DNA of 64,000 nucleotides, taken from Alphaproteobacteria bacterium. Its GTDB lineage: Bacteria; Pseudomonadota; Alphaproteobacteria; Rickettsiales; SXRF01. Of the stretch, positions 1 to 64,000 are shown piece by piece. How positions within the stretch are numbered: the stretch's first letter is position 1; each line of letters opens with the position of its first letter. The notes beneath the pieces are model-generated. The model made no database searches. It had not been told where the DNA came from and worked only from the letters and a program-made list of their open reading frames with translations. The stretch covers positions 2,193-66,192 of the forward strand of contig JANYBV010000040.1 in the NCBI GenBank assembly GCA_025360605.1, read 5' to 3'. The translations under genes were made by a program, and so were the position numbers.

Positions 1-59
1 GAATGCTCGGAACGACGAAAGAAAGTCTGGCGGCTTTTGATTGTAAAAATGGTGAGAAT

Positions 60-1328
60 CTAGATCGAGCGCTGGACTTTTTGTCCAGCCACCGATACTC
101 CGGCGGCGATAGCCGCACCTGCACTGTTGGCAGCAAGTGCTACACCGCTGCTGAGGGATGTTTGCAGGGCTTTGGTCACGGCGCTTTCCATCGCCGCTTT
201 TTCTACCACCGCAGCAGACTGAACCTGAATACGGTAGTTACCCATGCCGTGGTTGGTTTTCGTTCCATTGACCAATGTATCAACTGCAGAGGTGTTAAAG
301 TGCAGTCCTTTGCCGGTGGAATAGGTGGTTGCACCGGAAAATATATGCTCACCGGCAAGAATAACAGGTTTTACTGCATGTACATAATCACCGGCTAGCG
401 AGGAGGGTATAGGATCGTTTGCGGTGACTACCCTGACGTTATTGCCATCTGTTGCTCTTTGAATGCGCTCGGCAAAGGCTTTGTTGCCCACATGCGGTGA
501 ACCGAACGTTACTGTTTCTATTTTATACTCAGGATGTTTTTCTTTGGTTTTAACGGCTAACACCTGCGCCACCGCACCGCCAAGGGAATGGCCTGAAAAT
601 TTGACAGTTTGCACTTCTTTTGGCATCAGTTTTTCAATCGCCGGAGCCAGTTCGCTGGCGCGGACTTCATAACCGGAATGATGCTGCGCTCCATCCTTTG
701 CATCGGGTGCCGTCATGCCAACGCGGCGGTTTTTATCCCAGTCTGCGCCTGTTTTTGTTCCACGGATAGCGACTTCAAAATTGCCATTACCTTTATCAAC
801 AACCAGTGCATCCATTAATTTGCCGTTCTGAGAATAAACGGCGGATATCTTTTCTACCCTGCCATTACCAAGGTCTGTGGTGAGGGATTCAACTTGGCCT
901 TTATCATTTTTCTTAGAGGTTACTGTGGTTTTATTACCGTTATTATCAACGGCAGTAAAGCCGACCTGAGTTTTGCCATCAGCTCCCATGATCGGGGTGA
1001 TTTTAGAAATGCCACTCATGCGCATTTCCATGGCTTTCATTTCTGCTTCTAAACCACCTAATTTGTAAACAACGCTGTCTAACTTTGCGGATTCCTCAAC
1101 GCTTTGCGTTGTTATGCTGGTGTTATGGCCTGTTGCAGCGTGTATAGCATCGGTTAGATTATTTTCCCTGCTGGCACTGGTGGTATTTTGTAGTTGGGAA
1201 TTGTTTACTATATAATCACCCAGTTTTTCACCAGGGACACGGACAACCGCTACCACAGCGTCTTTCATGCCTACAGCCGCTGTCTTAATTTCCGAAGCTT
1301 TGCGCTTTATGTAAGATCTTGCTCCCAT
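60..1328 (-). CDS. class-3 (Lipase_3-type) lipase / alpha-beta hydrolase, possible secreted effector
   Basis: 422-aa ORF. Nucleophile elbow GHSLGG (FSGHSLGGAVAQ), then ANDPIP (Asp) and TNHGMGNY (His), in the Ser-Asp-His order of class-3 lipases. The ~200-aa N-terminal part is unrecognised. No obvious Sec signal peptide. Confidence 0.75.
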   Translation of the reverse strand: MGARSYIKRKASEIKTAAVGMKDAVVAVVRVPGEKLGDYIVNNSQLQNTTSASRENNLTDAIHAATGHNTSITTQSVEESAKLDSVVYKLGGLEAEMKAMEMRMSGISKITPIMGADGKTQVGFTAVDNNGNKTTVTSKKNDKGQVESLTTDLGNGRVEKISAVYSQNGKLMDALVVDKGNGNFEVAIRGTKTGADWDKNRRVGMTAPDAKDGAQHHSGYEVRASELAPAIEKLMPKEVQTVKFSGHSLGGAVAQVLAVKTKEKHPEYKIETVTFGSPHVGNKAFAERIQRATDGNNVRVVTANDPIPSSLAGDYVHAVKPVILAGEHIFSGATTYSTGKGLHFNTSAVDTLVNGTKTNHGMGNYRIQVQSAAVVEKAAMESAVTKALQTSLSSGVALAANSAGAAIAAGVSVAGQKVQRSI

Positions 1329-1503
1329 GACTAGATCCTACCATAAACATGTTACAGTAATATTAAGGAAGGTTAATATTGCTGGTTATGGTGATAAAGC
1401 CCGCAGGTTGTGATGGATATATCTAATTGATTTAAAGCAGTTATATTAAAAATAATGCACTTTAAAACAATTCATACCCATGAGTATAATATAGCTGATT
1501 TTC

Positions 1504-2502
1504 TTATTTTAGCTGTGGGCAGGCCGACAGGCTGTCAGCAGTACTCAAAATATCAAGATTATGCGTCCATAAATCCGAAAAATTATCCAACTTACGGTAA
1601 TTGTTATCTAAAGTGGTATGTGGCAGGTTTATCAGGATACTTAATATATGGGCGTGCAGGCGGTCGGTGATTAGGTATTCTGCCGATGAGAGCAGCGTAA
1701 GGCCGCGTTTGAGGCGGGCTTCGGCAAAGCCACGGTACAGCTTTTCACGCTGGTAATGCTTATTCAAAGCCCTGAAACCTAAATCCGGCAAGAGGCGCAA
1801 GATGGTTTGCTTGCGAACACGGGCGTGCATGCCCGCTTCATCCTCCAGCCAATCCGCTACCAGCGTACCTTCGGGTAAATGAATGGATGTCTGATTTAGG
1901 GCTGATTTCTCATGATCGGTGCGCATGAGCAGTAATAATGAATAGGTAGGCTTCACTGGTTTAGGCAGGGAACCGATGCAAAACGCCATATCGGGGCATA
2001 GCTGCACGTTGCAGGAAAAATTTTCCTTGGCGATGGCGTAGCTTTGGTTATCGCGCACTAGTAGCGTGAAGTTACGGTGCGCGTTGATGATGGCAGCGGC
2101 CTTGCGTAAGGATTCGGCATTTGAAAAATGGAGGGATTGCGGGAGCTGAACCACGGCGTGGTTTGGAAAACGCGTCAGCACCTCTTCGCGGAACTGCTGG
2201 TGCTGTGGCCATATATCGCCAAAATTACCCCCGCCATGCAGGAAAATCGTTCCGTTGCCAACTTTATGTTCTAATTGTTCCCAGTCTATATTCTGGTAGT
2301 GGCACACATACGCCGGAGTGGCTTTGTGAAAATTGCGGAAATAATTGATTTCACCCAGCCATATCGCGCTATCGCCAACATTCGCATGGTCAGGATAATC
2401 CAGCAGGACAAAACGCTGCGACGTGGGAACCAGCGGGGCAAGCACCTCGTGGATTTTTTCTTGCAGTTGGGTGATGAGTTCTTCGGAAGTGACTTTAGTC
2501 AT
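1504..2502 (-). CDS. polysaccharide pyruvyl transferase (ExoV-like)
   Basis: Motifs DYPDHANVGDSAIWLGE, LHGGGNFGD and ITDRLHAHI are typical of the PS pyruvyl transferase family. ATG at 2502 is preferred over the TTG at 2535 used by the ORF track. Sits in the EPS cluster. Confidence 0.7.
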   Translation of the reverse strand: MTKVTSEELITQLQEKIHEVLAPLVPTSQRFVLLDYPDHANVGDSAIWLGEINYFRNFHKATPAYVCHYQNIDWEQLEHKVGNGTIFLHGGGNFGDIWPQHQQFREEVLTRFPNHAVVQLPQSLHFSNAESLRKAAAIINAHRNFTLLVRDNQSYAIAKENFSCNVQLCPDMAFCIGSLPKPVKPTYSLLLLMRTDHEKSALNQTSIHLPEGTLVADWLEDEAGMHARVRKQTILRLLPDLGFRALNKHYQREKLYRGFAEARLKRGLTLLSSAEYLITDRLHAHILSILINLPHTTLDNNYRKLDNFSDLWTHNLDILSTADSLSACPQLK

Positions 2503-3424
2503 TGGCGTTGTTTTTCGTGATACTGACCAAGGCAAATTTCAGCATTCCTTTCAGCACATAGACGAATTTATCGCAGAACGAAAAGTTCCAGTCCGGCAGG
2601 TAGCTGTTCTGGCCTTTGAGGAGTTCCTTAAAACAATTGCGTGCATCCCAGTACAGGCCACGGCAGAGGTGAGGGGTTTTAAAAAGGTATTTAGCGTAGA
2701 GTGCGCCGTTGGAAATGGTGTAATTGGTAACAAGCTTATGGGCATCTTTGGTTGATTTGCGGCCATGCCAGTGGTGTATCAGCATATCGGGTACATATTC
2801 TACGGCAATGCCTGCCAGATAGGCGCGCACATAGTAATCCGTATTCTCTCCCCCAGGGATGCTGGTGCCAGCACCCAAGCGTTCATCAAACACACCAAGT
2901 CTGTCAATGACCGTCCGTGGCATGGCCATGTTGCATCCGCAGATGGCTTCGCCGCCCATGAGGGCATATTTGGACGAAGGGGTGCTGTGATCCCAGCGCA
3001 TCGGCGTGCGGTCGGTTTTGATGGTTAGGGGTAAATCAGTTTTATCGCCCAGCTCAATACGTCCGCCGCGCATGACAGGTTCTTTGTCCTGAGCGTAATG
3101 ACGGTAGAGGTCGTTAATGTAATCCTTATCCATGCGGCAGTCATCGTCGGTAAAGACGATAATGTCGCCCTTGGCGGCGCGGATGCCGCAGTTGCGCGCA
3201 CTGGCGAGGCCTTTTTTCGCTTCGTACAGGATTTGCACCGGAAAAGGCCGCTGGAAGGACCATTCGTTTAACAACTCGGCGGTGCTGTCGCTGGATGCAT
3301 TATCCACGATCACTATTTCAGCATCGGCAGACGGGGTATTGGCAATGGCATCCGAGAGTGAGTCAAGGCAGGGGGTCAGCGCGTATGCCCGATTAAAAGT
3401 GCAGACAATTATGGAAAGCTTCAT
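2495..3424 (-). CDS. family-2 glycosyltransferase (ExoW/ExoU-like)
   Basis: N-terminus MKLSIIVCTFNR, then VDNASSDST and FTDDDC (DxD), a GT2 signature. ATG at 3424 gives the usual short N-terminus; the ORF track extends to 3457. Confidence 0.8.
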   Translation of the reverse strand: MKLSIIVCTFNRAYALTPCLDSLSDAIANTPSADAEIVIVDNASSDSTAELLNEWSFQRPFPVQILYEAKKGLASARNCGIRAAKGDIIVFTDDDCRMDKDYINDLYRHYAQDKEPVMRGGRIELGDKTDLPLTIKTDRTPMRWDHSTPSSKYALMGGEAICGCNMAMPRTVIDRLGVFDERLGAGTSIPGGENTDYYVRAYLAGIAVEYVPDMLIHHWHGRKSTKDAHKLVTNYTISNGALYAKYLFKTPHLCRGLYWDARNCFKELLKGQNSYLPDWNFSFCDKFVYVLKGMLKFALVSITKNNAND

Positions 3425-3566
3425 CGCAGTACCCTGATGCATGGTTTTCGGTAACAACAGAAGTTTATAGGCTATTTATCCGGACTCGCAAGACGTGATT
3501 CAAGGCTTATAATTCCTTTGTAACCTGCCGCACAATTCCTTATAACCTACAGGACTATTTATTCTT

Positions 3567-5015
3567 TTGAGTGGGTTTGCTGTGTCGTTTCGTAAGATTA
3601 TCATGGGTACTGCCGCGATGTCCTCGGTGAGCGCGCTGCGGCTTTTATCCCAATTTCTCGTTATCCCGATTTTATCACGGTTGCTGTCGCCCACCGATTA
3701 CGGCCTGATGGCCATTGCCATGCCTTTTGTGCTGTTTACCATGATGTTTGCCGATGCCGGAGTGGGGCGGTCACTGGTCAGAACCCCGTCGGTTGAAAAA
3801 GACGTGTGGTCCACCTGTTTCTGGCTATCGATTATTCTCGGGTTTTTCCTCGGGCTGATTATGATTGCAGTAGCGCCTGTGGCCGCAGCGATATTCCATG
3901 AACCGGAATTGCAACCCATTATCATGTCGCTTTCGGTGGTAATTTTTGCGCAGGCGGTGTCGACGATTCCGGGGGCGGCGCTGCAACAACACCATAAATT
4001 TAAAGCCATTGCCGCTATTGAAATGGCTGGTCTGGTTACAGGGATTGTGGTGGCTATTGGTGTTGCGCTGGCAGGCGGAGGGGCGTGGGCGCTCGTGGGT
4101 CAGCAGATCGCATTTTACATAGTCAGGGGAATAATGGCATTCTGGTGCGCCCCGTTTATGCCGCTGAGGGTGTTCAGCCTAAAATTGGTAAAAGAACATC
4201 TGGTATTCGGGCGCGATATTATCGGTGTGGCTATTGTGCAGCTTATTTCGCGCTCCGCCGATAATCTCATCATTGGAAAGATACTCGGTTCGGCGGTGGT
4301 GGGTGTGTATTCTATGGCATTCCAGTTTGCCCGTTTGCCGGTGATTCTGGTGACAGGGCCACTGCAATATGTGCTGTATGCGCAGCTGGCGCAGATTAAA
4401 CATAATGTTATGGCGGTCAGTCAGGTGTTTTTACTGCTCACGCGGATACTCGCCATTGTTATTTTCCCTGTGATGGGCATGGCGGCGGTCGCGCATCAGC
4501 CGATCTTTAAATGGCTGTTGTCGGAAAAATGGACGATGTCCGGCGAGATCTTTATGATTGCTGCCGGAGCCTGCGCGTTGCAGACGCTGACGGGGCTTGG
4601 GGGCACTATTATGATGGTGCTGGGGCGCACGGAAATACAGTTTAAGGTGACTGCTGAATTTGCAGCGCTCTGGGTGGTAAGTTTGCTCATTGCTGTGTGG
4701 TATGGGTTGGATGTATCCACCATGACCTACAACATTGTGGTGTTGGCTTATACGCCGCGTTTACTCATGCTCCTGTTGCCTATCATTCAGTGTTCCATGG
4801 GCAAATACCTGCACACGATACTGACGCCGGCGGTTATCGCCTTGGTGTGTATTCTTACTTACATGTTGTTGAACCGTTCATTGGAGCTGAGCCAGTGGCC
4901 GCAGATTCTTCTCAGTGCATTGCTTGCGCTGATTGGGGTGGGTATCAGCGCGTTGGTACAAAAGAACCAGCTTGCCACTGAAATTAGCCTATGCCGAAAG
5001 GCTCTGATTGCGTAA
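3567..5015 (+). CDS. polysaccharide flippase, MOP/Wzx family (ExoT-like)
   Basis: 482 aa and about 12-14 hydrophobic segments. The N-terminal pattern ...LSQFLVIPILSRLLSPTDYG is typical of Wzx/PST flippases. Start is TTG at 3567; alternatives are GTG 3582 and ATG 3603. Confidence 0.75.
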   Translation: MSGFAVSFRKIIMGTAAMSSVSALRLLSQFLVIPILSRLLSPTDYGLMAIAMPFVLFTMMFADAGVGRSLVRTPSVEKDVWSTCFWLSIILGFFLGLIMIAVAPVAAAIFHEPELQPIIMSLSVVIFAQAVSTIPGAALQQHHKFKAIAAIEMAGLVTGIVVAIGVALAGGGAWALVGQQIAFYIVRGIMAFWCAPFMPLRVFSLKLVKEHLVFGRDIIGVAIVQLISRSADNLIIGKILGSAVVGVYSMAFQFARLPVILVTGPLQYVLYAQLAQIKHNVMAVSQVFLLLTRILAIVIFPVMGMAAVAHQPIFKWLLSEKWTMSGEIFMIAAGACALQTLTGLGGTIMMVLGRTEIQFKVTAEFAALWVVSLLIAVWYGLDVSTMTYNIVVLAYTPRLLMLLLPIIQCSMGKYLHTILTPAVIALVCILTYMLLNRSLELSQWPQILLSALLALIGVGISALVQKNQLATEISLCRKALIA

Positions 5016-6299
5016 CTGATTGCGCTGCTCGCGGTGGAATGTGGCGAGCCTTGGGATCACTGAATAAAAAAGCAAGGGGCCAATGCTGAAGGTGCCGATG
5101 ATGTCCACTTCCACCATTGCGCGGATAAGGAACATGATGGAGATGCCCAGCGCAAGAATGTATTCGACGCTCATGCCGTTGCGGATAATCAGAGTGATGC
5201 TCTTCCAGCAATTTCCCAGAATAAGAAAGGTGACTAGTGCCGCACCAACAATTCCAAGTTCGACAAAGGTTTCTAAAAATACGTTATGGAAGTGAAACCC
5301 GATTCTGGCTTTTACGCCAAACTCTGACCAAAGCTGTTCGGCTTTGCGGTTCCCCGGAACCCAGAATGCGGAATATCCATGCCCGAGAACAGGAGTCTGG
5401 GCGCCACTTTTAATGGCTTCATCCCATAAATGGGTGCGTCCTGTGAGCGTGCTGTCTTTGCCGAATCCCTTCAGGATGGTATCCTGTGCGTCATACGCAA
5501 CGCCGATAACTGTTCCTATGAGCATGATGAACGTGAACATGGCAAAAGTGGCTGTGCGAAAGGAACGCGGAATTTTACCAATGATGACGGCAGCAAAAAT
5601 GGCTAGCAAAATGACGATCAGTGACAACATGGACGAGGCTGATTTGCTCAGGTACATGGATAAGGCAAACACGCAAAGCGGGCCATAAGCGAATATGATT
5701 TTTTCAATGAAACTTTGCCTGATGAAAAGGCTCAGAACGGAAAGGAAAATGCCAATTTCAGCAAACAGACCCACCATGTTTTTTGAGCCAAACAAGCCAA
5801 TCAGTGCATTTTTACCGCTAAAAGGGTCAACGCCGTACACCCCACTAGCAATGGAGGCAACCAACACCAGCACCGAACCGATAATCACTCCCCTGATAAA
5901 AGCGGGTGTGCGGACAATTCTGGAGATGATGACGGTGCAGAAGATCAGGGATAAATATTCCAGAGACGAATAAATGCTTACAGACCAGTAATTCGACCAA
6001 GCGGTGGAGATTATTCCAAGTAGGGCGAGGGAGGTGACAAACAGCAGTTCTTTGGATGGCTGTAAAAGGAACACTCCTTTAAAGCTGATTTTGGGTAGCC
6101 ACATGGCGTACATGACGATAATCGAGGCGATACCGAACAACCCGCCGTAAGCAAGAATGATGGTGGTGATAGCAACATAAATCACCCCAAAAAAGTTATT
6201 GAGTCGTGGTTCGGTCTTTTTTGAATTTCTTTCGTGTTCCAGTCTTGCGAAGTTCTGGGAAAGACTTGTTGGTATGGATTGCGGGGTGTTTAGTGTCAT
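4989..6299 (-). CDS. O-antigen ligase/polymerase-family protein (Wzy, ExoQ-like)
   Basis: 436 aa, polytopic. Periplasmic loop with GRTHLWDEAI...GHGYSAFW and HNVFLETFVELGIVG, as in the Wzy_C/O-antigen ligase domain. ATGA overlap with the upstream GT2 gene. Confidence 0.75.
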   Translation of the reverse strand: MTLNTPQSIPTSLSQNFARLEHERNSKKTEPRLNNFFGVIYVAITTIILAYGGLFGIASIIVMYAMWLPKISFKGVFLLQPSKELLFVTSLALLGIISTAWSNYWSVSIYSSLEYLSLIFCTVIISRIVRTPAFIRGVIIGSVLVLVASIASGVYGVDPFSGKNALIGLFGSKNMVGLFAEIGIFLSVLSLFIRQSFIEKIIFAYGPLCVFALSMYLSKSASSMLSLIVILLAIFAAVIIGKIPRSFRTATFAMFTFIMLIGTVIGVAYDAQDTILKGFGKDSTLTGRTHLWDEAIKSGAQTPVLGHGYSAFWVPGNRKAEQLWSEFGVKARIGFHFHNVFLETFVELGIVGAALVTFLILGNCWKSITLIIRNGMSVEYILALGISIMFLIRAMVEVDIIGTFSIGPLLFYSVIPRLATFHREQRNQLRNQSLSA

Positions 6300-7231
6300 G
6301 ATGTCCTGAACAAGCGTTTGATGCGCACTTCCAGCGGCCGTCGCAATAACCAGAGTGTCACAGGATGTAAAGCTACTGTTTTTAGCGCGCTATACCAATC
6401 TTTTTGTTTGAGAAAATCGATAATTTGCGTGTAGGCAAGCTCTTGTTTTAGATCATGAGTGCGGCTGGCCTGTGCCTTGGCGGTTGCCGTATCCATGCTA
6501 TAACGCCCCAGCAGCCGGTGGTCGGCTTCCAGCATGCGGTGAATATTGTTCTGTGAAAGACGGTAGGAAATGGAGCTGCTGCGGGCGGTATAACGGTATC
6601 CGGCGGTGGGCTCGATGATGCAGCTTGCACCTTTTAACAGGCATTCGAGCAGTAGCTGGTAGTCCTCGCCAATCAGAAGGTCGGTATCGTACGATAGTCG
6701 ATTATGGTTCAGGAACCGGCGTAAAAAAATTGGTTTAAGATAACCCAGCGTATAATTGTTTTTACAGGATATTTTTCCACGGATGAAGTCTGCTGCACTC
6801 AAAGGCGATAGAGCGTTAAATGCCTCGGTTGGAAACATGAGAAATTCGGCACCGTCGGATTCGCGGCACACCAGAAGATTGTCGACAATCACATCTGCTT
6901 TGCTGTGAGACAGACAGAAGGTGAGGCGGTTGGGTGCATAGGCATCGTCACCGTCCAGCACCGCTATCCATTCCCCTTGCGCGATGTTGAAACCGGCATT
7001 GCGTGCCGCCGCGGGGCCTGCATTGGCTGGCAGCCGGATGGATTTTACTCTGGGGTCGGCTATCTGGGAAATAATGTTCCACGAATTATCGGTGGACGCA
7101 TCATCCACCACGATCACTTCTAATGTCACGCCTTGTTGGTGCAGCGCGCTGTCTATGGCGCGTGTGATGTAGCTTTCAACATTGTAGCACGTGATGATGA
7201 CCGATACGTCTATGCCGGAAGCCGCGCCCAT
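6296..7231 (-). CDS. family-2 glycosyltransferase (ExoO-like position)
   Basis: VSVIITCYNVESYITRAIDSAL, VVDDASTDNS and LDGDD motifs. ATG at 7231 is preferred over the TTG at 7252. Confidence 0.8.
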   Translation of the reverse strand: MGAASGIDVSVIITCYNVESYITRAIDSALHQQGVTLEVIVVDDASTDNSWNIISQIADPRVKSIRLPANAGPAAARNAGFNIAQGEWIAVLDGDDAYAPNRLTFCLSHSKADVIVDNLLVCRESDGAEFLMFPTEAFNALSPLSAADFIRGKISCKNNYTLGYLKPIFLRRFLNHNRLSYDTDLLIGEDYQLLLECLLKGASCIIEPTAGYRYTARSSSISYRLSQNNIHRMLEADHRLLGRYSMDTATAKAQASRTHDLKQELAYTQIIDFLKQKDWYSALKTVALHPVTLWLLRRPLEVRIKRLFRTS

Positions 7232-7235
7232 ATCC

Positions 7236-8147
7236 TTAGGAGTAAGGCTCAATGATTTTTACGCCCAGCAGGCGGGAGGCGACGCCGAGATGCAAGGCAC
7301 TGCGCAATAGCCAGAAGCGGCTGCGTTCAGGATGGGAGATGTTAGGTAACGCCAGAATAACGCAATACAGCGCTTTTAACTCGGCAAGTGCAAGGTTCTT
7401 CAAGCGGTTCAGCAAACCGAAACCTGATCCTTCGAGCAATAGGAGGGCATGCGTTTGCCCCGAGCGGTACCGCCTTTTTAAAAGCCATGAGAGATTGGCG
7501 CGGTTGGCGGGCACAATTTCGGTCACCAGTGCTTCAGGGGCATAAGAAATACGCCCGCCCGCCTTATAGATGGTGGAGAAAAATACGGTGTCTTCACCGC
7601 CCGTGCGGCCAAGGTCGGCACGAAAGCGCAAACCCGCGATGGATTTGGCGGTGCGGCTAAACAACACGTTGCAGGTATAGCCGGTAATGATATGGCCGTT
7701 GACCCATGTGGGGCGGGTGGAATGGAAGTCACCATTACGCATCCACTCGGGGCAGTTGGTTTCATATTCTGCACGAACGCGCCCCAGCACCACTTCGGTG
7801 CTGTTGTTCTGATAGGCGGCGATCATGGCTTCCAGCCATTCGGGTGTTACCATTTCGTCGTCATCGACAAAAGCGATCAGGTCGCTGTTGGATTTATTTA
7901 AACAGGCGTTGCGGGCAATGGAGATGTTGCGGGCAGGGGCGTGAATGTAGGTAAGCGCCAGACCGGTTTCGCGCGCTGTGGATTCGGCGAGTTCGCGCGC
8001 ACTTGGCGTGTCGTCGTTGTCGGCAACGATGATATTCACGCGCCAGTCAGGATTAAGTAACAACTTCGATAAGGAATGTAGCGTATCAGCGAGATGGAGC
8101 CTGCGGAAGGTACAAACGCATATATCGATACTTAATTGAGCGGCCAT
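7236..8147 (-). CDS. family-2 glycosyltransferase (ExoM-like)
   Basis: IDICVCTFRR, ADNDD and FVDDDE motifs. 303 aa, against my recollection of ~309 aa for ExoM. Lies directly downstream of the ExoA-like gene, with a TAATG overlap. Confidence 0.75.
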   Translation of the reverse strand: MAAQLSIDICVCTFRRLHLADTLHSLSKLLLNPDWRVNIIVADNDDTPSARELAESTARETGLALTYIHAPARNISIARNACLNKSNSDLIAFVDDDEMVTPEWLEAMIAAYQNNSTEVVLGRVRAEYETNCPEWMRNGDFHSTRPTWVNGHIITGYTCNVLFSRTAKSIAGLRFRADLGRTGGEDTVFFSTIYKAGGRISYAPEALVTEIVPANRANLSWLLKRRYRSGQTHALLLLEGSGFGLLNRLKNLALAELKALYCVILALPNISHPERSRFWLLRSALHLGVASRLLGVKIIEPYS

Positions 8148-9139
8148 TATGCGTGCGTTCCTGTTGCGTTTTTGAGTAGTGCTTCCCTGATGCCTAACCA
8201 GAAGCCTAAAGACCAGCTGAAATGCATGATCATGGCGGCGGGGCCAGAAAGAGCTAGGGTTACATTATGTGCTTTATAGCCAATCAATGCGCCATAAGCG
8301 ATACATAATCCTGCCCAAGCGATGAAAGGCACTGCCATAAGCTTGCAAAAAGGGAATAATAACGCCAGCAACGCTGCGGGAAAAACAGCTACAGGCAGCA
8401 GCTGGCGTAGCTTGGGGCGTGTATGGTGTTTGAGGATGTTACGCACTCGACCTTTTCCGTATTGCATATACTGCCTGAAGAGTTTAACAGGCGATGGCCT
8501 TGGATAATATATTAAATTTGTTTTTGCCGTAAGCCATATTTTACAGCCTGCCTTGGTAAGGCGTGTATCCAGTTCTGCGTCTTCGTTGTGGGAAAAATTC
8601 TCGTCATAGTGTCCGGCGGTATTAAAGGCCTTCACTTTCATCAGCGCGTGATGGCCGTGATCCACCCAGCAACCTTGCGTGATACCGGCGCGGTGGGCGG
8701 AACCGCCATTACCTAATTTTGAATTCTGTGCGGCGGCAACGGCTTTCTGGAACCCTGACTTGCCTTGGGTGTCCATGGCCACGACGACGGAATCTGCGCC
8801 AGTTGCCTGTGCTTCTTCGAGCAATATATGGCAGTAATTGTCGGGATAATCCGCATGGGCGTCAAGGCGGATGAAATAGTCGCAGTTTTGCGCAAAGGTG
8901 CTGACAGCCAGATTGACGGCAGCGCTTTGGATGCGTTTGGGATTATGAAGGTAGGTGATTTGCGGGTGTTCCGAGGCCAGTTTTTTGGCAATCTCCACTG
9001 TTTTATCGGTGCTGCCACCATCGGCGATGATGATGCGGGCGTTGCAGTTAGCCGTGTTTTTGAGGAGCTGAAGAACAAGGGATTCAATGGTTTGCTCTTC
9101 GTTTAAGCAGGGGATAATGACGAGTAGTTCAGATGTCAT
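8147..9139 (-). CDS. family-2 glycosyltransferase (ExoA-like)
   Basis: LLVIIPCLNEEQTIE, IIADGGSTDKT and RLDAH motifs plus C-terminal TM helices. 330 aa from the ATG at 9139. Position between the ExoL-like and ExoM-like genes matches the exo order. Confidence 0.75.
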   Translation of the reverse strand: MTSELLVIIPCLNEEQTIESLVLQLLKNTANCNARIIIADGGSTDKTVEIAKKLASEHPQITYLHNPKRIQSAAVNLAVSTFAQNCDYFIRLDAHADYPDNYCHILLEEAQATGADSVVVAMDTQGKSGFQKAVAAAQNSKLGNGGSAHRAGITQGCWVDHGHHALMKVKAFNTAGHYDENFSHNEDAELDTRLTKAGCKIWLTAKTNLIYYPRPSPVKLFRQYMQYGKGRVRNILKHHTRPKLRQLLPVAVFPAALLALLFPFCKLMAVPFIAWAGLCIAYGALIGYKAHNVTLALSGPAAMIMHFSWSLGFWLGIREALLKNATGTHA

Positions 9140-10298
9140 TGCGGGGTGCTTTTTCTGCAAATCGTAAGTAATTTACTAACTCTTTACAGTCCTGCGCGTT
9201 AAAATTCCAGCTATTAGATGGGATGGAGTCCATTTGGGTTTCCAAAACACGGTAGGATTGTGGGGTGAGCTGGTTAAAAAATGCAGCCAGTGTGGTGGCG
9301 GATATGTCAGGAAGAACAACCCCGATGTCCATGCGCTTCAGGGTGCGCCCTGTTTCCACGCTGTCTAACGCAATGGGAACGGTTTTAAACAAGCCGCCTT
9401 CATAGATGCGGTTGGGTAGCAGCCATGAGGAATTCAGGCCTTCTTCAAACATATCGATGGCCCAGCTAAAATGTACATCTTGATACATGGCGGCCAGATC
9501 TTCAGGATTTTTATACGCTCCCAGAAATTGTACGCCGGAAGTTGTACTCACGGTTTTGTGGAAATCAACAAACTGATCGAGCGCGGGGCGGCCACGGATA
9601 ATCACCTCGACAGCACCGTTTGATGTTCGTGCCAGCTCGCATAGTATATCAAGGCTTTTGCGGCAGCGTATGATGCCAAACCAGCCAATTTTCCATGGCT
9701 TTCCGGTTTGCCTTGCTGTTATTGATGCGGGGATTTCAGGGCAGGGGTAGACTTTATTTTCTACGAGCCGGATGGGCAAATGCACGTTTGACATGGCATT
9801 AAAATACTCGCTGATGAAGGCAGGCGAGCTGGTGATAACAGCGCAGGCACGTTTACAAAGCCACCCCTCCAATGCACGCAGAGTTTTGCTGATGATACCA
9901 CAACCCAGCATCAGACGGTGTATGTCGAGGCATTCATAAACAATAGCGGGGGGCTTTGGGCATAGGCTTCGCCCACGAACGGCAATAGCCAGCATTTCAA
10001 GGTTGCGGGCGAGGATGACATCGGCATCAACAAAGAGCTGCCGGTGTTTTTTGAGGAAAAGGATTTCTTTAATGACCGAGAGGATACGCTGGACAAAGCC
10101 GCCGTTGAAGGTCTGGCTTAAATTGACAGCCTTGCAACCAGCAACGTTTTCAATGGGGGATGAGGTGCGGCGAAAACCTAAGATGATGACGGAAGATCCG
10201 CCGTCCCTAAGCATGGTTGTGCGCTTAAGGACGGCAGCATCAGATAAGTCGTGAGCTAAGTATAAAACCTTCAAATCACCTTCCAATTCCTGAGGCAT
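9129..10298 (-). CDS. glycosyltransferase (ExoL-like; GT-B-type inferred)
   Basis: 389 aa. N-terminus LKVLYLAHDLSD..., no TM segments. Position between the GH16 (ExoK-like) and ExoA-like genes. Family call rests mostly on synteny and size. Confidence 0.55.
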   Translation of the reverse strand: MPQELEGDLKVLYLAHDLSDAAVLKRTTMLRDGGSSVIILGFRRTSSPIENVAGCKAVNLSQTFNGGFVQRILSVIKEILFLKKHRQLFVDADVILARNLEMLAIAVRGRSLCPKPPAIVYECLDIHRLMLGCGIISKTLRALEGWLCKRACAVITSSPAFISEYFNAMSNVHLPIRLVENKVYPCPEIPASITARQTGKPWKIGWFGIIRCRKSLDILCELARTSNGAVEVIIRGRPALDQFVDFHKTVSTTSGVQFLGAYKNPEDLAAMYQDVHFSWAIDMFEEGLNSSWLLPNRIYEGGLFKTVPIALDSVETGRTLKRMDIGVVLPDISATTLAAFFNQLTPQSYRVLETQMDSIPSNSWNFNAQDCKELVNYLRFAEKAPRNDI

Positions 10299-11034
10299 CG
10301 GTCGGTATTGCGTCTAAGGGGGTATATCTTACCCACTCATATTCAGCTGAAGCAGGCGCGGTGTAATTAAACGGTCCAAGCCAGCCATTGACCAATTTTG
10401 ATCCTGACCAGAGAGACATATAAAACCTCTGCGGATGCAGCGGAAGATTTTTGGCCCCCACTTTTGTCTGGAATACCTGTTTGCCATCCACATACCATGT
10501 GATTCGGGTAGGTTCCCAGACGAATTTATAGGTGTGGAATGCAGCAGAGGCATCAAAACCAAGATTGATATTAACACCGCCATAATTTTTATTATTAGCG
10601 AAGTAGTTTACCTGTACCGTTTTAGGGTTCTTTCCGAGAAACTCAAAATCGATTTCATCGTGAACAGGATCGCCGGTGTAAGTAAAGAAGTTGCTATTAA
10701 GGCCAGAGCCCTTCGCGCTACGCATACTTACTTCATACACCCCGAAGGACATTTTTTTCATGCTCTGAACTTCACCACAGCCATAAGGCGCAACTTTGCC
10801 GCCCTTATCCGACAGAGTGATTTTCACCCTCTGCTCGTCTGCCGATATTGCGCTTGCCAGCCACTCGCAGGACTGTATGGGGCCGTTTGTCCATCCGTTG
10901 GAAATATACCAGAGCTTACTATCGAGCTGAGGGTATTTATTAGCAAAGAAAGGTATTGTGGCAGCCTGCGCATACGAAAAGCCGAATGCGGAGAAGGCAC
11001 ACACAATAAAAATCGTTCTGGATATTTTCATCAT
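10276..11034 (-). CDS. secreted GH16 endo-beta-1,3-1,4-glycanase (ExoK-like)
   Basis: Signal peptide MMKISRTIFIVCAFSAFGFSYAQA. Catalytic GH16 motif DEIDFEFLG (ExDxxE). Pattern FHTYKFVWEP..ITWYVDG is typical of lichenase-type GH16. Confidence 0.85.
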   Translation of the reverse strand: MMKISRTIFIVCAFSAFGFSYAQAATIPFFANKYPQLDSKLWYISNGWTNGPIQSCEWLASAISADEQRVKITLSDKGGKVAPYGCGEVQSMKKMSFGVYEVSMRSAKGSGLNSNFFTYTGDPVHDEIDFEFLGKNPKTVQVNYFANNKNYGGVNINLGFDASAAFHTYKFVWEPTRITWYVDGKQVFQTKVGAKNLPLHPQRFYMSLWSGSKLVNGWLGPFNYTAPASAEYEWVRYTPLDAIPTDASGIGR

Positions 11035-11083
11035 AAGATATCTCTCTGATTCTATTTTAGATTACATGTTTATAATATAACAC

Positions 11084-12145
11084 TTATACGACTGCCATAA
11101 AATCTTTGGCGCTTGTCAGACGTCGAATGAGTCTGCGGCCCGGAACTTCAACAGTATGATACACCAATGAGGCCGATATTACACTCGTTAATACAGCGAT
11201 AATGATGACTTCCGGTGAATAAAAATCATAGTCCGGCAAAAGCTGCCGCATGGCATTCTTCGTCAAACTCCATACAAAGGAGTGAATCATATACAAGCTG
11301 TAGGAAATTTCGCCCAGATACGTCGCATAGCTAGTGGCGAGAAGTTTTCCAATTCGATCTTTATCCGATGTTAAGCTTATAATTAATAAGTCAAATATCA
11401 GGTCGTAAATGGCGATATCCTCAATAGGTAAATACAATGAAAATGCAAAAAATACGATTAAAAATAGTCCCGAAAATGGGCTAAATTTTGCGCTAAAACG
11501 ATACTGCCTGTTGAGCTGATACAACGTCGCCCCAAACATAAATTCAGGAACGATATGAAGCAGCGGCGTGGGTTGTACAAGCGTGTGAATAGTAATCACA
11601 CACGCAATGAGCAACAGCCATTCCAGCATGGGTTTAAACCTGAAGAGCGCCATGGCCACCAGCGGATACAGCAAATACATGAACCATTCGGCAGAAATAG
11701 ACCATGCGGGGATATTGGGGGAACCTATGCCAAGCCATGCGTGCAACATCAGAAGATTGGCTGCAGCTGCGCCCCATTGATAGGAGTCGTTATCCGGCGG
11801 TAGTTTTTTGAAAAGCACTATAGCGGTAACATACAGGGCATACATCAGCCCCATGGTAAATACATGCACCGGATACATACGCGCGACACGATAACCTATA
11901 AATTTTATGTAGGCCTGACGACTGAACGACTCTGCAAATTTTAGGCTATAAACATGATGAATGATGTAGCCGCTTAATATGAAAAATAGATCAACTCCCA
12001 TGCTGCCACGCGCAATGAGGGAATTGATGTAATAATTGTGGTTGGGAATACCGGAGTTTCCAAAGTGAAATAACACAACCATGAGTGCCGCCCAGAAGCG
12101 GATACCTGTCAAAGCTGCGAGTGTCGAAGGCTCTTTTGCGCTCAT
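11084..12145 (-). CDS. acyltransferase-3 family membrane protein (ExoH-like O-acyl/succinyl transferase)
   Basis: LTGIRFWAALMVVLFHF and GVDLFFILSGYII motifs, about 10 TM segments. Sits directly upstream of the ExoK-like gene, as in exoH-exoK. Confidence 0.8.
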   Translation of the reverse strand: MSAKEPSTLAALTGIRFWAALMVVLFHFGNSGIPNHNYYINSLIARGSMGVDLFFILSGYIIHHVYSLKFAESFSRQAYIKFIGYRVARMYPVHVFTMGLMYALYVTAIVLFKKLPPDNDSYQWGAAAANLLMLHAWLGIGSPNIPAWSISAEWFMYLLYPLVAMALFRFKPMLEWLLLIACVITIHTLVQPTPLLHIVPEFMFGATLYQLNRQYRFSAKFSPFSGLFLIVFFAFSLYLPIEDIAIYDLIFDLLIISLTSDKDRIGKLLATSYATYLGEISYSLYMIHSFVWSLTKNAMRQLLPDYDFYSPEVIIIAVLTSVISASLVYHTVEVPGRRLIRRLTSAKDFMAVV

Positions 12146-12173
12146 GCGATCGACAACCTATACAAAGGCACCC

Positions 12174-13040
12174 CTACGTGTTGGATGGATGCGATGTGTT
12201 GAATGATTGATCGAGGTATTCAATAAACTTTGTAATTCGCTTGGGCTGCTTTCTCTCCGCGGATTTATTCAATACGGTGCCAATAACATTTGCACCGGAC
12301 AGAACATGGAGTGATTTTTTCAGCTCGGCAATTTTTGTATTGCCGTCATTCACTACCAGTAACGTAGCATCAACATGCGGCAAGAACGCAATAGGATCAT
12401 CCTGCGCGAGGGTAGGAGGCATATCATAAATGATGAAGCGGTCAGGGTAGCGCGAACGCAGCTCCTTAGCTAACGCGGCAATCTTGGGGGAGCCAAGGAC
12501 TTCAGAGGAATTATCAATCTGCTGTCCGGCAGGCAGGATGGTCATGCGTTCAAAGGACGGGCGAAGGAGGCATTGAGAAATCGGCACATCGTGTAAGAAG
12601 TAGTCGGTGATGCCAAATTCCGGCTGGATGCCGAGATATTCGGTGACGTTAGGTTTGCGCAAATCCAGATCAACCAGCAAAACGGTTTGTTTTAAGTCAA
12701 GGGCGATACTAACCGCCAGATTAAGCGCGATGGTCGTTTTCCCGTCACCATAATTGGCGCTGGTAATGCCTAGCGTTTTCATGCCGGACTGATTCATAAT
12801 CTGTAGAATTTTGGTACGCAGAATACGGAAAATATCTGCTTCCTGACTACGGGTGTGATGAGCAATGATGTGATGCTCTTCCAGATAACCTGGCTGGATT
12901 TGGATGGTGTTGCTGACAACAATGTTCTTGGGCTCTTCGCGCGCAGTCTGTGCAGCGATTTCTCGTTGCTCCGACTGATGCTCAAGCTCAATCTTCCTTT
13001 GCTCTCTGGCCTTCTGTAATGCTTTTTCTAATTTATCCAT
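12174..13040 (-). CDS. P-loop ATPase of the BY-kinase / CpsD-ExoP C-terminal type
   Basis: Walker A-like GITSANYGDGKTTIALNLA, Walker A'/B VLLVDLDLRKP and IIYDMPP. Encoded directly after the PCP gene. No C-terminal tyrosine cluster is visible. Confidence 0.75.
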   Translation of the reverse strand: MDKLEKALQKAREQRKIELEHQSEQREIAAQTAREEPKNIVVSNTIQIQPGYLEEHHIIAHHTRSQEADIFRILRTKILQIMNQSGMKTLGITSANYGDGKTTIALNLAVSIALDLKQTVLLVDLDLRKPNVTEYLGIQPEFGITDYFLHDVPISQCLLRPSFERMTILPAGQQIDNSSEVLGSPKIAALAKELRSRYPDRFIIYDMPPTLAQDDPIAFLPHVDATLLVVNDGNTKIAELKKSLHVLSGANVIGTVLNKSAERKQPKRITKFIEYLDQSFNTSHPSNT

Positions 13041-13057
13041 ATGCCTGCTTTATCGCC

Positions 13058-14854
13058 TTACGAAGATTTCCGTTGAGAGAGTTTAGACTGGAATGATTTA
13101 AATGGTGTTACTACGAACCGCATAAAGAGAAACTTTAGCAGGCTGAAAATAGTTTTAATTGCGATGATATAAGGCTTAATGCCAGCGGCTGTTTTTTTCT
13201 CATCCTCAGCCAGAATATGTGGAATCACCACGAGCGGCATGGTGCCGATTACATACGCCAGATGGCTATCGCCGTAGATATTCTGGTTGGTTGCTTCCGT
13301 GACAACAACGGCTCCGACGCCTCCCATGAACGACAGCACAACACCGGCAAGAATCAGCAAGAGATGTTTAGGTTGTGTATCTTCGGGAACGGCGGGAGGG
13401 TTGATCACGGCGAGGCGCTGGCCTTTTCGGCCCAGCTCAAGCTGTTCGGTCATATCAGCGGACATCTTCTTTTCTTTGAGTTCGCGATAACGCAGTTGGC
13501 TGTTTTCATAGTCGCGGGTGAGCTTTGCCATCTCTTGTTCAATTTGCGGATTAGCCGCAATATTACGCTCAAATTTGCTTTGCTGTTCTTCGATAGCTTC
13601 TTTTTGCTTCACAAGCGCCTTATGTTGGGCCTGCGCGGTTTTTAGCTGTGAAGCGAGCTGTATATAGGCTGGGTTATCAGCATCAGCCTTAAGGTCATCA
13701 ATGTCATCAGGATCGGCATCTTTTGCATCAGCGGATTCTTTTGCTTTTCCACCTTTAGAGGCCTTGGTTGCTTCCATTTTTTTCAGCTGCCCCTGAAGCG
13801 CGATTACATCCGGATGGTCAGCACCTTTGGTGGCTTTTGCGGCTTCCAGATTGGTGCGCAAATCGGCAATTTGGGCATCCAGTTGCGGATTCACGTGCTG
13901 AGATCCGATTTGGGCTCTTAGCGCCTGAATTTGCATCCGCGCCTTCACCACGTCAGGATGATCAGGGCCATATTGTGCGGTAAGCGTTGAGTATTGGGTT
14001 TCAAGCGCTTTCAACTGGGTGGCAGGGGTGGTAAGCAACTGTCCGTCGGCAATGACCCTTGAATAGGGTTCTACGATCGCAAGCTGCGCGCGCAGGGCAC
14101 CCTGCGTTCCTTCATTACTGGTAATCTGGCTCGCCAGACTTTGTACGGTAACATTCAAATTTGCTGCAGTTTGCTGGTTAAATATCAGCGATCCGGGGCC
14201 GGATTCACCATTTTTAGCGCGAAACTCTGCAATCGATTTTTCCTGAGCGGCCATTGATCCTTCTAATGCACTGATCTGAGCGGCCAAGAATGCCGAGGTT
14301 TCCTGAGCCTGCATGCGGCGCATCTTAAGGTCTTCGTCCAGAAAGCGGGTGACGAGTTCATCCGTTACTTTCTGAGCGGTGATAGGATCTTTATAATCAT
14401 AACTTACTTCAAAGGCGATGGCAGAAAGCTGTTCTGCGGTTTGCTTCGATGCGGCAGCAGGATTGGAAATATTGCCGCTGATGAATTCAACTTTAACTTT
14501 TTTACGCATCTTGCTCGTAAGAATCGCGATTGGAGTATTTTCTACTTCGTTCGGATAGAGCGAGAATTTATTGATAATCTGTGACAGTGACTCAACCGAG
14601 GTTACTTTCTGCTGAATCTGGTTAATACGCTGATCTGCCAACTGTTCAATCGCTTCATTGGGATTGGAAATAGGATTGGTTACGTTGGTTGAAACAAATG
14701 ATTGCTCAATCTGCACTGTGGCGGTCGAGCGGTAGTTCGACCAGCTCATGACGAAGACCATGGCAAAAAAGAACAAAAGAGAGGTCGTAATAAAAAATAT
14801 TTTTTTACGCCGGTCAAAGATCGCAATAATGTCTCTTAGCGTGAGTTCTTCCAT
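13058..14854 (-). CDS. polysaccharide co-polymerase / chain-length determinant (Wzz-GumC-ExoP N-terminal type)
   Basis: 598 aa. N-terminal TM segment (IFFITTSLLFFFAMVFVMSW), a long coiled-coil periplasmic region, and a second TM segment (LLLILAGVVLSFMGGVGAVVV). Followed by the separate kinase-like ATPase. Confidence 0.75.
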   Translation of the reverse strand: MEELTLRDIIAIFDRRKKIFFITTSLLFFFAMVFVMSWSNYRSTATVQIEQSFVSTNVTNPISNPNEAIEQLADQRINQIQQKVTSVESLSQIINKFSLYPNEVENTPIAILTSKMRKKVKVEFISGNISNPAAASKQTAEQLSAIAFEVSYDYKDPITAQKVTDELVTRFLDEDLKMRRMQAQETSAFLAAQISALEGSMAAQEKSIAEFRAKNGESGPGSLIFNQQTAANLNVTVQSLASQITSNEGTQGALRAQLAIVEPYSRVIADGQLLTTPATQLKALETQYSTLTAQYGPDHPDVVKARMQIQALRAQIGSQHVNPQLDAQIADLRTNLEAAKATKGADHPDVIALQGQLKKMEATKASKGGKAKESADAKDADPDDIDDLKADADNPAYIQLASQLKTAQAQHKALVKQKEAIEEQQSKFERNIAANPQIEQEMAKLTRDYENSQLRYRELKEKKMSADMTEQLELGRKGQRLAVINPPAVPEDTQPKHLLLILAGVVLSFMGGVGAVVVTEATNQNIYGDSHLAYVIGTMPLVVIPHILAEDEKKTAAGIKPYIIAIKTIFSLLKFLFMRFVVTPFKSFQSKLSQRKSS

Positions 14855-14910
14855 GACTTATTCTCCCTGCGAGACAATGCGATTGAGTGGAAAAGGGAAC
14901 GATGAACGCA

Positions 14911-16128
14911 TCAGAGTCCCTTTTCGAGCGGATGATAGCTAAGTCCTACTAAAAACATATGCTCTTTAATGGCTCCGCTGGTGTTTGTAAGCGTTTGATT
15001 ATTATACTGATAATTCGTGTTAATATCCAGATTGGTAAGGAACCTGTACTGGATACCGGCAGAACCGGAAATTTCCCTGTCGAGATTCACGCCTGTTTTT
15101 TGGAGATAGTCAGCATAACGGTAAGAGGCCATGCCGGTTAGAGCTAGCTTATCATTGAGAGAGTGGGTTTCATTCGCCTTAAACGTAGTGAAAAGCGCTG
15201 AACTGCCGTTACCAAAAGGCTGCTGCGATCTTGACGTGTATAATACCAGATTGTCCTGTTGTTCTTTAAAGGCCAGATTTCCGGAAAATACATAGTTGAT
15301 TTGTGACTTGTCACTTGCGGTGTTGTTGCTCTGCGTGGAGTATTCCGCACCCGCCGACACCTTCGCCGTTATTTTAGGAGAAATAATGCGCGTCCAGCCC
15401 AGCGACGGGCCATATGAATCAGTGGTGTTCGCGGTTCCGCTTTTCGATTTATAGCGCTCACCCTTAATGGTCAGCATGCCGGTATTGATGGCATCAAAAC
15501 TATAGGAATACGATGGGGAAAATTGATAAAAATCATAATCAGTGAACGCCACATTGTCATAGGTGGACTGGGCAATATAGCCGGCAAGCCTGATTTTTTG
15601 GCCTAACGTAGGTGTGAAATTAATTTCAGGCGATGCTGACAATCCCAAATGCCGAACACTTGGAATGCTGATACCATAGTTCGTTATTTCGCTTGTTCTG
15701 GTTGTGTCGTAATCGAGCGTTCCACCCAATCCCGCAGACCAGCGCTCATTTTTGGTAAATAAGTTCGCTTTTTCGTGGAAATCGGTGGAATTAAACTTGT
15801 TATCGTCAAACAGCCCCTGATCTACCTCAGACATGGCAGAGAATTGCGAGGTGGGTGTATTATCATTCAACGTAAGGTTTACGGTTGAATTGCTGCCTGA
15901 AATCGAGATGTTGTTGTGAATCTGCCTTAATGGGTTCGAATCATAAAGCCAGTTTTCAGATGCCTGCAACTGTACATTCACAGCCGGAGGGGGATCCGGC
16001 AACGCCTGCGCATACAGCGAATCAGGCACCGGCACACTTGCCAAAAGAGCTAAGCATACCGTGAGTGCCTGTTCCCTGTATTTCGTCTGATATCTTGACC
16101 GGTACACCGGCAAGAGTGAGATCGACAT
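14911..16128 (-). CDS. putative outer-membrane beta-barrel protein paired with the OPX exporter
   Basis: About 405 aa with a signal-like N-terminus ending ...SLYAQA. Alternating hydrophobic beta-strand pattern rich in Y/S/T/N/G throughout. ATG at 16128; TTG at 16140 is possible. Located between the OPX and PCP genes. Confidence 0.5.
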   Translation of the reverse strand: MSISLLPVYRSRYQTKYREQALTVCLALLASVPVPDSLYAQALPDPPPAVNVQLQASENWLYDSNPLRQIHNNISISGSNSTVNLTLNDNTPTSQFSAMSEVDQGLFDDNKFNSTDFHEKANLFTKNERWSAGLGGTLDYDTTRTSEITNYGISIPSVRHLGLSASPEINFTPTLGQKIRLAGYIAQSTYDNVAFTDYDFYQFSPSYSYSFDAINTGMLTIKGERYKSKSGTANTTDSYGPSLGWTRIISPKITAKVSAGAEYSTQSNNTASDKSQINYVFSGNLAFKEQQDNLVLYTSRSQQPFGNGSSALFTTFKANETHSLNDKLALTGMASYRYADYLQKTGVNLDREISGSAGIQYRFLTNLDINTNYQYNNQTLTNTSGAIKEHMFLVGLSYHPLEKGL

Positions 16129-16140
16129 ACTGGTTTTCAA

Positions 16141-16959
16141 TTAAAAGAGGCTAGCGGTTGGAACGACAATGACATCACCAGGATTCAGAACAAAGTTCTT
16201 TTCCAGATTGTCACCTGAAACAATATCATCATAAGGGAATTCAATGGAGGTTTGTTTGCCATCCACGGTCCTCAGGACAATAATTCTGCCTTCGCTGGCG
16301 TAAGGTGTCAAACCACCGGCCTGACTCAGCGCCTGCATGACGGTCAGCTTGTGACCCATGATGATTTCACCTGGTTTCTGTACTTGGCCGATAACACTGA
16401 CCGTATGGCCCAGCGTTGCTTTTACCAACACGGCTACCGATGCGCCTGGGATCAGGGAGTGCAGCTTAGCTTTGATGGTTGATTGCAACTGTGCAGGGGT
16501 AAGGCCTTGCGCGTTAAAGGAACCGATCAGCGGGAAATCGATGGTGCCGTCTGGAAGAACAATTACTTCACGGTCGAGGTTTTCTTCTCTCCACACGGTG
16601 ATCTGTAATACGTCACCGGCGCGAACAGTGTAGTCAGAATCGCTGGCGGGTACCAGAGGTTCAACAGCAGCCACTTCTTTAGGCGTAACAACAGCTACTT
16701 CTTTTGGCTCAGATGGCGCTGCAACCTTGTCAGCGACTGGCTGAAGAGCTGGCGCCTTAGCGTGTTTTTTATTTTTTTCTGCTAATGGAGCTGCTTCAAC
16801 AGAGTCTGTCAAAGCGGATTCAACCGCTTTATCTTTTTTTGTTGCAGTTGCTGCATCAGTACCTACAATTTCAACAGGTGTTGAAGGAGCAGCAGAAGCG
16901 TTTACAGGAAACAACAAGAGAACGGGTAAGCAGCCTACTAAGCTTAAAACTTTATTCAT
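16141..16959 (-). CDS. polysaccharide export protein, short OPX (Wza/ExoF family)
   Basis: Signal peptide. Poly_export-type motif YTVRAGDVLQITVW...LPDGTIDFPLIG and an SLBB-like segment GDVIVVP. Only 272 aa, so it lacks the C-terminal OM-spanning helix region of Wza. Confidence 0.8.
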   Translation of the reverse strand: MNKVLSLVGCLPVLLLFPVNASAAPSTPVEIVGTDAATATKKDKAVESALTDSVEAAPLAEKNKKHAKAPALQPVADKVAAPSEPKEVAVVTPKEVAAVEPLVPASDSDYTVRAGDVLQITVWREENLDREVIVLPDGTIDFPLIGSFNAQGLTPAQLQSTIKAKLHSLIPGASVAVLVKATLGHTVSVIGQVQKPGEIIMGHKLTVMQALSQAGGLTPYASEGRIIVLRTVDGKQTSIEFPYDDIVSGDNLEKNFVLNPGDVIVVPTASLF

Positions 16960-17395
16960 GAGATCCTCAGCGATGTATAGTAGCGTTAAAAAATTACGCG
17001 TACTGTATAGCTAACAAATCCAGTAATGCAAAGACTTAATTGCTATAATCAACAGAATACAACCCATTAGAAAAGACTTGATTCACGTCCAATAGCTTAG
17101 GCTCAGATTACGTGGGAGGGGAGCATAGTTCAATTTAGCGTCCCAAATAAGTGGAAATTAAGGCATCACCATTTAATATGTTGTATTATATAAATAGTTT
17201 ATAGCGTTAATTTTTTAATATTATTTGCTTCTGTTGTGAAAATAGTCTATACGGGTGTGCTTTTGCGTGGAATGTTGCAGAATTTGGCTATTTTTATTTA
17301 AAAACAATAAATTATACAAAAACTAATTTTTTACTGTTGGTTGGTACAATTACGGCGAAACCCTGAGATTTTATCGGGAGCCGAAAGGGACAAAG

Positions 17396-18313
17396 ATGTA
17401 CGAGAGTTTTTTTGGCTTGTCAGCAAAGCCTTTTTCGCTTTTGCCGGATGCCAATTTCTTATTTTTTAGCAAACGCCACAAACGTGTTGTCAATCTCCTC
17501 GAGTACGGAACCATAACCCAGTCTGGATTTATGGTGATTACAGGAGAAGTGGGCGCTGGAAAAACAACGATTATCCGTCACTTCCTGAAAAATCTTGAAT
17601 CTACCGTAAGCGTTGGTGTTATTACGAATCCGAGCAAAACGATTGGCTCGCTGCTGGGCTGGATTGCGACCGCATTTGAAATTGAAGTTCCTGATAACGA
17701 CGAAGTCAAAATCTATAACGCTTTTATTGAGTTTCTGCTGACACAATATGCCAAGGGCAGGCGTACCGTACTAATTATCGACGAAGCGCAGAACATGACG
17801 GTGCAGATGCTGGAAGATTTGCGTATGCTCTCTAATGTTAATAACGAGCGCGACCAGCTGTTACAGATTATTCTGGTGGGGCAGCCTGAACTGCTGATCA
17901 CCCTGAAGAGAGAAGACCTGCGGCAGTTTGTTCAGCGTATATCGGTGCATTGCCATTTAACATCATTAACGGCAATTGAAACAGCTGCTTATGTGCGTCA
18001 CCGACTCAGCGTGGTGGGTGGAAAACCGGAGATATTTGATGATGTTGCGTGTGCTGCTGTCCATCATTTTACGTTCGGCGTGCCCCGCCTTATTAACTTA
18101 TTGTGCGACCATGCGCTGATGTACGCGTTTGCAGAGGATGAAACTATTGTAAGTTTCAGTACTATTCTTGAGGTGGTCTCGGATCGTAATAATTCTGGAC
18201 TAAGTGCGTTTCGTGCATTACCAGAAGGTCAGGCAGATGATCAGGTTTTGAAAGACCTTGAACCCATCCTAAATGAAATACGAAAGTCTCCTAGTAAAGA
18301 AGCAAAAGCATGA
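17396..18313 (+). CDS. ExeA-like AAA ATPase associated with EPS loci
   Basis: Walker A GEVGAGKTT and Walker B VLIIDEAQN. The N-terminus MYESFFGL..PF is typical of ExeA/GspA-type ATPases. Divergent from the export operon. Confidence 0.75.
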   Translation: MYESFFGLSAKPFSLLPDANFLFFSKRHKRVVNLLEYGTITQSGFMVITGEVGAGKTTIIRHFLKNLESTVSVGVITNPSKTIGSLLGWIATAFEIEVPDNDEVKIYNAFIEFLLTQYAKGRRTVLIIDEAQNMTVQMLEDLRMLSNVNNERDQLLQIILVGQPELLITLKREDLRQFVQRISVHCHLTSLTAIETAAYVRHRLSVVGGKPEIFDDVACAAVHHFTFGVPRLINLLCDHALMYAFAEDETIVSFSTILEVVSDRNNSGLSAFRALPEGQADDQVLKDLEPILNEIRKSPSKEAKA

Positions 18314-18693
18314 GAATTGTATCCATTTTTATACTATCATTGCTGGCTTTCAGCGCTACCGCGCCGGTGGCGTTTGCTGACACGGATTATCAGTGCCTTA
18401 ATGAATGTACCTCTAACAGTTCCGGTAGTGGCAGTAAAATTACACCGGCAGTATGCCTGAAATCATGCACTTATGCGCCGTCCGGCACGTCTAAGGCCCG
18501 TACCAAATTAAAGAAAAAAGCCGCCCGTAATCCGTATAACCAGTTTTCCGATCAATATGTGGGGGATGGTATTTTTCTGTCGGATAGCCATAAAGAGCGC
18601 CAGCTTCCTGAAAAAAATTACCAGTGCCTCAATTCCTGCTTACAAGGCGGGCTACAGTACGGATATTGTCAGGAGCACTGCACCCCCCATTAA
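18310..18693 (+). CDS. small secreted cysteine-rich protein (internal duplication)
   Basis: ATGA overlap with the ATPase gene. Signal peptide ending AFA. Two YQCLN-x-C...C...C modules with 8 Cys in total. No family recognised. Confidence 0.5.
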   Translation: MRIVSIFILSLLAFSATAPVAFADTDYQCLNECTSNSSGSGSKITPAVCLKSCTYAPSGTSKARTKLKKKAARNPYNQFSDQYVGDGIFLSDSHKERQLPEKNYQCLNSCLQGGLQYGYCQEHCTPH

Positions 18694-18913
18694 CAATTTC
18701 AATGAGTTAATGCGGCGCGAAGATTCCCTCCTTGCGACAATTATTAATATAATTTAACTATTTAGCAAATATAGTACCATTGCAGGCACTTATCCTCACA
18801 AATTAGTCTGGTCTTTTTGGTTAAAATAGTGTATATCCTTGCACCGAGTAAGGAATATTAACGATTTGGTAACTATTTCCCAAATCCAATCCGTACACAA
18901 TGGAGAGCAATGA

Positions 18914-20476
18914 ATGGTATCTCGTAATAATTCGATTTCTTCAGGACAAAATAATAAAAAAAACCAGACCATTAAGGTCGGTACTCCTGCGAATGACGTG
19001 AATAATGCCGCAGTACAGCTTTATGTTGAAAACAACACTCCAAACGCCAGCTGGATTTTAGGATTAAATAAAAAAAGAAAAAAAATCAATAGCTTGTTGC
19101 AGTTTTATGCCGTTACGGATGCGCTGGCTATTATCGTTGGGTATTTTATGGCATGGAGCATGTTGGCCATTGTTGCTCTGCCTGACTTACAGCAAACGGG
19201 TATCCTCACCTTTTATGAAATGAATCAATTCAGGGTTGGTAGCTATATCGCCGTGGCTCTTGGTTGTTTGCTCTGGTTCCAGTATAAAGGTCATTACCGC
19301 GTGCGGATGAACTTCTGGCTCGATTTACGCAATGTCATCAGCACCTTTGCCGTGGGCATGATGCTGAACTGCTTCCTTCAGGTATCTATTAAAAATGACC
19401 TGTCCCGACTCTGGCTGGTATTTGCATGGGTTTTTGCCGCATTCAACGTGGTGTTATTCCGTGGTATGTTCAGGCGCTACCTCCGTAATAACGGCGCGTG
19501 GAACGTACCTACGCTTCTGGTCGGCAGTGGTAAAACCGCCGAGGAAACGAAAATAGCGTTGCAGGCGGAAGTCAGCCTTGGTTATGTCATTACCGCCCAG
19601 ATAGACAATCTGCCGCTTGCGTTTATGCAGTCGGGCCGTTCATGGGAAAAGCTGTGTGATTCTCTCAATGTTGAATATGTGGTGATCGCCTTGGATGGCA
19701 AGGAAATGGATGAGGCAGAAAAGCCTATCGCGCAACTGATGCGTGAAAATATACCATTCTCCATTTCACCACCGCGCCGTAACCTTCCGGTTCTGGACAT
19801 GGTGCCGCAGTATTTCTTTAATTCGGATGTGAAGCTCCTGACCCATAACAGTGGCCTTGAGCAACCAATGCCGCGCATTGTAAAACGTACCTTTGATATT
19901 ATCGTGTCGGGTATTGCACTGGTTGTCATCAGTCCGGTGATGTTTTGCATCGCCATGCTGGTAAAGCGCGATGGCGGGTCGGTATTCTTTGGCCACAAAC
20001 GTATCGGTAAAAACGGCACGACATTCTCCTGCCTTAAGTTCCGCTCGATGATTGCCAATTCTCAGGCCGTTCTGGAGAAGCACCTTGCTGAAAATCCCGA
20101 GGCGAGGGCGGAATGGGCGGCGACACAGAAGCTGAAAAATGATCCGCGTGTGACCAAATTCGGCAATTTCCTGCGCGCCAGCAGCCTTGACGAATTACCA
20201 CAATTACTGAATGTATTACGCGGCGAGATGAGCCTTGTCGGCCCGCGTCCTATCGTTCAGGACGAAGTATCCAAATATGATTACGATATCGCGCATTACT
20301 ACCGCGTAAGCCCTGGTATCACCGGCTTATGGCAGGTGAGTGGACAAAACGATGTCAGCTATGCACAGCGTGTGAAAATGGATAGCTGGTATGTGCGTAA
20401 CTGGTCGCTATGGCATGATATCGCAATTTTATGTAAAACCATTCCCGCGTTGCTCAAACGTCAGGGTGCGTATTAA
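18914..20476 (+). CDS. polyprenyl-phosphate glycosyl-1-phosphate transferase (WbaP/EpsB/ExoY family, long form)
   Basis: N-terminal TM bundle and a C-terminal bacterial sugar transferase domain: [10 protein letters not shown]..., [41 protein letters not shown]. Confidence 0.85.
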
Positions 20477-20536
20477 TTTGCCGCGTGGCACATAGCCATT
20501 GCACAGGTTGCAGGTAGCAGAAGAAAGGCCATTCTC

Positions 20537-21538
20537 ATGACACAATCAGTTTTGGTAGCCGGTGGCGCTGGTTACATCGGGTCGCATGTATGTAAAGTGC
20601 TGGCCCAGTCCGGTTATACTCCGGTTACGCTGGATAATCTATGCACGGGGCGGCGCGATTTTGTGCGCTTTGGCCCATTGGTGGAAGCCTCGGTGTCGGA
20701 CACTGCGGTGGTTGCCAGCACCGTAAAAAAATATGATATCAAGGCTGTCATTGATCTGGCGGGTTCCATTGAGGTCGCCGAATCGGTCAAAAATCCCCTG
20801 AAATATTATGATAATAATTTTGCGGTCAAAATTCCTTTCCTGAAAACGCTAAGCGAATGTGGCGTGAAGGCGGTGGTATTTTCATCGACTGCGGCGGTAT
20901 ATGGCGAGCCGGTGGTGGTTCCTATTCCTGAATCCCACCAGCTTATCCCAAAAAACCCCTACGGCAGCTCGAAGCTGGCGTATGAGCAATTGCTGCGCGA
21001 TTTTCATCTGGCGGGCGGGCCTGCGTGGATGGCGCTGCGTTATTTTAATGCTGCGGGTGCATCATTTGACGGCGATATCGGCGAATGTCACGAACCTGAA
21101 TCACACCTTATCCCGCTGGCATGCTTTGCTAATCTCGGGAAGAATGACGCGCTGAGCATTTTCGGAAATGATTACCCTACTCAGGACGGAACCGCTATTC
21201 GTGATTACATCCATGTGCTTGATCTTGCATCCGCGCATGTGCTGGCGGTGGAAGCGCTGTTAAAAGGGGCAGCTCCTACGGCCTACAATCTTGGCAACGG
21301 CATCGGCACATCCATTGGTGAAATCATGGCGTGCTTCGAGCGCATCGGGTTTCCCGTACCCCATACATTTAAACCGCGCCGCGCCGGTGATCCGATCCGT
21401 CTGGTCGCCGATTCAAGCGCCGCCAAGACAAATCTTGGCTGGACCCCGAAATATGCCGACATCGAAACTATTATCCGCTCCGCCCACCAGTGGCACACGA
21501 AGACGCTGGCGGCGGAAAAGAATGTGAAGGTGGGCTGA
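20537..21538 (+). CDS. galE: UDP-glucose 4-epimerase
   Basis: GGAGYIGSH Rossmann motif, SSTAAVYG and YGSSK (YxxxK), 333 aa. Confidence 0.85.
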   Translation: MTQSVLVAGGAGYIGSHVCKVLAQSGYTPVTLDNLCTGRRDFVRFGPLVEASVSDTAVVASTVKKYDIKAVIDLAGSIEVAESVKNPLKYYDNNFAVKIPFLKTLSECGVKAVVFSSTAAVYGEPVVVPIPESHQLIPKNPYGSSKLAYEQLLRDFHLAGGPAWMALRYFNAAGASFDGDIGECHEPESHLIPLACFANLGKNDALSIFGNDYPTQDGTAIRDYIHVLDLASAHVLAVEALLKGAAPTAYNLGNGIGTSIGEIMACFERIGFPVPHTFKPRRAGDPIRLVADSSAAKTNLGWTPKYADIETIIRSAHQWHTKTLAAEKNVKVG

Positions 21539-21540
21539 GC

Positions 21541-22815
21541 ATGTCAAAACCGCTTTTTTCACTGGATTTAACGCATGCCCTCGAGGCCGTGGATACAAAA
21601 CGTTATGATCACTGGCTCGATACGATAGTAAAGGCGTTACCGCGTATTCAGGCGCAGCCGCAAAGGGAAGCCAAGCCTGTGCTTGAACTGCCCGCTAAAA
21701 ATGACGACCTGAAAGACATTGAAGCGATCGCCAGAGCAATCTCTGACCATTTCGGTACGTTGCTGGTGGTGGGCATGGGCGGTTCGTCACTGAGCGCGGA
21801 AACGCTGGCGTATATTCATAAGCCTTCACGCGTGAAACTGGAATTCCTCGATAATATCGACCCCAAAACGATGGAAACACTGACCAATGCGCTGGACTGG
21901 AAAAATACCGCCGTCCTTGTGATCAGCAAATCGGGTAATACCATTGAAACGCTGGCGCAGATGTCGGTGTTGCTGAGCAAGGCAAAAAAAGTACTCGGCA
22001 CGAATATCTCCAAGCATTTCTTTGTCATTACGATCACGAATGATAATCCGCTGCATGCGGTAGCCAAGGCACACCAGATGAAGGTGTTGGCACATGACCC
22101 TGATCTGGGCGGGCGCTTTTCGATTCTGTCGTCGGTGGGGCTGATTCCCGCCGCTGCCATCGGCATGGACATTCGTGCCCTGCGTGAAGGCGCAAGGAAG
22201 GTGCTTGCAGTTAATTTTGATGCAACCACAACAGGCTGTGCCGCACGTTCGGCAGCGTTACACCGGTCACTGATTGAAAAAAATATCCGCCTTAACGTCA
22301 TGATGCATTACTGTGACCGTCTGGCGGGTCTTGCCAACTGGTACCGCCAGTGCTGGGGTGAAAGTTTGGGTAAATGCGTGGAAGCCTCAACTCCTATCCG
22401 CAGCCGTGGCACCACCGACCAGCATAGCCAGTTGCAGCTCTATCTCGACGGGCCGAAGGACAAGCTGTTTACCCTGATGCTACTGGATTGTGCAGGGCAG
22501 GGCGAACCTATCGCGTTTGAAGGGGCTGATGACAAGCGCCTTGAATTCATGAAGGGCCGCACGCTGGGTGACCTGATGGTGGCTGAACAAAAAGGAACGC
22601 TGGCAACTATGGTAAAACGCGGTTGCCCGCTGCGCAGCTTCACGATGAACGAGCTGAACGAAGAAGTGCTTGGCGGACTGCTGATGCATTTCACACTGGA
22701 AACCATGTTCACGGCGGAATTGCTGGGGGTTAATGCCTTTGACCAGCCGGCGGTGGAAGAGAGTAAAGTCCTCGCACTTCAGTATCTCGCCGAACTCAAA
22801 TCCAACGCAGCCTAG
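21541..22815 (+). CDS. pgi: glucose-6-phosphate isomerase (short form)
   Basis: GMGGSSL and ISKSGNTIET motifs with SIS-domain architecture. ATG at 21541 lies 2 nt after the galE stop and is preferred over the longer ORF starting at 21490. Confidence 0.75.
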   Translation: MSKPLFSLDLTHALEAVDTKRYDHWLDTIVKALPRIQAQPQREAKPVLELPAKNDDLKDIEAIARAISDHFGTLLVVGMGGSSLSAETLAYIHKPSRVKLEFLDNIDPKTMETLTNALDWKNTAVLVISKSGNTIETLAQMSVLLSKAKKVLGTNISKHFFVITITNDNPLHAVAKAHQMKVLAHDPDLGGRFSILSSVGLIPAAAIGMDIRALREGARKVLAVNFDATTTGCAARSAALHRSLIEKNIRLNVMMHYCDRLAGLANWYRQCWGESLGKCVEASTPIRSRGTTDQHSQLQLYLDGPKDKLFTLMLLDCAGQGEPIAFEGADDKRLEFMKGRTLGDLMVAEQKGTLATMVKRGCPLRSFTMNELNEEVLGGLLMHFTLETMFTAELLGVNAFDQPAVEESKVLALQYLAELKSNAA

Positions 22816-23915
22816 ATTAACGGGTATTTTAAACAGATCCTCTTGCCGAGATAGCGGAAGGGGACTTCCAGAAACACATAGCTGATGGTGGCAACACCCA
22901 GCGTGACCATGATGAACATTGCTCCCAACATGGGTTTTTCCAGATGTTTGAAATAGGTTGAATAGGTAAAGATGTAGCCAATCGGCAAATGCAGCAGATA
23001 GACCGAATAGCTGATGCGTCCCAAAAAACGGAATTGCGGCAGCCCGAAAAACCATCCGATCAGACTTTTCCTATACAGGCTTATGATGATGATGGCCGGA
23101 AAAATAAAAAGCTGGAAGATATAATCATCAGAGATGATGGACGGATAATCATGAAATCTCAGTAAGATAACGGTGGTCGCTGCCAGCACTATTTCAAAGC
23201 AAAACAGGAAAACCCAAGGAATGACGGGCAGGCGGAGGTGGTTGCGGTAGATGAGCACCCCCAGAGAAAAACCGACAATGCCGCGCGCTATAGTTTCATT
23301 GAAAATAGGCGTATTGGCCATGGACAGATGGAGCGTGTGCGGTGAGAGGTTGATCAGGTATATGCTGCACACCGCAATGCTGGCCCAGAGCAGATAGCTT
23401 GGCACAATGCGGAATTGCCAGACGAGCGAGAAATAGAGCAGGTTGACAATCCACTCCACCGATACTGACCACGCAGGACCGTTCCAAGGTTCCACCATGC
23501 CTCCGATGTTACCGAGCATGGTGAGCTGTAAAAACAACCGCCAGATGAAATTGGGGCCCATACCAAAATCGACAGCATTGCCATAATGCAATGGCTTTAA
23601 CACATAGGCATTGACGGCAAGAAAACAGCCAATGCTGATAATATAAAGCGGATACAGACGCGCAATGCGCTTGATGCAGAAGTGATGGAAGCTGACGGTG
23701 CGAAGCGCGATAGCGCCTTCATACTGGCGGGAGATAATGAATCCGGAGAGAATAAAAAAGAAATCCACGCCCAGATAACCATAGCTTGCGAACTGGGTAG
23801 AAGAAAACATGCCATAAAAGTGGAACAGCACCACGAACATGGATACAACGCCGCGCCAGCCTTCGAGAGGGGCTAGATAGGTTTTGCTGGTGATGAGGTG
23901 ATTAGGTTCGGTCAC
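22812..23915 (-). CDS. acyltransferase-3 family membrane protein (ExoZ-like position next to galE/pgi)
   Basis: LEGWRGVVSMFVVLFHF and GVDFFFILSGFII motifs, polytopic. GTG start. Its stop overlaps the pgi stop (convergent genes). Confidence 0.75.
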   Translation of the reverse strand: MTEPNHLITSKTYLAPLEGWRGVVSMFVVLFHFYGMFSSTQFASYGYLGVDFFFILSGFIISRQYEGAIALRTVSFHHFCIKRIARLYPLYIISIGCFLAVNAYVLKPLHYGNAVDFGMGPNFIWRLFLQLTMLGNIGGMVEPWNGPAWSVSVEWIVNLLYFSLVWQFRIVPSYLLWASIAVCSIYLINLSPHTLHLSMANTPIFNETIARGIVGFSLGVLIYRNHLRLPVIPWVFLFCFEIVLAATTVILLRFHDYPSIISDDYIFQLFIFPAIIIISLYRKSLIGWFFGLPQFRFLGRISYSVYLLHLPIGYIFTYSTYFKHLEKPMLGAMFIMVTLGVATISYVFLEVPFRYLGKRICLKYPLI

Positions 23916-24031
23916 GCGAGGTCATTCATATAACATAAGTTAATAAAAATTAATGTGTTTATACTGATTTCCCAAAAGAAATCCAGCAGAACACGCAGTA
24001 TCTCATGAATTTATTGTTTAAATATAAATAT

Positions 24032-24072
24032 CCACAAACAAAAACAGCCACGGTCCCTTGCGGGTGTGGCTG
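24032..24072 (-). terminator. intrinsic terminator of the codon-deviant 190-aa gene
   Basis: On the minus strand: CAGCCAC-A-CCC-GCAA-GGG-ACC-GTGGCTG, followed by TTTTTGTTTGTGG. Confidence 0.55.
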
Positions 24073-24145
24073 TTTCTGGTTGTCTTACCTCACTTTTTAG
24101 GGGGAGGCGGGACGGGGTTTACTCGACGCCTTGGTAGACGTTACT

Positions 24146-24718
24146 TCACTTCTTCGCGGGCAGGATGAGCAGGAAACCTGCATTCTCTTGACCGTGCAGG
24201 TACTCGCTGTTGGGCTTGTACTGCTCGCTCAGCTTGCCGACGATCTGAATCGGGTCTTCGTAGACCTTTTTCTTCGCGTCGTACCCGATGAAGATGACCT
24301 TGAGGTCCTTCTTGTTGCTGCCGAACCCCGAGCTTCCTTCCGGAGCGAGGATGAGGCTAGCTCCGTTGTAGGAACCGACGACCGCTGTGGAGCCGTCTGA
24401 GTTGAACGTCACGGCCCCGATCTTGACTTGCGTCTTGACGGGGCTGCCATCCTTGTTCGGGATGTTGAACGCGTCGAACCCGAGGTTGGGCTTGGGCAGG
24501 TCGATGACTTTCGTCATGGCGCTGCTGGCCACCTTGAGGTCCACGTCCATCATGAGCCCGTCGATCTTCTCGACGATGCCCTTGACCAACTCAGCCTTCT
24601 CCTTGACGGTCAACTTCTTCTCCGGCGGGGCCTTCTTGTCTTGGCCGCGGAGGGCGCTGCTGTTCGCGAGGAACAGCGCGAGCACCGCGAGGGTACTCAT
24701 CAACGAAAACGTACGCAT
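24146..24718 (-). CDS. secreted hypothetical protein, compositionally foreign
   Basis: 190 aa. Signal peptide MRTFSLMSTLAVLALFLANSSALRG. AGGAG 6 nt upstream of the ATG. Codons are almost all G/C-ending (AAG, GAG, GAC, ATC, TTC, CTC, GTC), unlike neighbouring genes. No family recognised. Confidence 0.7.
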   Translation of the reverse strand: MRTFSLMSTLAVLALFLANSSALRGQDKKAPPEKKLTVKEKAELVKGIVEKIDGLMMDVDLKVASSAMTKVIDLPKPNLGFDAFNIPNKDGSPVKTQVKIGAVTFNSDGSTAVVGSYNGASLILAPEGSSGFGSNKKDLKVIFIGYDAKKKVYEDPIQIVGKLSEQYKPNSEYLHGQENAGFLLILPAKK

Positions 24719-25297
24719 GGTTTGCTCCTGCCACGTTTGTGGCGGGCTTGGGTCTATGCTGGCGAAATTGCCAGTGCAGGGTCGACCGAAACTCCCCGCA
24801 TGCGTATTGCTAACGGTACACGCGTACCGAAATAGCCGATGTAATCATCTCCAGGGACACTAAAAACGTGCCGTGGATCTAAGCCTTTCTATTTAACTTG
24901 CGAAAAATAGAAATCTTGGATGGTCGAATATTAACCTAATATTAAGATTCGGTCAATGTAATTCAGTTTTTAAGCTTGATAGCTGGATATCGAACAGCAT
25001 TCTTCCCTGATCTTAAAATAAAAAATTCAATTATATCAATTAGTTGATAAGGAAATCGGAACGCAGCCTCTGTGGGGATATTTTTGTTTTGTTTTTTTGT
25101 TCTTTGGCTGGATAACCCGTAACTTACCTGTTCATGGGGATCGTTCCATTAACGATATAGTTATTCTATGGCGCTAAAATCTTCAGGTAATCGCTTGCTT
25201 AAAGTGTAAAAATACATTAACAAACGCGGGTGGTTAAAATATGTTAACCTCTGGGTTGTTGTCGAAGTGAAGTGAGATAGAAAGCAATAGTCATTCA

Positions 25298-26563
25298 ATG
25301 GAATTTGCCCACGCAGTTTATAACATTATCGTTACGCTGATTGCCGTTTACACGGTCAGGCACTACGTGTTCACGCTCAACCGTCTGTACGGTGCGCAGC
25401 GCCATCCGTTTATCGACATCGATACGGCGAACTGGCCGACGGTGACGGTGCTTGTGGCCGCGCATAACGAAGAAGCGGTGATCATGAATTCGCTGGAAGC
25501 GCTGGTGAATGTGCATTACCCGCAAGAGCGCATCAAAATTGTTGTGGTGAATGACCGAAGCAAAGACAAAACCGGCGAGATCATTGAAGCCTACATGGCA
25601 AAATATCCCGGACGTATTTTCCATTTCGACCGCAAAGAGGGAAAACCAGGAAAAGCCGCCGCACTGAAGGATGCCACCGAAACTGTAACCAGCGATATCA
25701 TCGTGGTGTTCGATGCGGATTACATTCCGGGCCGCGGCTTGATTAAACAAATTGTATCGCCGTTCTTTGACCCCGAAACCGGACTTGTTATGGGGCGCGT
25801 GGTTCCTATCAACACCGGACATAATTTGCTCACGCGTTTGCTGGATATGGAACGTGCAGGCGGTTATCAGGTGGATCAGCAGGCACGCATGAATATGGGG
25901 CTTTTGCCGCAATATGGCGGCACAGTAGGTGGTGTTCGTATGGCGACCCTGCGTGACGTGGGTGGGTGGCATGATAATACGCTGGCGGAAGATACCGACC
26001 TGACGTACCGCGCGCTCTTGCGCGGCTGGAAAACGGTCTATCAGAACCGCTCTGAATGCTACGAGGAAGTGCCCGAAACATGGGCGGTGCGTATTCGCCA
26101 GATTATACGCTGGGCAAAGGGCCATAACCAGTCGCTGCGCCGTTATACGGGGGATGTGCTGAAAAACAGGAACCTGCGCTTCGCCGAGCGTCTGGACGCA
26201 CTATTACTGCTGGGTGTGTATGCCATGTCACCGGTTATCCTGATTGGCTGGGTGCTTGGGATTTACTTGTTCTATTGTGGAGAAATGCGCGTGTATGGTG
26301 GTTATTTGCCGCTGCTGGCACTAATCTCTTATTCGGCAGTCGGCAACACCGCCGCGTTTTTTGAAATTGCCGCTGCTGTATATCTTGATGGCGGGCGCAA
26401 ACGCCTGAGGCTGCTGCCGCTCAATTTCTTCAATTTTATGATCAGTACCATTTCCGTATCCCGCGGGATTATCACCTATGTTTTTGCTAAGCCGGAAGGA
26501 CGCGAAAAGTGGGAAAAGACGGAACGTTTCCGAACCCAAAACGCGGTTATTATGAGCCTATGA
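25298..26563 (+). CDS. processive family-2 glycosyltransferase (polysaccharide synthase; NodC/PgaC/YaiP-like)
   Basis: VAAHNEE, VVNDRSKDKT, FDADY (DxD), LAEDTDLTYR and RQIIRWAKG (QxxRW). One N-terminal and several C-terminal TM helices. Confidence 0.85.
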   Translation: MEFAHAVYNIIVTLIAVYTVRHYVFTLNRLYGAQRHPFIDIDTANWPTVTVLVAAHNEEAVIMNSLEALVNVHYPQERIKIVVVNDRSKDKTGEIIEAYMAKYPGRIFHFDRKEGKPGKAAALKDATETVTSDIIVVFDADYIPGRGLIKQIVSPFFDPETGLVMGRVVPINTGHNLLTRLLDMERAGGYQVDQQARMNMGLLPQYGGTVGGVRMATLRDVGGWHDNTLAEDTDLTYRALLRGWKTVYQNRSECYEEVPETWAVRIRQIIRWAKGHNQSLRRYTGDVLKNRNLRFAERLDALLLLGVYAMSPVILIGWVLGIYLFYCGEMRVYGGYLPLLALISYSAVGNTAAFFEIAAAVYLDGGRKRLRLLPLNFFNFMISTISVSRGIITYVFAKPEGREKWEKTERFRTQNAVIMSL

Positions 26564-27723
26564 TGAGCTGGCCCACCATATTGGTACTTGTGACCATCGG
26601 TTTGTTCATGTTGCCGCTGATACCAGCGATCATGGAACTGTACATGCCGACGGACATCACCCCGCTGAAAGTGGTGCAGGCCTATGACAATAATCCGATG
26701 CATTTTGCCAACGGTTTCAGGAATTATGTGCACAAGCAATTTGCTGTCACCAGCATCAGCGAATTACAGGAGCGCACGCTGGTTAAGGGACAACTGGAAG
26801 ATGGCACTAATTATCACATATTACAGGAATCCGACAATGGCAGTCCCGCTCAGGATATGGAAAAAGAACAGGTATTGATCTCGCACCATCCGATTATCCT
26901 GCCAGCGGATAAAGTGTACGAAGCTGAAATTTACTCCGCCAGCAATATCTCCACAGGAAAAAATTCCCGTTTCCGCGCGCTACTCTCCGACAATACGCTG
27001 ACGCTGAATGACGACTGCGTGGTGCTGCGCTGGGTTCACAGTGAAAACGATATGATGGTAGGGGAAAATTCGATTCTTTTGGGCAGGGCCACCTCAAACA
27101 ATACGATCACCCTTTCCAAGGGATGTTTTTTCGAGCGTTTAAACGCCAGAAAAATTATCACGGTGGAAGAGCTGCCATCTAAAACCATCGATACCTCCAT
27201 AGAACGGACATTTTTGGAAGCCTTAAAGGATGTCAAAATTCAGGCCGGAAGACGAAGCTTGCTGGAGGGTAACCTTGATTTCCCTGCTTACCATACGTTT
27301 GACGGCGATATTGTGGCGGGCACGACGGCTATTATTGGCGATTACGCTCACATTAAGGGCAGCGTAAAAAGTAACGCGATGAACGACATCACCTACTATC
27401 TGCAAAAGACAGGCGTTGTTCCCAATAAAGAAAAAAATATCGCCCGCTGCGAGCTGGGACATTATGTGAGGATCGATGGTTCACTGGTCAGCACGCACGA
27501 TCTGTATATCGGTGAAAATTGCTGGATTGGCGGACCTGTGATTGCAGAAAATCTGCTCGTTATCCGCAGCGGAACGGTGATTGGAACGCCTGAGCAGCCT
27601 TGCACTGTAACGGCGGCTAACATCATTATTGAAAGTGGTTGCGTAATTTACGGAACATTGTGGGCGGGTAAACAGGGGCAGGTGACCGGCCCGCAACATA
27701 ATGTGGAAGGGCTTGCCGCATGA
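26560..27723 (+). CDS. membrane-anchored protein with two bactofilin-like (polymer-forming cytoskeletal type) beta-helix modules
   Basis: ATGA overlap with the synthase gene. N-terminal TM segment (WPTILVLVTIGLFMLPLIPAIM). Two regions of short G/N-x-hydrophobic repeats, e.g. FDGDIVAGTTAIIGDYAHIKGSV... and LYIGENCWIGGPVIAENLLVIRSGTVIG... Confidence 0.6.
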   Translation: MMSWPTILVLVTIGLFMLPLIPAIMELYMPTDITPLKVVQAYDNNPMHFANGFRNYVHKQFAVTSISELQERTLVKGQLEDGTNYHILQESDNGSPAQDMEKEQVLISHHPIILPADKVYEAEIYSASNISTGKNSRFRALLSDNTLTLNDDCVVLRWVHSENDMMVGENSILLGRATSNNTITLSKGCFFERLNARKIITVEELPSKTIDTSIERTFLEALKDVKIQAGRRSLLEGNLDFPAYHTFDGDIVAGTTAIIGDYAHIKGSVKSNAMNDITYYLQKTGVVPNKEKNIARCELGHYVRIDGSLVSTHDLYIGENCWIGGPVIAENLLVIRSGTVIGTPEQPCTVTAANIIIESGCVIYGTLWAGKQGQVTGPQHNVEGLAA

Positions 27724-28775
27724 GGTTCATGTTCACATTATTGTCATTGATGGTGCTGCTATTGTTGGCGCAGGAGGCTATGGCTAAAAAAACGAAGCTT
27801 ATTGCCCCTAGTCCGATTGGCAAAGAACTTAAGCTCGATCCTATTTATCTGCGTCCGGACGGGGCAATTATGACGCTGACCAGCGGACAGCTGGTTGACC
27901 CCTATTTTCCGACCAAGGCGCTGCTGATTGCTCAGGACAGCGGTATGGATATTTCTAAAATTGCCGGCGACTGGATTAAGTGGATGCTGGCCCGCCAAGA
28001 CAGCAGCGGGTTATTTTTCCGTTATTGTTTTAAGGAGAATGATACAACGTATACGGCCTGTGCGGAAGCGGATGCGGACGATGCCATGCTGGCGATGTGG
28101 ATTGAACTGCTTTACCGTATGGCACCCAGAAAAGGGCTTCCTAAAGAATGGAAGGAAAGTGCTGACAAGGCCGAGTATCAGCTAAATTCAATTTATAACC
28201 CAAAAGCGACGGTGTTCTTTGTTTCCAAATCCATGCAGGCAGGCTTGCTCATGGATAATATCGAAATTTACTCTGCATTTAAACGTATTGAGCGTGACGC
28301 GGTGCGCTTGGGTGATGGGAAAAAAGCGGTTGAGTATCGTGGCAAAGCCGAGCAGCTGAAAATCGGCATTATAGGCAATTTCTGGGATGATAAAAACAAG
28401 CGTTTCATTGCCTCTACACAGGCTCGCACCGAGACCAAATTTTATCCCGATGTCGTTGACCAGCTGGTGCCGATGATGCACGGTTTTTCTGTTACTAAAA
28501 TTCCATCAGAAAACAGCTTTTATAAAAGCTGGATTAAACACCATAAAAATGAATGGTTCGCACTTTTGGGTAAGGATTATCCATGGGGCTTGTTGGCTGT
28601 GATGGCGGAAAAACGTGGTGACCACAATACGTCGGGTTGCTGGCTGAAGCTTTCTGCGCCATCAAGGCATTCCGCAATCTGGAATGTCATGGACGAAACT
28701 GCATTCCAGATTGTGGAATGGAAGCTCGGAAAGAAAAAGATTGATGATAAGCAGTGCGCAGGAGGTGCATTATGA
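27720..28775 (+). CDS. periplasmic protein of unknown family (possible alpha/alpha-toroid polysaccharide hydrolase/modifier)
   Basis: ATGA overlap with the upstream gene. Signal peptide MRFMFTLLSLMVLLLLAQEAMA. Helix-rich and W/Y-rich sequence. The function is inferred only from operon position. Confidence 0.55.
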   Translation: MRFMFTLLSLMVLLLLAQEAMAKKTKLIAPSPIGKELKLDPIYLRPDGAIMTLTSGQLVDPYFPTKALLIAQDSGMDISKIAGDWIKWMLARQDSSGLFFRYCFKENDTTYTACAEADADDAMLAMWIELLYRMAPRKGLPKEWKESADKAEYQLNSIYNPKATVFFVSKSMQAGLLMDNIEIYSAFKRIERDAVRLGDGKKAVEYRGKAEQLKIGIIGNFWDDKNKRFIASTQARTETKFYPDVVDQLVPMMHGFSVTKIPSENSFYKSWIKHHKNEWFALLGKDYPWGLLAVMAEKRGDHNTSGCWLKLSAPSRHSAIWNVMDETAFQIVEWKLGKKKIDDKQCAGGAL

Positions 28776-30022
28776 TTCATAAGCATGGTTCTACTATCTT
28801 GTTGTCCATGGGAACGCGGCCTGAAATCATCAAGATGGCGCCTGTGTATCTGGAATTGAAAAAACGTGGTGCCCAGCCGTTGTTATTGCACACGGGTCAG
28901 CATAGTGACATGGCGACGGCACTGTATAACCTGTTTGGCATGGTTCCTGATTACCATATCGACCTAAAGCGTGATTCTAAACCAGTGATCCTGAACGGGG
29001 AAGCCAAAGCCTCTGATCTGGCTGAACTCAGCAGCTCGTTGCTTCTGGAATGCTCTAAAATTCTGACTATGGCTGACCCTTCAATCGTGCTTGTCCATGG
29101 TGATACCAGCAGTGCGCTGATGATGACACTGGCAGCCTATTACCATAAATGCAAAATTGCCCATGTTGAGGCCGGATTACGTTCGTTTGACGAGCATAAC
29201 CCGTTTCCGGAAGAGAAGAACCGCGCGCTCATCGGTCAGATGGCGCACTGGCATTTTGCCCCGACCATCCGCGCCCGCAATAACCTGCGCAGCGAGGGAA
29301 TAGCCGATAATACCATTTTTGTAGTGGGTAACACCATTGTTCAGGCGGCTAAACTCGGCGCGGATTTGCTGGAAGCGCAGCGTAAAAAGAAAGACGACAG
29401 CGTTCCCGATCTGGTGGATAAGCTGAGTAAAAAAATGGAAGATATGCGGATGGTTCTTGTAACTAGTCACCGCCGCGAAAACCATCATGAGGGTTTGCGC
29501 TCGATTGCAAAATCGGTTCTGGAATTGCTCAAAACCCATAAAGATATGTTCGTTGTGTGGCCTATCCATCCGAATCCTAGTGTCATGAAAATTGTGCATG
29601 AAGAAGTAGGACATCTGGAAGGCGAGCTGGCGGAACGCCTGTTCCTCACCAAACCACTGAGCTATCCGGTGCTGTTATGGACCCTGAAACATTCATGGGT
29701 GGTGCTTACCGATTCCGGCGGGATTCAGGAAGAAGCGGTGTCGCTGAATACGCCTGTGCTTATCCTTCGCAAAACCACGGAACGCCCCGAGGTGATTGAG
29801 GTTGGGGCAGGGGCGCTTGTGGGAACCAATAGCGAGCGCATTTTGTCAACGGTTGCCCAGCTGACGAATAATCCTGATCAATATGAAGCAATGAGGAATG
29901 TCACCAATCCGTTTGGCGATACGCGCGTGGCCAATACGATCTGTAATATTTTGTTGGGCAAAGAAACCATCCGCCAACAACCTAAAAATCCTCCGTTTTT
30001 ACAAGAGTCGTCGCATGTCTAG
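28772..30022 (+). CDS. wecB: UDP-N-acetylglucosamine 2-epimerase (non-hydrolysing)
   Basis: GGAGG RBS and an ATGA overlap with the upstream gene. Motifs ILLSMGTRPEIIKMAPV, HVEAGLRSFD..PFPEEKNR and TDSGGIQEE. Confidence 0.85.
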   Translation: MIHKHGSTILLSMGTRPEIIKMAPVYLELKKRGAQPLLLHTGQHSDMATALYNLFGMVPDYHIDLKRDSKPVILNGEAKASDLAELSSSLLLECSKILTMADPSIVLVHGDTSSALMMTLAAYYHKCKIAHVEAGLRSFDEHNPFPEEKNRALIGQMAHWHFAPTIRARNNLRSEGIADNTIFVVGNTIVQAAKLGADLLEAQRKKKDDSVPDLVDKLSKKMEDMRMVLVTSHRRENHHEGLRSIAKSVLELLKTHKDMFVVWPIHPNPSVMKIVHEEVGHLEGELAERLFLTKPLSYPVLLWTLKHSWVVLTDSGGIQEEAVSLNTPVLILRKTTERPEVIEVGAGALVGTNSERILSTVAQLTNNPDQYEAMRNVTNPFGDTRVANTICNILLGKETIRQQPKNPPFLQESSHV

Positions 30023-31025
30023 AATTTTCTGTTCCACCATTTTAGCCTTATACTTCACCTCGGGGGTATGCCTCGCCGACACTACGCCTGCATCTGACGT
30101 ATCGGAAGCGCAGATTTTTGCGATCAATGATCCTGCCATCACTATGCCTACGGATACCACGCCTGCATGGTTGAATAAAATGGCATCTCCGCCGGTATTT
30201 TTGCGTAAAAACGAAGCGCAGAACCCGAACGATAAACCGCCAGAAGATCAAAACGCCCAGTCCGCCAATGCGGCTGTCAGCACGCCGGCTACGGACAGCG
30301 AATATATTCCACCGCTCATTCCCAACTATATTGAGGCGGGTTTCAATTATTACAATGTGACGCATAATTACGGCAACAGCTTCGGCCAGTTCGTTAATGC
30401 CCAGTACCAGACGGACCCATGGAACCGCTGGAGCGCAGGATTACAACATGCACAGGCATTTCATGACCAGGGTGAAGCCGCTTCTCTTGCTAATAACCAC
30501 ACCTTCAACGAAGATTGGTATAGTGACGTCGGCGTAAGTGTTGGCAGTCCTGCTTCATTCCTTACCCGTTATCGCGGGGATGCGTCGCTGAGCCGCCGCT
30601 GGCTTGAGAACCGCAATTTTATCACCTCGCTCGGGTTCACTTATGACAAGGCCAATAAAACCTACAGCGACCGTACGATTCATCTGAATTTTGCCTATTA
30701 TTTCCTGTCGCCATGGGTGATTCAGACTGGATTTAACCTCAACGACAGCACACCAGGGAATGTGATTGCACCGTCCGCATTCATTGCGCTGACGTATGGC
30801 TATCAGGGCAAGTACTTCCTGACTGCACGTTATGGTTTTGCACATGAAGCGTACCAGCTGCTTAATTCAGGCAACATCCAGAATTCATTCACCAGCCACA
30901 CAATGGGTGCAAATTGGCGGCAATGGCTTGGATCCGATTGGGGATTCAATCTCGGCACCGAATTTTATATCAATCCCTACTATACGCGCACCGGTGGGAT
31001 TGTTAGCGTTTTCAAGGAATTTTAA
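30015..31025 (+). CDS. outer-membrane beta-barrel protein (YaiO-like by recollection)
   Basis: Signal peptide MSRIFCSTILALYFTSGVCLA. Alternating beta-strand pattern (AGFNYYNVTHNYGNSFG...). C-terminus ...GGIVSVFKEF ends in Phe. 8-nt overlap with wecB. Confidence 0.6.
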   Translation: MSRIFCSTILALYFTSGVCLADTTPASDVSEAQIFAINDPAITMPTDTTPAWLNKMASPPVFLRKNEAQNPNDKPPEDQNAQSANAAVSTPATDSEYIPPLIPNYIEAGFNYYNVTHNYGNSFGQFVNAQYQTDPWNRWSAGLQHAQAFHDQGEAASLANNHTFNEDWYSDVGVSVGSPASFLTRYRGDASLSRRWLENRNFITSLGFTYDKANKTYSDRTIHLNFAYYFLSPWVIQTGFNLNDSTPGNVIAPSAFIALTYGYQGKYFLTARYGFAHEAYQLLNSGNIQNSFTSHTMGANWRQWLGSDWGFNLGTEFYINPYYTRTGGIVSVFKEF

Positions 31026-31027
31026 GA

Positions 31028-31840
31028 ATGAAATCGTCTGAACTGCTCAAACAACTACGGTTTATCCGCTACCACAACTCTCAGGGGCGCGTGATCCCGA
31101 TTCACCACGCGTTTAAAACCATTGAGCTGAACAGTTTTTCACGTACCAGTGCGATTATTTTACCTGTTTTATTCCTGTCTGTATTCTGGCTGATGCTGCC
31201 TGAAATTTTAGATTTCTGGGCGGGGGTGATGAATTTCTGGATGCAACGCATCTATCAGGCAGTCGTGAATTACGAGCAGGTGAGTATTCTCGGACAAAAT
31301 GTATATGTACCCTATCCAATGCTTGAAGCCGAAATGCCTAGTAAAAGACTGGTTTTACTTAATCTGATTATTTGCTTTGTGGTGTTTGCGTTGAGCCTGT
31401 TGTTGCCGAAGAAATGGATTCCGCTGACGTATTTAATGCGTACATTGCTGTTGATTCAGGGATCAGCTTCTGTGAATCGCTTACTTTCTCCTGATTTTTT
31501 TCCGTACACGATGAAGATTTACATGCTGGATTCGCTGACCTTATGTGTCTACATGCTCATGGTGTTGCCGTTGTTGCTTGGGCTTGTGTATTACATCTTT
31601 GACTTTCCGGTGTGGCGAAAGTGCCTGCTGACTATTCTCATGCTGGTATATTATCTGTTGTTCATCCCGTGCCAGTACACGTTGCATGCCTATCTGATCC
31701 ATGAATATTCCATGATTATGCTGCCTGTTTTATACATATTCTTCGGGGTGCTGCTGGATGTACTTACATTTGTCAGTATTTACTCGTTTGGTATGAGCTG
31801 GCGCAGTCGCCGCAATGCGCTGAGAGGTCGTGGGGCATAA
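31028..31840 (+). CDS. polytopic inner-membrane protein, unknown family
   Basis: 270 aa and about 6-7 hydrophobic helices. Starts 2 nt after the barrel gene stop. Last gene of the operon. Confidence 0.6.
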   Translation: MKSSELLKQLRFIRYHNSQGRVIPIHHAFKTIELNSFSRTSAIILPVLFLSVFWLMLPEILDFWAGVMNFWMQRIYQAVVNYEQVSILGQNVYVPYPMLEAEMPSKRLVLLNLIICFVVFALSLLLPKKWIPLTYLMRTLLLIQGSASVNRLLSPDFFPYTMKIYMLDSLTLCVYMLMVLPLLLGLVYYIFDFPVWRKCLLTILMLVYYLLFIPCQYTLHAYLIHEYSMIMLPVLYIFFGVLLDVLTFVSIYSFGMSWRSRRNALRGRGA

Positions 31841-32006
31841 TGAAAATAGTATCATTTATTAGTGTCTTATGAATTATTGTAAATTTTAATGGCATTGGTA
31901 AGCAGGCAATTTACAAAACTACAATTTTTATGTGGTATATTTCAGGAATTATGCTAAACACACAAACCTTAATAATAATTAATTATATTTCTTAGGAAGA
32001 ACAGAA

Positions 32007-32657
32007 ATGAGCGAAGAATCAAAAATAAAGCGTTTTTCAGGCACCATCGCATTTGTGATATGCTTTGTTATCGGCTGTATGTTTTTGTATTGGGCTGTTG
32101 AATACTGGGTATATAACAGCTTCGATTCTAACCGCTATGAATTGTCCAAAATTCAGGTGGGCAACAGCGATTCGCTCAGCACATGGAAACTCGACAAACG
32201 TACCGGAAATCTTGAATACTGCACGAAATCTTATGAAAAGATGGATCATTTCGTGTGCGTTCGTTCGGTGACGATTGATGCCAAAGAATACTCCAATGTT
32301 CCAGAGGCAGTAGCCGCTACGGCTCCGGCGACTGCAACAGGAACTGCTACGGCCACTGCGCCAGCAACAGGAACTGCTACGGCCACCGCGCCAGCAATCG
32401 CTACCGGAACTGCCACTGCTCCGGCGCAAGCTGCTACTTCACCTGCTCAGTCGGCTACCACGACTACTACAGCAACCGCTCCGGCTGAAGCGCCTCCTGC
32501 ACCGCCAGCGCCTCCTGCGCCACCAGAAATAGCCACCGCGCCTGCCACCGCTACGGAACCGGCTGTGGACGAAGTGAAAGAACCTGCCAAGCCCGTAGCG
32601 GCTAAAGCCGCACCGGTGAAGCCAACGCCGCATAACAATAATAAAAAACATCAATAA
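32007..32657 (+). CDS. membrane-anchored protein with Ala/Thr/Pro-rich repetitive tail
   Basis: AGGAAG RBS. TM segment (IAFVICFVIGCMFLYWAV), a small 2-Cys domain, then (ATGTATATAP)n and PPAPPAPPAPP low-complexity sequence, and a basic C-terminus. Confidence 0.55.
   Translation: MSEESKIKRFSGTIAFVICFVIGCMFLYWAVEYWVYNSFDSNRYELSKIQVGNSDSLSTWKLDKRTGNLEYCTKSYEKMDHFVCVRSVTIDAKEYSNVPEAVAATAPATATGTATATAPATGTATATAPAIATGTATAPAQAATSPAQSATTTTTATAPAEAPPAPPAPPAPPEIATAPATATEPAVDEVKEPAKPVAAKAAPVKPTPHNNNKKHQ
32334..32423 (+). repeat. 30-bp coding tandem repeat, about 3 copies
   Basis: gcaacaggaactgctacggccac[t/c]gcgcca occurs at 32334-32363 and 32364-32393. A degenerate third copy lies at 32394-32423. Confidence 0.8.
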
Positions 32658-32848
32658 CAGATAGTTAGATTAATTTATGGCCTGCCACCCCCGTCAAAAG
32701 GGCTGACAGGCCATTGCTACATCTGCATTAATTAATTTCTGTTAATAAGTTGATTTTTGTGTTATCATCCACCTGTTTCGAGGTTTGTTAGCGGTGGGTA
32801 AAGTGCCCCCCGTAACAACCAATTTCTCCGTACTCTAGGAGTCGACAA

Positions 32849-33766
32849 GTGAAGAAGTTCTCTCAGGTTCGTCGTGGCGGTTTTACCCTCGTCGAAGTCT
32901 TGGTGGTGATTGCTATCATCGCTATCCTTATCGGCCTGCTTTTGCCAGCTGTACAAGCAGCCCGCAACGCGGCCAGCCGGATGCAGAGCGTCAACCACCT
33001 CAAGCAGGTGGCCCTCGCGATGCACAACTTCCACGATGCGCATAATGCCTTTCCACAGAACGGCAACGATGCCGGTGGAAACATTCTGCGTAGCTGGATG
33101 GTTGATCTGGGTCCGTATGTTGAGGCGCAAGTCTCAAGCTACGATCCAACGACACCGTTCTGCGACGGCAACAACGCAACGACCTTCGGACTCAACTGTC
33201 CAAAGGTCTACACCTTGCCTTGGTTCAATATGGGTTCAAACCCTGGTGAACAAGGCATTGGTCTTGTCTGTGGTGAAAGCTACAACATGTACGACATCTC
33301 CAGCCGATCCTCGTTGGATTGGAGCTACTGGCAGTTGTCTACCGGAGGATTCGTCCCCCGCACCCCTACAGGAGTCGGGCGAACGGCTAAAAACCGATCG
33401 CTGCCAGGATTTCCTGCTAACCCGAAGGTGAACATATCTTCGATCACTGATGGTACCTCAAACACCATCATGCTCGCACCGCTCGCCGGCTACGTCGAAT
33501 ACAACGATGCGCAAGCAGACATGTACAGACGAACCGTGTGGACCAACCCAGCCTTCGGGCTCGTGGACGGTACAAGGGCGATGGAAGTGACACTCGGAAA
33601 ACCGCTTCAGATGGACGACCTGCAAAGGCACGTCGTCGGAATGCGAAACGGGCTGACCCTCATCGCGAAAGCAGATGGTTCAGCAGGCGTGTACAACGTC
33701 AACATCCTGATGCTGCCCAACTTGAGTAAAATCAATTCGGGTGCCATCAAGAACTTCGGCGAGTAA
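32849..33766 (+). CDS. DUF1559 / H-X9-DG-type protein with prepilin-type N-terminal cleavage-methylation motif (Planctomycetes-type pseudopilin-like)
   Basis: GTG start 7 nt after AGGAG. N-terminus RRGGFTLVEVLVVIAIIAILIGLLLPAVQAARNAASRMQSVNHLKQVALAMHNFHD. Mid-protein SSITDGTSNTIML and C-terminal ...KADGS... Strong C-ending codon preference. Confidence 0.8.
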   Translation: MKKFSQVRRGGFTLVEVLVVIAIIAILIGLLLPAVQAARNAASRMQSVNHLKQVALAMHNFHDAHNAFPQNGNDAGGNILRSWMVDLGPYVEAQVSSYDPTTPFCDGNNATTFGLNCPKVYTLPWFNMGSNPGEQGIGLVCGESYNMYDISSRSSLDWSYWQLSTGGFVPRTPTGVGRTAKNRSLPGFPANPKVNISSITDGTSNTIMLAPLAGYVEYNDAQADMYRRTVWTNPAFGLVDGTRAMEVTLGKPLQMDDLQRHVVGMRNGLTLIAKADGSAGVYNVNILMLPNLSKINSGAIKNFGE

Positions 33767-33790
33767 TCGTTGGGGTTAGAAAAAATCAAG

Positions 33791-33828
33791 CCGCTCTCCC
33801 CCAACCAAGGGGGAAGCGGTTTTTTTTT
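33791..33828. terminator. strong bidirectional intrinsic terminator
   Basis: CCGCTCTCCCCC-AACCAA-GGGGGAAGCGG followed by T9. Lies between the convergent genes ending at 33766 (+) and 33831 (-). Confidence 0.7.
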
Positions 33829-33830
33829 GC

Positions 33831-34628
33831 CTATTTTTTCTTTTTACGGCTTTTGGATACCAGCTTGGTAAAATGACCTGACGAAGCAGGTTTATCCGAC
33901 GGTGTTGCTTTATCCGGCGCTGCCGGTGTTGCAGCATCATTGGAAACAGCTAACTGCATGCTGGCTGGTTCCGTAGGTTTGGCGGCCTCAACAGGAGCAG
34001 GAGGTGCAACAAACCCTTTCTTGTCGATCTTTTTAAGGTTCTGCCTGATTTCGATGACATACTCGCCCTCATCACGCTTGATCACCTGCAATTCAAGGCG
34101 CTGCACAGGGGATTGTCCTTTTGTCGCTTTTACATACGTCATGATTTTTAGTTTATTTAATCCAGGGACGCTGATCTCAGGGAATTCCTCATGAAGGTTC
34201 ATCAGCTGTTCGCCTGCTTCTTGCATGGTCGAGAATTTTTTAGTGCGCAGCGCGGCACGCATGACCGGATGTCCCATATTCGGGTGGCGGCGGGCAATGG
34301 GTTTACGCATAGGGTGTTTGCGTAGCGGCACATCTAATTTAGTGAGCGTCAGTGTCCATTTGCCACTGGGGATCTGGTGCATGGTAATCCGGCCAAAGTT
34401 ACCCAGAAAACCTTCTTTCTTTTCTTTCTCTGTCAGCTCTAGCGAATGCACCCACAGTACAAACGATTTTTTGTCCAGCGGATCGGACATCTTGGGGGCG
34501 AGGGTGAATTCCTCGGCAAATTTATTGGTAATCATCTGCGCCTGTTCAAGCGTCTGGAAGCGGAACAATGAATGTATCATCGCCTGCACGGACTCATGGG
34601 CAACAAACGCGTAGTTCTTTTTATTCAT
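33831..34628 (-). CDS. hypothetical protein (Lys-rich C-terminus)
   Basis: 265-aa ORF with an ATG start and host-like codon usage. A/P-rich linker and a KSRKKKK tail. No family recognised. Confidence 0.5.
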   Translation of the reverse strand: MNKKNYAFVAHESVQAMIHSLFRFQTLEQAQMITNKFAEEFTLAPKMSDPLDKKSFVLWVHSLELTEKEKKEGFLGNFGRITMHQIPSGKWTLTLTKLDVPLRKHPMRKPIARRHPNMGHPVMRAALRTKKFSTMQEAGEQLMNLHEEFPEISVPGLNKLKIMTYVKATKGQSPVQRLELQVIKRDEGEYVIEIRQNLKKIDKKGFVAPPAPVEAAKPTEPASMQLAVSNDAATPAAPDKATPSDKPASSGHFTKLVSKSRKKKK

Positions 34629-34881
34629 ACATGGATCACTGAAGGTTTATTACCTGAACACCCTATTAACCTACTAAAATTATATAAAATTTTGGTTAAT
34701 CAACGCACTAATAGTATTGGGGGAGGTTTTAGGCTGCATGGGGCAATTGTGACAATGCTGTCATAATTGGTGAGATGAAATTGTCATATTTATCCGTAAC
34801 CTAATCATCAACCTTTCACACTAACCAAGGGAGGAATTCGTTAGAATGTGGGGTATATAGACAAGGGATAAACAAATTTTT

Positions 34882-35871
34882 ATGCAGCAAGCGATCCAAA
34901 CAAATCCGGCCATTGCCATACCAAACCTTAATATTGCCATGAGCAAGAGCGATAGCTCGCGTATTGAAGGGGATGCATTGAATATTCAGGCAGGGCTGGG
35001 CGGTAGCCTAAGCTTCGTAAGGTCGAGCTTAAGCCAGTTAAAAATGCTTCTGGGTATGGTGGGGAAGGGTAAGCAATCGGCACAGGCGCAAAGTACCATT
35101 AATTCTGCCATCGCTAAAGCCAAAAGCAGAATAGACCAACTGGAGTCCGAAGAAAATAGCAAAGGCGGTAGTGTCGATCTACAGGCTAAATTTGAGCTGG
35201 TTATCTACGGATTTATGTCAGCAAGAGCTAAGAAATTTTATGATAGCATTGATGAAAAATCGACCTTCCACTTGGCCCATGTGAATGAGGATGGTGAATT
35301 ATCCGCTCATAAAGTGAAGCACATTGATGGTAAGAGCATCAAACGCCTGTTGAGTTTGATTAAGTTCCACAGCTTGGATACCGCTAATAAAAAGAAAGCC
35401 TTATACGATACGTTTGGTGCGGAAGCCGCCGAGGAAGAGGGAACCCCCAAGGATAAAGAAACGCTGGTTAAAAAGAAGAAGGAGCTGCTAGAGCTTCATG
35501 AAGCGCTCGATACGATGGAAGCGTATAAAGCCTACATGATCACGCGTAAATTCAAACCGGATGTTGCCGCCGCCATGATTGAAAAAAATCATCAGGCGAT
35601 TATTGTGGCGCACGATCAGATCGATGAAGTGGCAAGAAAATACGATGAGCTGATTGCGGATGTCAATAATGGCATGGCAATGGCAACGCTGAAGGTGGCC
35701 AAGCTGAAAATGAAAAAGATTTTAAAAGATGATGTGATTGATCATATCCTCCTTGACCAGCCGGTTACGTCGCAGGTTGTAAGCGGAGGCATGCCCGCTT
35801 TTGAAAGTATATCCGGATTTCCTGGGCTTTCGTCGTTGCAAACCGCCTTTTCCATGCCGGTTGCCACCTAG
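34882..35871 (+). CDS. hypothetical coiled-coil protein
   Basis: 329-aa ORF with an ATG start, K/E-rich helical segments and no TM or signal sequence. No family recognised. Confidence 0.5.
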   Translation: MQQAIQTNPAIAIPNLNIAMSKSDSSRIEGDALNIQAGLGGSLSFVRSSLSQLKMLLGMVGKGKQSAQAQSTINSAIAKAKSRIDQLESEENSKGGSVDLQAKFELVIYGFMSARAKKFYDSIDEKSTFHLAHVNEDGELSAHKVKHIDGKSIKRLLSLIKFHSLDTANKKKALYDTFGAEAAEEEGTPKDKETLVKKKKELLELHEALDTMEAYKAYMITRKFKPDVAAAMIEKNHQAIIVAHDQIDEVARKYDELIADVNNGMAMATLKVAKLKMKKILKDDVIDHILLDQPVTSQVVSGGMPAFESISGFPGLSSLQTAFSMPVAT

Positions 35872-35977
35872 ATTTCTCATAATTTTTTATATCACTAGCG
35901 CACATTTGATCGGGATCAAAGTCCCGATCATGCTTATTTGGTTAGTTGCGGTTATACTAACTTTAAGAAAGCGCCTT

Positions 35978-36190
35978 ATGAAAAAAATAATTCTTTCTAC
36001 CCTCGAAGTGGTGTCATTTTCTTCTCCTTTGTTTGCAGCCAGCGATGCCTTTAAGGCGGGCGACTGGATGGTCAGGGCGCGGGCTCTTTATGTTATGCCG
36101 CAGGAAAGCAGCATCCTCTCAATTGGTGGTGCGGTGAAGGTAGATATCGATCCGTTGCTGATTGGTGTAGGTGTTGGGTATAAATTTTAA
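35978..36190 (+). pseudogene. ompW remnant (in-frame internal deletion)
   Basis: The 70-aa product joins an OmpW-like N-terminus (signal peptide, AGDWMVRARALYVMPQESS) directly to an OmpW-like C-terminal strand (VKVDIDPLLIGVGVGYKF). About 140 aa of barrel are missing. Confidence 0.55.
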
Positions 36191-36210
36191 TTTTTTAGGG
36201 AGGTTATATT

Positions 36211-36453
36211 GTGTTTAACGAAAAACTGGAACTAGCTCAGGAATTCCCCGAGCATAAAGATACGATTCATAAGCTGAAGACCAGCGATGCTCATTTTGCA
36301 AGGCTTTTTGACGAATACCACGAGGTCATCAGGCAGGTTTCCAGAATTGAGCAGGAGATTGAAACCGTTGCTGACCATGTGGCAGAAGGTTTTAAAAAGA
36401 AACGCCTCGCGCTCAAAGACGAACTGTTTAAAATGCTTAAAAAAGCGGCTTAG
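36211..36453 (+). CDS. DUF465 (YdcH-like) small protein
   Basis: 80 aa, GTG start. The pattern H...I..LK..D..F..L...Y.....I..IE is typical of DUF465. Confidence 0.7.
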   Translation: MFNEKLELAQEFPEHKDTIHKLKTSDAHFARLFDEYHEVIRQVSRIEQEIETVADHVAEGFKKKRLALKDELFKMLKKAA

Positions 36454-36478
36454 GCTGCATTCTTTAATCATCTGAAAA

Positions 36479-36507
36479 AGCATGCGCGGTGGCGTATGCT
36501 TTTTTTG
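36479..36507 (+). terminator. intrinsic terminator after the DUF465 gene
   Basis: AGCATGCG-CGGTGG-CGTATGCT stem-loop followed by TTTTTTT. Confidence 0.6.
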
Positions 36508-36561
36508 TTTATTGAAAGATAAGCCTTTGAATCTATTAAGATGGATTGATTGGGGGTATTG

Positions 36562-36570
36562 TGCTATAAT
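36562..36570 (+). promoter_or_regulatory. possible extended -10 promoter element (TGcTATAAT)
   Basis: TGCTATAAT lies 24 nt upstream of the ATG at 36594. The same 9-mer also occurs at 17041-17049 in the EPS divergent region. Confidence 0.3.
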
Positions 36571-36593
36571 TGCCCAATAACAGAAAGTTGTGT

Positions 36594-37385
36594 ATGACCG
36601 ATTCCATATCCACAATACACGCGCCACCGCCCGCCATTGACACACCTGCTGTGCAATATGCGCATGCTTCGACGCATCCTGCGGCTGCGAAGACAGATGC
36701 CGTGGCTAATGCGACTTTAATCAACCAGATGGCCGTGGCTTCGGCGGAAAATGCCGCAATCACCAACGATATATTGATGTTAGGCAACACTCAGGCGAAC
36801 ACGCAGGCAGATATTCATGCCCATGAAGGAGTGGTGAATCTGGATACCACGACATTTTTATTGCTCAATAACCTCAGTGCATCGCTTGGGGCAGGGACTA
36901 TTGGTGGCAACCTTACTGCCGAGCAGTTGCAGGCCTCCGATATATTACAGCAAGACGTGCTCGGGCTGGAACAAGCTGCTCAGTCCACCACCCATATTGC
37001 TTTGACAGATGCTGCAAGCACCGTTGATCTCAGCCTTGCTGCGCAAAGCATAGCCAGTGGTATAAGTACGGTTGCCTCCGTCAATACCGCTGCTCCAACG
37101 TCGGATTTGAATGCTCTCACGCCCACGCAGCTGAAGCAACTTTCGGCCATACTTGCGCCGGTTGCCAACCAGCCGCTGACACAGGCACTGTTGACGCAGA
37201 TACAATCGCAATTGGCGGCAATACAGGTGCTTCCGCAGCAGCTCACGTTAAGCACTATTTTTCTGGTACAAAATTATATGGCGGGGGAACACACAACGAA
37301 TAGCTCCATACAGAAAAAGAAAGAAACCGTTACCCCTGTTGGATCTATCGATAAGGTTGCTTCTGAAGACGTCGCTATTATTTAA
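36594..37385 (+). CDS. hypothetical Ala/Thr/Gln-rich protein
   Basis: 263 aa from the ATG at 36594; the ORF track's TTG at 36570 falls inside the putative -10 box. No TM or signal sequence. No family recognised. Confidence 0.45.
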   Translation: MTDSISTIHAPPPAIDTPAVQYAHASTHPAAAKTDAVANATLINQMAVASAENAAITNDILMLGNTQANTQADIHAHEGVVNLDTTTFLLLNNLSASLGAGTIGGNLTAEQLQASDILQQDVLGLEQAAQSTTHIALTDAASTVDLSLAAQSIASGISTVASVNTAAPTSDLNALTPTQLKQLSAILAPVANQPLTQALLTQIQSQLAAIQVLPQQLTLSTIFLVQNYMAGEHTTNSSIQKKKETVTPVGSIDKVASEDVAII

Positions 37386-37601
37386 GCACACGGTCACGCC
37401 TGAATATGCTGACTTTATCGTGTCCATAGTGAAATGATCTCCGTAAAATATGCCAAAAACTCCAGAAAATTAGTGGGTTGATAGGGTTAATGTCTTCCAT
37501 ACGTTATTCTGGGATAAAAGCTTAACAAAATCGTCATAAAATGCCTGCACAGGTCTGCTATATTTACAGCTAGCTCAAACCATATTTAAATGAGATTGAA
37601 T

Positions 37602-37721
37602 ATGAAAACTTCTAATAAAAAAACGATGGTGCTGAACGCTCTGCTTCTGGTGTCGCTACTCATGCTGACAGGCTGCATGAAGGGCTTTTTTATGCTCGGC
37701 GGCCATCATTATCATCGATGA
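37602..37721 (+). CDS. possible small lipoprotein (39 aa)
   Basis: MKTSNKKTMVLNALLLVSLLMLTGC... with lipobox LTGC. Not in the ORF track because it is under 60 aa. Ends 13 nt before the putative att repeat. Confidence 0.35.
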   Translation: MKTSNKKTMVLNALLLVSLLMLTGCMKGFFMLGGHHYHR

Positions 37722-37734
37722 TATAAAATGATAC

Positions 37735-37750
37735 TATGGCGGGCGGAGAC
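37735..37750. repeat. putative distal att repeat matching the tRNA-Ser 3' end
   Basis: tatggcgg-gcggagac here, against tatggcggagcggagagg at 42331-48. This gives 8+7 matching nt with a 1-nt gap, in direct orientation. Confidence 0.35.
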
Positions 37751-37810
37751 CAGCCTAACAATGCTCTGTAATCCATTATAGCAGCCATTTTCAAAATTTC
37801 CTCTCAAAAA

Positions 37811-37831
37811 TCTACTCGCATTTCTACTCGC
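37811..37831. repeat. tandem 9-bp direct repeats (candidate integrase arm-type sites), left end
   Basis: TCTACTCGC-att-TCTACTCGC. Compare TCTACCCGT-aaa-TCTACCCGT at 42200-42220, with the same 12-nt spacing and orientation. Confidence 0.45.
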
Positions 37832-37884
37832 GTATGGGTTGGCTTGTAGGCTACTTTACCGGATGAAAATGGAGGTGCTACCCA

Positions 37885-38631
37885 TCATTTTTTAATAAGG
37901 ACTATTATATTTTTTCCATATTTAGATAAAAGAAACCCGTTGCCTTCACCAATACCGCGCACTTCCTTTAACTGATTTTCAGTAATGGGTTTATAGCGGG
38001 AAAATGCTAATAGCAGCCTGTCAGGCAGGTATCGCATCTGGCTATTGGGTAATGTTTTGCGCCATGTCTTCAGTCTGGCAAGGATGGCGTGGCCTTGTGT
38101 ATCATCAGTATCCGGTGGAAAACTGGAATACCAGTGGCAAGCGCTTTTATCAACGTTACCATACGGTTTGTAACGTGAGCATTCAATATAAGGTTCATCA
38201 TCTTTGTTGAATACGTTAACAACAGTTGGCCTCTCACATTTGGGACATTGCTTATACTCAGGGGGAATGGTCGGAAGTTTTGCGGCAGGTTTGGCCATTG
38301 CCTCTTGCGTTTTGGCTTCGATACAATCTAAGCAGGTGTCAGGTTCAGGTTTCTTTTCCAGATATATCAACGATAATGGCGCATGGTTGCAGGCTTCGCC
38401 CTTGCATCGCTTGATGGTAGATATCAGAATAATATCACGTTTTCCGTCCGGGTGTTTGATGTTGGCTGCTTTTTTCCTACATTTTGTACAGGGAAGTTTG
38501 TCAAATAGCTTGCCAGCGGTGGCGGCGGTAATTTCTGTATCAAAGGACTCTGCCCACTGTGAGCGCATTACTCGGGCTTCATGGCCGCAGGCAGAACAGG
38601 TACAAGTTACGAAGTCTAGTTCCATTGTCAT
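37885..38631 (-). CDS. multi-zinc-ribbon protein with HRDC-like C-terminus
   Basis: 248 aa. CxxC pairs (CSACG, CTKCR, CLDCI, CPKCE) plus further Cys/His. The C-terminal LARLKTWRKTL...LPDRLLLAFSRYKPITENQLKEVRGIGEGNGFLLSKYGKNII resembles an HRDC domain. Starts 32 nt downstream of hsdR. Confidence 0.55.
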   Translation of the reverse strand: MTMELDFVTCTCSACGHEARVMRSQWAESFDTEITAATAGKLFDKLPCTKCRKKAANIKHPDGKRDIILISTIKRCKGEACNHAPLSLIYLEKKPEPDTCLDCIEAKTQEAMAKPAAKLPTIPPEYKQCPKCERPTVVNVFNKDDEPYIECSRYKPYGNVDKSACHWYSSFPPDTDDTQGHAILARLKTWRKTLPNSQMRYLPDRLLLAFSRYKPITENQLKEVRGIGEGNGFLLSKYGKNIIVLIKK

Positions 38632-38663
38632 AGCATATCCTGTTGTATCAGAGATTCCCTAAT

Positions 38664-41600
38664 TCACAGATTTTCATAGATATTCTGATGAGCATTTGGA
38701 TAGTTATCATATAAATGCACATAAATATTATCGCACTTATTTTTGAAAATATCTGAATTATAAACCTCTGGCAGCTTATCGCACACCTCCTCAATGGTAC
38801 TAACCACCTTGGCTCTGGTTGATTGTCTTTTCCGCCAATCGAAAATCAACCGTTCTTTCTTGAGCTTATCTAGCAACTCCTTTGCCACCTCTTTCACAGC
38901 TTCTATTTCGCTTTTGGATAGCTTGGGTTCGGGCTTTGTCAGTATATCAAATATCACAAGCTCTTCTTCTGTAAGGTTTTCCCTTACATGACGGGTTTCT
39001 TCCTCGCTTAATGCCCTAGATTGCTTCATAAGCTCCAAGAAAAGCTTCTCTGCATCAATATCGCCAGCATTATAGCTATCAATAAGCTGCTCATACTGTT
39101 CAAGATAGGATTCTCTTGAACCGTTCATTTGAAGAAGTTCTTTTATTTTGCGCTTAATAGATGACTTTAGCAGCTCCAATGTAGTCTTTTGACTATCGGC
39201 ACTAAAAAAGCGCTCTTTTAATTCATCAAAATCAACTTGGGTAATATCAAAAGGCTTGGTAGCTTTTATTTCATAATCGTCAATGGTAATGGATTCATCA
39301 AGCAATGATGCCACTTTTTCCGATAGTGCTTCAATTTTCTTTCTTTCTTTTTCCTTGTCTTCCGGGCTTTGCGGGGAGGAAATTTCCCGCACCTTTTCGG
39401 CAATAATGGATATAGCTAATGTTGGCTTCAAATATTTCTCAGCACGGACATCGGGTAAAATAGCGTTTAACAGGGCTTTAACCTTGCCAGCCAAATTAAA
39501 GAAATCTTCTTTTGATTTTTCATTTTCCAGTATGTGTTCAACTGCATCATCTACCAGTTTGATTCTATGGAAAGTATCCTTTTCATTGAATATAGCTTCT
39601 AGGCTCACCCCTTTTTTCTTCAAATAGGTTTTTATATCCAAAGAAGCATTAGCAAGCATCCGAACAAGCTCATTCTTATCTTCTATTGGATTGCTATCCT
39701 CACCAGAGCCAGTAATTTCCGCTTTTCCATATATGGCTAGGGCTTTCTGCAACTGCTGGAAAATACCGATATAGTCAATAATCATACCGTCTGGCTTATC
39801 TTTCCAAACCCTATTCGCCCGCGCCATAGTCTGCATGAGGGTATGGTCTTTAAGAATCTTGTCTAAATACAAGGTCGAAACGCTGGGCGCGTCAAAACCT
39901 GTAATCCACATGGCACACACAAAAACCAGCCTAAGATTACTATCCGTCGCTTTGAACTTTTCTGCTAAATCCTCACTATTCATGCGCTTTCTATGAGGCG
40001 TTATATCAACACCCTTCTTTTTAAGAGCCTCAACCTCATTTTGAGCGGATGAAACGATAACAGCCATATCCGTATCAACCATATATTGCCGCTTATCTAT
40101 AAGCGTTTGCCTATGGCTTGGGTCACAAGTTAAAAGCTGTTTTTCCAGCTTATCTATATAAACTTTCCAGTGCTTTTGCACTTTATCATACATTTTAACA
40201 GCGGTAGCCTTGTCTATGGCGATATACATCGCCTTTCCCATGAATCCCCTGTTAATGAAATGTTCAACCACATCCGCTGCTATTTTTTCAAGGCGGTCAT
40301 CCCTCGTAATGAGTTCGTAGGTTTTGACATAAGTCTTAGCGAATCGTTCTTCCTGTTCATCGGTCAAATCCGCTTCATCAATAATTGCTTTGATGTCATC
40401 ATCAAGTTTCTTATTCACTATCTGAAGTTCTGGAATACGGTTTTCATAGAACAACTTAACTGTTGCATTATCTCCAACAGATTGCGTGAAATTATAAACA
40501 CTTACATAATCGCCAAATACATCTTTGGTTTTCTCATCACCACGCATTAGCGGTGTACCCGTAAAGGCAAGGAATGAAGCATTAGGGAGGGCTTTCCGCA
40601 TATTCATAGCCAGCACGTTATACTGGCTTCTGTGCGCTTCATCGGTAATTACAATGATGTCATCACGGCTGGATATTTCCCCAAAACTCTCGCCTTTGGT
40701 TTCAGTGCCAAATTTCTGAATCATGGTGAAGATATTCCGGTGGTCTTCTGATAACAGTTTTTTTAAGTTTTCCCTGCTGGTGGCTCGCACATCTTTTTCA
40801 GTAACTGCACCAGAGGCAACAAAGTTCTTATAGATCTGGCTGTCTAAGTCTTCACGGTCAGTAACGATTAGGAAAGTCCAGTTGCCTTGCAATTTTCGCA
40901 ATATTTTTTGCGTCAAAAAAACCATAGAAAAACTTTTGCCGCTGCCCTGTGTATGCCAGAAAACCCCAAGCTTTCCATCCAATTTCTTCCGGCTCTTAAC
41001 GGCTTCAATTGTGTTATTTACGCCTAAATACTGATGATTCTTCGCTATGATTTTAGCAACGCCGCCTTTGCCTTCCATGTAGAGAACAAAGTTTTCAATA
41101 ATATCCAGCAGCCGTGAAGGCTCAAAAACACCTCTAATAACGGTATCGAGCGAAATAATCCCTGTTTCACCCTCAGAGTTTATTTTCTTCCATTCTGAAA
41201 AATGCTCCCAGTCAGAAGTGATAGAGCCGATTTTAGTGGCTGAACCGTTGGAAACCACAATCAGGGCGTTATACCAAAACAGCTGGGGTATCTCTTTTTT
41301 GTAGTGGGTTATGTTATCGTTAAAACCGTTTATCAGATGTTTGTGCGAGGCTTTAAGCTCAATCAGCACTAAGGGAAGGCCATTAATAAAAATGATCAAA
41401 TCCGCTCTGCAATTATACATTTCGCCGGAAATCTTAAATTGCCGCACAATCAGGAAATCATTGTTTGCTGGTATGTTCCAATCAATCACTTTTACTGTGG
41501 CTTGCTGTTCTATACCGTTATGATCTTTGTAGTTTGCCAGCACCCCGTCTTTAAACAGCTTATAGAAGTCTTCATTAGCTCGTACCACGCTCAGGGCGGC

Positions 41601-41846
41601 CTTGCCCTCACACAGGGCATACAGGGCATTGTCTATGGCTTCATTTGGCAAATCAGGGTTGAGCATAGCAAGGGTGGCTTTTAAATAGCGAGGCAAAACC
41701 ACTTCTTCAGGGGTTTTTCTGCCAAACGTGCCATCATCGCCAAACACCTCAGCAGAAGCATCAAAGGACTGGTAGCTGCCAAGTGCCAAGACTTTCTTGA
41801 TAGCCTCAAGTTCTAATGATTCTTCTGAAAAATCGTGCTTTGCCAT
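38664..41846 (-). CDS. hsdR: type I restriction enzyme R subunit
   Basis: 1060 aa. N-terminal nuclease motif ADLIIFINGLPLVLIELK. Helicase motifs HTQGSGKS, VITDEAHRSQ, AFTGTP and QTMARANR. Long helical C-terminus. Apparently intact. Confidence 0.9.
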   Translation of the reverse strand: MAKHDFSEESLELEAIKKVLALGSYQSFDASAEVFGDDGTFGRKTPEEVVLPRYLKATLAMLNPDLPNEAIDNALYALCEGKAALSVVRANEDFYKLFKDGVLANYKDHNGIEQQATVKVIDWNIPANNDFLIVRQFKISGEMYNCRADLIIFINGLPLVLIELKASHKHLINGFNDNITHYKKEIPQLFWYNALIVVSNGSATKIGSITSDWEHFSEWKKINSEGETGIISLDTVIRGVFEPSRLLDIIENFVLYMEGKGGVAKIIAKNHQYLGVNNTIEAVKSRKKLDGKLGVFWHTQGSGKSFSMVFLTQKILRKLQGNWTFLIVTDREDLDSQIYKNFVASGAVTEKDVRATSRENLKKLLSEDHRNIFTMIQKFGTETKGESFGEISSRDDIIVITDEAHRSQYNVLAMNMRKALPNASFLAFTGTPLMRGDEKTKDVFGDYVSVYNFTQSVGDNATVKLFYENRIPELQIVNKKLDDDIKAIIDEADLTDEQEERFAKTYVKTYELITRDDRLEKIAADVVEHFINRGFMGKAMYIAIDKATAVKMYDKVQKHWKVYIDKLEKQLLTCDPSHRQTLIDKRQYMVDTDMAVIVSSAQNEVEALKKKGVDITPHRKRMNSEDLAEKFKATDSNLRLVFVCAMWITGFDAPSVSTLYLDKILKDHTLMQTMARANRVWKDKPDGMIIDYIGIFQQLQKALAIYGKAEITGSGEDSNPIEDKNELVRMLANASLDIKTYLKKKGVSLEAIFNEKDTFHRIKLVDDAVEHILENEKSKEDFFNLAGKVKALLNAILPDVRAEKYLKPTLAISIIAEKVREISSPQSPEDKEKERKKIEALSEKVASLLDESITIDDYEIKATKPFDITQVDFDELKERFFSADSQKTTLELLKSSIKRKIKELLQMNGSRESYLEQYEQLIDSYNAGDIDAEKLFLELMKQSRALSEEETRHVRENLTEEELVIFDILTKPEPKLSKSEIEAVKEVAKELLDKLKKERLIFDWRKRQSTRAKVVSTIEEVCDKLPEVYNSDIFKNKCDNIYVHLYDNYPNAHQNIYENL

Positions 41847-41979
41847 CGCTACGCACCTTGTCTTATTGCAAATTTTTCAAAGTAATGTTCCACTATGAAG
41901 TTAACTAATGTTTTTGAGGTATTGACTGCCAGAAGGGCATCTTTTTGAGTAGGAATATGTGAAATATTGTGGGCATCAC

Positions 41980-42168
41980 TCATCCCGTGGCGTAAAAGCG
42001 ATATTTACCCAGCGCCAGCATTTGCTCTTTACCCTGATAATAATAGCGCCAGCGCCAGTTCTTTCCGCCAGCCGGGGTGATCTCAAGGCACAGGCCATCA
42101 CCATCTGAGACGCGATATAACTTTGATTTTGCCTTTAGGTGCTTAATCGCCATTTCGGTGAGTGCCAT
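41980..42168 (-). pseudogene. N-terminal fragment of a P4-type tyrosine integrase
   Basis: MALTEMAIKHLKAKSKLYRVSDGDGLCLEITPAGGKNWRWRYYYQGKEQMLALGKY matches the Arm-binding (DUF4102-type) domain. It then terminates, and the catalytic domain is absent. Confidence 0.65.
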
Positions 42169-42199
42169 GTTAGAATCCTCTGGTAGTTGCAAGGGTAAT

Positions 42200-42220
42200 T
42201 CTACCCGTAAATCTACCCGT
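42200..42220. repeat. tandem 9-bp direct repeats (candidate arm-type sites), tRNA-proximal end
   Basis: TCTACCCGT-aaa-TCTACCCGT, between the integrase fragment and tRNA-Ser. Confidence 0.45.
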
Positions 42221-42332
42221 ATTCTTTTTGGCTTGCAACACGTCTCTTTGGACACCAAAGGACATCAATCATTGTTTTTTATGAAGAATTTGCCATATAC
42301 TGGATTTAGCTGGACGTTATAAAACCAATATA

Positions 42333-42424
42333 TGGCGGAGCGGAGAGGATTCGAACCTCCGATAAGTTGTTACACCTATAACGGTTTAGCAAACCGCCGC
42401 CTTCGGCCACTCGGCCACCGCTCC
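42333..42424 (-). tRNA. tRNA-Ser (anticodon GCU)
   Basis: The reverse complement folds as a cloverleaf. Acceptor stem GGAGCGG/CCGCTCC, anticodon loop TTGCTAA, long variable arm, T-loop GGTTCGAATCC, and an encoded CCA. Confidence 0.9.
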
Positions 42425-42584
42425 ACACAGTAACTATATTCAGGGCTATTGCTGGTAACCCCACGACCCGAATCTATAATTTTCCGAAGTCAGAGCAAGC
42501 AATCACCAGATAATAGCGCCTTTGTCAACACCCTACTTACGAAGTCTCTCCCCATTAGGATAACGAATATATCAACCTATTGAT

Positions 42585-43196
42585 TTAATCGGCGTATTTA
42601 ACCGAGCATCCATAGGCTTGGGTGGACGCAGTTTCCACTGATTTTCCTGCCAAAAGACTATCAACGGCGGCTTTCACATAATTCTTTGCGCCCTTGAGGG
42701 ATTCAGGGTCGGTGGTTGGCTTGTCGTCAATCGCGCCCATGTAGGCAATGTTGCCTTTTTTGTCGATCACGAACATATGCGGGGTGGATTTAGCACCGTA
42801 CAATTTGCCGATGGAGCCTTCCGGATCGAGGATGTAATGGGTGGAGGCAAGTTTTTGGGCGGTGATAAATTCCTTAGCTTGTTCGGTGGTCATATTGCCC
42901 TGACGGTCCGGCGCGCCGGAATTCACCGTTAACCAGACCACACCTTTCTTAGTGGCATAGGATTGGAGCTTCTGCATGCTGCCTGTGTCATAATGTTTTT
43001 TGACAAACGGACAACCCGGATTGTTCCATTCGACCACGACCACTTTACCAGCGAAATCGGATGGCTTGACGGTTGCGCCGTCCACTGCGGTGGCGGTGAA
43101 GTCCGGTGCAGGTTTGCCTAGTTCCGGTGCTGCGTTGGCAGCCATTGGCATCAGTAAGAACAAGGTGGATAGAAGTACATGTAGGTGACGGCGCAT
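42585..43196 (-). CDS. periplasmic thioredoxin-fold redoxin (AhpC/TSA, PRX-like)
   Basis: Signal peptide. Segment FAGKVVVVEWNNPGCPFVKKHY and a redoxin-like fold pattern. Immediately downstream of the DsbD-like gene. Confidence 0.7.
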   Translation of the reverse strand: MRRHLHVLLSTLFLLMPMAANAAPELGKPAPDFTATAVDGATVKPSDFAGKVVVVEWNNPGCPFVKKHYDTGSMQKLQSYATKKGVVWLTVNSGAPDRQGNMTTEQAKEFITAQKLASTHYILDPEGSIGKLYGAKSTPHMFVIDKKGNIAYMGAIDDKPTTDPESLKGAKNYVKAAVDSLLAGKSVETASTQAYGCSVKYAD

Positions 43197-43197
43197 T

Positions 43198-45330
43198 TTA
43201 CTCTCCTTTGATGGTGTCGATAACGAGTGATTCGGTTAGTATTTGTGGCATAATGATGGGTTTTTTCCCGCCAGCCGGATAAAAGACACACAACGGAACG
43301 CCCTTATACCCGAAGCTGCTGAGAAAATCGGTGATAGTGTCGTTGCGCTTCGTCCAGTCGGCGATCATGAGCGTCACGCCTTTTTCTTTGAATATTTTCA
43401 TCGTGGCATCGGTGTGTAGCGCCACGCGGGCATTGACCTGACAGGTGATGCACCATGCGGCGGTGGCATCAACAAATACGGGTTTTCCTTCCTTCACCAG
43501 CTCGTCCAGCTTCTCTTTGGAGTATTCCACAGTTTCAACCCCATGCTCGGCATGCCCCCCCGGAAGGGCGGCAGTGGCGACTTCCATGCTGCCGAGTTCT
43601 GGCAGGGTGCAAAGCAGCAAGAGGGCGTAGAGTGCCAGCGCGGTGAAGGTGTAGGCCTTGCTGCCTTCTTGAAATAAGGACTTCATCCAGATGACCACCA
43701 CGATCAGCAACATGCTGCTTAGCGCCACGACCATGCCGCCTGCGCCTGTTTGCAGGGTTAGCACCCACATCAGCCAGATCACCGAGGCATACATCGGGAA
43801 AGCAATAAGCTGCTTGAATGTGTCCATCCATGCTCCGGGTTTAGGCAGGAATTTGCGTAGGCGTGGAAACAAACTAATCAGCAAAAAGGGCAGGGCGAGG
43901 CCAAATCCCAGCGCTTCAAACACCAGCAATGCCTGCAACGGCGGCATGGTAAGGGCAGCACCCACGGCTGATGCCATGAACGGGGCGGTGCAGGGGGTGG
44001 CGACGGCGGTGGCTAATACGCCGGTGAAGAAACTACCGCGCGTGGATGATTCATTAGCGATATCGCCGCCAACATTGCCTAACAATACGGGCAAGTGAAA
44101 TACACCAGACAAGCTCAGCCCCACCATGAACAGCAGGTAAATAAGGAAAGCGACAAAGGCGGGCGATTGCATCTGGTAACCCCAGCCGACGGATTCACCC
44201 GTGTTACGCAGTATGAGCAAAATACTGGCGATGACGGTGAAGGTCAGCAAGATACCCAGCGTATAGGCAACGCCCTGAGCGACGACATGCTCATGCTTGC
44301 CACCACCCTTTTTAGCGATAGCGAGAGCTTTTAAAGACAATATAGGCAACACGCACGGCATCAGGTTCAACACCAGACCGCCGAGTACCGCGAACAGTAG
44401 CACCAACGGAAACCATAAATCCTCCGTTTTATCCTGAGATACAGGAGCAGAGCTGGTGGCTACTGTTGTAGGACTCGTGGCGGTGGGCGTTGCAATGGAG
44501 GGGGCATCAAAGACAACATTGTAATGATGTACGATGCTGTCAGAATTGCTGGTGATGCTTAAAATACCGCTCAAAGCACCCATAGGTTGTTCGTCGGCAT
44601 GAAGCGTTTCAAGTACGAGCATATCTTTTTCCACCGTAAATTTTTGCTCGGCGGCATAGTTCATGATGTTTTGTTCACGGATTGAAAACTGGACGGTTTT
44701 CACATCTTTGATTTTCAGCGCACTTAAAGGGATAGAGAACACCAGCTTGTTTTGCGAGAGTGTGAAGCTGCCGTGGGTTTGAATAGGCTCAGGGCGCGTA
44801 TTACGGTGATCGATAAAGAGTGTGCTATCTCCGGATGCGTGCTGAATGCCATCCGTTGCCGGAAGCGATATCTCTAAATCGGCTGATTCGGGTACACAGA
44901 TGTCCTTACACACCAGCCACTGTGCCTTCACCTTAATAGTATAAGACTCTGAGATTTTTAACGACTCGGGAGGGGTAATGGTTACCGGTAAAAATGCGGT
45001 GGATTTATACGAATAGGTGAGCAATGGACCTTCGGCCAGATGGTCAGGAGCCGGCCAGTCAATTTCTCCCGCTTTAAAACCTTCGGGTAGCGTCCATTTG
45101 AGTTCCGTTGGCATTCCGGCATCGCCCGGATTTTCCCAATAGGTATGCCATTGCGGCTTTGGTTCGAGTATCAGCGCGAGATCGATGGGAGTTCCGGCTT
45201 TCACCGAATCATATTCTGCCACCAGCGTTGCCTTGGTATTTTCAAGCTGTTTAAAGGCCGAACCTTCATCGGCCAGAGCAGGGGAAGCTAACGAGATAAT
45301 TAGAACAAGAAGTGCGGTGAGTCTCGACAT
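43198..45330 (-). CDS. thiol:disulfide interchange protein, DsbD/ScsB family
   Basis: Signal peptide and a large N-terminal periplasmic domain. TM core with NLMPCVLPILSLK and ATPCTAPFM. C-terminal thioredoxin motif AAWCITCQ. The ATG at 45330 has GGAG 6 nt upstream. Confidence 0.8.
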   Translation of the reverse strand: MSRLTALLVLIISLASPALADEGSAFKQLENTKATLVAEYDSVKAGTPIDLALILEPKPQWHTYWENPGDAGMPTELKWTLPEGFKAGEIDWPAPDHLAEGPLLTYSYKSTAFLPVTITPPESLKISESYTIKVKAQWLVCKDICVPESADLEISLPATDGIQHASGDSTLFIDHRNTRPEPIQTHGSFTLSQNKLVFSIPLSALKIKDVKTVQFSIREQNIMNYAAEQKFTVEKDMLVLETLHADEQPMGALSGILSITSNSDSIVHHYNVVFDAPSIATPTATSPTTVATSSAPVSQDKTEDLWFPLVLLFAVLGGLVLNLMPCVLPILSLKALAIAKKGGGKHEHVVAQGVAYTLGILLTFTVIASILLILRNTGESVGWGYQMQSPAFVAFLIYLLFMVGLSLSGVFHLPVLLGNVGGDIANESSTRGSFFTGVLATAVATPCTAPFMASAVGAALTMPPLQALLVFEALGFGLALPFLLISLFPRLRKFLPKPGAWMDTFKQLIAFPMYASVIWLMWVLTLQTGAGGMVVALSSMLLIVVVIWMKSLFQEGSKAYTFTALALYALLLLCTLPELGSMEVATAALPGGHAEHGVETVEYSKEKLDELVKEGKPVFVDATAAWCITCQVNARVALHTDATMKIFKEKGVTLMIADWTKRNDTITDFLSSFGYKGVPLCVFYPAGGKKPIIMPQILTESLVIDTIKGE

Positions 45331-45346
45331 CGGTCGCTCCATTCGA

Positions 45347-45952
45347 TTAATGCTTTAATTTTTCTGCGTCTTTGCGGTTGGTGTCAATGGCTTCCACTTC
45401 AATCTCGATATGCACTCTATCCGCAACCATGGGAATAAGATATGCCATGCCGAAATCAGAACGATTAAGATCAGCTTTGGCGCTGAAGCCTGCAACGTAC
45501 AGATTGGTCACTGGATGATATCCGGCTTTATTAAACGTGACATGCAACGTGAGTGGCTGCGTTTTCCCCAGCATGGTCAGGTTTCCGCTTAGCTCGCCTG
45601 TATGGTCGCCCGTGACCTTTACTTTATCGCTGACAAAATGAATGTCAGGGTAAGCGCTGGTGTTGAAGAAATTTTCTCCCTGCAACACCGTATCGAGTAT
45701 ATCGCTCGTGGTGTGGATGCCTTTGGGGTGGAGGGTGACATCCACGAAACTTGCCTGTGGATTTTCTGGGTCGAATTGAAATGAACCCTCATAGTCGTTG
45801 AATATGCCCAGCATATTCGAAAACCCCAGATGATTGACCAGAAAGAGTATATGGCTATGGCCCTTGTCAAATTCATACCTGTCAATCGCATAAGCCTGCT
45901 GGCTATACAGCAGGGTAAGTGTGGCGATCAGACATTGGGCAAAACGCGGCAT
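45347..45952 (-). CDS. YceI-family periplasmic protein
   Basis: Signal peptide. YEFDKGHSHILFLVNHLGFSNMLGIFNDYEGSFQFD is typical of YceI. Confidence 0.8.
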   Translation of the reverse strand: MPRFAQCLIATLTLLYSQQAYAIDRYEFDKGHSHILFLVNHLGFSNMLGIFNDYEGSFQFDPENPQASFVDVTLHPKGIHTTSDILDTVLQGENFFNTSAYPDIHFVSDKVKVTGDHTGELSGNLTMLGKTQPLTLHVTFNKAGYHPVTNLYVAGFSAKADLNRSDFGMAYLIPMVADRVHIEIEVEAIDTNRKDAEKLKH

Positions 45953-45967
45953 ATAAAACCTTTCTGG

Positions 45968-46510
45968 CTATATATTCGATAATTTCCCTGTAAACGTTAC
46001 ATAGTCATCAAGAATAGAATGAAGCATATCGCGCTGCTTGGGAATTAACGTGTTATTTTCATCAAACGCTTGCTGGCAGTTACCCAGCGGGAACACCCTG
46101 TTAAAAAGATGCGTCTGAAGGGCTTCAAATGGAGTTTTGAGGTGGTCAATGCCCAGAATTCCGCCACGCGCACCGGTGCTTGCACTCATCAGAAGCACAG
46201 TTTTTGCTTTAATTGGGTTGGGGTTAATGCGTGATGTCCAGTCGATGATATTTTTGAGAGACCCCGGATAAGACCAGTTATATTCCGGCGAGCTGATAAT
46301 GATGCCGTCTGCAGCAGAAGCACGTTTTGCAAAGGTAAAGGTTGCCTCTGGTTTTTCGTGGTTGTCTTTAAACAGAGGCATGTCGAATTCGGCATACTCG
46401 GCAAAATCCACGTCTACCGACTTGCTACGAATATAATTGGCGGCGGCGGCGGCGAGTTTCCGGTTGAAGGATTCCGGCCTGTGTGATGCTGCAAAAACCA
46501 GTAATTTCAT
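45968..46510 (-). CDS. NADPH-dependent FMN reductase family protein
   Basis: [20 protein letters not shown]... and SPEYNWSYPGSLKNIIDW motifs. Confidence 0.75.
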   Translation of the reverse strand: MKLLVFAASHRPESFNRKLAAAAANYIRSKSVDVDFAEYAEFDMPLFKDNHEKPEATFTFAKRASAADGIIISSPEYNWSYPGSLKNIIDWTSRINPNPIKAKTVLLMSASTGARGGILGIDHLKTPFEALQTHLFNRVFPLGNCQQAFDENNTLIPKQRDMLHSILDDYVTFTGKLSNI

Positions 46511-47151
46511 TGATGTTCCCTCAGAAATTGCAGGAATTTAGAGAATGCGCGCGAGCGGTGGCTGATCGAATTTTTGTACTCGGGTTCCAGCTGTGCAAAT
46601 GTTTCACTGTGCCCTTCAGGGATAAAAATAGGGTCGTAACCAAATCCTTTCTCGCCAATGGGCGGGAATACTAACGAGCCGTCAATACGCCCTTCGAAAA
46701 GATGATTGCCGGCAAGCTCTTTAGAAAAGGTAGTAGGAATGCTCAGTGACAATACGCAGACGAAATAGGCATTCGCAGGAAGATCGCCTAATTCTTTCTG
46801 GATACGATCAAAGGCCATGGCAAAGTTTTTATCCGGCCCTGCCCAGCGTGCGGAATAAATCCCTGGTGCGCCGCCAATGGCGGGAACGACCAAGCCTGAA
46901 TCGTCCGAAAGGGCTGGAAGCCATGTTTTTTGCGCGGAATATTCCGATTTCAGCGTTGCGTTTTCGGCGAAGCTATCGCCGGTTTCTTCCGGCTCGTCAA
47001 TATTCGCCTCGGTGGCCGAGATGACGCGGATATTGAGTTTGGAAATGAGTTCACCAATTTCTTTCACTTTTCCTTTGTTGTGGCTGGCGATCACAAGCGG
47101 GGAATCGCGGAACAAAGAAGCAATGGTAGAACGGTTGGTCATGGCACTCAT
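46507..47151 (-). CDS. rdgB: dITP/XTP pyrophosphatase (RdgB/HAM1)
   Basis: [29 protein letters not shown] and FGYDPIF motifs. ATGA overlap with rph. Confidence 0.85.
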
Positions 47152-47864
47152 CCTTTTATCGCCTTACTCTGTGCGGCACAAATGGTTTTGATACCGACTT
47201 TGGCTAGTTTTAATAAGGCATCGAATTCTTTTTCGGTCACCGGATGTTCTTCGGCGGTGCATTGAATTTCGACAATGTGCCCATTTTTGGTCAGCACAAA
47301 ATTTGCGTCCATGGTGGCTTTGCTATCCTCATCGTAGTCGAGGTCTAACACCGGAACACCGTTATAAATGCCGCAGGAAATCGCGGCTACATGACCCGTA
47401 ATCGGCGACTTTTTGAGGATATTTTTATCCAGCAATGTCTTCACCGCAAGCTGCAACGCGACATATGCACCGGTGATAGAGGCGGTGCGTGTGCCGCCAT
47501 CTGCTTCGATCACGTCGCAATCAATCGTAATCTGGCGTTCGCCGAGGGCTTTCATATCAACTACCGCCCGCAGTGCGCGGCCAATGAGACGCTGGATTTC
47601 CTGAGTGCGTCCCGATTGTTTACCTTTGGCGGCCTCACGCGGCATGCGGCTATGGGTGGAGCGTGGAAGCATGCCGTATTCAGCAGTAACCCAACCTTTG
47701 CCGGTATTACGTAAAAACGGAGGTACGCTGGATTCAATAGTAGCGGTGCAGAGAACTTTGGTGCCGCCACATTCAATCAGGCATGAGCCTTCGGCATGTT
47801 TACTGACATTCGGTTTTAACACCAGCTTGCGCAGTTCATTGGGTTTTCGTTTCGAGGGGCGCAT
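47148..47864 (-). CDS. rph: ribonuclease PH
   Basis: [36 protein letters not shown] and [14 protein letters not shown] motifs, 238 aa. Confidence 0.9.
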
Positions 47865-47872
47865 GGGTACTC

Positions 47873-48613
47873 CTATGGTTGTACGGCTTGTGTTTCTGCA
47901 AGCAATTGGTTGGAAGCAGATTCGATAGTGTCCTGTAGCCGTGACGAAAATTCTTCCTTGCCAAGTCCGGTGGGAATGGGGGGAAGGAATTCAACGACAA
48001 TAGTGCCAGAACGTTTGATGAAGGCGTCTTTAGCCCAGAAGACACCGGAATTCAGCGCAACAGGGATGACAGGAACCTTCAACTGATTGTACAACGCAAT
48101 CACCCCCGGATGATAGACGGGCGCGCTGGCAGGTTTGGTGCGGGTTCCTTCAGGAAAAATGATGATCGGGCGATTGGCAAAGATAGCCGCCTTAGACTGC
48201 CTGATCATATCCTTCATGCTGGTGACACCGGCGTGGCGGTCAATATAGATCATCTGCATGCGCCAGAGATACCAGCCCCATAGCGGGATGCGGAGTAATT
48301 CGCGCTTGAGTATGTAGCTGGGGCGTTTGAACTGCGTTAAAAAAAACGCCGTCTCCCATGCCGACTGATGCTTCGAGGCATAGATATAAGGGCCTTCAAC
48401 CGCGTATTCTTTCCCACGTACTTCATAACGTATCCCGCATAGCACGCGCGCCAGCCACAGCACAACGCCTGCCCACGGTGGGCCAGCCAACAATGCCGCT
48501 CGCGGAGATATAATAAACAGAGGGGCGAAGATAATGGCTGAAAGCATTGCCCAGCTAATATAACAGATGTTAAAGAGCAGCGAGCGGCAAAATAATACGG
48601 GGGTGCTTGTCAT
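47873..48613 (-). CDS. plsC: 1-acyl-sn-glycerol-3-phosphate acyltransferase
   Basis: SKHQSAWET (HX4D/E box) and IFPEGTR motifs. N-terminal TM segment. Confidence 0.8.
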
Positions 48614-49272
48614 GCGGGATGCGTAACAGAAACAAACCAGTGGCGCAATTTACTTGCCAGAAATTTGTGGTATTCCAGAAAAATCAGGTTGCGTGCCTCA
48701 CCACGTTCCCACCAGCCTGCTAGCGTAAAAAAATCGGGGAACACCGGCTCGGGAATGATGAGTATATCGGGGAGGGTGTGCGTGAACTCTTCAAGGCTGC
48801 GGGGCATGTGGTAATTCGCCGTCACCAGCCGGATGCTGTGGTAGCCTTCTTTTTTGAGCCAGCGCGAGGTTTCCTCGGCGTTCCCGATTGTATTTTCCGC
48901 TTCATGGCCCAATACAATAGAGTCTGCGGGAAGGGATGCTATTTTTTCGCGTACGCTACCGGATGAATGGCGTAGCATGCTTTCTTCCGTGGTCGTATCA
49001 TGAACACCGCTGACAAATAGTTTGCTGCCCTTGCCTTCGGTGAGTAGCTCCAGACCATATTCAAGGCGGTTGCTGCCGCCTGTCAGGGCGACGATTGCAT
49101 CCGTTTTTCTTGAGTCAGAAGTGGGCTCTTTAGGAATTTTGGCGATAAACCAGAACAAACCCGCAAGCCATAGAATTAAGCAGGATAAAAAACAAAAACT
49201 AAGTTTTCTGATGGCACGATTCACAAAACACGTTGTAATTGTTTGTTTACAGAAATGCGTGCCGCTATCCAT
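48610..49272 (-). CDS. DUF218 (YdcF/ElyC/SanA-like) membrane-anchored protein
   Basis: TM segment followed by AIVALTGGSNRLEYGLELL and VTANYHMPRS motifs. An alternative GTG start at 49224 would form a GTGA overlap with the ftsX stop. Confidence 0.65.
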   Translation of the reverse strand: MDSGTHFCKQTITTCFVNRAIRKLSFCFLSCLILWLAGLFWFIAKIPKEPTSDSRKTDAIVALTGGSNRLEYGLELLTEGKGSKLFVSGVHDTTTEESMLRHSSGSVREKIASLPADSIVLGHEAENTIGNAEETSRWLKKEGYHSIRLVTANYHMPRSLEEFTHTLPDILIIPEPVFPDFFTLAGWWERGEARNLIFLEYHKFLASKLRHWFVSVTHPA

Positions 49273-50096
49273 GCAATGCCGGCACAGGCTAAGGGCAGGA
49301 TGACAAGCAATAGAATGTGAGAAAATCCAAGCATCATCGCAGGGAGTATATTGGATTGCAGGGCGGAAATATATTTGCCAGACATCCAGTATGCACCACC
49401 GGCAATTAACGAGGCAGGCACAGTGCCGCGAAGCGTAATCATAAAGGCCTCTTGCTGGAATTGCTGCATGATGTAGCTATCTTCCGCACCAATCGAATGT
49501 AGCAGATTTACGGTGCGTGAATGGAGCTTGAGCGCTGCCCGTGAACTGAAGGCAATGATGAGCGCCAGACCGCCGATAATCAGAACGGCTAGTAGTGACA
49601 TGATCACGCGCAGGGTCGATGAAAAATTGGAAAAGCTGGCAATCCACGCCTCATGCGTATCCACCTGCGTACCCGCAGCTATTTTTGTCAGGCGTGTGGC
49701 GACTATTTTATAATCGATAGAGGCGACATTATCGGTGGTCACATCCAAAACAGCGGGTAAGGGGAGTGAATCTGCGGATTCAAGGTTTCCAAGCCAAGGC
49801 TTAAGCATGGTTTTCAGCTTATCCTGACTCAGCTCCGATATTTTGATAATGCCAGGCATGCTGTTCAGCGTTTTTTTTACTTCTGCCAGTTTGACCGGAA
49901 AATCCTCGATATTGGAAGGAACGCTGACGGTGAAGCTGTTGGAGTAATCGCCACTGCGGTCGATGATCCAGTTGCTGACGCTTACGCTTATACATAAAAA
50001 AAGCGCGGCCATGCAGGCCATAATGCCAATGACCCATGGCAAAAACGCATGGGAATCATCACCTGAAAAATAGATATCGGTTTTTTTCTTTTTCAT
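49221..50096 (-). CDS. ftsX: cell-division ABC permease-like protein FtsX
   Basis: One N-terminal TM segment, a periplasmic domain and three C-terminal TM segments. LLHSIGAEDSYIMQQFQQEAF matches the FtsX signature. ATG at 50096. Confidence 0.7.
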   Translation of the reverse strand: MKKKKTDIYFSGDDSHAFLPWVIGIMACMAALFLCISVSVSNWIIDRSGDYSNSFTVSVPSNIEDFPVKLAEVKKTLNSMPGIIKISELSQDKLKTMLKPWLGNLESADSLPLPAVLDVTTDNVASIDYKIVATRLTKIAAGTQVDTHEAWIASFSNFSSTLRVIMSLLAVLIIGGLALIIAFSSRAALKLHSRTVNLLHSIGAEDSYIMQQFQQEAFMITLRGTVPASLIAGGAYWMSGKYISALQSNILPAMMLGFSHILLLVILPLACAGIAWIAARISVNKQLQRVL

Positions 50097-50117
50097 ACCA
50101 GTCAATACATAAGGCTA

Positions 50118-50744
50118 TTATGCCGTTGTATCAACCTTATTTGCAGGATCAACCGCTTTTGATACTACCACCATCGCTGGCCTCAGCAGGCGGTCATGAA
50201 TCATGTATCCGGCCTGTATCACCTGTATTACAGTGCCTGCGGGCACATCGTCGCGCTCCACCTGCGCCACCGCCTGATGGAAATTATGGTCAAACTTTTT
50301 ATCTTTTGGATCAACGCGCGTGATCTGGTAGCGCTGGAAGATGTTCAGCAGTTCTTGCAAGGTGAGGTCAACGCCCTCACCAATGGTTTTCAGGAGCTCA
50401 TTTTCCTGACGCGCGGCACTCGGGATGCTTTCGCTGGCACGTTTGAGGGTTTCGAGGATGGTCACCATGTCGGCTGCAAATGTGTTGATGGCATATTTGG
50501 ACGCTTCTTCTTTTTCTTTTTGGGTGCGTTTGCGGATATTATCCGTTTCTGCCACCGCGCGTACCCACTGGTCTTTCAGCTTGGCTACTTCTTCCTTGAG
50601 CTGTGATATTTCCGATTCATGTTGCTTGACTTCACCCATTTCGGTTGAGGCATTATTCTCTGAATCATTTGAATTTACAGGGTTATCCTGAACACCTTCG
50701 GAGGTCGCGTGGTTCTCGTTGGCTGGATTTTGTATGGTCGTCAT
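50118..50744 (-). CDS. grpE: nucleotide exchange factor GrpE
   Basis: Coiled-coil segment KLKDQWVRAVAETDNIRKR and C-terminal FDHNFHQAV...GYMIHDRLLRPAMV. Confidence 0.9.
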   Translation of the reverse strand: MTTIQNPANENHATSEGVQDNPVNSNDSENNASTEMGEVKQHESEISQLKEEVAKLKDQWVRAVAETDNIRKRTQKEKEEASKYAINTFAADMVTILETLKRASESIPSAARQENELLKTIGEGVDLTLQELLNIFQRYQITRVDPKDKKFDHNFHQAVAQVERDDVPAGTVIQVIQAGYMIHDRLLRPAMVVVSKAVDPANKVDTTA

Positions 50745-50782
50745 TGCGTCTTATCCTTTGTCCTGTGGAATTGGTTGAACCC

Positions 50783-50813
50783 ATAATGTGGACACTAAAC
50801 AATAATTTTCAAT
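50783..50813 (-). promoter_or_regulatory. possible sigma-32-type heat-shock promoter for grpE
   Basis: The minus strand reads ATTGAAA-15 nt-CCACATTAT, about 40 nt upstream of the grpE ATG. Compare the consensus CTTGAAA-N13-15-CCCCATnT. Confidence 0.3.
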
Positions 50814-50943
50814 AGATTTGTCTTGCAAAAAAGTATGTCAGTAACTAATCACTACGAAGTTTCATCGTTGACAACGCGGCAAAATCAGGCAGATAGGTAC
50901 TATCATAGTATTTGCTGAAAATATTTAATAAGGAGATTGACTG

Positions 50944-51471
50944 GTGACAAAAGTAGATTGGGGAACAAAACGTTCTTGTCCAAAATGTGCCTCCCGTTTT
51001 TATGATCTGGGTAAAAATCCCGCACGCTGCCCTAAATGCGGTACTGAACATGATGTAACCGTCGTTGTTAAGACAAGACGCGGTCGTGGTAAGGCCTCCG
51101 CCGCTTCTGCGGATGCTGCTGAAGCAAAAGAGAAAGCAAAGGCAGAAGCTAAGCTGAAAGCCAAAAAACCAGTCAAAGAAATTGAAGATATTGATCTCGA
51201 AGAATTCGAGGATATCGAAACGCTCGATACCGAAGAAGAAATTGAAGAACTCGAAGAAATTGAAGATATCGATTCCATCGACGAACTGGAAAAAGCCGAT
51301 GACGGCAAACCAGGGGACGAAAATAGTGATGAAATATCAATTGAAGACGATGGTGTTGTCGACGAAGCATTAATCGATGATGTTGATGATGAAGAGGAAA
51401 GCGAAGAAGAAGAGGAAGCTCCTGTTTCCAAGCGCGCCCCTGCATCCAAAACGTCTAAAACAAAAAAATAA
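50944..51471 (+). CDS. FYDLN_acid (TIGR02300-type) zinc-ribbon protein with acidic tail
   Basis: AAGGAG RBS and a GTG start. CPKCASRFYDLGKNPARCPKCG, followed by a long D/E-rich C-terminus. Confidence 0.75.
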   Translation: MTKVDWGTKRSCPKCASRFYDLGKNPARCPKCGTEHDVTVVVKTRRGRGKASAASADAAEAKEKAKAEAKLKAKKPVKEIEDIDLEEFEDIETLDTEEEIEELEEIEDIDSIDELEKADDGKPGDENSDEISIEDDGVVDEALIDDVDDEEESEEEEEAPVSKRAPASKTSKTKK

Positions 51472-51492
51472 AATTATAGATATTCCAGCTTA

Positions 51493-51526
51493 AACCCTCT
51501 GGAGCTATAGTTTCAGAGGGTTTTTT
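51493..51526 (+). terminator. intrinsic terminator
   Basis: CCCTCTG-12 nt-CAGAGGG followed by TTTTTT. Confidence 0.6.
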
Positions 51527-51650
51527 AATGCATTGATTTATAACAATTATATCAAAAATTGAGAGTGTCACACAATTTTCACACTCATTATCTTCCGTTT
51601 GGCTTATGATACTACTGAGATATAACGAAAACAGAGCGTAGGAGCATTAT

Positions 51651-52301
51651 ATGGGTATGAGCAAAAAAGGTGACGGGATGAACCCTAAAACGCACCCCGA
51701 TCATCATGAAAACGGGGTGAAGAAACCTACAAAACCTCAGCCGGTTATTTCCCAGAGTGATATGGCATTCCTTATTAAAAACTACGGTGAGATGGGATTT
51801 AAAGCGGGAATGACCCCTGCGGAAATGAAAGCTGCTATGAATGCGTTGTCGAATGAAACCCCCATACTTAAAGAGGAAGGGTTTTTCGCTGACAATAAAA
51901 AAGAAATTATGAAAGCGACGGATGCTGTAAAAAAATCAGGGGTAGGAACGGGGGGCGCGCTGCCGGAAGACGTGTCAAAAGCACTGGCGGCAGTGAACGC
52001 CAATGTTGAAGCGCAAATGGCAGAAGAAACGAAAGAGCTGAGAAGGGCTGCCAGAATTGTACTGGATTATAACATTCAGAAACAAGGACTGGACGAGCGT
52101 TCTATGGCTGCTGCTAAAACCGCTGCTGTAGGTAAGATTAATCCTAATGTTGCCCGACGCGATGTTAATGATGAATTAGAGACTCCTGCTAAAATTCCTT
52201 CAAAAGCGGTGGCTTCAAGGAAGCCATCTGTGGAAGCAGGGGAAGACCCAACGCGAAATGGCCCTCCACCGGCAAAGAAACGTGGTGCAGCGCTCATTTA
52301 A
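51651..52301 (+). CDS. hypothetical protein
   Basis: 216 aa. AGGAG RBS 6 nt upstream of the ATG. Helical and A/K/E-rich. No family recognised. Confidence 0.5.
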   Translation: MGMSKKGDGMNPKTHPDHHENGVKKPTKPQPVISQSDMAFLIKNYGEMGFKAGMTPAEMKAAMNALSNETPILKEEGFFADNKKEIMKATDAVKKSGVGTGGALPEDVSKALAAVNANVEAQMAEETKELRRAARIVLDYNIQKQGLDERSMAAAKTAAVGKINPNVARRDVNDELETPAKIPSKAVASRKPSVEAGEDPTRNGPPPAKKRGAALI

Positions 52302-52333
52302 TACTGGATCCCATAATACCGGATCCCAACGGA

Positions 52334-52366
52334 TAAAAAAAGCCCCGCAAATTGCGGGGCTTTTTC
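52334..52366. terminator. bidirectional intrinsic terminator
   Basis: AAAAAAA-GCCCCGC-AAATT-GCGGGGC-TTTTT, between convergent genes. Confidence 0.7.
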
Positions 52367-52387
52367 GTAAGCGTGGTACTTTGCAGA

Positions 52388-52999
52388 TTATGCGGAAAGT
52401 ACTTTGATCATCTTTTCAGACGTTTCAGCCAGTCGCTCGTTGATTGGCTCAAGAGCTTCGGTAGCATATTCAAAGAACATGCCAGAAAGTTTTACAGATT
52501 GATTGAAAAAGTTATCAATGCTGCTCCTCATCATTTTATTCTGCAATTCAAACATATCGTTGAAGGTGCGGCATGCGAAGAATTCTTTCGACAACTCGAT
52601 GTTGTCCGAGACAGTTTTGTTGGTGGATTCCATCACTTCGTTGCTTACGTCTTTGGCCAAAGCAGCGGTCATGTTACCGCATTCGATGCACGCTTCCACG
52701 TTTTCACGCGAAACAGCAATGGATTCATGTAATACTTTGGTCAGGGTGTCAGCGGATTTAGCAAGATGCTCAGCGCCCTCGCGGCCCATTGCAAATACTT
52801 TTTCCTGAGCTTTCTGAGCTTCACCAGCAATCGGAGCCATGAAATCTTTTACGGCCGTCGTGCTGAGTTTTACAACGTTTTCAGCTGAGTTACGGGTTGA
52901 TTCGATAGTGGAAAATGCTTGTTTGGTGGTTTTGTTGGCAACAGCGGATGCGAGTTTCGCAGTAGGCTGTGCAGAGGATTTTTTAGTTGCCTGGGTCAT
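52388..52999 (-). CDS. phasin-family (PHA granule-associated) protein
   Basis: 203 aa, all-helical and A/K/E/S-rich. The ...FNDMFELQNKMMRSSIDNFFNQSVKLSGMFFEY... pattern is like PhaP. Confidence 0.65.
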   Translation of the reverse strand: MTQATKKSSAQPTAKLASAVANKTTKQAFSTIESTRNSAENVVKLSTTAVKDFMAPIAGEAQKAQEKVFAMGREGAEHLAKSADTLTKVLHESIAVSRENVEACIECGNMTAALAKDVSNEVMESTNKTVSDNIELSKEFFACRTFNDMFELQNKMMRSSIDNFFNQSVKLSGMFFEYATEALEPINERLAETSEKMIKVLSA

Positions 53000-53339
53000 A
53001 TCATTATGTCTCCTAAGATGTGTTGTCGCGTAGTATTCAATGTTTATTGCATCGCAGCATTCGGTGGCTAAGCTATAGTATTTGATTGGTATGTTGTCAA
53101 GTTTTCTTGAGTTGGACTCCGAAATAATTACGGTGGCATGTGGAGCGAAATGAAACAGGTTGAAATTTTTTAGGGGTAATTTGTTGAATTACATTACCCG
53201 TATCCTATCCCTAAATGAGTTGCCCGTGAGTGCAAATTAAAGTTTACACTTGATGAATATCACATTATCTTGTTTCGACAGTAGAGATGAATACTATCGA
53301 TGGTAGTAAATATTAGTTAATTACTATAATGGGTTGCAG

Positions 53340-54290
53340 ATGAGATACCAGACACTGGCATTATTAAGCGCACTTACTTTTGTTGTTTCCGTCCCTCAGG
53401 ATGGGTACGCTAAATCGAATAAGCACGCCCGCCATCATCATGGAGCCGGTTCATCGTATGTTAATCCCGCAGACCACTATTCTGCGCTGGTGGTTGACGC
53501 GGACAGCGGCCATGTTTTGTACGAAAAGAACGCGGAAGGCATCCGCTACCCTGCCTCGCTGACCAAAATGATGACGTTATATCTAACGTTTGATGCTCTG
53601 AAACATGGCGATCTTGATATTAATGATAAGCTTCTGGTGTCTGAAAAGGCAGCAAACCAGCCGCAGACCAACATCGGCCTTGATAGTGGCGAGAAATTAC
53701 CGCTGCGTACTGCTATTGAAAGCGTGGTCGTGCGCTCTGCCAATGATTCTGCTACGGTTCTGGGCGAAACGCTGGGACGCACGGAATTCAACTTCGCACT
53801 TATGATGACGCAGAAGGCCCGCGAACTGGGTATGAAGGATACGGTTTTCCGCAATCCGTCCGGTTTGCCTGACAACAAACAGCACACTACGGCTTTGGAT
53901 ATGGCGAAGCTTGCCATTGCGCTACGCCGTGATTTCCCTGAATATTACCACTACTTCAAGATGACGAGTTTTGAGTATAACGGCGTTACCTACCCAGGCC
54001 ATAACCATGTTATGGCGCGTTACCCTGGTGTTGATGGTGTAAAAACGGGCTTTATCAGAGCATCCGGTTACAATCTCGTTACTTCGGCCGAGCGCAATGG
54101 GCACAGGATCGTTGCCGTTATTATGGGGGGATCGACCGTTTCCAGCCGCGACAATCAAATGATTGCTCTTTTGGACAGGTGCTTTGATCAGCTTGCCGAA
54201 AAGGGTGATTCCAACGAGGGCGAAAAAAAAAGCGCAAAAGAGATTTCAACCCTGAAACTCGATAAAGTGTCGATTGATTCCAGAAGCTAA
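53340..54290 (+). CDS. serine-type D-Ala-D-Ala carboxypeptidase (PBP5/6 class)
   Basis: Signal peptide. SxxK (PASLTKMMT), SxN (RSANDSA) and KTG (VKTGFI) motifs. Confidence 0.85.
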   Translation: MRYQTLALLSALTFVVSVPQDGYAKSNKHARHHHGAGSSYVNPADHYSALVVDADSGHVLYEKNAEGIRYPASLTKMMTLYLTFDALKHGDLDINDKLLVSEKAANQPQTNIGLDSGEKLPLRTAIESVVVRSANDSATVLGETLGRTEFNFALMMTQKARELGMKDTVFRNPSGLPDNKQHTTALDMAKLAIALRRDFPEYYHYFKMTSFEYNGVTYPGHNHVMARYPGVDGVKTGFIRASGYNLVTSAERNGHRIVAVIMGGSTVSSRDNQMIALLDRCFDQLAEKGDSNEGEKKSAKEISTLKLDKVSIDSRS

Positions 54291-54424
54291 GAAGTTGATT
54301 TAGCGTTTAATGTGCGATTGGGACGCAGGCTATTAGCCTGTGCATCATTTTTAGCTAATAGTGTTTGGCAATCCATTGGCCACCAAAACGGCCAGACTCT
54401 TAAAACTACATTAGCCAGAATACC

Positions 54425-55180
54425 TTAGAATGGGGAGATAGCGTCCACAACCTGTCCACCCCAACGTGGCTGTTGCACATCGTTGAGCTGTCCGCGACCG
54501 GTATAGGTGATACGCGCTTCGGCAATCTGTGCGGAGTCGATCGTGTTATCGGAGTTGATGTCCTGCGGCCTGATAACGCCTTTGACCGCCACCTCACGCA
54601 CGTCCTTGTTCATGGTGATTTCCTGCTTGCCTTCAATCACCATGTTGCCGTTAGGAAGCATCTGGGTCACAAGTACGGCTACCTGCGTCGTCAAAATATC
54701 CTGACGGGAAACGGTGCCCGTGCCTTTCACATCCAGATTTCCGGTAACATCCAATAAATCCGTAGGTTTTGGAGTCAGCCCTGGCAAAAATTTGATAATT
54801 TTATTGGTTGCACCTAACAATGCAGGAGCGGCAGCGGAATCGGCTGTGGTGCGCTTGCCTTCGGTCTGGTTATTGAACTGCAGCTTATCATTGATCTTCA
54901 CATTGACCTTAAGGATATCGCCCACTCTTGCTGCGCGACCATCACGGAAAAACGCGCGTGCGCCATGCTGCCATAGTGAGTTGGCATATTGTTTTGAAGG
55001 AGGCTGGGTTTCCGGCATTGGCCATGTGATGTCTTTATGCTCCGCTTTCTCTTGCGGATTGACGACTTCGCTCATGGCAGGGGGCTTGTTGATATGGTCA
55101 AGCTTGTCGAGTACGGAATCGCAACCGCTTAGCAGTGTGGAAAAAGTAAGCAGGCTAATAAATGTGCTACTTGCCTTCAT
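54425..55180 (-). CDS. flgH: flagellar L-ring lipoprotein
   Basis: Lipobox LLSGC. Motifs SLWQHGARAFFRDGRAARVGDILKV and ITYTGRG. Confidence 0.9.
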   Translation of the reverse strand: MKASSTFISLLTFSTLLSGCDSVLDKLDHINKPPAMSEVVNPQEKAEHKDITWPMPETQPPSKQYANSLWQHGARAFFRDGRAARVGDILKVNVKINDKLQFNNQTEGKRTTADSAAAPALLGATNKIIKFLPGLTPKPTDLLDVTGNLDVKGTGTVSRQDILTTQVAVLVTQMLPNGNMVIEGKQEITMNKDVREVAVKGVIRPQDINSDNTIDSAQIAEARITYTGRGQLNDVQQPRWGGQVVDAISPF

Positions 55181-55961
55181 AACCGTTCCTTGTCAGCTGG
55201 CTGGTTTCCATACCAGAGGCGATAATGGTGACCGTTTTATTATCTGCTACAATCGCACGAACAATTTTTTTGCTCGCCTGATTACGAACATTGATGACAT
55301 CACCCACTGCACCTTCGGTCATTGCCTCGCCGCTAGTGCTTATTTGCATGCCCGGTGAGTTATAGCGCATTTCAACGACAGTATTTTTCTTGATCACGGA
55401 AGGCATCGCAATTTCCTGTGTTTTGATAGGTCGTGATGGCGAGATGGTGTGCAATGGTGTTCTGCCGATCAGGGCAGATAGATCGGTGACCGTGTCTGTA
55501 CGGATATGGCCCAATGAGAAATCGCGGATCTCAAGATCGTTTTCCGAGATCATATCACCGGCACGTACCTCTTTTTTTAATACAGGTAATTCGATCATTT
55601 CATCAAAATGACCGCTTGCAGGAATTGCGGATACCACTTGGGCATTACTGACGAATAAGAGGCTGGCGCTCCATTTATGGTTCATGCGTTCAACATTCAG
55701 GCCTTTGATTTCCACCGTTACAGGCTGGCTAAAACTGTAGACTGCACCATTGTTATGGCCGAACATGGTGACTTTCAGTTTTTCGCTTATGCCCTTTTCA
55801 CCCAAGGCAGCAGCAACCGCTTCCTCGGCATCGTTATAGCTCACTTCGAAAAGATTTTTGGTTTCCGTATGGTTGACGGTTTCATCGACGGCCGTTTGTG
55901 AAAACGCTGGTGCGGCGGTGAGTGCAACAAAACATACTAAAAATGCTAATTTCTTATTCAT
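55167..55961 (-). CDS. flgA: flagellar P-ring assembly chaperone
   Basis: Signal peptide. C-terminal SAF-like segment ...VIKKNTVVEMRYNSPGMQISTSGEAMTEGAVGDVINVRN... Positioned between flgG and flgH. Confidence 0.8.
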   Translation of the reverse strand: MNKKLAFLVCFVALTAAPAFSQTAVDETVNHTETKNLFEVSYNDAEEAVAAALGEKGISEKLKVTMFGHNNGAVYSFSQPVTVEIKGLNVERMNHKWSASLLFVSNAQVVSAIPASGHFDEMIELPVLKKEVRAGDMISENDLEIRDFSLGHIRTDTVTDLSALIGRTPLHTISPSRPIKTQEIAMPSVIKKNTVVEMRYNSPGMQISTSGEAMTEGAVGDVINVRNQASKKIVRAIVADNKTVTIIASGMETSQLTRNGYEGK

Positions 55962-55964
55962 AGA

Positions 55965-56750
55965 TTATACGCTCTGGCTGAGGGATTGCAGCATCTGGTC
56001 GGTTTTGGTGATGACTTTACTATTCATTTCATAAACGCGCTGTGCCTTGATCAGGTTGGTTAGCTCGGTCACAGGGTTGACGTTGGATGTTTCAAGAAAA
56101 CCCTGAAGGATGGTTCCGAAACCATCTAACCCCGGAGTGCCGGTAACGGCGGCACCTGATGCGGCGGTTTCTGTATATGAATTGTTACCTATGGCCTGTA
56201 ATCCCGCTTCGTTGATAAAATTCGACGTCACCAGCTGCGTAATCAACTGGGCGGTGGTTTGCCCGGGGATAGTTGCGCTCACGTCACCGGACTGGTCAAT
56301 GCTGATGCTGGTGGCGTTAGCAGGAATGGTGACGGTTGGAACTAACGGGTAACCATCACTGGTGACGAGTGTTCCGTCGGCTGAAACTTGAAACCCGCCT
56401 GCGCGCGTGTATGCCAGCTGGCCTGTTGGCAGCGTAATCTGGAAGAAGCCGCGCCCCTGAATGGCCATATCAAGTGGGGCAGAGGTTTGTGTTAGCGTAC
56501 CCTGCGTGGTGTTTCGGTCGATGGCGGTAAGCCTTACCCCCAAACCGATCTGGATACCAGTAGGCACTAATGTTCCGTTATCGGAGGAATTGGAACCGGC
56601 GGCACGTTGATTCTGGTACAATAAATCCGCAAATTCAGGTCGCTGCAGCTTGTATGCAGTTGTATTAATGTTGGCAAGGTTCTGTGAGGTTACATCTACG
56701 TACAACTGCTGCGCTTGCATGCCTGTTGCGGCGATATCCAGTGATCTCAT
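55965..56750 (-). CDS. flgG: flagellar distal rod protein
   Basis: MRSLDIAATGMQAQQLYVDVTSQNLANINTTAYK at the N-terminus and ...GFLETSNVNPVTELTNLIKAQRVYE at the C-terminus. Confidence 0.9.
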   Translation of the reverse strand: MRSLDIAATGMQAQQLYVDVTSQNLANINTTAYKLQRPEFADLLYQNQRAAGSNSSDNGTLVPTGIQIGLGVRLTAIDRNTTQGTLTQTSAPLDMAIQGRGFFQITLPTGQLAYTRAGGFQVSADGTLVTSDGYPLVPTVTIPANATSISIDQSGDVSATIPGQTTAQLITQLVTSNFINEAGLQAIGNNSYTETAASGAAVTGTPGLDGFGTILQGFLETSNVNPVTELTNLIKAQRVYEMNSKVITKTDQMLQSLSQSV

Positions 56751-56781
56751 GGGATGAACCTCCTAGTTACCAAGCTTTTCA

Positions 56782-57510
56782 TCATGACTGTTGCGCCCAT
56801 GTGTTGGACGTTTTGCGTTCAAGGTCGTAGACAAGTTCAATGAACTTGGCGGTGTCAGCGACGGTGTGTGTAAGCGTGATCATGTGTGTTAATTCGGTGA
56901 CGGGTTGTACATTGGCGCTTTCGAGCGAACCCTGTGCGATACGAAAATTCTCTGCCTGTTGAGGTGCAACTTCGCTTTTAAACAAAGTGCCGCTGAGGCG
57001 TTCCATGAGTTGTGGATTATCAAATTGTACCACGCCAATGGCGCCAAAATCTTCACCATTCACTTTAATATTTCCTGCTTCACCAATTTGTACGCTGGTG
57101 ACGTTTTCCGGAAAGTTAACGTGCTGGCCGGAAGAATCCATTACAGGGTAGCCATCGGCATTAACCAATGTACCCGAACCATCAATCTGAAAATTACCAG
57201 CGCGTGTATAACGATCCCCCAGCGGGGTATCGACCGTGAAATAGCCATTCCCCTGAATGGCCACATCCAGATCGTTTCCGGTTGTGCGGATAGGCCCATT
57301 TTCGGTGTTTCGGTAAGTGGATGCGTTATAAGCAAAATTTACTTTATTTGGCTGGCCTTGGTTAATATCTTTTTGTACAAAAGTATTAAACATTATGTGT
57401 TCGGCGTTAAATCCGGTAGTATTAGCGTTGGCAACGTTATTGGCAGCGACGTCCATATCACGGAACAGAGATAGTTCTCTGGAGAGTGTTACATATATGC
57501 TGTTATCCAT
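56782..57510 (-). CDS. flgF: flagellar proximal rod protein
   Basis: MDNSIYVTLSRELSLFRDMDVAANNVANANTTGF at the N-terminus and ...LESANVQPVTELTHMI at the C-terminus. ATG at 57510. Confidence 0.85.
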   Translation of the reverse strand: MDNSIYVTLSRELSLFRDMDVAANNVANANTTGFNAEHIMFNTFVQKDINQGQPNKVNFAYNASTYRNTENGPIRTTGNDLDVAIQGNGYFTVDTPLGDRYTRAGNFQIDGSGTLVNADGYPVMDSSGQHVNFPENVTSVQIGEAGNIKVNGEDFGAIGVVQFDNPQLMERLSGTLFKSEVAPQQAENFRIAQGSLESANVQPVTELTHMITLTHTVADTAKFIELVYDLERKTSNTWAQQS

Positions 57511-57724
57511 ACGAATCCCACAATGGCGTTTAGTTAGCATGTATGTAAGCACAAACTATGCCAATGTGGGGGGGTGACGCCAATCGTCTTGAGTGTGCGC
57601 TCTTTGGCGTAGTCTCGTATAAGCAACACTTGGTTACTAATTGTAACTAATCTTTTTCAATCGCTTGAATAAGTTTGATAACGACTCTATAACTTTTCGG
57701 TCAGTTTAACATTGGGGTTTGGGT

Positions 57725-58294
57725 ATGGCACAGACAAAAATCAAAGAAAAAGAAGAAGATCTGGATGAAAAAGACCCAGCTCAGGATGAAGGCGAAGAGG
57801 GCGGAGAGTCTGGAGAAGCCCAAGATGGCAAATCCGGTAAAAAATCTAAAAAGAAAATTATTATTTTTGGTGCATTAGCCTTGGTTCTGCTGTTAGGCGG
57901 GGCTGGCGGCGCTTACTATATGGGATTTTTTAGCAAACACGAAGAACACGCATCTGTGGATGTTGGCTCTGACGGAAAACCTATCGAAAAGCCGGTGTTC
58001 TATACACTACCTGAATTTCTGGTCAATCTTAACACGGGCGGCAAACAGTCCAGCTTTCTTAAGGCAACTGTGATTCTTGACCTTCCTCATCAGGGGGATG
58101 TCGCTCAGATTGAAGCAAACCTGCCAAGGTTATTGGATACATTAAATACCTACCTCAGGGAGTTGCGCCCGAGCGATCTGGCTGGTTCTGCGGGTATTCA
58201 GCGTTTGCGTGAAGAGCTGTTGTTAAGGGCCAACAAATCTCTGGCTCCTATTAAAATTAACGACATCTTGTTCAAAGAAATCATCGTTCAGTAA
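57725..58294 (+). CDS. fliL: flagellar basal-body-associated protein FliL
   Basis: Charged N-terminus, one TM segment, then FYTLPEFLVNL...FLKATVILD...LR as in FliL. Lies upstream of fliM. Confidence 0.8.
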   Translation: MAQTKIKEKEEDLDEKDPAQDEGEEGGESGEAQDGKSGKKSKKKIIIFGALALVLLLGGAGGAYYMGFFSKHEEHASVDVGSDGKPIEKPVFYTLPEFLVNLNTGGKQSSFLKATVILDLPHQGDVAQIEANLPRLLDTLNTYLRELRPSDLAGSAGIQRLREELLLRANKSLAPIKINDILFKEIIVQ

Positions 58295-58402
58295 ATACAT
58301 TTCCTGATACTTAATTTTCGACTTGGCATGACTCTTGCCGCTTGCTAGTTGTAACTGAATGTAAATAATGGTATAAGTTGTTGAACTCGTTAGGGCAATT
58401 CT

Positions 58403-59503
58403 ATGGCAGAAACTGAAGCCAAAATTGATGACGCTGCCGCTGCTGACGAATGGGCGGCCTCACTTGAAAAAGAAGAACAGGCCCAAGCTGCGGGTGCTGA
58501 TAATTCGGCTGCGGGTGAAGCTGAGCAGCGAATCCTCAATCAGGATGAAATCGATACCCTTCTTGGATTTGATGTAAAGAAAGAAGGTGGGGTTCATGGG
58601 GGACGAAATGATGGCATTTTTGCCATCATGGACAAGTCCATGACTGCCTATGAAAAGCTTCCGATGCTGGAAGTCGTTTTCGACAGGATGGTGCGCCAGC
58701 TCTCAACGGCACTGCGCAATTTCACTTCGGAAAACGTCGATGTTAGCCTTGATTCCATGGTGAGTATCCGCTTCGAGGATTACCTGAACTCGATTCCGCT
58801 ACCGGCGTTGCTTGTGGTATTTCGCGCGGTGGAGTGGGAAAATTTTGGTTTGGTGACAGTGGATAGCTCGCAGATTTATTCCATGGTGGATATTTTGCTG
58901 GGTGGGCGTAAAACCAGCAAGCCATTGCGTGTAGAAGGACGTCCTTACACCACGATTGAGCAGGATATTGTTAAGCGCATGGTGGATATTGTGCTGTCTG
59001 AAATGAGCAGCGCGTTTGAGCCGTTGTCGCCGGCTTCGTTCCACTTTGACCGCCTTGAAAGCAATCCGCGTTTCGCCACCATTACGCGTCCGGGTAACCC
59101 CGCGCTTTTGGTACGTTTCCGCATTGATATGGTGGAAGACAGAGGCGGAATGTTAGAAGTGTTATTGCCACATACGACACTTGAACCCATCCGTGATCTG
59201 CTTCTGCAGATGTTCATGGGAGAAAATTTTGGGCAGGACACCGTCTGGGAAAAGCATTTAGGCAAAGAATTGCGCAATACCATCGTGGAAATTGAAGCGG
59301 TGCTTGATGAGAAAAGCGTCACCCTGAAGGATGTTATGTCATTGAAAGTGGGAAGCACACTTTTAATGGATTGCACGCCTGAAGATCCGGTAACGTTGCG
59401 TTGTGGTGGTATACCTGTTACAACAGGTATACTAGGTAGAATCGGGGACAATATTGCTATTTCAGTGCAGGATTCAATTAAACGCAAACTGAGAGAGACA
59501 TAG
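58403..59503 (+). CDS. fliM: flagellar motor switch protein FliM
   Basis: LNQDEIDTLLGF N-terminal motif, a central FliM domain and a C-terminal SpoA-like segment (LKVGSTLLMD...). Confidence 0.85.
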   Translation: MAETEAKIDDAAAADEWAASLEKEEQAQAAGADNSAAGEAEQRILNQDEIDTLLGFDVKKEGGVHGGRNDGIFAIMDKSMTAYEKLPMLEVVFDRMVRQLSTALRNFTSENVDVSLDSMVSIRFEDYLNSIPLPALLVVFRAVEWENFGLVTVDSSQIYSMVDILLGGRKTSKPLRVEGRPYTTIEQDIVKRMVDIVLSEMSSAFEPLSPASFHFDRLESNPRFATITRPGNPALLVRFRIDMVEDRGGMLEVLLPHTTLEPIRDLLLQMFMGENFGQDTVWEKHLGKELRNTIVEIEAVLDEKSVTLKDVMSLKVGSTLLMDCTPEDPVTLRCGGIPVTTGILGRIGDNIAISVQDSIKRKLRET

Positions 59504-59507
59504 TCAG

Positions 59508-60122
59508 GTGTTTGGAGTCATCGCAAATCTTGTGCTGAATATCATGATTGTCGTTTTGCTGGCAGCTACCATTGCGTACTGCTGGCTGCTTAACCGCCGC
59601 ATTAAAATACTCCAAGATAGCCGCGGTGAACTCGCCATTTTGCTTAAACATTTTGATGAATCCACGCAACGTGCAGCAGAAAGCATTGTTGCCCTGCAAA
59701 CTGCCAGCAAAAAAATTGGCGAGAATATCCAGTTCCGGATTGATAAAGCGAACTACCTGATCGAAGATCTCTCATTCATGATCGATAAAGGAAACAAGTT
59801 AGCGAACCAGATGGAAGCGGGATTTGCCGTCAACCGTGCGCGCGACCGTGTGTTGTCCGAAGATAAACCGGCTCCAAGTGCGCCTGTACAACAGCATTTT
59901 GAACCTGTTCAGGCCGTGTCTTCGTTTCAGGACAGGATGCAAAATTTCCGCGATAAAACCTCTGCCTCACTTGAATCCGTGATCGAAAAAGTGGTGGTGC
60001 GGAAAAAAGCGGAAGAGGCGCTTCCGGAAAGGCAGCAAGACACTAAAGCGCAGGCAAAACGTAACAGGTCTAGGTCAGAACAGGAATTGCTTGATCTAAT
60101 TAAAGCAGGAATTAAAGGTTAG
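59508..60122 (+). CDS. single-pass membrane protein of the flagellar operon (unknown function)
   Basis: GTG start 4 nt after the fliM stop. N-terminal TM segment and a helical cytoplasmic part. Located between fliM and motE. Confidence 0.5.
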   Translation: MFGVIANLVLNIMIVVLLAATIAYCWLLNRRIKILQDSRGELAILLKHFDESTQRAAESIVALQTASKKIGENIQFRIDKANYLIEDLSFMIDKGNKLANQMEAGFAVNRARDRVLSEDKPAPSAPVQQHFEPVQAVSSFQDRMQNFRDKTSASLESVIEKVVVRKKAEEALPERQQDTKAQAKRNRSRSEQELLDLIKAGIKG

Positions 60123-60124
60123 CT

Positions 60125-60835
60125 GTGTTTCGTATCCGCCTTATCCCCTCGCTCATCGTGATTGCCGTACTGTTGATGTGCGTAAAAATTTCCGATGTGA
60201 TGCACGAAACCGAAGCGTTGGCGGAACAGGCCGCTGCGCCTTCCGAAGTTAAAAGCGTCCCCACTGCTGATGCCGCCAGTGCCGAAAAACCCAAAGTCCC
60301 TGCCTCGGGTGAAGGTGAAAAAGGCGAGAAAAAAGCCGAAAAAACCAAAAACCCCCTAGTGTCCGATGTGGCGGGGGATACGGTGGATCACCGTTTTACG
60401 CCTGTAGAGGTTGAATTGCTGCAAAATCTTGTTAAAAGAAGGGAAGAATTGGATCGCTGGGAGAAGAATATTGAAATCAAGGAAACGGCACTGGATGCCA
60501 CCGAAAAACGCCTTGATGACAAAATTGCCCAGATTGATGCGATGAAAAAGGAAGTGTCGTCACTTCTTGCCCAGTATAACGATAAGGAAGATCAGAAAAT
60601 CAGAAGTCTGGTGAAGATCTACGAAAATATGAAAGCCAAGGATGCAGCGCGTATCTTTGATGAAGTGGAAATGCCCGTGTTGCTGCTAGTGATTGATAAA
60701 ATGTCGGAAAAGAAAATTGCCCCTATCCTCGCGGATATGGATCCCAAAAAAGCAAAGCAGATCACCATTCAGCTTGCCGAACAGCGCCGCGTCGGCAGCG
60801 TCAAACCAACCCCACCATCGTCCATTACTAAATAA
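60125..60835 (+). CDS. motE: MotE-family flagellar motility protein (MgtE_N-like domain)
   Basis: GTG start, a TM/signal segment and a coiled coil. KIYENMKAKDAARIFDEVEMPVLLLVIDKMSEKKIAPILADMDPKKA is typical of MotE. Confidence 0.7.
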   Translation: MFRIRLIPSLIVIAVLLMCVKISDVMHETEALAEQAAAPSEVKSVPTADAASAEKPKVPASGEGEKGEKKAEKTKNPLVSDVAGDTVDHRFTPVEVELLQNLVKRREELDRWEKNIEIKETALDATEKRLDDKIAQIDAMKKEVSSLLAQYNDKEDQKIRSLVKIYENMKAKDAARIFDEVEMPVLLLVIDKMSEKKIAPILADMDPKKAKQITIQLAEQRRVGSVKPTPPSSITK

Positions 60836-60843
60836 GGTTTTTT

Positions 60844-62253
60844 ATGCCCAAAGAACTTACCAAAGCCGTTTCTTTCCCTTATCAGATCGATCACTCGATT
60901 TTTCGTGAGTACGATATCAGGGGTATTGTCGGGCAGACATTGCATACGCAGGATGCCTATCTCATCGCGCGTGCCTTCGCTACTAAAGTTGCCGTTGCAC
61001 AACCGGGGGGATTTATTTGCGTTGGCTATGATGGCCGCCTGACATCACCGGAGATGAAAGAGGCCGTGTGTAACGGGATTATGGATGCAGGCGTAAACGT
61101 GGTTGATGTCGGCCTTGGGCCAACACCCATGTTGTATTTCGCATCGTACACACTCAAAGCCGCTGGTGCGATTATGATAACCGGTTCGCACAATCCGCCC
61201 GATCACAATGGCTTCAAATTTGTGTTTTTGGGCGCGCCCTTTTTCGGCAAGGATATTCAATCGTTGTGTGCGATAGCGGAAGCTGGAGATTTCACGGAAG
61301 GTAAGGGTGGCCTTGAGTTTCATGACCTGCGGGAAACCTATATCAATACGCTGGTTGATGCCTATGACGGCACACGTCCGCTCAACGTGGCGTGGGATGC
61401 AGGAAACGGCGCAACCGGAGAAATAATGACCGCTGTATGCGACCGTTTGCCGGGGATGCACGCCTTACTGAACGCCAAAATTGACGGTACGTTTCCGGCA
61501 CATCACCCTGATCCGACCGTGCCTGAAAATTTGGAACAGCTCATTGGTACCGTGCAAAAAACAGGTTTGGATGCGGGTATTGCCTTTGACGGCGATGGCG
61601 ATCGCGTCGGTGTTGTCGACGATGAAGGTGAAATTTTGTGGGGCGACCAGCTGCTGATGCTATACGGCGCGGACGTGCTGAGAGAAAAGCCGGGGGCAAC
61701 AATTATTGCCGATGTGAAGGCCAGCGGTGCGTTGTTTGAAGAAATCGCACGTCTGGGCGGCCAGCCACTGATGTGGAAAACCGGACACTCGCTCATCAAA
61801 TCCAAAATGGCAGAAACCGGCGCTCCGTTGGCAGGCGAAATGAGTGGGCATATGTTCTTTGCCGATAAATACTACGGTTATGATGACGGGCTGTATGCGG
61901 CTGTGCGCCTGCTTGGCCTGCTTTCCCGCTCGGGACAAAAACTATCTGATTTGCGAAAAGCACTGCCCGCACGCGTCAGCACTCCGGAAATCCGCTTCCC
62001 GTGTGATGAGGAACGTAAATTCGTGGTGATTGAGGAAGTCAGGGAGCGCCTGCTCAAAGACGGCATCGCATTCATCGATATCGATGGCTTGCGGGTTAAC
62101 ACAGAGGATGGGTGGTGGCTGGTTCGCGCCTCAAACACGCAGTCGGTGCTGGTGGCTCGCTGTGAGTCAACGGACAAGGCGGGTCTTGAACGGCTCAAGA
62201 GCGATATGCGTGTGCAACTGGTGCTGAGCGGCATTTACCCACCGCAACAATAG
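60844..62253 (+). CDS. phosphomannomutase/phosphoglucomutase
   Basis: Active-site loop TGSHNPPDHNGFK, metal loop FDGDGDR and GEMSGH motifs, 469 aa. Confidence 0.85.
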   Translation: MPKELTKAVSFPYQIDHSIFREYDIRGIVGQTLHTQDAYLIARAFATKVAVAQPGGFICVGYDGRLTSPEMKEAVCNGIMDAGVNVVDVGLGPTPMLYFASYTLKAAGAIMITGSHNPPDHNGFKFVFLGAPFFGKDIQSLCAIAEAGDFTEGKGGLEFHDLRETYINTLVDAYDGTRPLNVAWDAGNGATGEIMTAVCDRLPGMHALLNAKIDGTFPAHHPDPTVPENLEQLIGTVQKTGLDAGIAFDGDGDRVGVVDDEGEILWGDQLLMLYGADVLREKPGATIIADVKASGALFEEIARLGGQPLMWKTGHSLIKSKMAETGAPLAGEMSGHMFFADKYYGYDDGLYAAVRLLGLLSRSGQKLSDLRKALPARVSTPEIRFPCDEERKFVVIEEVRERLLKDGIAFIDIDGLRVNTEDGWWLVRASNTQSVLVARCESTDKAGLERLKSDMRVQLVLSGIYPPQQ

Positions 62254-62364
62254 TCATATATACCATATGGTTAATTATTTTTGTCGTGCGTTGACATAAA
62301 TAATTCATTATCCGGCGGCGTTAGAAATGCTATACTAATCAGGTGCTAAAGATTAGGGCTGGTC

Positions 62365-62787
62365 ATGGTAACAGACAATAAAAATAATCAGGTAGTTGGG
62401 CGTTCTGGCGCAAAGTCTGCGGGTGGTGCAAAGCAAGCCGTTGCACCACAAGAGCCGAGCGGTCTTGTCAAGTTTGGCGGTAGTGCTGCGAAAACGGTGA
62501 ACGGTATCGTTGATACCGCTGCGGAAGCCATTTTCAATCCCGTTAGTTTAGTTAAGCCTTTAGATGATGCGCTGCCACCGTGGCCGAGTATCGAAGTGAC
62601 TGAAAAAGTAATTTCCGGCTCCGCATTTTCGTTGCTTGAAACCGGCTGGGATAAGGCGGTTGAGACGGCACAGGGGCTATTTAAGAAAAAAGAAAAAACA
62701 GATACAGCACTTGCTAGCGCTGATCGCATGGGCGGTAATGCAAAATTGCCCAATTTAAAAGACCCCAATAGCACTTCCATAGGCTAA
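62365..62787 (+). CDS. hypothetical protein
   Basis: 140-aa ORF, G/A/K-rich. No family recognised. Confidence 0.4.
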   Translation: MVTDNKNNQVVGRSGAKSAGGAKQAVAPQEPSGLVKFGGSAAKTVNGIVDTAAEAIFNPVSLVKPLDDALPPWPSIEVTEKVISGSAFSLLETGWDKAVETAQGLFKKKEKTDTALASADRMGGNAKLPNLKDPNSTSIG

Positions 62788-63311
62788 CTGGGATTATTCC
62801 AGAGACTCCTTAGCATATCCAGCCCATCACATAATGTGCCTACGTTGCCTGTGGCTTTGCGATGTTCCCTCAGACGTGAAGGTACGGATAAGAACGGCGG
62901 ACGCTCGTTGTATATGCAAATATTCATCAGCATGATAGCATACCCACTCTGGGTAAGTTTTTTAACCGCTTCGCTGTATTCGCTTTCGCGTTCACTTCTC
63001 CATTTAGGATCATCGGTTTTTATGTCCATGCCCTTGGTATGGGTGGGGTCAATCGAGCGGACACCGGGCGCGCCATAACGCAGTGTATACAACCAGCGTA
63101 AATGGATGCCGCACCAGTGCTGCTGGGGGGTGATCAGCCCGCGTTCAAGGCACAGATCCAGTGTTTCAGTGGTTTCCCCCCGCAGTCTTTTTTGCGCCAG
63201 TTCGGGCGTTCCCCTGTCAATTCCGTGATGCACCGATTTCGGCCTTCCACGCCTGCGCGGAAAGTGAAGGATGATGGCTCCTTTAAGTGATTCGCTATTA
63301 CTTGTTTTCAT
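62784..63311 (-). CDS. hypothetical protein (phage/plasmid-like basic N-terminus)
   Basis: 175 aa from the ATG at 63311. Contains RRRGRPKS. No family recognised. Confidence 0.45.
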   Translation of the reverse strand: MKTSNSESLKGAIILHFPRRRGRPKSVHHGIDRGTPELAQKRLRGETTETLDLCLERGLITPQQHWCGIHLRWLYTLRYGAPGVRSIDPTHTKGMDIKTDDPKWRSERESEYSEAVKKLTQSGYAIMLMNICIYNERPPFLSVPSRLREHRKATGNVGTLCDGLDMLRSLWNNPS

Positions 63312-63336
63312 ATGTTTTCCTACAATAAAGATGATG

Positions 63337-63816
63337 TTAAACGCCCCATGGGCCTGCAACGACAGTCTCGGAAACCGAAGTCACGGCAGGCTCATCCTGA
63401 GGCGCGGTATGCTGTTTCCGGTAAGCTTTGCGCTCCAGATAGCGTTTGCCCTTACCTGCATCCGCGCGCCAGTTATGCGGATTGGCGATGGAGCGCTTGG
63501 CTTTTTTCCTGACATAGTCAGGGTCCATTCCGGCAAAGTGGCAGACGGTGATAAAATTGCGGCTATTGCCTGTGAGCCAGTTGATAGCCTCGTTCTTGTG
63601 ATATCTGGCTTCACTGTTGGTGGCTTTGCTGAGTGCGTCCATCATCGCTTGGGTGATAACGGCCGCCCATAGGGCGCTTTCACCGCGCACCGCGTGATTG
63701 CCATCATTGCACCATTCATAGGTTCTGGTTTTGATTCGTTGCTTGGATTTGGGCTTTATTGGTTCAATCGTTACAGAGGTAGTGATCGTGTGCTCGATTA
63801 GTGTTTCGCCTGTCAT
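63337..63816 (-). CDS. hypothetical protein (phage-like)
   Basis: 159-aa ORF directly upstream of the previous gene (25-nt gap). Preceded by very AT-rich non-coding DNA. Confidence 0.45.
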   Translation of the reverse strand: MTGETLIEHTITTSVTIEPIKPKSKQRIKTRTYEWCNDGNHAVRGESALWAAVITQAMMDALSKATNSEARYHKNEAINWLTGNSRNFITVCHFAGMDPDYVRKKAKRSIANPHNWRADAGKGKRYLERKAYRKQHTAPQDEPAVTSVSETVVAGPWGV

Positions 63817-64000
63817 ATCGAAATCCTCTCTGTCTTATTTTGAATCAGTAATGCTAGGAATAAATCAAAAATAATGGATGTGTCATGTAAAAAACAAGAT
63901 ATATCCAAATAAAATACATTGGAAGGATATATTTAAATAAAAAATACAACCATAGATATGTATATTTTAACTTTTATATTTTTATCACGAGAGAATGGGA

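Follow-up and report, generated by a model that had tools for sequence, protein, structure and literature searches.

The six genes at positions 25298-31840 of the window (the whole stretch of 64 kb that was analysed) most likely serve, as judged from their sequences, to make and export an N-acetylmannosamine-containing surface polysaccharide. With a probability of roughly two in three, we regard them as one self-contained module for synthase-dependent exopolysaccharide biosynthesis and export that would work in five steps. In the cytoplasm, the WecB enzyme (gene 4) would convert UDP-GlcNAc to UDP-ManNAc, which the glycosyltransferase encoded by gene 1, an inverting GT2, would polymerise into a beta-linked ManNAc-containing chain. 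The chain would cross the inner membrane through the transmembrane region of gene 1 itself, where the cytoplasm-facing, bactofilin-like beta-helix of gene 2 may scaffold, organise or regulate the synthase and the six-helix inner-membrane protein of gene 6 may serve as a structural or channel co-subunit. In the periplasm, the (alpha/alpha)6 glycanase-like protein of gene 3 may trim or otherwise process the chain, before it would be conducted across the outer membrane by the YaiO-type barrel (gene 5). The features of the locus are listed in Table 1.

Table 1. Features of the putative exopolysaccharide locus (positions refer to the window)
Feature	Positions	Strand	Basis
Leader/promoter region 5' of gene 1, 579 bp, AT-rich	24719..25297	.	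intergenic
Gene 1, membrane-embedded family-2 glycosyltransferase (synthase) of putatively processive type, 421 aa	25298..26563	+	Pfam, NCBIfam, PDB, motifs
Gene 2, predicted single-pass membrane anchor and bactofilin-like beta-helix, 387 aa	26560..27723	+	AF2, PF04519
Gene 3, secreted (signal peptide), candidate (alpha/alpha)6-toroid glycan-active enzyme, 351 aa	27720..28775	+	sub-threshold profile matches
Gene 4, predicted non-hydrolysing UDP-GlcNAc 2-epimerase (WecB), 416 aa	28772..30022	+	TIGR00236, Epimerase_2
Gene 5, predicted YaiO-family outer-membrane beta-barrel, signal peptide, 336 aa	30015..31025	+	TIGR04390, Pfam YaiO
Gene 6, predicted polytopic inner-membrane protein, uncatalogued family, 270 aa	31028..31840	+	AF2; no family match

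The initial annotation had described six tightly coupled ORFs on one strand behind an AT-rich non-coding leader of 579 bp. Deriving the coordinates and junctions anew gave identical results, with one terminal stop in each ORF. The stop and start codons of genes 1/2 (26560), 2/3 (27720) and 3/4 (28772) overlap as ATGA, genes 4 and 5 overlap by 8 nt (30015-30022) and genes 5 and 6 are separated by 2 nt (31026-31027). The same 4-nt and 8-nt overlaps were found again in the related loci L001 and L003. The leader has a GC content of 0.40, compared to 0.478 for the window. It contains a weak sigma-70-like match (TTAACA-17-TATGTT, 25217-25245), but promoter-like matches in this region were not above shuffle expectation, and an Rfam scan (E<=1) disclosed no family, c-di-GMP riboswitches included. 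Since the promoter and terminator scan of the operon was not above chance either, it is the translational coupling that suggests a single transcript. Besides a c-di-GMP receptor, Gram-negative synthase systems usually possess a periplasmic TPR scaffold. Searches of the window with Pfam, NCBIfam and a motif scan revealed neither of them, and the motif scan found no ORF with a GGDEF, EAL or PilZ motif, in agreement with the earlier reading.

Gene 1 is assigned by its sequence to the PgaC/BcsA-like membrane GT2s. It matched Pfam Glyco_tranf_2_3 (E=1e-31), its top NCBIfam profile was PgaC_IcaA and its top PDB relative was BcsA (E=2e-18, residues 11-332). Among E. coli proteins, PgaC (90 bits) was followed by BcsA (60 bits) and YaiP (32 bits, 25% identity), and NfrB gave no match. 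All elements of the processive GT2 signature that had been proposed for this gene could be located, i.e. FDADY (D139xD141), AEDTD (E231-D232) and RQIIRWAKG (Q268xxRW, with QIIRW at residues 268-272). In 74 homologues, D86, D139xD141, E231-D232 and W405-x-K-T-x-R410 were invariant or nearly invariant. Processivity of the enzyme is suggested by its top matches and by its C-terminus, both of which are taken up below.

The product of gene 4, previously read as a non-hydrolysing UDP-GlcNAc 2-epimerase, can indeed be classified as WecB, as it reached 381 bits on TIGR00236 (equivalog cutoff 210) and matched Pfam Epimerase_2 with E=6e-95. A strong AGGAGG sequence lies 7 nt upstream of its start codon. 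UDP-ManNAc may thus be the donor sugar, the same WecB logic by which it was inferred as donor of NfrB (PMC8669469). Other lineages contribute a CE4-like partner and, in Burkholderia cenocepacia, a GlmS gene adjoining the module, both of which fit an N-acetyl-hexosamine polymer. The product is probably a beta-linked ManNAc polymer, as far as can be told from these genes.

Gene 5 had been described as a beta-barrel with a signal peptide and a terminal Phe. It indeed ends with ...VFKEF, and its sequence places it in the YaiO family of outer-membrane barrels (TIGR04390 OMP_YaiO_dom, 132 bits at a cutoff of 32, residues 106-336; Pfam YaiO, E=6e-20). Besides the small barrel of about 230 aa, for which the alternating pattern suggests roughly 14 strands, the protein comprises a low-complexity linker of ~100 aa; Pfam detected no TPR domain. 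A PDB profile search yielded no relatives, and HHalign no similarity to the barrels of PgaA, BcsC and NfrA. The parallel drawn earlier to the E. coli pair yaiP-yaiO is only a loose one: gene 1 and YaiP share 25% identity, and gene 5 gave no pairwise match to E. coli YaiO. We know of no demonstration that a polysaccharide passes through a YaiO barrel.

For gene 2, the start codon ATG 26560 is favoured by the N-termini of homologues over GTG 26509, which is used in the public record (404 aa). The AlphaFold2 model (pLDDT 82, pTM 0.77) predicts helices at the N-terminus and a long beta-solenoid after them, and it had no Foldseek match in the PDB below E=0.17. Although gene 2 itself remained under the cutoff of PF04519 Bactofilin (23 bits versus 27.9), all 15 family members tested matched this profile at E<0.01. 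The model and the profile together support a membrane-anchored bactofilin-like beta-helix. The family possesses an invariant juxtamembrane motif, LPLxPxxxE..D..PL, numerous invariant Arg residues and, in the homologues, positive charges after the TM helix. The beta-helix probably faces the cytoplasm. This orientation is favoured by the rare in-frame fusion P0314 (gene 6 and a gene-2-like protein), whose topology is consistent only with both junction ends being cytoplasmic. Another rare in-frame fusion, P0288 (gene 6 and GT2), supports an inner-membrane complex shared by these two proteins, though P0288 and P0314 are single database representatives and may be gene-calling artefacts. Physical association of the products of genes 1, 2 and 6 would be in line with these fusions. 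The 'gene 6-YaiO' fusions clearly keep an internal signal peptide.

Gene 6 belongs to a family with 577 representatives at 50% identity, of which all 22 members analysed were without a match in Pfam and NCBIfam (E<=1). A PDB profile search with gene 6 likewise yielded nothing. Its AlphaFold2 model (pLDDT 84.6, pTM 0.75) depicts a six-helix membrane protein with long helices and a beta-hairpin at residues 80-97, for which the best Foldseek hit in the PDB had an E-value of only 0.57. The invariant residues are mainly aromatic residues, Pro and Gly and do not include an obvious catalytic set.

The gene 3 protein, which begins with a signal peptide (N-terminus MRFMFTLLSLMVLLLLAQEAMA|KK), probably acts on glycans as an enzyme of the (alpha/alpha)6-toroid type. 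PF22422 MGH1-like_GH was matched by 12 of 23 family members, though under the cutoff, single members matched Trehalase and Prenyltrans, and the marginal PDB profile matches were other alpha/alpha toroids. Invariant residues include D118, D120, D121, D179, E182, D301, E326 and many Trp/Tyr. In contrast to the other genes, gene 3 is a variable and not a core component. Most Acidobacteriota loci lack it and have a CE4-like protein in its place; in total it was present in 26 of 80 loci. The proteins added in other lineages resemble CE4 deacetylases by sub-threshold matches (5/5 proteins tested).

These counts stem from a neighbourhood survey of 80 related loci in Alphaproteobacteria-labelled MAGs, Acidobacteriota and Burkholderiales, with homologous clusters also in B. 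cenocepacia, of the Burkholderia cepacia complex, and Cupriavidus. Massilia sp. SR12 and Polaromonas are further carriers that have been cultured. The co-occurrence of GT2, beta-helix protein and YaiO-like barrel, which the initial annotation had suggested to survey, turned out to be strong and to extend to WecB and gene 6 in all three phyla-level groups. The five genes lay together on one strand in 70 loci, and eight of the remaining ten were cut by contig ends. Gene 2 was located directly 3' of the GT2 gene in all loci. The arrangement is far beyond chance, because the module genes were co-directional in 80/80 loci and the overlaps recur in relatives. Across phyla, the GT2 showed 56-64% identity, compared to 24-39% for genes 2, 5 and 6. 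The flanking genes differed among the loci inspected in detail.

The same machinery might produce another polymer, either from UDP-GlcNAc alone (PNAG- or chitin-like) or with GlcNAc and ManNAc alternating, WecB providing a minor or priming sugar. We consider this rather unlikely. Hyaluronan synthases alternate two donors, and the top family of the GT2 as well as its score with E. coli PgaC, the CE4 deacetylase-like partner and the GlmS gene would all agree with such a product. Moreover, the WecB reaction is reversible (PMC8669469). On the other hand, gene 1 scored 131 bits on the PgaC profile, far under the equivalog cutoff of 422, and PgaD, PgaB and PgaA are all missing. WecB also stays in the module in every lineage through several independent rearrangements of gene order, which is hard to explain with UDP-GlcNAc as the only donor.

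Alternatively, gene 1 could resemble WbbF and build a ManNAc chain on undecaprenyl-phosphate for transfer to LPS or another anchor, i.e. an O-antigen- or capsule-like product instead of a free exopolysaccharide, with the barrel employed elsewhere. The Salmonella O:54 cluster, to which WbbF belongs, directs the synthesis of a ManNAc homopolymer and includes a gene for a WecB homologue. In the window, a Wzx/Wzy cluster lies nearby, whose products include a Wzy_C protein and a Bac_transf enzyme for initiation. WbbF, an enzyme of the synthase type, carries out polymerisation as well as translocation of an Und-P-linked O antigen (PMC2841628). We nevertheless hold this to be very unlikely, since the module travels as a unit in other phyla without Wzx/Wzy neighbours and Pfam and NCBIfam revealed no priming transferase within it. 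Its own outer-membrane barrel, which is always present, and the usual periplasmic glycan-active protein suit free export.

Less plausible still is a non-processive enzyme that adds an amino sugar to a hopanoid, ceramide or diacylglycerol, the other genes modifying or trafficking the lipid. QxxRW-type GT2s do include non-processive lipid glycosyltransferases, the D,D,D,QxxRW set occurs in ceramide glucosyltransferases, and gene 1 gave weak matches to Glyco_transf_21, HpnI and HpnB in Pfam and NCBIfam. Its top matches, however, were processive synthases (PgaC, BcsA, NodC) and reached through the interface helices, and the invariant WxKTxR shows the same pattern as the BcsA gating loop FxVTxK. 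In addition, the gene 3 domain of Methylomonas L051 is fused to an fn3-like domain and CBM25, which together with the CE4-like partners indicates a polysaccharide substrate. Finally, chance adjacency or functional membership of the six genes in the Wzx/Wzy cluster, e.g. with the YaiO barrel as OPX porin, has a negligible probability. In its favour, the two clusters are about 5 kb apart, and the short OPX protein at 16141-16959 consists only of Poly_export and SLBB domains; for OPX proteins of this class, dependence on a beta-barrel porin encoded separately has been reported (PMC9603273). The survey, however, effectively refuted this reading, and the 8-nt overlap of gene 5 with WecB, here and in relatives, likewise speaks against it.

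We thus return to the ManNAc-polymer module and its relation to known systems. No study describing this gene module was found in the literature, and HMM, PDB and AlphaFold2/Foldseek comparisons placed the six proteins in no characterised exopolysaccharide pathway; the accessory proteins were without matches to Bcs, Pga, Nfr and E. coli Yai components. The earlier notion of three new parts applies fully to gene 6, while gene 2 is related to bactofilins and gene 3 is glycosidase-like by its sub-threshold matches. Gene 1 is closest to PgaC and not to NfrB, and PgaB and IcaB find a parallel in the CE4 deacetylase-like protein that other lineages add. Genes 2 and 6 would be synthase partners absent from any described system, and the module is best read as a new form of exopolysaccharide secretion by a synthase-dependent route.

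The six ORFs of the operon were re-derived from the sequence, and their positions agreed exactly with those proposed for the plus strand in the initial annotation. Every junction claimed there, i.e. three ATGA overlaps, one overlap of 8 nt and one gap of 2 nt, was found, as were the motifs FDADY, AEDTD and RQIIRWAKG within gene 1. The non-coding region of 579 bp upstream of gene 1, which had been described as AT-rich, has a GC content of 0.40 compared to 0.478 in the window. An Rfam search of this leader revealed neither a riboswitch nor another RNA family, and a scan for promoters and terminators gave counts not above those of shuffled sequences and was hence uninformative. The start of gene 2 is ambiguous. 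In the public record the gene begins with a GTG at 26509 (404 aa), resulting in a 55-nt overlap with gene 1 (26509-26562). By comparison of N-termini, the homologues begin where the ATG at 26560 resides, and the start of gene 2 in relatives lies 3 nt past the stop codon of the GT2 gene. The conservation of the GTG extension in close relatives is probably an out-of-frame shadow of the conserved C-terminus of gene 1.

Positions of the operon genes and of neighbouring features within the window
Feature	Position	Strand	Remark
Wzx/Wzy-type polysaccharide cluster	60-20476		complete, directly upstream of the operon
Wzx flippase	3567-5015		Wzx/Wzy cluster
Wzy_C	4989-6299		Wzx/Wzy cluster
GT2	within 60-20476		Wzx/Wzy cluster
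Acyl_transf_3	11084-12145		Wzx/Wzy cluster
GNVR chain-length protein and P-loop ATPase	12174-14854		Wzx/Wzy cluster
409-aa ORF	14911-16140		
Short OPX protein (Poly_export+SLBB)	16141-16959		Wzx/Wzy cluster
Initiating Bac_transf	18914-20476		Wzx/Wzy cluster
GalE-like	20537-21538		after Wzx/Wzy cluster
PGI	21490-22815		after Wzx/Wzy cluster
Acyl_transf_3 membrane acyltransferase	22812-23915	-	E=2e-21; divergent from operon
g1 (GT2)	25298-26563	+	ORF re-derived from sequence
g2 (bactofilin-like)	26560-27723	+	ORF re-derived from sequence
g3 (secreted protein)	27720-28775	+	ORF re-derived from sequence
g4 (WecB)	28772-30022	+	ORF re-derived from sequence
g5 (YaiO barrel)	30015-31025	+	ORF re-derived from sequence
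g6 (6-TM protein)	31028-31840	+	ORF re-derived from sequence
216-aa ORF	32007-32657		directly downstream of gene 6
DUF1559 (SBP_bac_10) protein	32849-33766		prepilin-type N-methylation motif

The product of gene 1 matched GT2 families of Pfam with E-values down to 1e-31. Its best NCBIfam match was PgaC_IcaA (TIGR03937) with 131 bits against an equivalog cutoff of 422, and BcsA was the nearest solved relative in the PDB search; altogether, the matches in Pfam, NCBIfam and PDB point to PgaC, BcsA and NodC. Among the E. coli proteins, PgaC gave 90 bits (E=1e-28), BcsA 60 and YaiP 32, while NfrB was not matched. The UDP-binding Asp D86, DxD, ED and the C-terminal W-x-K-T-x-R are invariant or nearly invariant across 74 GT2 homologues. 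In the window's protein QIIRW occupies residues 268-272, and the C-terminal motif WEKTER follows the same pattern as the gating loop of E. coli BcsA (FNVTAK). With its D,D,D,QxxRW motifs and a TM region of its own, the protein is predicted to be an inner-membrane glycosyltransferase of the processive type. Identities of the GT2 across phyla range from 56 to 64%, while those of genes 2, 5 and 6 drop to 24-39%, indicating that the catalytic core is under strong constraint and that its partners evolve faster. The GT2s of the Burkholderiales, e.g. of B. cenocepacia (locus L090, 2067-3629), possess an additional N-terminal region of approximately 100 aa that is not present in the window's protein and in which a hydrophobic segment precedes Ala/Pro-rich sequence of low complexity. 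Gene 4 matched the equivalog TIGR00236 over its full length (381 bits, cutoff 210) and, judged by this profile, encodes WecB, the non-hydrolysing UDP-GlcNAc 2-epimerase.

A TM helix at the N-terminus of the gene 2 product precedes a conserved juxtamembrane motif, after which comes a long beta-solenoid, the fold also given by the AF2 model (pLDDT 82, pTM 0.77). Its C-terminal part matched the bactofilin family PF04519 in all 15 family members searched (all E<0.01, best 4e-8); the window's protein reached 23 bits, which is under the cutoff of 27.9. While the profile match and the modelled solenoid are shared with bactofilins, the protein differs from them in that its solenoid is about three times as long as the bactofilin profile of 98 positions, and in that it bears a true N-terminal TM helix with the conserved motif next to it. 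A Foldseek search of the model against the PDB yielded no significant neighbour (best E 0.17). We also considered a left-handed beta-helix (hexapeptide) acyltransferase. The matches in this direction were marginal (LpxD profile E=0.0015, WcaF E=0.003, Hexapep in one of 15 members), and Foldseek probabilities of the model against LpxD and GlmU did not exceed 0.09, so that this candidate was rejected. In its homologues, positive residues follow the TM helix, and P0314, in which a gene-2-like protein is naturally fused to a gene 6 domain, points to a cytoplasmic position of the solenoid. Many arginines are invariant in the family and would suit an anionic ligand.

The gene 6 product is a membrane protein of six helices, the first external loop of which contains a beta-hairpin (AF2 pLDDT 84.6). 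Its family comprises 577 representatives at 50% identity, and it could not be placed in any catalogued family by searches of Pfam, NCBIfam and PDB (by sequence and profile) or by Foldseek. HHalign comparisons with BcsF, BcsG, PgaD and others revealed no relationship, and there is no obvious set of catalytic residues. Gene 5 clearly exceeded the cutoffs of TIGR04390 (132 bits, cutoff 32) and PF19413 (72 bits, cutoff 23.9). Its product begins with a signal peptide, contains a low-complexity linker of about 100 aa and ends with Phe. It is an outer-membrane barrel of the YaiO family and, as a predicted porin, the dedicated outer-membrane component of the operon. Neither profile searches nor HHalign gave any signal relating this barrel to those of PgaA, BcsC and NfrA or to a solved structure, and none of the six operon products matched a TPR family of Pfam or NCBIfam at E<=0.1. 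The YaiO protein of the closest relative (locus L001, 11408-13159) is 583 aa long compared to 336 aa in the window, and its extra sequence matched no Pfam family.

Four database proteins (P0258, P0305, P0325 and P0252) contain a gene 6 domain, a signal-peptide-like segment and a YaiO barrel in a single frame, which means that in some genomes there is no stop codon between gene 6 and the following YaiO gene. They may represent read-through, merges by gene calling or a polyprotein cut by signal peptidase. As proof of a physical link between the two proteins these apparent fusions were down-weighted, since the internal signal peptide points to adjacent genes lying in one frame.

The gene 3 product carries a cleavable signal peptide. 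Matches to the (alpha/alpha)6 MGH1-like GH domain remained sub-threshold and were found in 12 of 23 family members; other alpha/alpha toroids gave marginal matches. Invariant acidic and aromatic residues cluster in this family. Furthermore, a Methylomonas protein was identified in which an fn3-like module and a CBM25, the latter exceeding the Pfam cutoff, are joined to the gene 3 domain (HHalign probability 100%).

The gene 2 family occurs in at least 116 species genomes, a lower bound limited by the search pattern. Out of 80 loci that were fetched, 70 contained all five core genes (GT2, gene 2, WecB, YaiO and gene 6), and eight of the ten with an incomplete core were cut by contig ends. The module matches were co-directional in 80/80 loci. 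Gene 3 was present in only 26 of them, and its family reaches further. Four main gene orders were observed. That of the window is common to MAGs labelled Alphaproteobacteria or Rickettsiales, the Acidobacteriota mostly show WecB-GT2-g2-X-YaiO-g6, and two other orders exist in the Burkholderiales. X is a protein of 600-700 aa with weak, consistent matches to CE4 polysaccharide deacetylases (five of five tested). The whole gene set is carried by Burkholderia cenocepacia and Cupriavidus, whose gene-2-like and gene-6-like proteins gave HHalign probabilities of 98.6-100% against alignments from which they had been excluded. In B. cenocepacia a GlmS gene adjoins the module. Carriage on plasmids was dismissed, as the sole match turned out to be an unannotated Cupriavidus chromid of 1.6 Mb.

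Domains known as c-di-GMP receptors (PilZ, I-site, MshEN, GIL) were not detected in the six proteins with Pfam and NCBIfam, nor did a motif scan of the 64-kb window disclose ORFs with GGDEF, EAL or PilZ motifs. GGDEF-motif ORFs neighbour the module in some Acidobacteriota loci, and such neighbours hint at c-di-GMP control in some lineages. In most Polaromonas-type loci (L070-L087), large divergent ORFs with GGDEF motifs reside upstream of WecB (motif scan). One Terriglobales locus (L004/L015, 70-2841) is flanked by a GAF-GGDEF-HD-PilZ protein according to precomputed Pfam matches.

The Wzx/Wzy-type cluster next to the operon includes an OPX protein without a Wza_C domain, which may thus need a separate beta-barrel partner; the 409-aa ORF preceding it, which is unassigned, is a candidate for this partner. 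The synteny of the membrane acyltransferase divergent from the operon extends to the closest relative but does not reach other phyla. Either the polymer of the operon or that of the neighbouring cluster may be O-acetylated by this enzyme. The product of the 216-aa ORF following gene 6 has a single TM helix and an extended repeat rich in Ala, Thr and Pro (ATGTATATAPATGTA...) and matched no family; the closest relative contains a shorter, likewise unassigned ORF at this position, and elsewhere the ORF is not conserved with the module. The DUF1559 (SBP_bac_10) family, to which the protein further downstream belongs, is typical of Planctomycetota and Verrucomicrobiota. This is at odds with the labels Alphaproteobacteria and Rickettsiales of the closest MAGs, which may therefore be unreliable.

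From these data we concluded that the feature is real, conserved and, as far as could be found, uncharacterised. No description of the module was found in the open-access literature, to which our search extended, and one may exist in a subscription journal. A paper on Rubrivivax biofilms was put aside because it concerns an unrelated Wzy/PEP-CTERM cluster.

GT2 enzymes are inverting, so that a beta linkage is to be expected in the product. The retention of WecB in the module argues for UDP-ManNAc as the donor, by the same reasoning as for NfrB (PMC8669469). The secreted gene 3 protein and the barrel would fit a periplasmic processing step followed by export through the outer membrane. Bactofilins position envelope enzymes, according to work cited in PMC8892547. 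Gene 2 might correspondingly provide a scaffold, as bactofilins do for other envelope enzymes, or it might act as a regulator. Roles of genes 2 and 6 in the machinery are suggested by their position as obligate neighbours of the synthase, by the topology predicted for both, by fusions with the GT2 and with one another, which are rare, and by the lack of an obvious catalytic set in gene 6.

The most far-reaching reading of the data is that of an unrecognised, widespread class of synthase-dependent secretion, to which we give a probability of roughly one in four. According to it, a PgaC-like ManNAc synthase would assemble with gene 2, a bactofilin-like polymer anchored in the membrane, and with gene 6, a novel subunit of six helices, so that the system would be organised by a cytoskeleton and export its product through a TPR-less barrel of the YaiO type; it would be an unstudied system of Burkholderia cepacia-complex (Bcc) pathogens and of abundant soil Acidobacteriota. 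Biofilms, recognition by phages and interactions with hosts rest on synthase-dependent polysaccharide systems, of which, to our knowledge, few are understood (those for cellulose, PNAG and alginate, as well as Pel and Nfr). The module follows their overall logic, yet mechanistically uncharacterised proteins would take the place of the co-polymerase, the TPR scaffold and the c-di-GMP receptor that are usual there. The YaiO barrel family would gain its first proposed function, and a bactofilin-type protein would be tied to polysaccharide synthesis. Possibly, the product is a matrix or surface glycan that has been overlooked and that matters both clinically (Bcc) and ecologically (soil Acidobacteriota). 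The hypothesis can be tested directly, since cultured and genetically tractable carriers exist, namely Burkholderia cenocepacia and other Bcc species, Cupriavidus, Massilia, Polaromonas and Pseudorhodoferax.

Like the Pga system, which makes PNAG in E. coli, the module comprises a small membrane GT2 synthase, probably an N-acetyl-hexosamine polymer and an outer-membrane beta-barrel, and some of its versions include a CE4 deacetylase-like periplasmic protein comparable to PgaB. In contrast to Pga, it lacks PgaD, PgaB and the TPR-barrel PgaA, the score of gene 1 (131 bits) is far below the PgaC cutoff of 422, and the window contains no recognisable c-di-GMP element, whereas WecB, the bactofilin-like protein and the 6-TM protein are absent from Pga. 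HHalign of the profiles of genes 2, 3, 5 and 6 against PgaD, PgaB and PgaA gave probabilities of at most 0.5%. With the Bcs system (BcsA-BcsB-BcsZ-BcsC) the module shares the GT2 fold and motifs including the gating-loop pattern, an outer-membrane barrel and, in concept, a periplasmic glycanase partner of the (alpha/alpha)6 type (BcsZ versus the putative glycanase of gene 3). It differs by lacking a PilZ domain and BcsB and in its sugar-nucleotide supply; no similarity was found between gene 3 and BcsZ or between gene 5 and the BcsC barrel. The E. coli N4 glycan receptor system, NfrB-NfrA-YbcH with WecB (NfrC), resembles the module by its synthase-type GT2, the UDP-ManNAc donor suggested by WecB and the outer-membrane barrel, whose export function is predicted for the module. 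For NfrB, the donor was deduced to be UDP-ManNAc supplied by WecB, and direct genomic linkage of nfrB with wecB occurs in other species (PMC8669469). Homology to Nfr was nevertheless rejected, because BLASTP, phmmer and HHalign gave no match to NfrB, NfrA or YbcH and the link to WecB alone is common; moreover, gene 1 lacks the MshEN c-di-GMP domain and the YaiO-type barrel lacks TPR repeats.

The yaiS-yaiP-yaiX-yaiO locus of E. coli K-12 likewise combines, in this order, a GT2, a beta-helix-type protein and a YaiO-family barrel on a single strand, YaiX being an 'acyltransferase' pseudogene split by IS2. It was not accepted as an orthologous locus, as gene 1 and YaiP are 25% identical over the GT-A domain, gene 5 gave no pairwise match to YaiO and the match of gene 2 to YaiX (E=0.16) was not significant. 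YaiP also lacks a QxxRW match, and the locus possesses the deacetylase YaiS while WecB and proteins like those of genes 3 and 6 are missing. It is a loose architectural analogue. The product of the WbbF pathway is a ManNAc homopolymer. Dedicated operons for polymers with a ManNAc backbone are exemplified by this synthase pathway (PMC2841628) and by pssA-E of Listeria monocytogenes, which is activated by c-di-GMP and makes a poly-beta-1,4-ManNAc exopolysaccharide decorated with galactose (PMC5039582), demonstrating that ManNAc homopolymer backbones exist. The Listeria system is Gram-positive and has no outer-membrane component, and by this description it is set apart from the module.

Judged component by component, the module lies outside Pga, Nfr and Bcs. 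It seems to combine the two core features of synthase-dependent secretion (Bcs/Pga/Alg/Pel/Nfr class), a processive inner-membrane glycosyltransferase and a dedicated outer-membrane porin, with neither a recognisable TPR scaffold (as in PgaA, BcsC, AlgK, PelB and NfrA) nor a c-di-GMP receptor. The module is, on present sequence comparisons, best classed within synthase-dependent exopolysaccharide secretion. It differs from the described systems in its distinct parts, i.e. gene 6, which is without known relatives, the unusual bactofilin-like gene 2 and the outer-membrane barrel of the YaiO type.

Follow-up and report, generated by a model that had tools for sequence, protein, structure and literature searches.

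Synthase-dependent exopolysaccharide (EPS) systems, such as those for cellulose, alginate, Pel, PNAG and the Nfr glycan, are central to biofilms and to phage adsorption, and each of them activates its synthase through a different inner-membrane partner. BcsA, Alg44, PelD and PgaCD are gated by c-di-GMP, and PgaD is required both for activity and for binding of this messenger. Some synthases, among them NodC and the hyaluronan synthases, work without a messenger. In the Nfr system, NfrB was also found to be c-di-GMP-gated (PMC8669472). The protein analysed here, which we call BacL, most likely belongs, as a built-in subunit for which no description was found, to a polysaccharide secretion machine that is widespread and uncharacterised, because its gene always lies directly behind one particular synthase gene.

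The BacL gene occupies positions 26560-27723 on the forward strand of the window, the whole stretch of 64,000 nucleotides that was analysed, and encodes 387 residues in which a transmembrane (TM) anchor precedes two tandem beta-helices with a predicted bactofilin fold. Its start codon (ATG, at 26560) shares letters with the stop codon (TGA, 26561-26563) that closes the open reading frame at 25298-26563, forming ATGA, as the sequence-only reading of this DNA had described. The upstream frame, also on the forward strand, encodes a processive GT2 polysaccharide synthase of 421 aa carrying FDADY, AEDTD and RQIIRW, in keeping with the D, D, D, Q(R/Q)xRW motifs of such enzymes. The synthase matches Pfam Glyco_tranf_2_3 (1.1e-31) and Glyco_trans_2_3 (7.8e-22); its best NCBIfam match is PgaC_IcaA (6.7e-38, under the cut-off of that model) and its nearest solved structure is BcsA (E 1.8e-18). 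By eye it shows a single TM helix at the N-terminus and about three at the C-terminus; a hydropathy threshold scan flagged residues 302-320 only.

Four further genes follow on the same strand. The first (27720-28775) encodes a secreted protein of 351 aa with a signal peptide, read from its hydrophobic N-terminus, and possibly a glycoside hydrolase to judge from a weak MGH1-like_GH match (17.8 bits); the module can lack it, as in four contexts (L043, L045, L046 and L051) where it is missing between BacL and WecB. The second (28772-30022) encodes a WecB-type non-hydrolysing UDP-GlcNAc 2-epimerase (381 bits to TIGR00236, whose cut-off is 210; Pfam Epimerase_2, 5.9e-95), which would supply UDP-ManNAc. 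Since this WecB paralogue belongs to the module, the polymer probably contains ManNAc, and the Nfr system is a known case in which a GT2 synthase makes a ManNAc polymer that depends on WecB (PMC8669472). The third (30015-31025) encodes an outer-membrane beta-barrel of the YaiO family with a signal peptide (131.7 bits to TIGR04390, whose cut-off is 32; Pfam YaiO, 8.2e-20), so that the operon has the outer-membrane barrel expected of a synthase-dependent EPS system. The barrel is kept in most contexts whose flanks extend that far and is likely the export porin of the operon; no description of YaiO as an EPS porin was found in the literature searched. The fourth gene (31028-31840) encodes p270, a polytopic inner-membrane protein of 270 aa with a K/R-rich N-terminus and, by hydropathy, 5-6 TM helices, which is conserved in the module and probably forms part of the inner-membrane complex as another subunit. 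On the reverse strand at 22812-23915 lies a gene for a membrane acyltransferase (Pfam Acyl_transf_3, 1.9e-21), a candidate polymer O-acetylase, which is kept near the operon in L001, L006, L007, L008 and the P0030 context.

The association of BacL with its synthase is strict. The GT2 gene is directly upstream of BacL in all 21 distinct contexts examined, whose named sources include Alphaproteobacteria MAGs and a Terriglobales MAG and which extend to other classes of the phylum, and the placement of BacL beside a processive GT2 by the earlier reading thus holds throughout. In a sample of 201 genomes from the order, exactly the same 8 genomes, which belong to 5 families, hold BacL (E<=1e-10) and the orthologue of the GT2 (E<=1e-60). 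Together with the start overlap, this strongly supports translational coupling of BacL to the synthase gene and strict co-inheritance with it. No GT2-BacL fusion was found among the best 150 representatives. To judge from its homologues, BacL is a real gene, with a family of 59 clusters at 90% identity and at least 852 clusters at 50% identity (E<=1e-30). Its taxonomic breadth, as read from a few source names and from genome samples, covers Alphaproteobacteria, 'Rickettsiales' and Proteobacteria MAGs and one Terriglobales MAG. Two carriers in the phylum sample (G837 and G858) are complete single-contig genomes, and thus a culturable host for genetics may exist. The long members of the family are a BacL-p270 fusion (P0179), a triple-helix form with a third beta-helix block (P0195), forms with disordered, Pro/Ala-rich C-terminal tails (P0094, P0107 and P0146), or a transposase artefact.

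A single N-terminal TM helix had been proposed for BacL, and one hydrophobic segment was indeed found (residues 7-25, Kyte-Doolittle mean 2.61). The helix itself spans about residues 5-26 (26572-26637) and carries a conserved LPLxPAxxE motif in which P22 and E26 reach 99%. The N flank consists of 0-6 uncharged residues in 46 of the 49 aligned members; none of these 46, which are taken as correctly started, has a positively charged N-region. The 20 residues following the TM helix contain on average 2.1 K/R. In the natural fusion P0179, the junction with p270 precedes the K/R-rich segment of the latter, with no TM helix between. Because of this charge distribution and of the fusion to a polytopic membrane protein, an N-out/C-in topology with both beta-helices in the cytoplasm is strongly supported by the sequences. 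The anchor is followed by a juxtamembrane region (residues 30-100, 26647-26859) that AF2 models as three short helices and a hairpin, with D32, L36, F49, A50 and F53 conserved.

The AF2 model of full-length BacL (pLDDT 87.6, pTM 0.81) contains two beta-rich blocks, at residues 105-204 (block 1, 26872-27171) and 232-376 (block 2, 27253-27687), in which strands recur at 17-19-residue intervals. These agree with the two blocks of short repeats seen by the sequence-only reading; the two repeat peptides that it quoted are present in the translation, at residues 247-269 and 315-365, both of them within block 2. Comparison of their profiles shows that the two blocks share homology (97.3% probability by hhalign, E 2.3e-11, 99 columns), strong support for their origin through internal duplication, with block 1 the diverged copy. 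Rungs of block 2 terminate in G249, G267, G307, G325, G342 and G365, and the block is interrupted by an insertion of 25 residues (273-297, 27376-27450), partly helical and modelled with low confidence (pLDDT 47-62, with a short helix predicted near residues 277-284), which is limited to closer relatives in an alphaproteobacterial MAG group. Modelled alone (residues 222-387; pLDDT 85.2, pTM 0.80), block 2 forms a right-handed triangular beta-helix of about six windings, whose best superposition in the PDB is with the Thermus bactofilin 6ria_1 (TM 0.69, target-normalised; rmsd 4.3); 2n3d gave TM 0.45. The entry 6ria is TtBac of T. thermophilus, and 2n3d is BacA of C. crescentus. The Foldseek E-values are all non-significant (>0.1), so that the call of the fold is one of TM-scores together with the Pfam profile, and the full-length model had no usable match in the PDB (best E 0.14, TM<=0.21).

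The profile evidence for a bactofilin is of mixed strength. In the bactofilin HMM search that the sequence-only reading had proposed, BacL itself matches PF04519 (COG1664) with E 9.4e-5 and 23.0 bits, below the gathering score of 27.9. All 49 aligned members match PF04519 at E<=0.01; scanned individually, 4 of 10 members exceed the cut-off (28.8-30.8 bits), as do two longer relatives (29.9 and 30.2 bits). In BacL the match is confined to residues 304-368, being split by the 25-residue insertion, and members that lack the insertion align positions 3-96 of the 98 in the profile. The direct match concerns the C-terminal block only, block 1 being tied to bactofilins through the internal duplication: against the canonical bactofilins of related genomes, hhalign was negative for block 1 (probability 4.5%) and moderate for block 2 (75.7%, 36 columns). 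Searches with BacL family alignments against PDB sequences gave weak left-handed beta-helix (LbH) and ice-binding matches (E>=2e-4) and no bactofilin; therefore sequence alone cannot settle the handedness of the helix. Taken together, the profile matches of the relatives and the superposition on 6ria support the bactofilin-type beta-helix first suggested from the letters, and block 2 is best regarded as a predicted divergent bactofilin domain.

The best-conserved residues of the family are R139, R157, W158, H160, R176, R193, K270 and E330 (95-100% in 200 members). The four arginines each start a successive rung of block 1, with spacings of 18, 19 and 17, and form a ladder adjoined by W158 and H160, the whole being conserved at 95-99.5% in the same 200 members; in block 2, K270 is invariant and the GPVIAE motif that holds E330 is conserved. 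From the alignment, these charged and aromatic residues appear to be of a surface type, unlike the hydrophobic end rungs through which canonical bactofilins polymerise. The ladder with its Trp/His pair thus points to a candidate specific binding site rather than to a plain filament and, because the best-conserved positions are of this kind, a docking or ligand-binding subunit seems favoured at least as much as a filament. The ladder arginines could alternatively be structural, engaged in salt bridges.

What we infer for BacL beyond its fold, topology and linkage is the following. BacL probably, although by no means surely, serves as a dedicated subunit, sitting in the inner membrane and facing the cytoplasm, of a synthase-dependent exopolysaccharide machine that is uncharacterised and would comprise the GT2 synthase, BacL, the WecB epimerase, the YaiO-family barrel and p270, with the secreted protein as an option. 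According to this model, the TM and juxtamembrane motif (P19, P22, E26, D32) would pack against helices of the synthase and of p270, placing the rigid double beta-helix under the membrane next to the catalytic domain. There, the basic and aromatic stripe on helix 1 would bind the synthase or an anionic effector, for which a nucleotide second messenger, a UDP-sugar or lipid head groups are candidates. BacL would thereby stabilise polymerisation or switch it on, the role played elsewhere by PgaD, or by a PilZ or MshEN domain. End-to-end self-association of the beta-helices, clustering the synthases, is possible in such a model and unnecessary for it.

One may also speculate, along the lines of the sequence-only reading, in which a polymerising scaffold would localise or gate synthesis, that this self-association is the main function, the helices polymerising end to end under the membrane and so clustering or positioning synthases, for example at a pole, or aligning sites of extrusion. 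The fold and the relationship to PF04519 speak for such a filament scaffold, as does the finding that polymers of canonical bactofilins form by contact between the ends of this same helix type (Deng et al. 2019, as cited in PMC8892547), and the disordered tails and the third block of some members would suit it. However, block 1 has lost its match to bactofilin profiles, conservation is highest at charged residues of a surface type and not at hydrophobic end rungs, and long terminal strands in the model (190-201, 348-358 and 362-376) may cap the ends of both blocks. In addition, two canonical bactofilins are encoded elsewhere in the same genome for cytoskeletal roles. We therefore regard a filament scaffold as unlikely.

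Lower still we place the possibility that helix 1, with its four stacked and non-substitutable arginines and the neighbouring W158 and H160, binds c-di-GMP or a related nucleotide and turns the synthase on, in place of the receptors (PilZ, MshEN or PgaD-type) on which other synthase-dependent systems rely. A search of the six operon proteins against Pfam and NCBIfam found none of the PilZ, MshEN, GGDEF I-site or GIL modules, leaving the operon without a known receptor domain, while GGDEF proteins number 4-9 in genomes with the module and the gating of BcsA, Alg44, PelD, PgaCD and NfrB offers ready precedents. Yet BacL has no known c-di-GMP motif, GGDEF proteins are common and hence not specific evidence, and NodC and the hyaluronan synthases show that some synthases need no messenger. 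In our estimate this makes a receptor for a second messenger quite improbable.

A hexapeptide acyltransferase of the left-handed beta-helix type, modifying the sugar or the polymer, is very improbable. Serine acetyltransferase, LacA and WcaF are weakly similar to BacL (E 0.003-0.25), LbH_EIF2B matches occur in 30 of the 49 members and Hexapep matches in 5 of the 49, one of them above the cut-off; BacL itself has no Hexapep match at E<=0.01. Against this, all LbH matches of BacL are far under their cut-offs (WcaF, 17.4 bits against 326) and the block 2 model superposes on the LbH enzymes PglD, LpxD and GlmU with TM<=0.2 and rmsd 11-14, compared with the TM of 0.69 for the bactofilin. Single glycines close its rungs, which is the pattern of bactofilins, neither a TM anchor nor a tandemly duplicated helix is a feature of LbH enzymes, and a separate Acyl_transf_3 gene is already present near the operon. 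The sequence-only reading had named such an acetyltransferase, the absence of a beta-helix or the absence of a bactofilin match as outcomes that would speak against it; a beta-helix is predicted, the bactofilin match exists, though it is weak, and an identity as left-handed acetyltransferase is by now largely refuted. The least probable reading of all, which was rejected, places the beta-helix in the periplasm, where, much like AlgG or a lyase, it would act on the growing glycan by binding, guiding or modifying it. Many polysaccharide-active proteins are beta-helices, and the basic stripe could bind an acidic glycan. Against this reading stand the charges around the TM helix, the joining of BacL to the cytoplasmic N-terminus of p270 in P0179, six cysteines (counted in the translation) at apparent core positions, and a helix of the small triangular bactofilin type rather than the pectate-lyase type.

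The preferred reading, that of a dedicated synthase subunit, may be taken one step further. BacL would then represent a new functional class of the bactofilin fold, an integral subunit of a glycan synthase in which the arginine-ladder helix is a receptor of a new kind for a nucleotide second messenger or some other anionic effector, the free helix ends polymerise and so order synthases into arrays, or both; we put this forward tentatively, as an unlikely extension. If true, exopolysaccharide secretion would for the first time be tied mechanically and directly to a cytoskeletal fold of bacteria. In this large family the partner is built from a predicted cytoskeletal fold, and if BacL activates or organises its synthase, this would be a new regulatory principle in glycan secretion, and the roles of bactofilins would extend past scaffolds for cell shape and polarity. 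The arginine ladder offers a directly testable candidate site. No published description of a bactofilin-type synthase partner was found in the literature searched.

Among the known systems, PgaC-PgaD and IcaA-IcaD resemble this locus in that the gene for a membrane-anchored partner directly follows that of the synthase and the bulk of the partner lies at the cytoplasmic face; PgaC_IcaA is also the NCBIfam model most similar to the GT2. PgaD, however, has two TM helices in about 137 aa and is unrelated to BacL in sequence or fold; BacL has no Pfam or NCBIfam match to PgaD or IcaD, and the likeness is positional and functional by analogy only. The BacL system further differs from Pga in its ManNAc supply through WecB and in a likely porin of the YaiO family instead of PgaA. 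The Nfr system of E. coli (NfrB GT2-MshEN, NfrA and YbcH, producing the N4 glycan receptor) is likewise synthase-dependent with UDP-ManNAc from WecB (PMC8669472). NfrB has its own C-terminal MshEN domain for c-di-GMP, whereas here a short GT2 of 421 aa is accompanied by a separate bactofilin-fold protein and wecB is located within the operon. BcsA-BcsB also pairs a synthase with a single-TM partner, and BcsA is the nearest solved homologue of the GT2, but BcsB sits in the periplasm on a C-terminal anchor and a PilZ domain is fused to BcsA, whereas BacL is cytoplasmic and unrelated in fold.

With the canonical bactofilins BacA (2n3d) and TtBac (6ria), block 2 of BacL shares, in its model, a right-handed triangular helix of ~18 residues per turn with glycine corners. 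Canonical bactofilins have 130-280 aa, with a single beta-helix and a short amphipathic peptide that targets them to the membrane, and those in relatives of this genome score 70-82 bits against PF04519, compared with 23 for BacL. Their architecture of a single core, short disordered tails and a peripheral N-terminal peptide is not that of BacL, which instead combines a true TM helix, a helical juxtamembrane region of ~70 residues, two beta-helices, an arginine ladder and linkage to a GT2 synthase.

The BacL gene (26560-27723, forward strand) encodes a 387-aa protein (P0001) and is translationally coupled to the gene of the processive synthase GT2 (25298-26563), whose TGA stop codon consists of the last two bases of the BacL ATG and the A that follows. 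This ATGA overlap had been described in the sequence-only reading, as had a single N-terminal transmembrane (TM) helix, which hydropathy places at the sole strongly hydrophobic segment (residues 7-25), and two repeat peptides, both of which occur in the BacL translation. The beta-helix it expected is also predicted: an AlphaFold2 model of the full-length protein, built with a 49-sequence alignment, is confident (pLDDT 87.6, pTM 0.81) and runs from an N-terminal helix through three short helices to two beta-rich blocks, block 1 (residues 105-204) and block 2 (residues 232-376), in both of which strands recur every 17-19 residues.

The only Pfam match of BacL is to the bactofilin family PF04519 (residues 304-368, E 9.4e-5), at 23.0 bits against a cut-off of 27.9, so that the proposed bactofilin assignment is recovered by the HMM but in BacL itself stays below threshold. 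All 49 aligned homologues match PF04519 at E<=0.01, and 4 of 10 homologues scanned singly pass the cut-off. One rung of the BacL bactofilin block is interrupted by a low-confidence, partly helical insertion of 25 residues (273-297, window 27376-27450) that is limited to the closer, alphaproteobacterial relatives; because of it the match in BacL is split and sub-threshold, and homologues without it cover PF04519 positions 3-96 of 98. Lesser matches of the 49 homologues are to LbH_EIF2B, Ice_binding and Hexapep, and when profiles were searched against PDB sequences, the only matches were weak ones to LbH and ice-binding proteins, which leaves the handedness open from sequence alone. Block 2 was also modelled separately from 11 locus-derived sequences (pLDDT 85.2, pTM 0.80) and compared with the PDB by Foldseek; none of the E-values was significant, which is common with beta-helices, and the fold comparison rests on TM-scores. 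By far the closest superposition was with the Thermus bactofilin 6ria (TM 0.69, target-normalised, rmsd 4.3 Å), and BacA (2n3d) gave TM 0.45, whereas all hexapeptide acyltransferases gave TM<=0.2 and rmsd 11-14 Å. Single glycines close the rungs of block 2 (G249, G267, G307, G325, G342, G365), as they do in bactofilins. From the predicted structure we assign block 2 to the bactofilins, as a divergent domain, and not to the LbH enzymes; these superpositions effectively exclude the alternative, foreseen earlier, of a left-handed hexapeptide acetyltransferase.

Block 1 aligns with block 2 over 99 columns (hhalign probability 97.3%, E 2.3e-11), and BacL is thus, as judged by profile alignment, an internally duplicated bactofilin-type helix with a diverged N-terminal copy. 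Block 1 had no direct match to the canonical bactofilins of related genomes (hhalign 4.5%); the earlier claim of a double bactofilin-like helix therefore holds for the two homologous blocks, and not for a direct bactofilin match of the first. The P0195 cluster (531 aa; 17 members, one of them on 117 contigs) has three beta-helix blocks, so in this branch the helix was duplicated once more.

Of 49 family members, 46 have 0-6 residues and no K or R ahead of the TM helix, the three exceptions being over-extended start calls, and the 20 residues after it contain on average 2.1 K/R (e.g. ELRRKSD). Furthermore, in the metagenomic protein P0179 (692 aa) a BacL homologue (residues 8-366) is naturally fused to a polytopic domain (417-688) resembling p270, the product of the last operon gene (31028-31840, forward strand). 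The fusion was seen in two cluster members on several contigs of up to 23 kb; a K/R-rich stretch directly follows its junction, and the N-terminus of the window's own p270 is K/R-rich. Because of this charge bias and the fusion, the beta-helices of the membrane-anchored BacL, anchoring being an earlier claim, can be predicted to lie in the cytoplasm beside the synthase catalytic domain; a periplasmic placement is effectively excluded by the K/R after the TM helix and by P0179. The fusion would also link BacL functionally to p270 and, as a Rosetta-stone link, suggests that both belong to one complex. At L050:1481-3091, a p270-like polytopic domain and a YaiO-like outer-membrane barrel share a single 536-aa frame; this arrangement is topologically odd and may stem from a read-through or from faulty assembly.

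Across 21 distinct contexts (the window, L001, L003, L006-L009, L042, L043, L045-L054, and those of P0030 and P0041), an orthologous GT2 gene lies immediately upstream of the BacL gene in every case, usually with a 4-nt overlap or a gap of a few bases, which bears out the slot directly behind a processive GT2 noted earlier. Most contexts with flanks long enough also contain WecB, the YaiO barrel and p270, and the secreted 351-aa protein is an optional member. Co-inheritance is strict: among the 201 genomes of the order sample, BacL and the GT2 orthologue occur in exactly the same 8 (5 families) and neither occurs in the other 193. The module is rare and patchy in the sampled genomes (carriers in 1 of 401 in the class sample, 6 of 401 in the phylum sample). 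In metagenomes, by contrast, the family is large: at 50% identity it comprises at least 852 clusters when the threshold is E<=1e-30 and 1369 when it is relaxed to E<=1e-10, and almost all of these have 350-390 aa and match end to end; the named sources include a Terriglobales MAG besides MAGs from Alphaproteobacteria and 'Rickettsiales'. In contexts with a full-length match, GT2 keeps 52-84% identity and BacL 23-57%, so that the synthase is by far the more conserved of the two. At L053 (G910:C10:155965-156513) the BacL homologue has an in-frame TGA and matches in its C-terminal half only, possibly a pseudogene within an otherwise intact module. In the P0041 context (JGI 3300042731) the upstream GT2 has 762 aa, about 340 above the usual; this extension, for which no Pfam family was recorded, might be a fused regulatory domain. 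The genome that contains the window (G000) encodes two canonical bactofilins (C25:44258-44545 and C28:26810-27097; PF04519 81 and 75 bits), and most genomes of the same family likewise do; since these lie elsewhere in the genome, BacL adds to the ordinary bactofilin cytoskeleton and does not replace it.

Conservation over 200 family members is concentrated in the TM helix and its cytoplasmic end (P22, E26, D32, 99% each), in block 1 (R139 95%, R157 99%, W158 99.5%, H160 97%, R176 99.5%, R193 97%) and in block 2 (K270 100%, P326 97%, E330 95%, near-invariant corner glycines). The four arginines lie 18, 19 and 17 residues apart, each at the start of the next rung; from sequence register and predicted strands they would thus line up into a ladder on one edge of helix 1, beside W158 and H160. 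Replacement of Arg by Lys is almost never seen at these positions, and this speaks for a specific recognition, be it of an anionic ligand or of a partner's surface, over unspecific membrane binding or a filament role that is purely structural. The polymerising scaffold proposed in the sequence-only reading, in which the helices of BacL would form filaments that localise or gate synthesis, draws on the bactofilin fold and on nothing further specific, and we regard it as unlikely.

BacL is encoded by the second of six tightly packed forward-strand genes. The first, GT2, matches Glyco_tranf_2_3 (1.1e-31) and has the motifs FDADY, AEDTD and RQIIRW; its top NCBIfam match, PgaC_IcaA, is under the model cut-off, and its nearest solved homologue is BcsA. 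Behind BacL come the secreted 351-aa protein (which matches glycoside hydrolases weakly), a WecB-type UDP-GlcNAc 2-epimerase (381 bits, cut-off 210), a YaiO-family outer-membrane barrel (131.7 bits, cut-off 32) and the 270-aa polytopic p270. This anatomy is that of a synthase-dependent exopolysaccharide (EPS) system, and the presence of WecB within the operon suggests that the polymer may contain ManNAc; a WecB-dependent, ManNAc-containing polymer was proposed for the E. coli Nfr glycan (PMC8669472). Just upstream, an Acyl_transf_3 membrane acyltransferase gene (22812-23915, reverse strand), found near the operon also in L001, L006-L008 and the P0030 context, encodes a candidate O-acetylase of the polymer. 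A secreted 190-aa orphan is likewise encoded upstream (24146-24718, reverse strand), and the relative L001/L005 has three paralogous copies of it in the corresponding place (L001:2212-6054, 29-30% identity). One distant relative has secretion genes of the curli type, csgF and csgG, directly upstream of its GT2-BacL module (L047:4978-6747).

In our opinion BacL probably belongs to the synthase complex as an obligate subunit that faces the cytoplasm. Its TM and juxtamembrane motif would dock on the helices of the synthase and p270, and the Arg/Trp/His face would then bind the catalytic domain or an effector, stabilising or activating polymerisation. BacL would in this way take the slot filled elsewhere by PgaD, PilZ or MshEN modules. 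No known c-di-GMP receptor domain was found in the operon proteins with Pfam and NCBIfam, and the module-carrying genomes encode 4-9 GGDEF proteins, so that a receptor role for BacL is conceivable but, in our view, unlikely.

Literature searches found no account of a bactofilin-type glycan-synthase partner or of the present YaiO/WecB/GT2 module, in agreement with the earlier statement that such a role is not known from synthase-dependent EPS systems; automated annotation calls some members 'CcmA (bactofilin family)' or 'polymer-forming cytoskeletal protein'. The closest families are the canonical bactofilins, which share the fold of BacL but not its architecture, anchoring or context, and the PgaC-PgaD pair, which has the same gene arrangement as GT2-BacL and likely the same role, but no homology. 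We regard the BacL system as synthase-dependent EPS secretion with an inner-membrane subunit of a new type, and BacL equally as a new architectural branch of the bactofilins.

Follow-up and report, generated by a model that had tools for sequence, protein, structure and literature searches.

The tRNA-Ser(GCU) locus and its genes

The stretch of DNA analysed here (64,000 nt, hereafter the window) contained a tRNA-Ser(GCU) gene followed by an integrase stub, a full-length hsdR gene, a gene for a zinc-ribbon/HRDC protein and, at the far side, a partial copy of the tRNA end. The features were as follows.

37735 to 42333: island of about 4.6 kb, from the tRNA-end copy (37735 to 37749) to the 3' end of tRNA-Ser(GCU)
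37735..37759, minus strand: attR core (from the sequence, family comparison and random-sequence statistics), consisting of tRNA positions 71-76 plus TA (37735-37742), the block S as an exact copy of tRNA positions 63-69 (37743-37749), a 1-nt linker (37750) and the family motif GTTAGGCTG (37751-37759)
37811..37846, minus strand: putative P arm module, with direct 9-mers GCGAGTAGA at 37823-37831 and 37811-37819 (89 and 77 nt from the far core) and CAAGCCA at 37840-37846
37885..38631, minus strand: zinc-ribbon-like protein of 248 aa with several CxxC motifs (from the translation)
38664..41846, minus strand: hsdR, type I restriction R subunit, 1060 aa, full length (Pfam HSDR_N, SWI2_SNF2, T1R_D3 and T1RH-like_C)
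41980..42168, minus strand: integrase stub ORF of 62 aa (Pfam PF13356, Arm-DNA-bind_3, E 7e-12, profile positions 1-52 of 83)
42191..42235, minus strand: putative P' arm module, 32-69 nt upstream of the integrase ATG, with CAAGCCA at 42229-42235, direct 9-mers ACGGGTAGA at 42212-42220 and 42200-42208, and a weak inverted third half-site at 42191-42199
42333..42346, minus strand: attL identity block, tRNA positions 63-76 (read from the sequence and family comparison), consisting of S (63-69, TCTCCGC) at 42340-42346, nucleotide 70 (T) at 42339 and positions 71-76 (CCGCCA) at 42333-42338
42333..42424, minus strand: tRNA-Ser(GCU), the integration target, its intact gene forming the B side of attL (ARAGORN)

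ARAGORN recovered the tRNA gene exactly where the initial annotation, made from the sequence alone, had read it on the minus strand. Its 3' end, tatggcggagcggagagg (42331-42348), recurred as tatggcgg-gcggagac at 37735-37750 in direct orientation, as had been noticed at the time. This far repeat (attR) was composed of 7 + 8 matched bases and lacked one base, nucleotide 70 of the tRNA; the same pattern was present in 10 relatives. The cargo, which had been described as more AT-rich than its surroundings, indeed had a GC content of 38-44% versus 48-55% in the tRNA-side flank and about 48% in the whole window.

The Arm-domain fragment of about 60 aa proposed beside the tRNA corresponded to the 62-aa ORF with its PF13356 match. 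Residues 1-56 of this stub were colinear with residues 1-56 of intact 405-aa P4-like integrases, and its final 6 residues were junk sequence before the stop. The integrase start was located 165 nt past the tRNA end, the range in the family being 141-180 nt. Intact relatives possessed three domains (Arm-DNA-bind_3, Phage_int_M and Phage_integrase), whereas the catalytic domain PF00589 with its active-site residues was absent here and tblastn revealed no further integrase remnant in the window beyond the stub. Since only integrase residues 1-56 were left, the island is a remnant, a non-autonomous member of the P4-like integrase islands. It was unable to make a recombinase and therefore stranded, in line with the earlier suggestion that loss of the catalytic domain had immobilised it. 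The junction between the integrase and hsdR was directly visible; a later deletion or replacement would have taken all the DNA between integrase codon 56 and a point just upstream of hsdR.

The hsdR product contained GSGKS and DEAH motifs and matched the PADLOC REase_I model over residues 5-1035 (1.5e-179). HsdR without HsdM and HsdS has no type I restriction activity. No match to PF01420 (HsdS) was found anywhere in the genome and no canonical HsdM was detected, PF02384 giving only partial matches within ORFs of 1023 and 1374 aa elsewhere; the assembly consisted of 57 contigs, and hsdM or hsdS could sit in unassembled DNA. Thus, in the contigs of this genome hsdR was an orphan and not part of a complete type I system. 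When hsdR and the zinc-ribbon protein were compared by tblastn with all fetched loci, only a 42%-identical hsdR (genome G002) and a C-terminal hsdR fragment (G025) were recovered. The latter was the nearest relative, with 74% amino acid identity over its last 200 residues, and was located at a contig start beside a tRNA-Ala gene. A complete type I system in a related island had the opposite orientation and only 42% identity. At its C terminus the 248-aa protein matched HRDC weakly (E 1.6e-4, not reaching the Pfam cut-off), and the Atlas suggestion of HRDC and Zn_ribbon_Top1 (score 0.85) was taken as a lead only. A word-based homologue search with this protein gave no match, and an exhaustive search returned only 39 distant relatives, all small proteins, among 1.8 billion representatives. 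The ancestral order of the cargo genes was not recoverable from tblastn of the two proteins against the fetched loci.

A sibling island and the attachment-site layout of the family

The same genome encoded a second, intact island of this family (contig C40), located at a tRNA-Ser(GGA) gene and carrying an intact 405-aa integrase (locus L005, 3743-4960) whose residues 1-56 were 71% identical to the stub. Both ends of this sibling aligned with both ends of the island in the window. The P-arm block with both 9-mers comprised 27 nt identical to the sibling in a region that was 74% identical overall, and the P' 9-mers differed by one base. The 7-nt block was TCTCCGC here and CGCCCTG in the sibling, and the core-adjacent motif was GTTAGGCTG here versus GTTAGACAG there.

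Moreover, we retrieved 69 related integrase loci from uncultured Alphaproteobacteria, about 50 of which included the integrase start; the family was common in uncultured Micavibrio-like and 'Rickettsiales'-labelled members of the class. A tRNA gene ended 141-180 nt upstream of the integrase in about 46 of these roughly 50 loci. The targets were mostly tRNA-Ser genes, but also those for Asn, Asp, Arg, Glu and Phe. Tandem 9-mers with 12-nt phasing were located 30-60 nt upstream of the integrase in most of the roughly 50 loci. The search for full-length relatives of the stub thus yielded both the sibling and related loci with a matching layout of att and arm sites.

Geometry was compared in eleven islands that had both ends and a matching tRNA. 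The 9-mer positions were fixed in all of them, at about 112/124 nt past the tRNA and about 89/77 nt before the far core; in the relatives, the P' 9-mers lay at +109 to +115 and +121 to +127 past the tRNA end. The 9-mers varied between elements and agreed across the two arms of one element (mean 17.2/21 vs 14.7/21, permutation P < 5e-5). Six relatives had a clearer inverted third site than the one found here. This geometry and covariation suggest that the integrase N-terminal domain most likely binds the 9-mers as its arm-type sites. The tandem 9-mers pointed out in the initial annotation kept their coordinates and their 12-nt phasing in both pairs, and gained a family-wide placement and the agreement between arms; binding by the integrase is the probable explanation of these features.

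The excised attP of the family would have, on the P side, two direct 9-mers, a spacer of about 55 nt, the motif GTTAGGCnG and one linker nucleotide. The core would consist of the 7-nt block equal to tRNA positions 63-69, followed by tRNA positions 71-76. On the P' side, a spacer of about 110 nt would lead to two direct 9-mers plus one inverted copy and then to the integrase gene. Integration would leave an intact tRNA beside the integrase gene (attL), and the opposite boundary (attR) would carry only part of the tRNA end. Thus, a layout was defined for this integrase family, in which a core and a T-loop-like motif are combined with five putative arm sites at fixed spacing. The family is widespread in uncultured predatory or host-associated Alphaproteobacteria, and the layout should be useful for delimiting islands in their MAGs.

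Chance similarity of the repeats in the absence of any island could appeal to the shortness of the far repeat, which had 15 matched bases and a gap. However, none of 3000 random 10-kb sequences contained the 16-mer tRNA end, even when one edit was allowed. Only three loci in the window had an exact repeat of a 9-mer at offset 12, and two of these were the island's pairs, with 0.27 loci expected per random 64 kb. The repeats were therefore better than chance and, both ends being homologous to the sibling and to many relatives, a coincidence was refuted and its probability is close to nil. A larger island reaching left to about 34500 is very unlikely as well. The GC content between 34500 and 37000 was 41-46%, below the window average, but the family att core and P arm were located exactly at 37735-37846. 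In addition, the homologues of the left-flank genes (33831-37385) were syntenic beside the same tRNA region in one island-free genome of the same genus. No second att-like core with 9-mers was found further left among the exact tandem 9-mers of the window. Two genomes of the genus (G002 and G003) carried an identical tRNA followed by unrelated genes and no island; the relatives were too divergent for an empty site to be read at the nucleotide level.

It could also be argued that the 9-mers, rather than being arm sites, are bound by a recombination directionality factor or some other regulator and serve, for example, as an operator of the integrase promoter. Direct repeats one helix turn apart are typical of excisionase sites (PMC7498355), and the 12-nt phasing resembled this arrangement. 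The P' pair was 32-60 nt upstream of the integrase start, and an HTH_17 protein was encoded in one related island. However, both arms carried sites at fixed distances from the core, their 2 + 3 count was that of a classical attP, the 9-mers were also present in islands with no detected HTH or Xis gene, and the accompanying integrase had a dedicated arm-binding domain. We consider a purely regulatory role quite unlikely and prefer arm-type sites that, by their position, may double as an operator of the integrase promoter. A scan for this promoter gave nothing convincing.

In summary, this 4.6-kb segment of foreign DNA behind tRNA-Ser is a stranded mobile element of an ordinary kind. Very probably, an element with a P4-like integrase, of the heterobivalent tyrosine type, inserted at the 3' end of tRNA-Ser(GCU) and was later stranded by loss of its integrase. 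The island remnant of about 4.6 kb envisaged in the initial annotation was thus supported by the homology of the sibling ends, the family geometry and the island-free tRNA in related genomes. Its description as decayed was appropriate for the integrase gene only. The attachment sites were intact, the 1-nt gap was family-wide, and the att core, putative arm sites and spacing were fully canonical for the family in the comparison of the loci. The solitary hsdR and the orphan zinc-ribbon gene are explained as the cargo of this stranded island.

The absent nucleotide 70 and possible mobilisation in trans

Nucleotide 70 was missing from the far repeat in 10 of the 11 two-ended islands, and the eleventh lacked two bases. 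A pattern scan of order-level genomes added two far ends (L125 and L128), both without nucleotide 70, and no attP junction. Two further pattern scans for attP junctions, one viral and one metagenome, yielded a single family member (L112); the other matches were unrelated and had no 9-mers. This sole attP-like junction kept nucleotide 70.

The 7-nt block (tRNA positions 63-69) was identical at both ends of each island and differed freely between islands. Such tracking of each host tRNA is the signature expected of an overlap region, by analogy with other integrases. Standard conservative recombination offers no obvious explanation for the absence of nucleotide 70 beside such a block. An attP retaining this nucleotide was rejected on paper, since a conservative exchange would leave the base in the far repeat. 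An inverted repeat (GGCnG/CCGCC) flanking the 7-nt block was also considered and dropped, because L005 and L059 have GACAG and it is not formed in all elements. Perhaps the absent nucleotide is a designed feature of recombination in the whole integrase family, although we regard this as doubtful. In a bulge model, strands would be exchanged through the 7-nt block with an attP one base shorter than the tRNA, giving an 8/7 heteroduplex from which tRNA nucleotide 70 is bulged out. Only the daughter chromosome with an intact tRNA would survive, and it would always have the shortened far repeat. The L112 junction, with the base kept, is allowed by this model. If the model is true, the sites of the island in the window would be fully functional and the sibling integrase could move the island.

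The latter possibility is that the island is still alive as a non-autonomous element, excised and integrated in trans by the integrase encoded on contig C40. The cis sites are all canonical, and the near-identity of the 9-mers in both arms and the 71% identity of the Arm domains are consistent with recognition by the sibling. Moreover, CIMEs are an established category of integrase-less, att-flanked elements relying on a related element. However, the 7-nt blocks and core-adjacent motifs of the two islands differ, and therefore the core sites of the sibling integrase are not the same. The contigs of four metagenome runs (contigs, not raw reads) were compared with the region 35500-44500. The contigs from the two source metagenomes showed no excision or circle junction, although contigs cannot reveal rare forms; depth was flat across the island and its flanks. 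A lone 'joint' of 37828 to 42333, with 23 letters on one side, came from the contig of another organism with similar 9-mers and was neither attB nor attP. Neither island had a recognised excisionase gene. Mobilisation in trans is thus unlikely, and a stranded remnant remains our preferred reading.

Comparison with known systems

The HsdR protein resembled those of type I restriction-modification systems in being full length, with nuclease, motor and C-terminal domains. In contrast to such systems, searches of the genome returned neither HsdS nor a canonical HsdM.

In the lambda, HP1, L5 and mv4 sites, identity of the 7-bp overlap is mandatory and its composition is free (bioRxiv 10.1101/2023.11.06.565760). 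The family was similar to these heterobivalent sites, with a 7-nt block that is the same at both ends and free between islands, and putative arm sites on both sides. Unlike in these systems, if the 7-nt block is the overlap, conservative exchange should keep nucleotide 70 at the far end, yet it is missing. The only other block common to both ends was 6 nt long (positions 71-76).

CIMEs and other integrase-less islands flanked by att sites have been reviewed for streptococci (PMC5704250, PMC7563491). Like them, the island had functional-looking att flanks, no recombinase of its own and a related autonomous element in the same genome. A CIME is mobilised once an ICE has inserted beside it (accretion), whereas the related element here occupied another tRNA-Ser gene.

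P4-like islands and ICEs of Alphaproteobacteria are best known from ICEMlSymR7A of Mesorhizobium, which integrates via IntS at tRNA-Phe. Its 283-bp attP contains five IntS arm-type sites, all needed for integration, and attP-bound IntS represses intS (PMC11963761). In contrast to this element, the family islands were small, at 4-11 kb, and showed no conjugation genes. Their 9-mers had the consensus nnGnGTAGA or nnGnGTATA instead of TGKTGGTATC, the far tRNA-end copy had no nucleotide 70 in 10 of the 11 two-ended islands, and the integrase in the window was truncated. The family shared with P4-like islands and ICEs such as ICEMlSymR7A an integrase with an N-terminal arm-binding domain (PF13356) and central and catalytic domains. 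It also shared with ICEMlSymR7A integration at a tRNA 3' end, an integrase gene beside the regenerated tRNA, and a predicted attP of a few hundred bp with about five putative arm-type repeats, some of them just upstream of the integrase gene.

The island behind tRNA-Ser(GCU) and its boundaries

The only tRNA gene that ARAGORN found in the window was a tRNA-Ser(GCU), followed by an integrase fragment with an Arm domain, as the initial annotation had stated. The parts of the island were as follows.

42333-42424, minus strand: tRNA-Ser(GCU)
41980-42168, minus strand: integrase stub, an ORF of 62 aa (Pfam PF13356, E 7e-12, profile positions 1-52 of 83)
Beyond the tRNA 3' end, at lower coordinates: HsdR, 1060 aa, all domains present (Pfam)
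Beyond the tRNA 3' end, at lower coordinates: cysteine-rich protein of 248 aa with a weak HRDC match (Pfam)
37735-37750, direct orientation: tRNA-end copy tatggcgg-gcggagac, equal to 42331-42348 minus one base

All features described previously were confirmed, the AT-rich cargo included, and the repeats had statistical backing. Of 3000 random 10-kb sequences of equal composition, none contained a copy of the last 16 bases of the tRNA in direct orientation and within one edit. Exact 9-mers recurring at an offset of 12 nt occurred at three loci in the window against 0.27 expected, and two of the three were the tandem pairs already noted at the two ends (42200-42220 and 37811-37831). The GC content of the island was 38-44%, compared with 48-55% in the tRNA-side flank and about 48% in the entire window. 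The island is real and stranded, and it belongs to a known kind.

Empty tRNA-Ser sites, which had been proposed as a check, were present in two other species of the genus (G002 and G003). Their tRNA-Ser(GCU) was identical in sequence, and no integrase, 9-mers or tRNA-end repeat was found behind it in either genome; at 65-75% nucleotide identity, they were too divergent to give a base-level empty site. The genes behind the tRNA encoded an M20 peptidase and a response regulator in G002 and an acyltransferase in G003. Homologues of the genes at 33831-37385 of the window were located on the same G002 contig, beyond the peptidase and the response regulator, and on the opposite flank redoxin and DsbD genes were syntenic in both species. 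Thus, the left boundary lay at the att core (37735-37759) and not further left. The GC content at 34500-37000 was moderately low, yet this region was outside the island.

The plus strand carried a short ORF (43 aa, 37590-37721) with a lipoprotein signal, an LTGC lipobox, which ended 14 nt before the far core. It may encode a small lipoprotein, similar to entericidin, that belongs to the chromosomal flank.

Att-site layout of the integrase family

The 69 related loci that we collected came from uncultured Alphaproteobacteria with labels such as Micavibrio, Rickettsiales and Rhodospirillales, and layout properties were counted over those that contained the integrase start. A tRNA gene ended 141-180 nt upstream of the family integrases; it was mainly one of four Ser isoacceptors, but Asn, Asp, Arg, Glu and Phe tRNAs were also used. 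Most of these loci had a 12-nt-phased 9-mer pair 30-60 nt upstream of the integrase start codon. Both ends could be compared in 11 islands with a far repeat matching the resident tRNA, and these shared a fixed geometry.

Order of elements in the 11 islands, read in the tRNA direction
1-3: tRNA end; spacer of about 110 nt; CAAGCCA motif
4: first pair of direct 9-mers, at +111 to +115 and +123 to +127; six of the relatives examined also had a third, inverted copy
5-6: integrase gene and cargo; second CAAGCCA motif
7: second pair of direct 9-mers, which lie -88 to -91 and -76 to -79 from the far core
8: motif GTTAGGCnG, in some GTTCGACAG, similar to the tRNA T-loop
9-11: one linker base; 7-nt block equal to tRNA positions 63-69; tRNA positions 71-76

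The window island matched this geometry throughout, with 9-mers at +112/+124 and -89/-77 and, at its far end, the motif GTTAGGCTG, a 7-nt block with 7/7 identity and then CCGCCA. The 9-mers varied among elements (GGGTAGA, CGTATATA, GTGCGTAA, GTATAGA and others), while both arms of one element matched each other. The mean best 9-mer match was 17.2/21 within elements versus 14.7/21 between them, a value reached in 0 of 20000 permutations, although the resulting P value was approximate as the elements were not fully independent.

The combination GTTAGGCGG-N8-9-CCGCCA was also present without nearby 9-mers, on another contig of the window's genome (C57:9072-9095, L135) and at two further loci (L123 and L127). 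These copies may mark the far ends of a different element family, or they may be plain hairpins.

The truncated integrase and the cargo

When 37500-42500 was searched against the window's own assembly (2.68 Mb, 57 contigs), contig C40 matched both island ends, about 8.8 kb apart. This sibling island provided one of the full-length integrase relatives whose search had been suggested, with the shared att layout.

Contig C40:53000-69000, positions 3496-12400: sibling island L005 at tRNA-Ser(GGA)

Its intact 405-aa integrase began 158 nt past the tRNA and contained the Arm-DNA-bind_3, Phage_int_M and Phage_integrase domains. In the alignment of the tRNA-proximal ends of the two islands, similarity ran across the tandem 9-mers, entered the integrase gene and ended after codon 56 of the window ORF. 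At the far ends, the alignable stretch began at the 9-mers and closed with the tRNA-end copy; it included an identical 27-nt block with both 9-mers. With the intact integrase as a tblastn query, only residues 1-56 were recovered in the window (71% identity), and in the protein alignment the stub was colinear up to ...LALGKY. Therefore, the central and catalytic domains had been lost, the initial annotation having named the catalytic one; past the break lay the region upstream of hsdR. In other genomes, too, members of this integrase family were reduced to N-terminal stubs (51 aa in L096, 71 aa in L091, about 115-119 aa in L087/L088), so that loss of the 3' part of this gene was recurrent.

Stubs beside tRNA and arm sites
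L096, 10001-10153: 51 aa
L091, 10001-10213: 71 aa
L087, 9497-9853: 119 aa

All proteins of the sibling cargo were without a Pfam or PADLOC match, including a 1050-aa ORF (6713-9865, minus strand), for which the sole lead was a weak language-model resemblance to PEP-CTERM-type hypothetical proteins.

We considered it unlikely that the sibling integrase mobilises the window island in trans. For this enzyme the arm sites of the window were near-identical, but the 7-nt block and the core motif differed. In contigs of the two metagenomes that hold the window, the island and its flanks were at equal depth (about 13) and no excision junction was found, although contigs cannot show rare forms.

The window HsdR was full length (PADLOC REase_I, 1.5e-179, residues 5-1035) and had the GSGKS and DEAH motifs. 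The R subunit of a type I system acts only with an M2S1 complex. Since the genome had no match to Methylase_S and only partial matches to N6_Mtase, inside ORFs of 1023 and 1374 aa elsewhere, this hsdR was an orphan, with a missing contig as the one caveat. A complete type I system was found in a related 11.4-kb island.

G002 contig C20:368000-385000, positions 2790-14210: related island L016, with hsdM, two half hsdS genes, a CAP12/Pycsar-type TIR protein, hsdR, a second tyrosine recombinase and an HTH_17 protein

Thus, type I systems were typical cargo of the integrase family. The family integrase of L016 was frameshifted, and its tRNA-proximal end was a mere tRNA 3' fragment with a 7-nt block mismatched to the far end. 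We rejected L016 as an ancestor of the window island because its HsdR was only 42% identical and lay in the opposite orientation. The present arrangement would be explained by one putative deletion that started at integrase codon 57, reached just upstream of hsdR and took hsdM and hsdS.

The nearest relative of the window hsdR (L012, G025 contig C46:1-2264; 74% aa identity over the last 200 residues) ended about 120 nt from the 3' end of a convergent tRNA-Ala(UGC), so this hsdR lineage was tRNA-associated elsewhere too. The zinc-ribbon protein had distant small relatives only, and a weak lead to HRDC and topoisomerase-type zinc ribbons.

The far repeat and known integrase systems

Exactly tRNA position 70 was absent from the far repeat in 10 of the 11 islands, and the eleventh (L052) was two bases short. 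When 401 genomes of the order were scanned for the pattern, additional far ends with 9-mers were found (L125 and L128), every time in the short form. As the short repeat was family-wide, the att sites of the window were intact by the family standard and only the integrase gene was broken. Accordingly, the initial interpretation was right except that "decayed" applied to the integrase and not to the att sites.

The 7-nt block was free to vary among islands (TCTCCGC, CGCCCTG, CACTCTG, CTTTGGG, TGCTCGA and others) and always equalled the resident tRNA. In the mv4 system, identity of the overlap region is mandatory while its composition is free (bioRxiv 10.1101/2023.11.06.565760), and the family block showed the same signature. 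However, with exchange confined to this block, nucleotide 70 would be expected at the far end, contrary to the repeats seen; for conservative recombination to leave the tRNA at attL intact, attP would have to lack it natively. The sole attP-like junction found, on a 1481-bp metagenome contig, had the P arm, core, P' arm and integrase start 208 nt apart and retained position 70, unlike every integrated far end.

TBL_comb47_HYPODRAFT_10096220, 842-1150: junction L112, with 9-mers on the P and P' arms, GTTAGGCTG, core and integrase start in about 290 nt

Two models remained. Exchange may take place inside positions 71-76, in a block of just 6 nt since the two ends disagreed at position 77 in 5 of the 11 islands. 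Alternatively, an 8/7 heteroduplex may form with nucleotide 70 bulged, in which case the daughter with a working tRNA would necessarily have the short far repeat. This family-level architecture deserves follow-up, above all the consistent lack of position 70.

From their placement and covariation, we infer that the 9-mers are putative arm-type integrase sites. A classical heterobivalent integrase has an attP with two and three sites on its two arms. The family layout, with 2 + 3 sites on two arms and an integrase with a dedicated arm-binding domain, was the same. In the alphaproteobacterial element ICEMlSymR7A, which also has a P4-like integrase, the 283-bp attP contains five arm-type sites, all of which are needed for integration, and intS is repressed by attP-bound IntS (PMC11963761).
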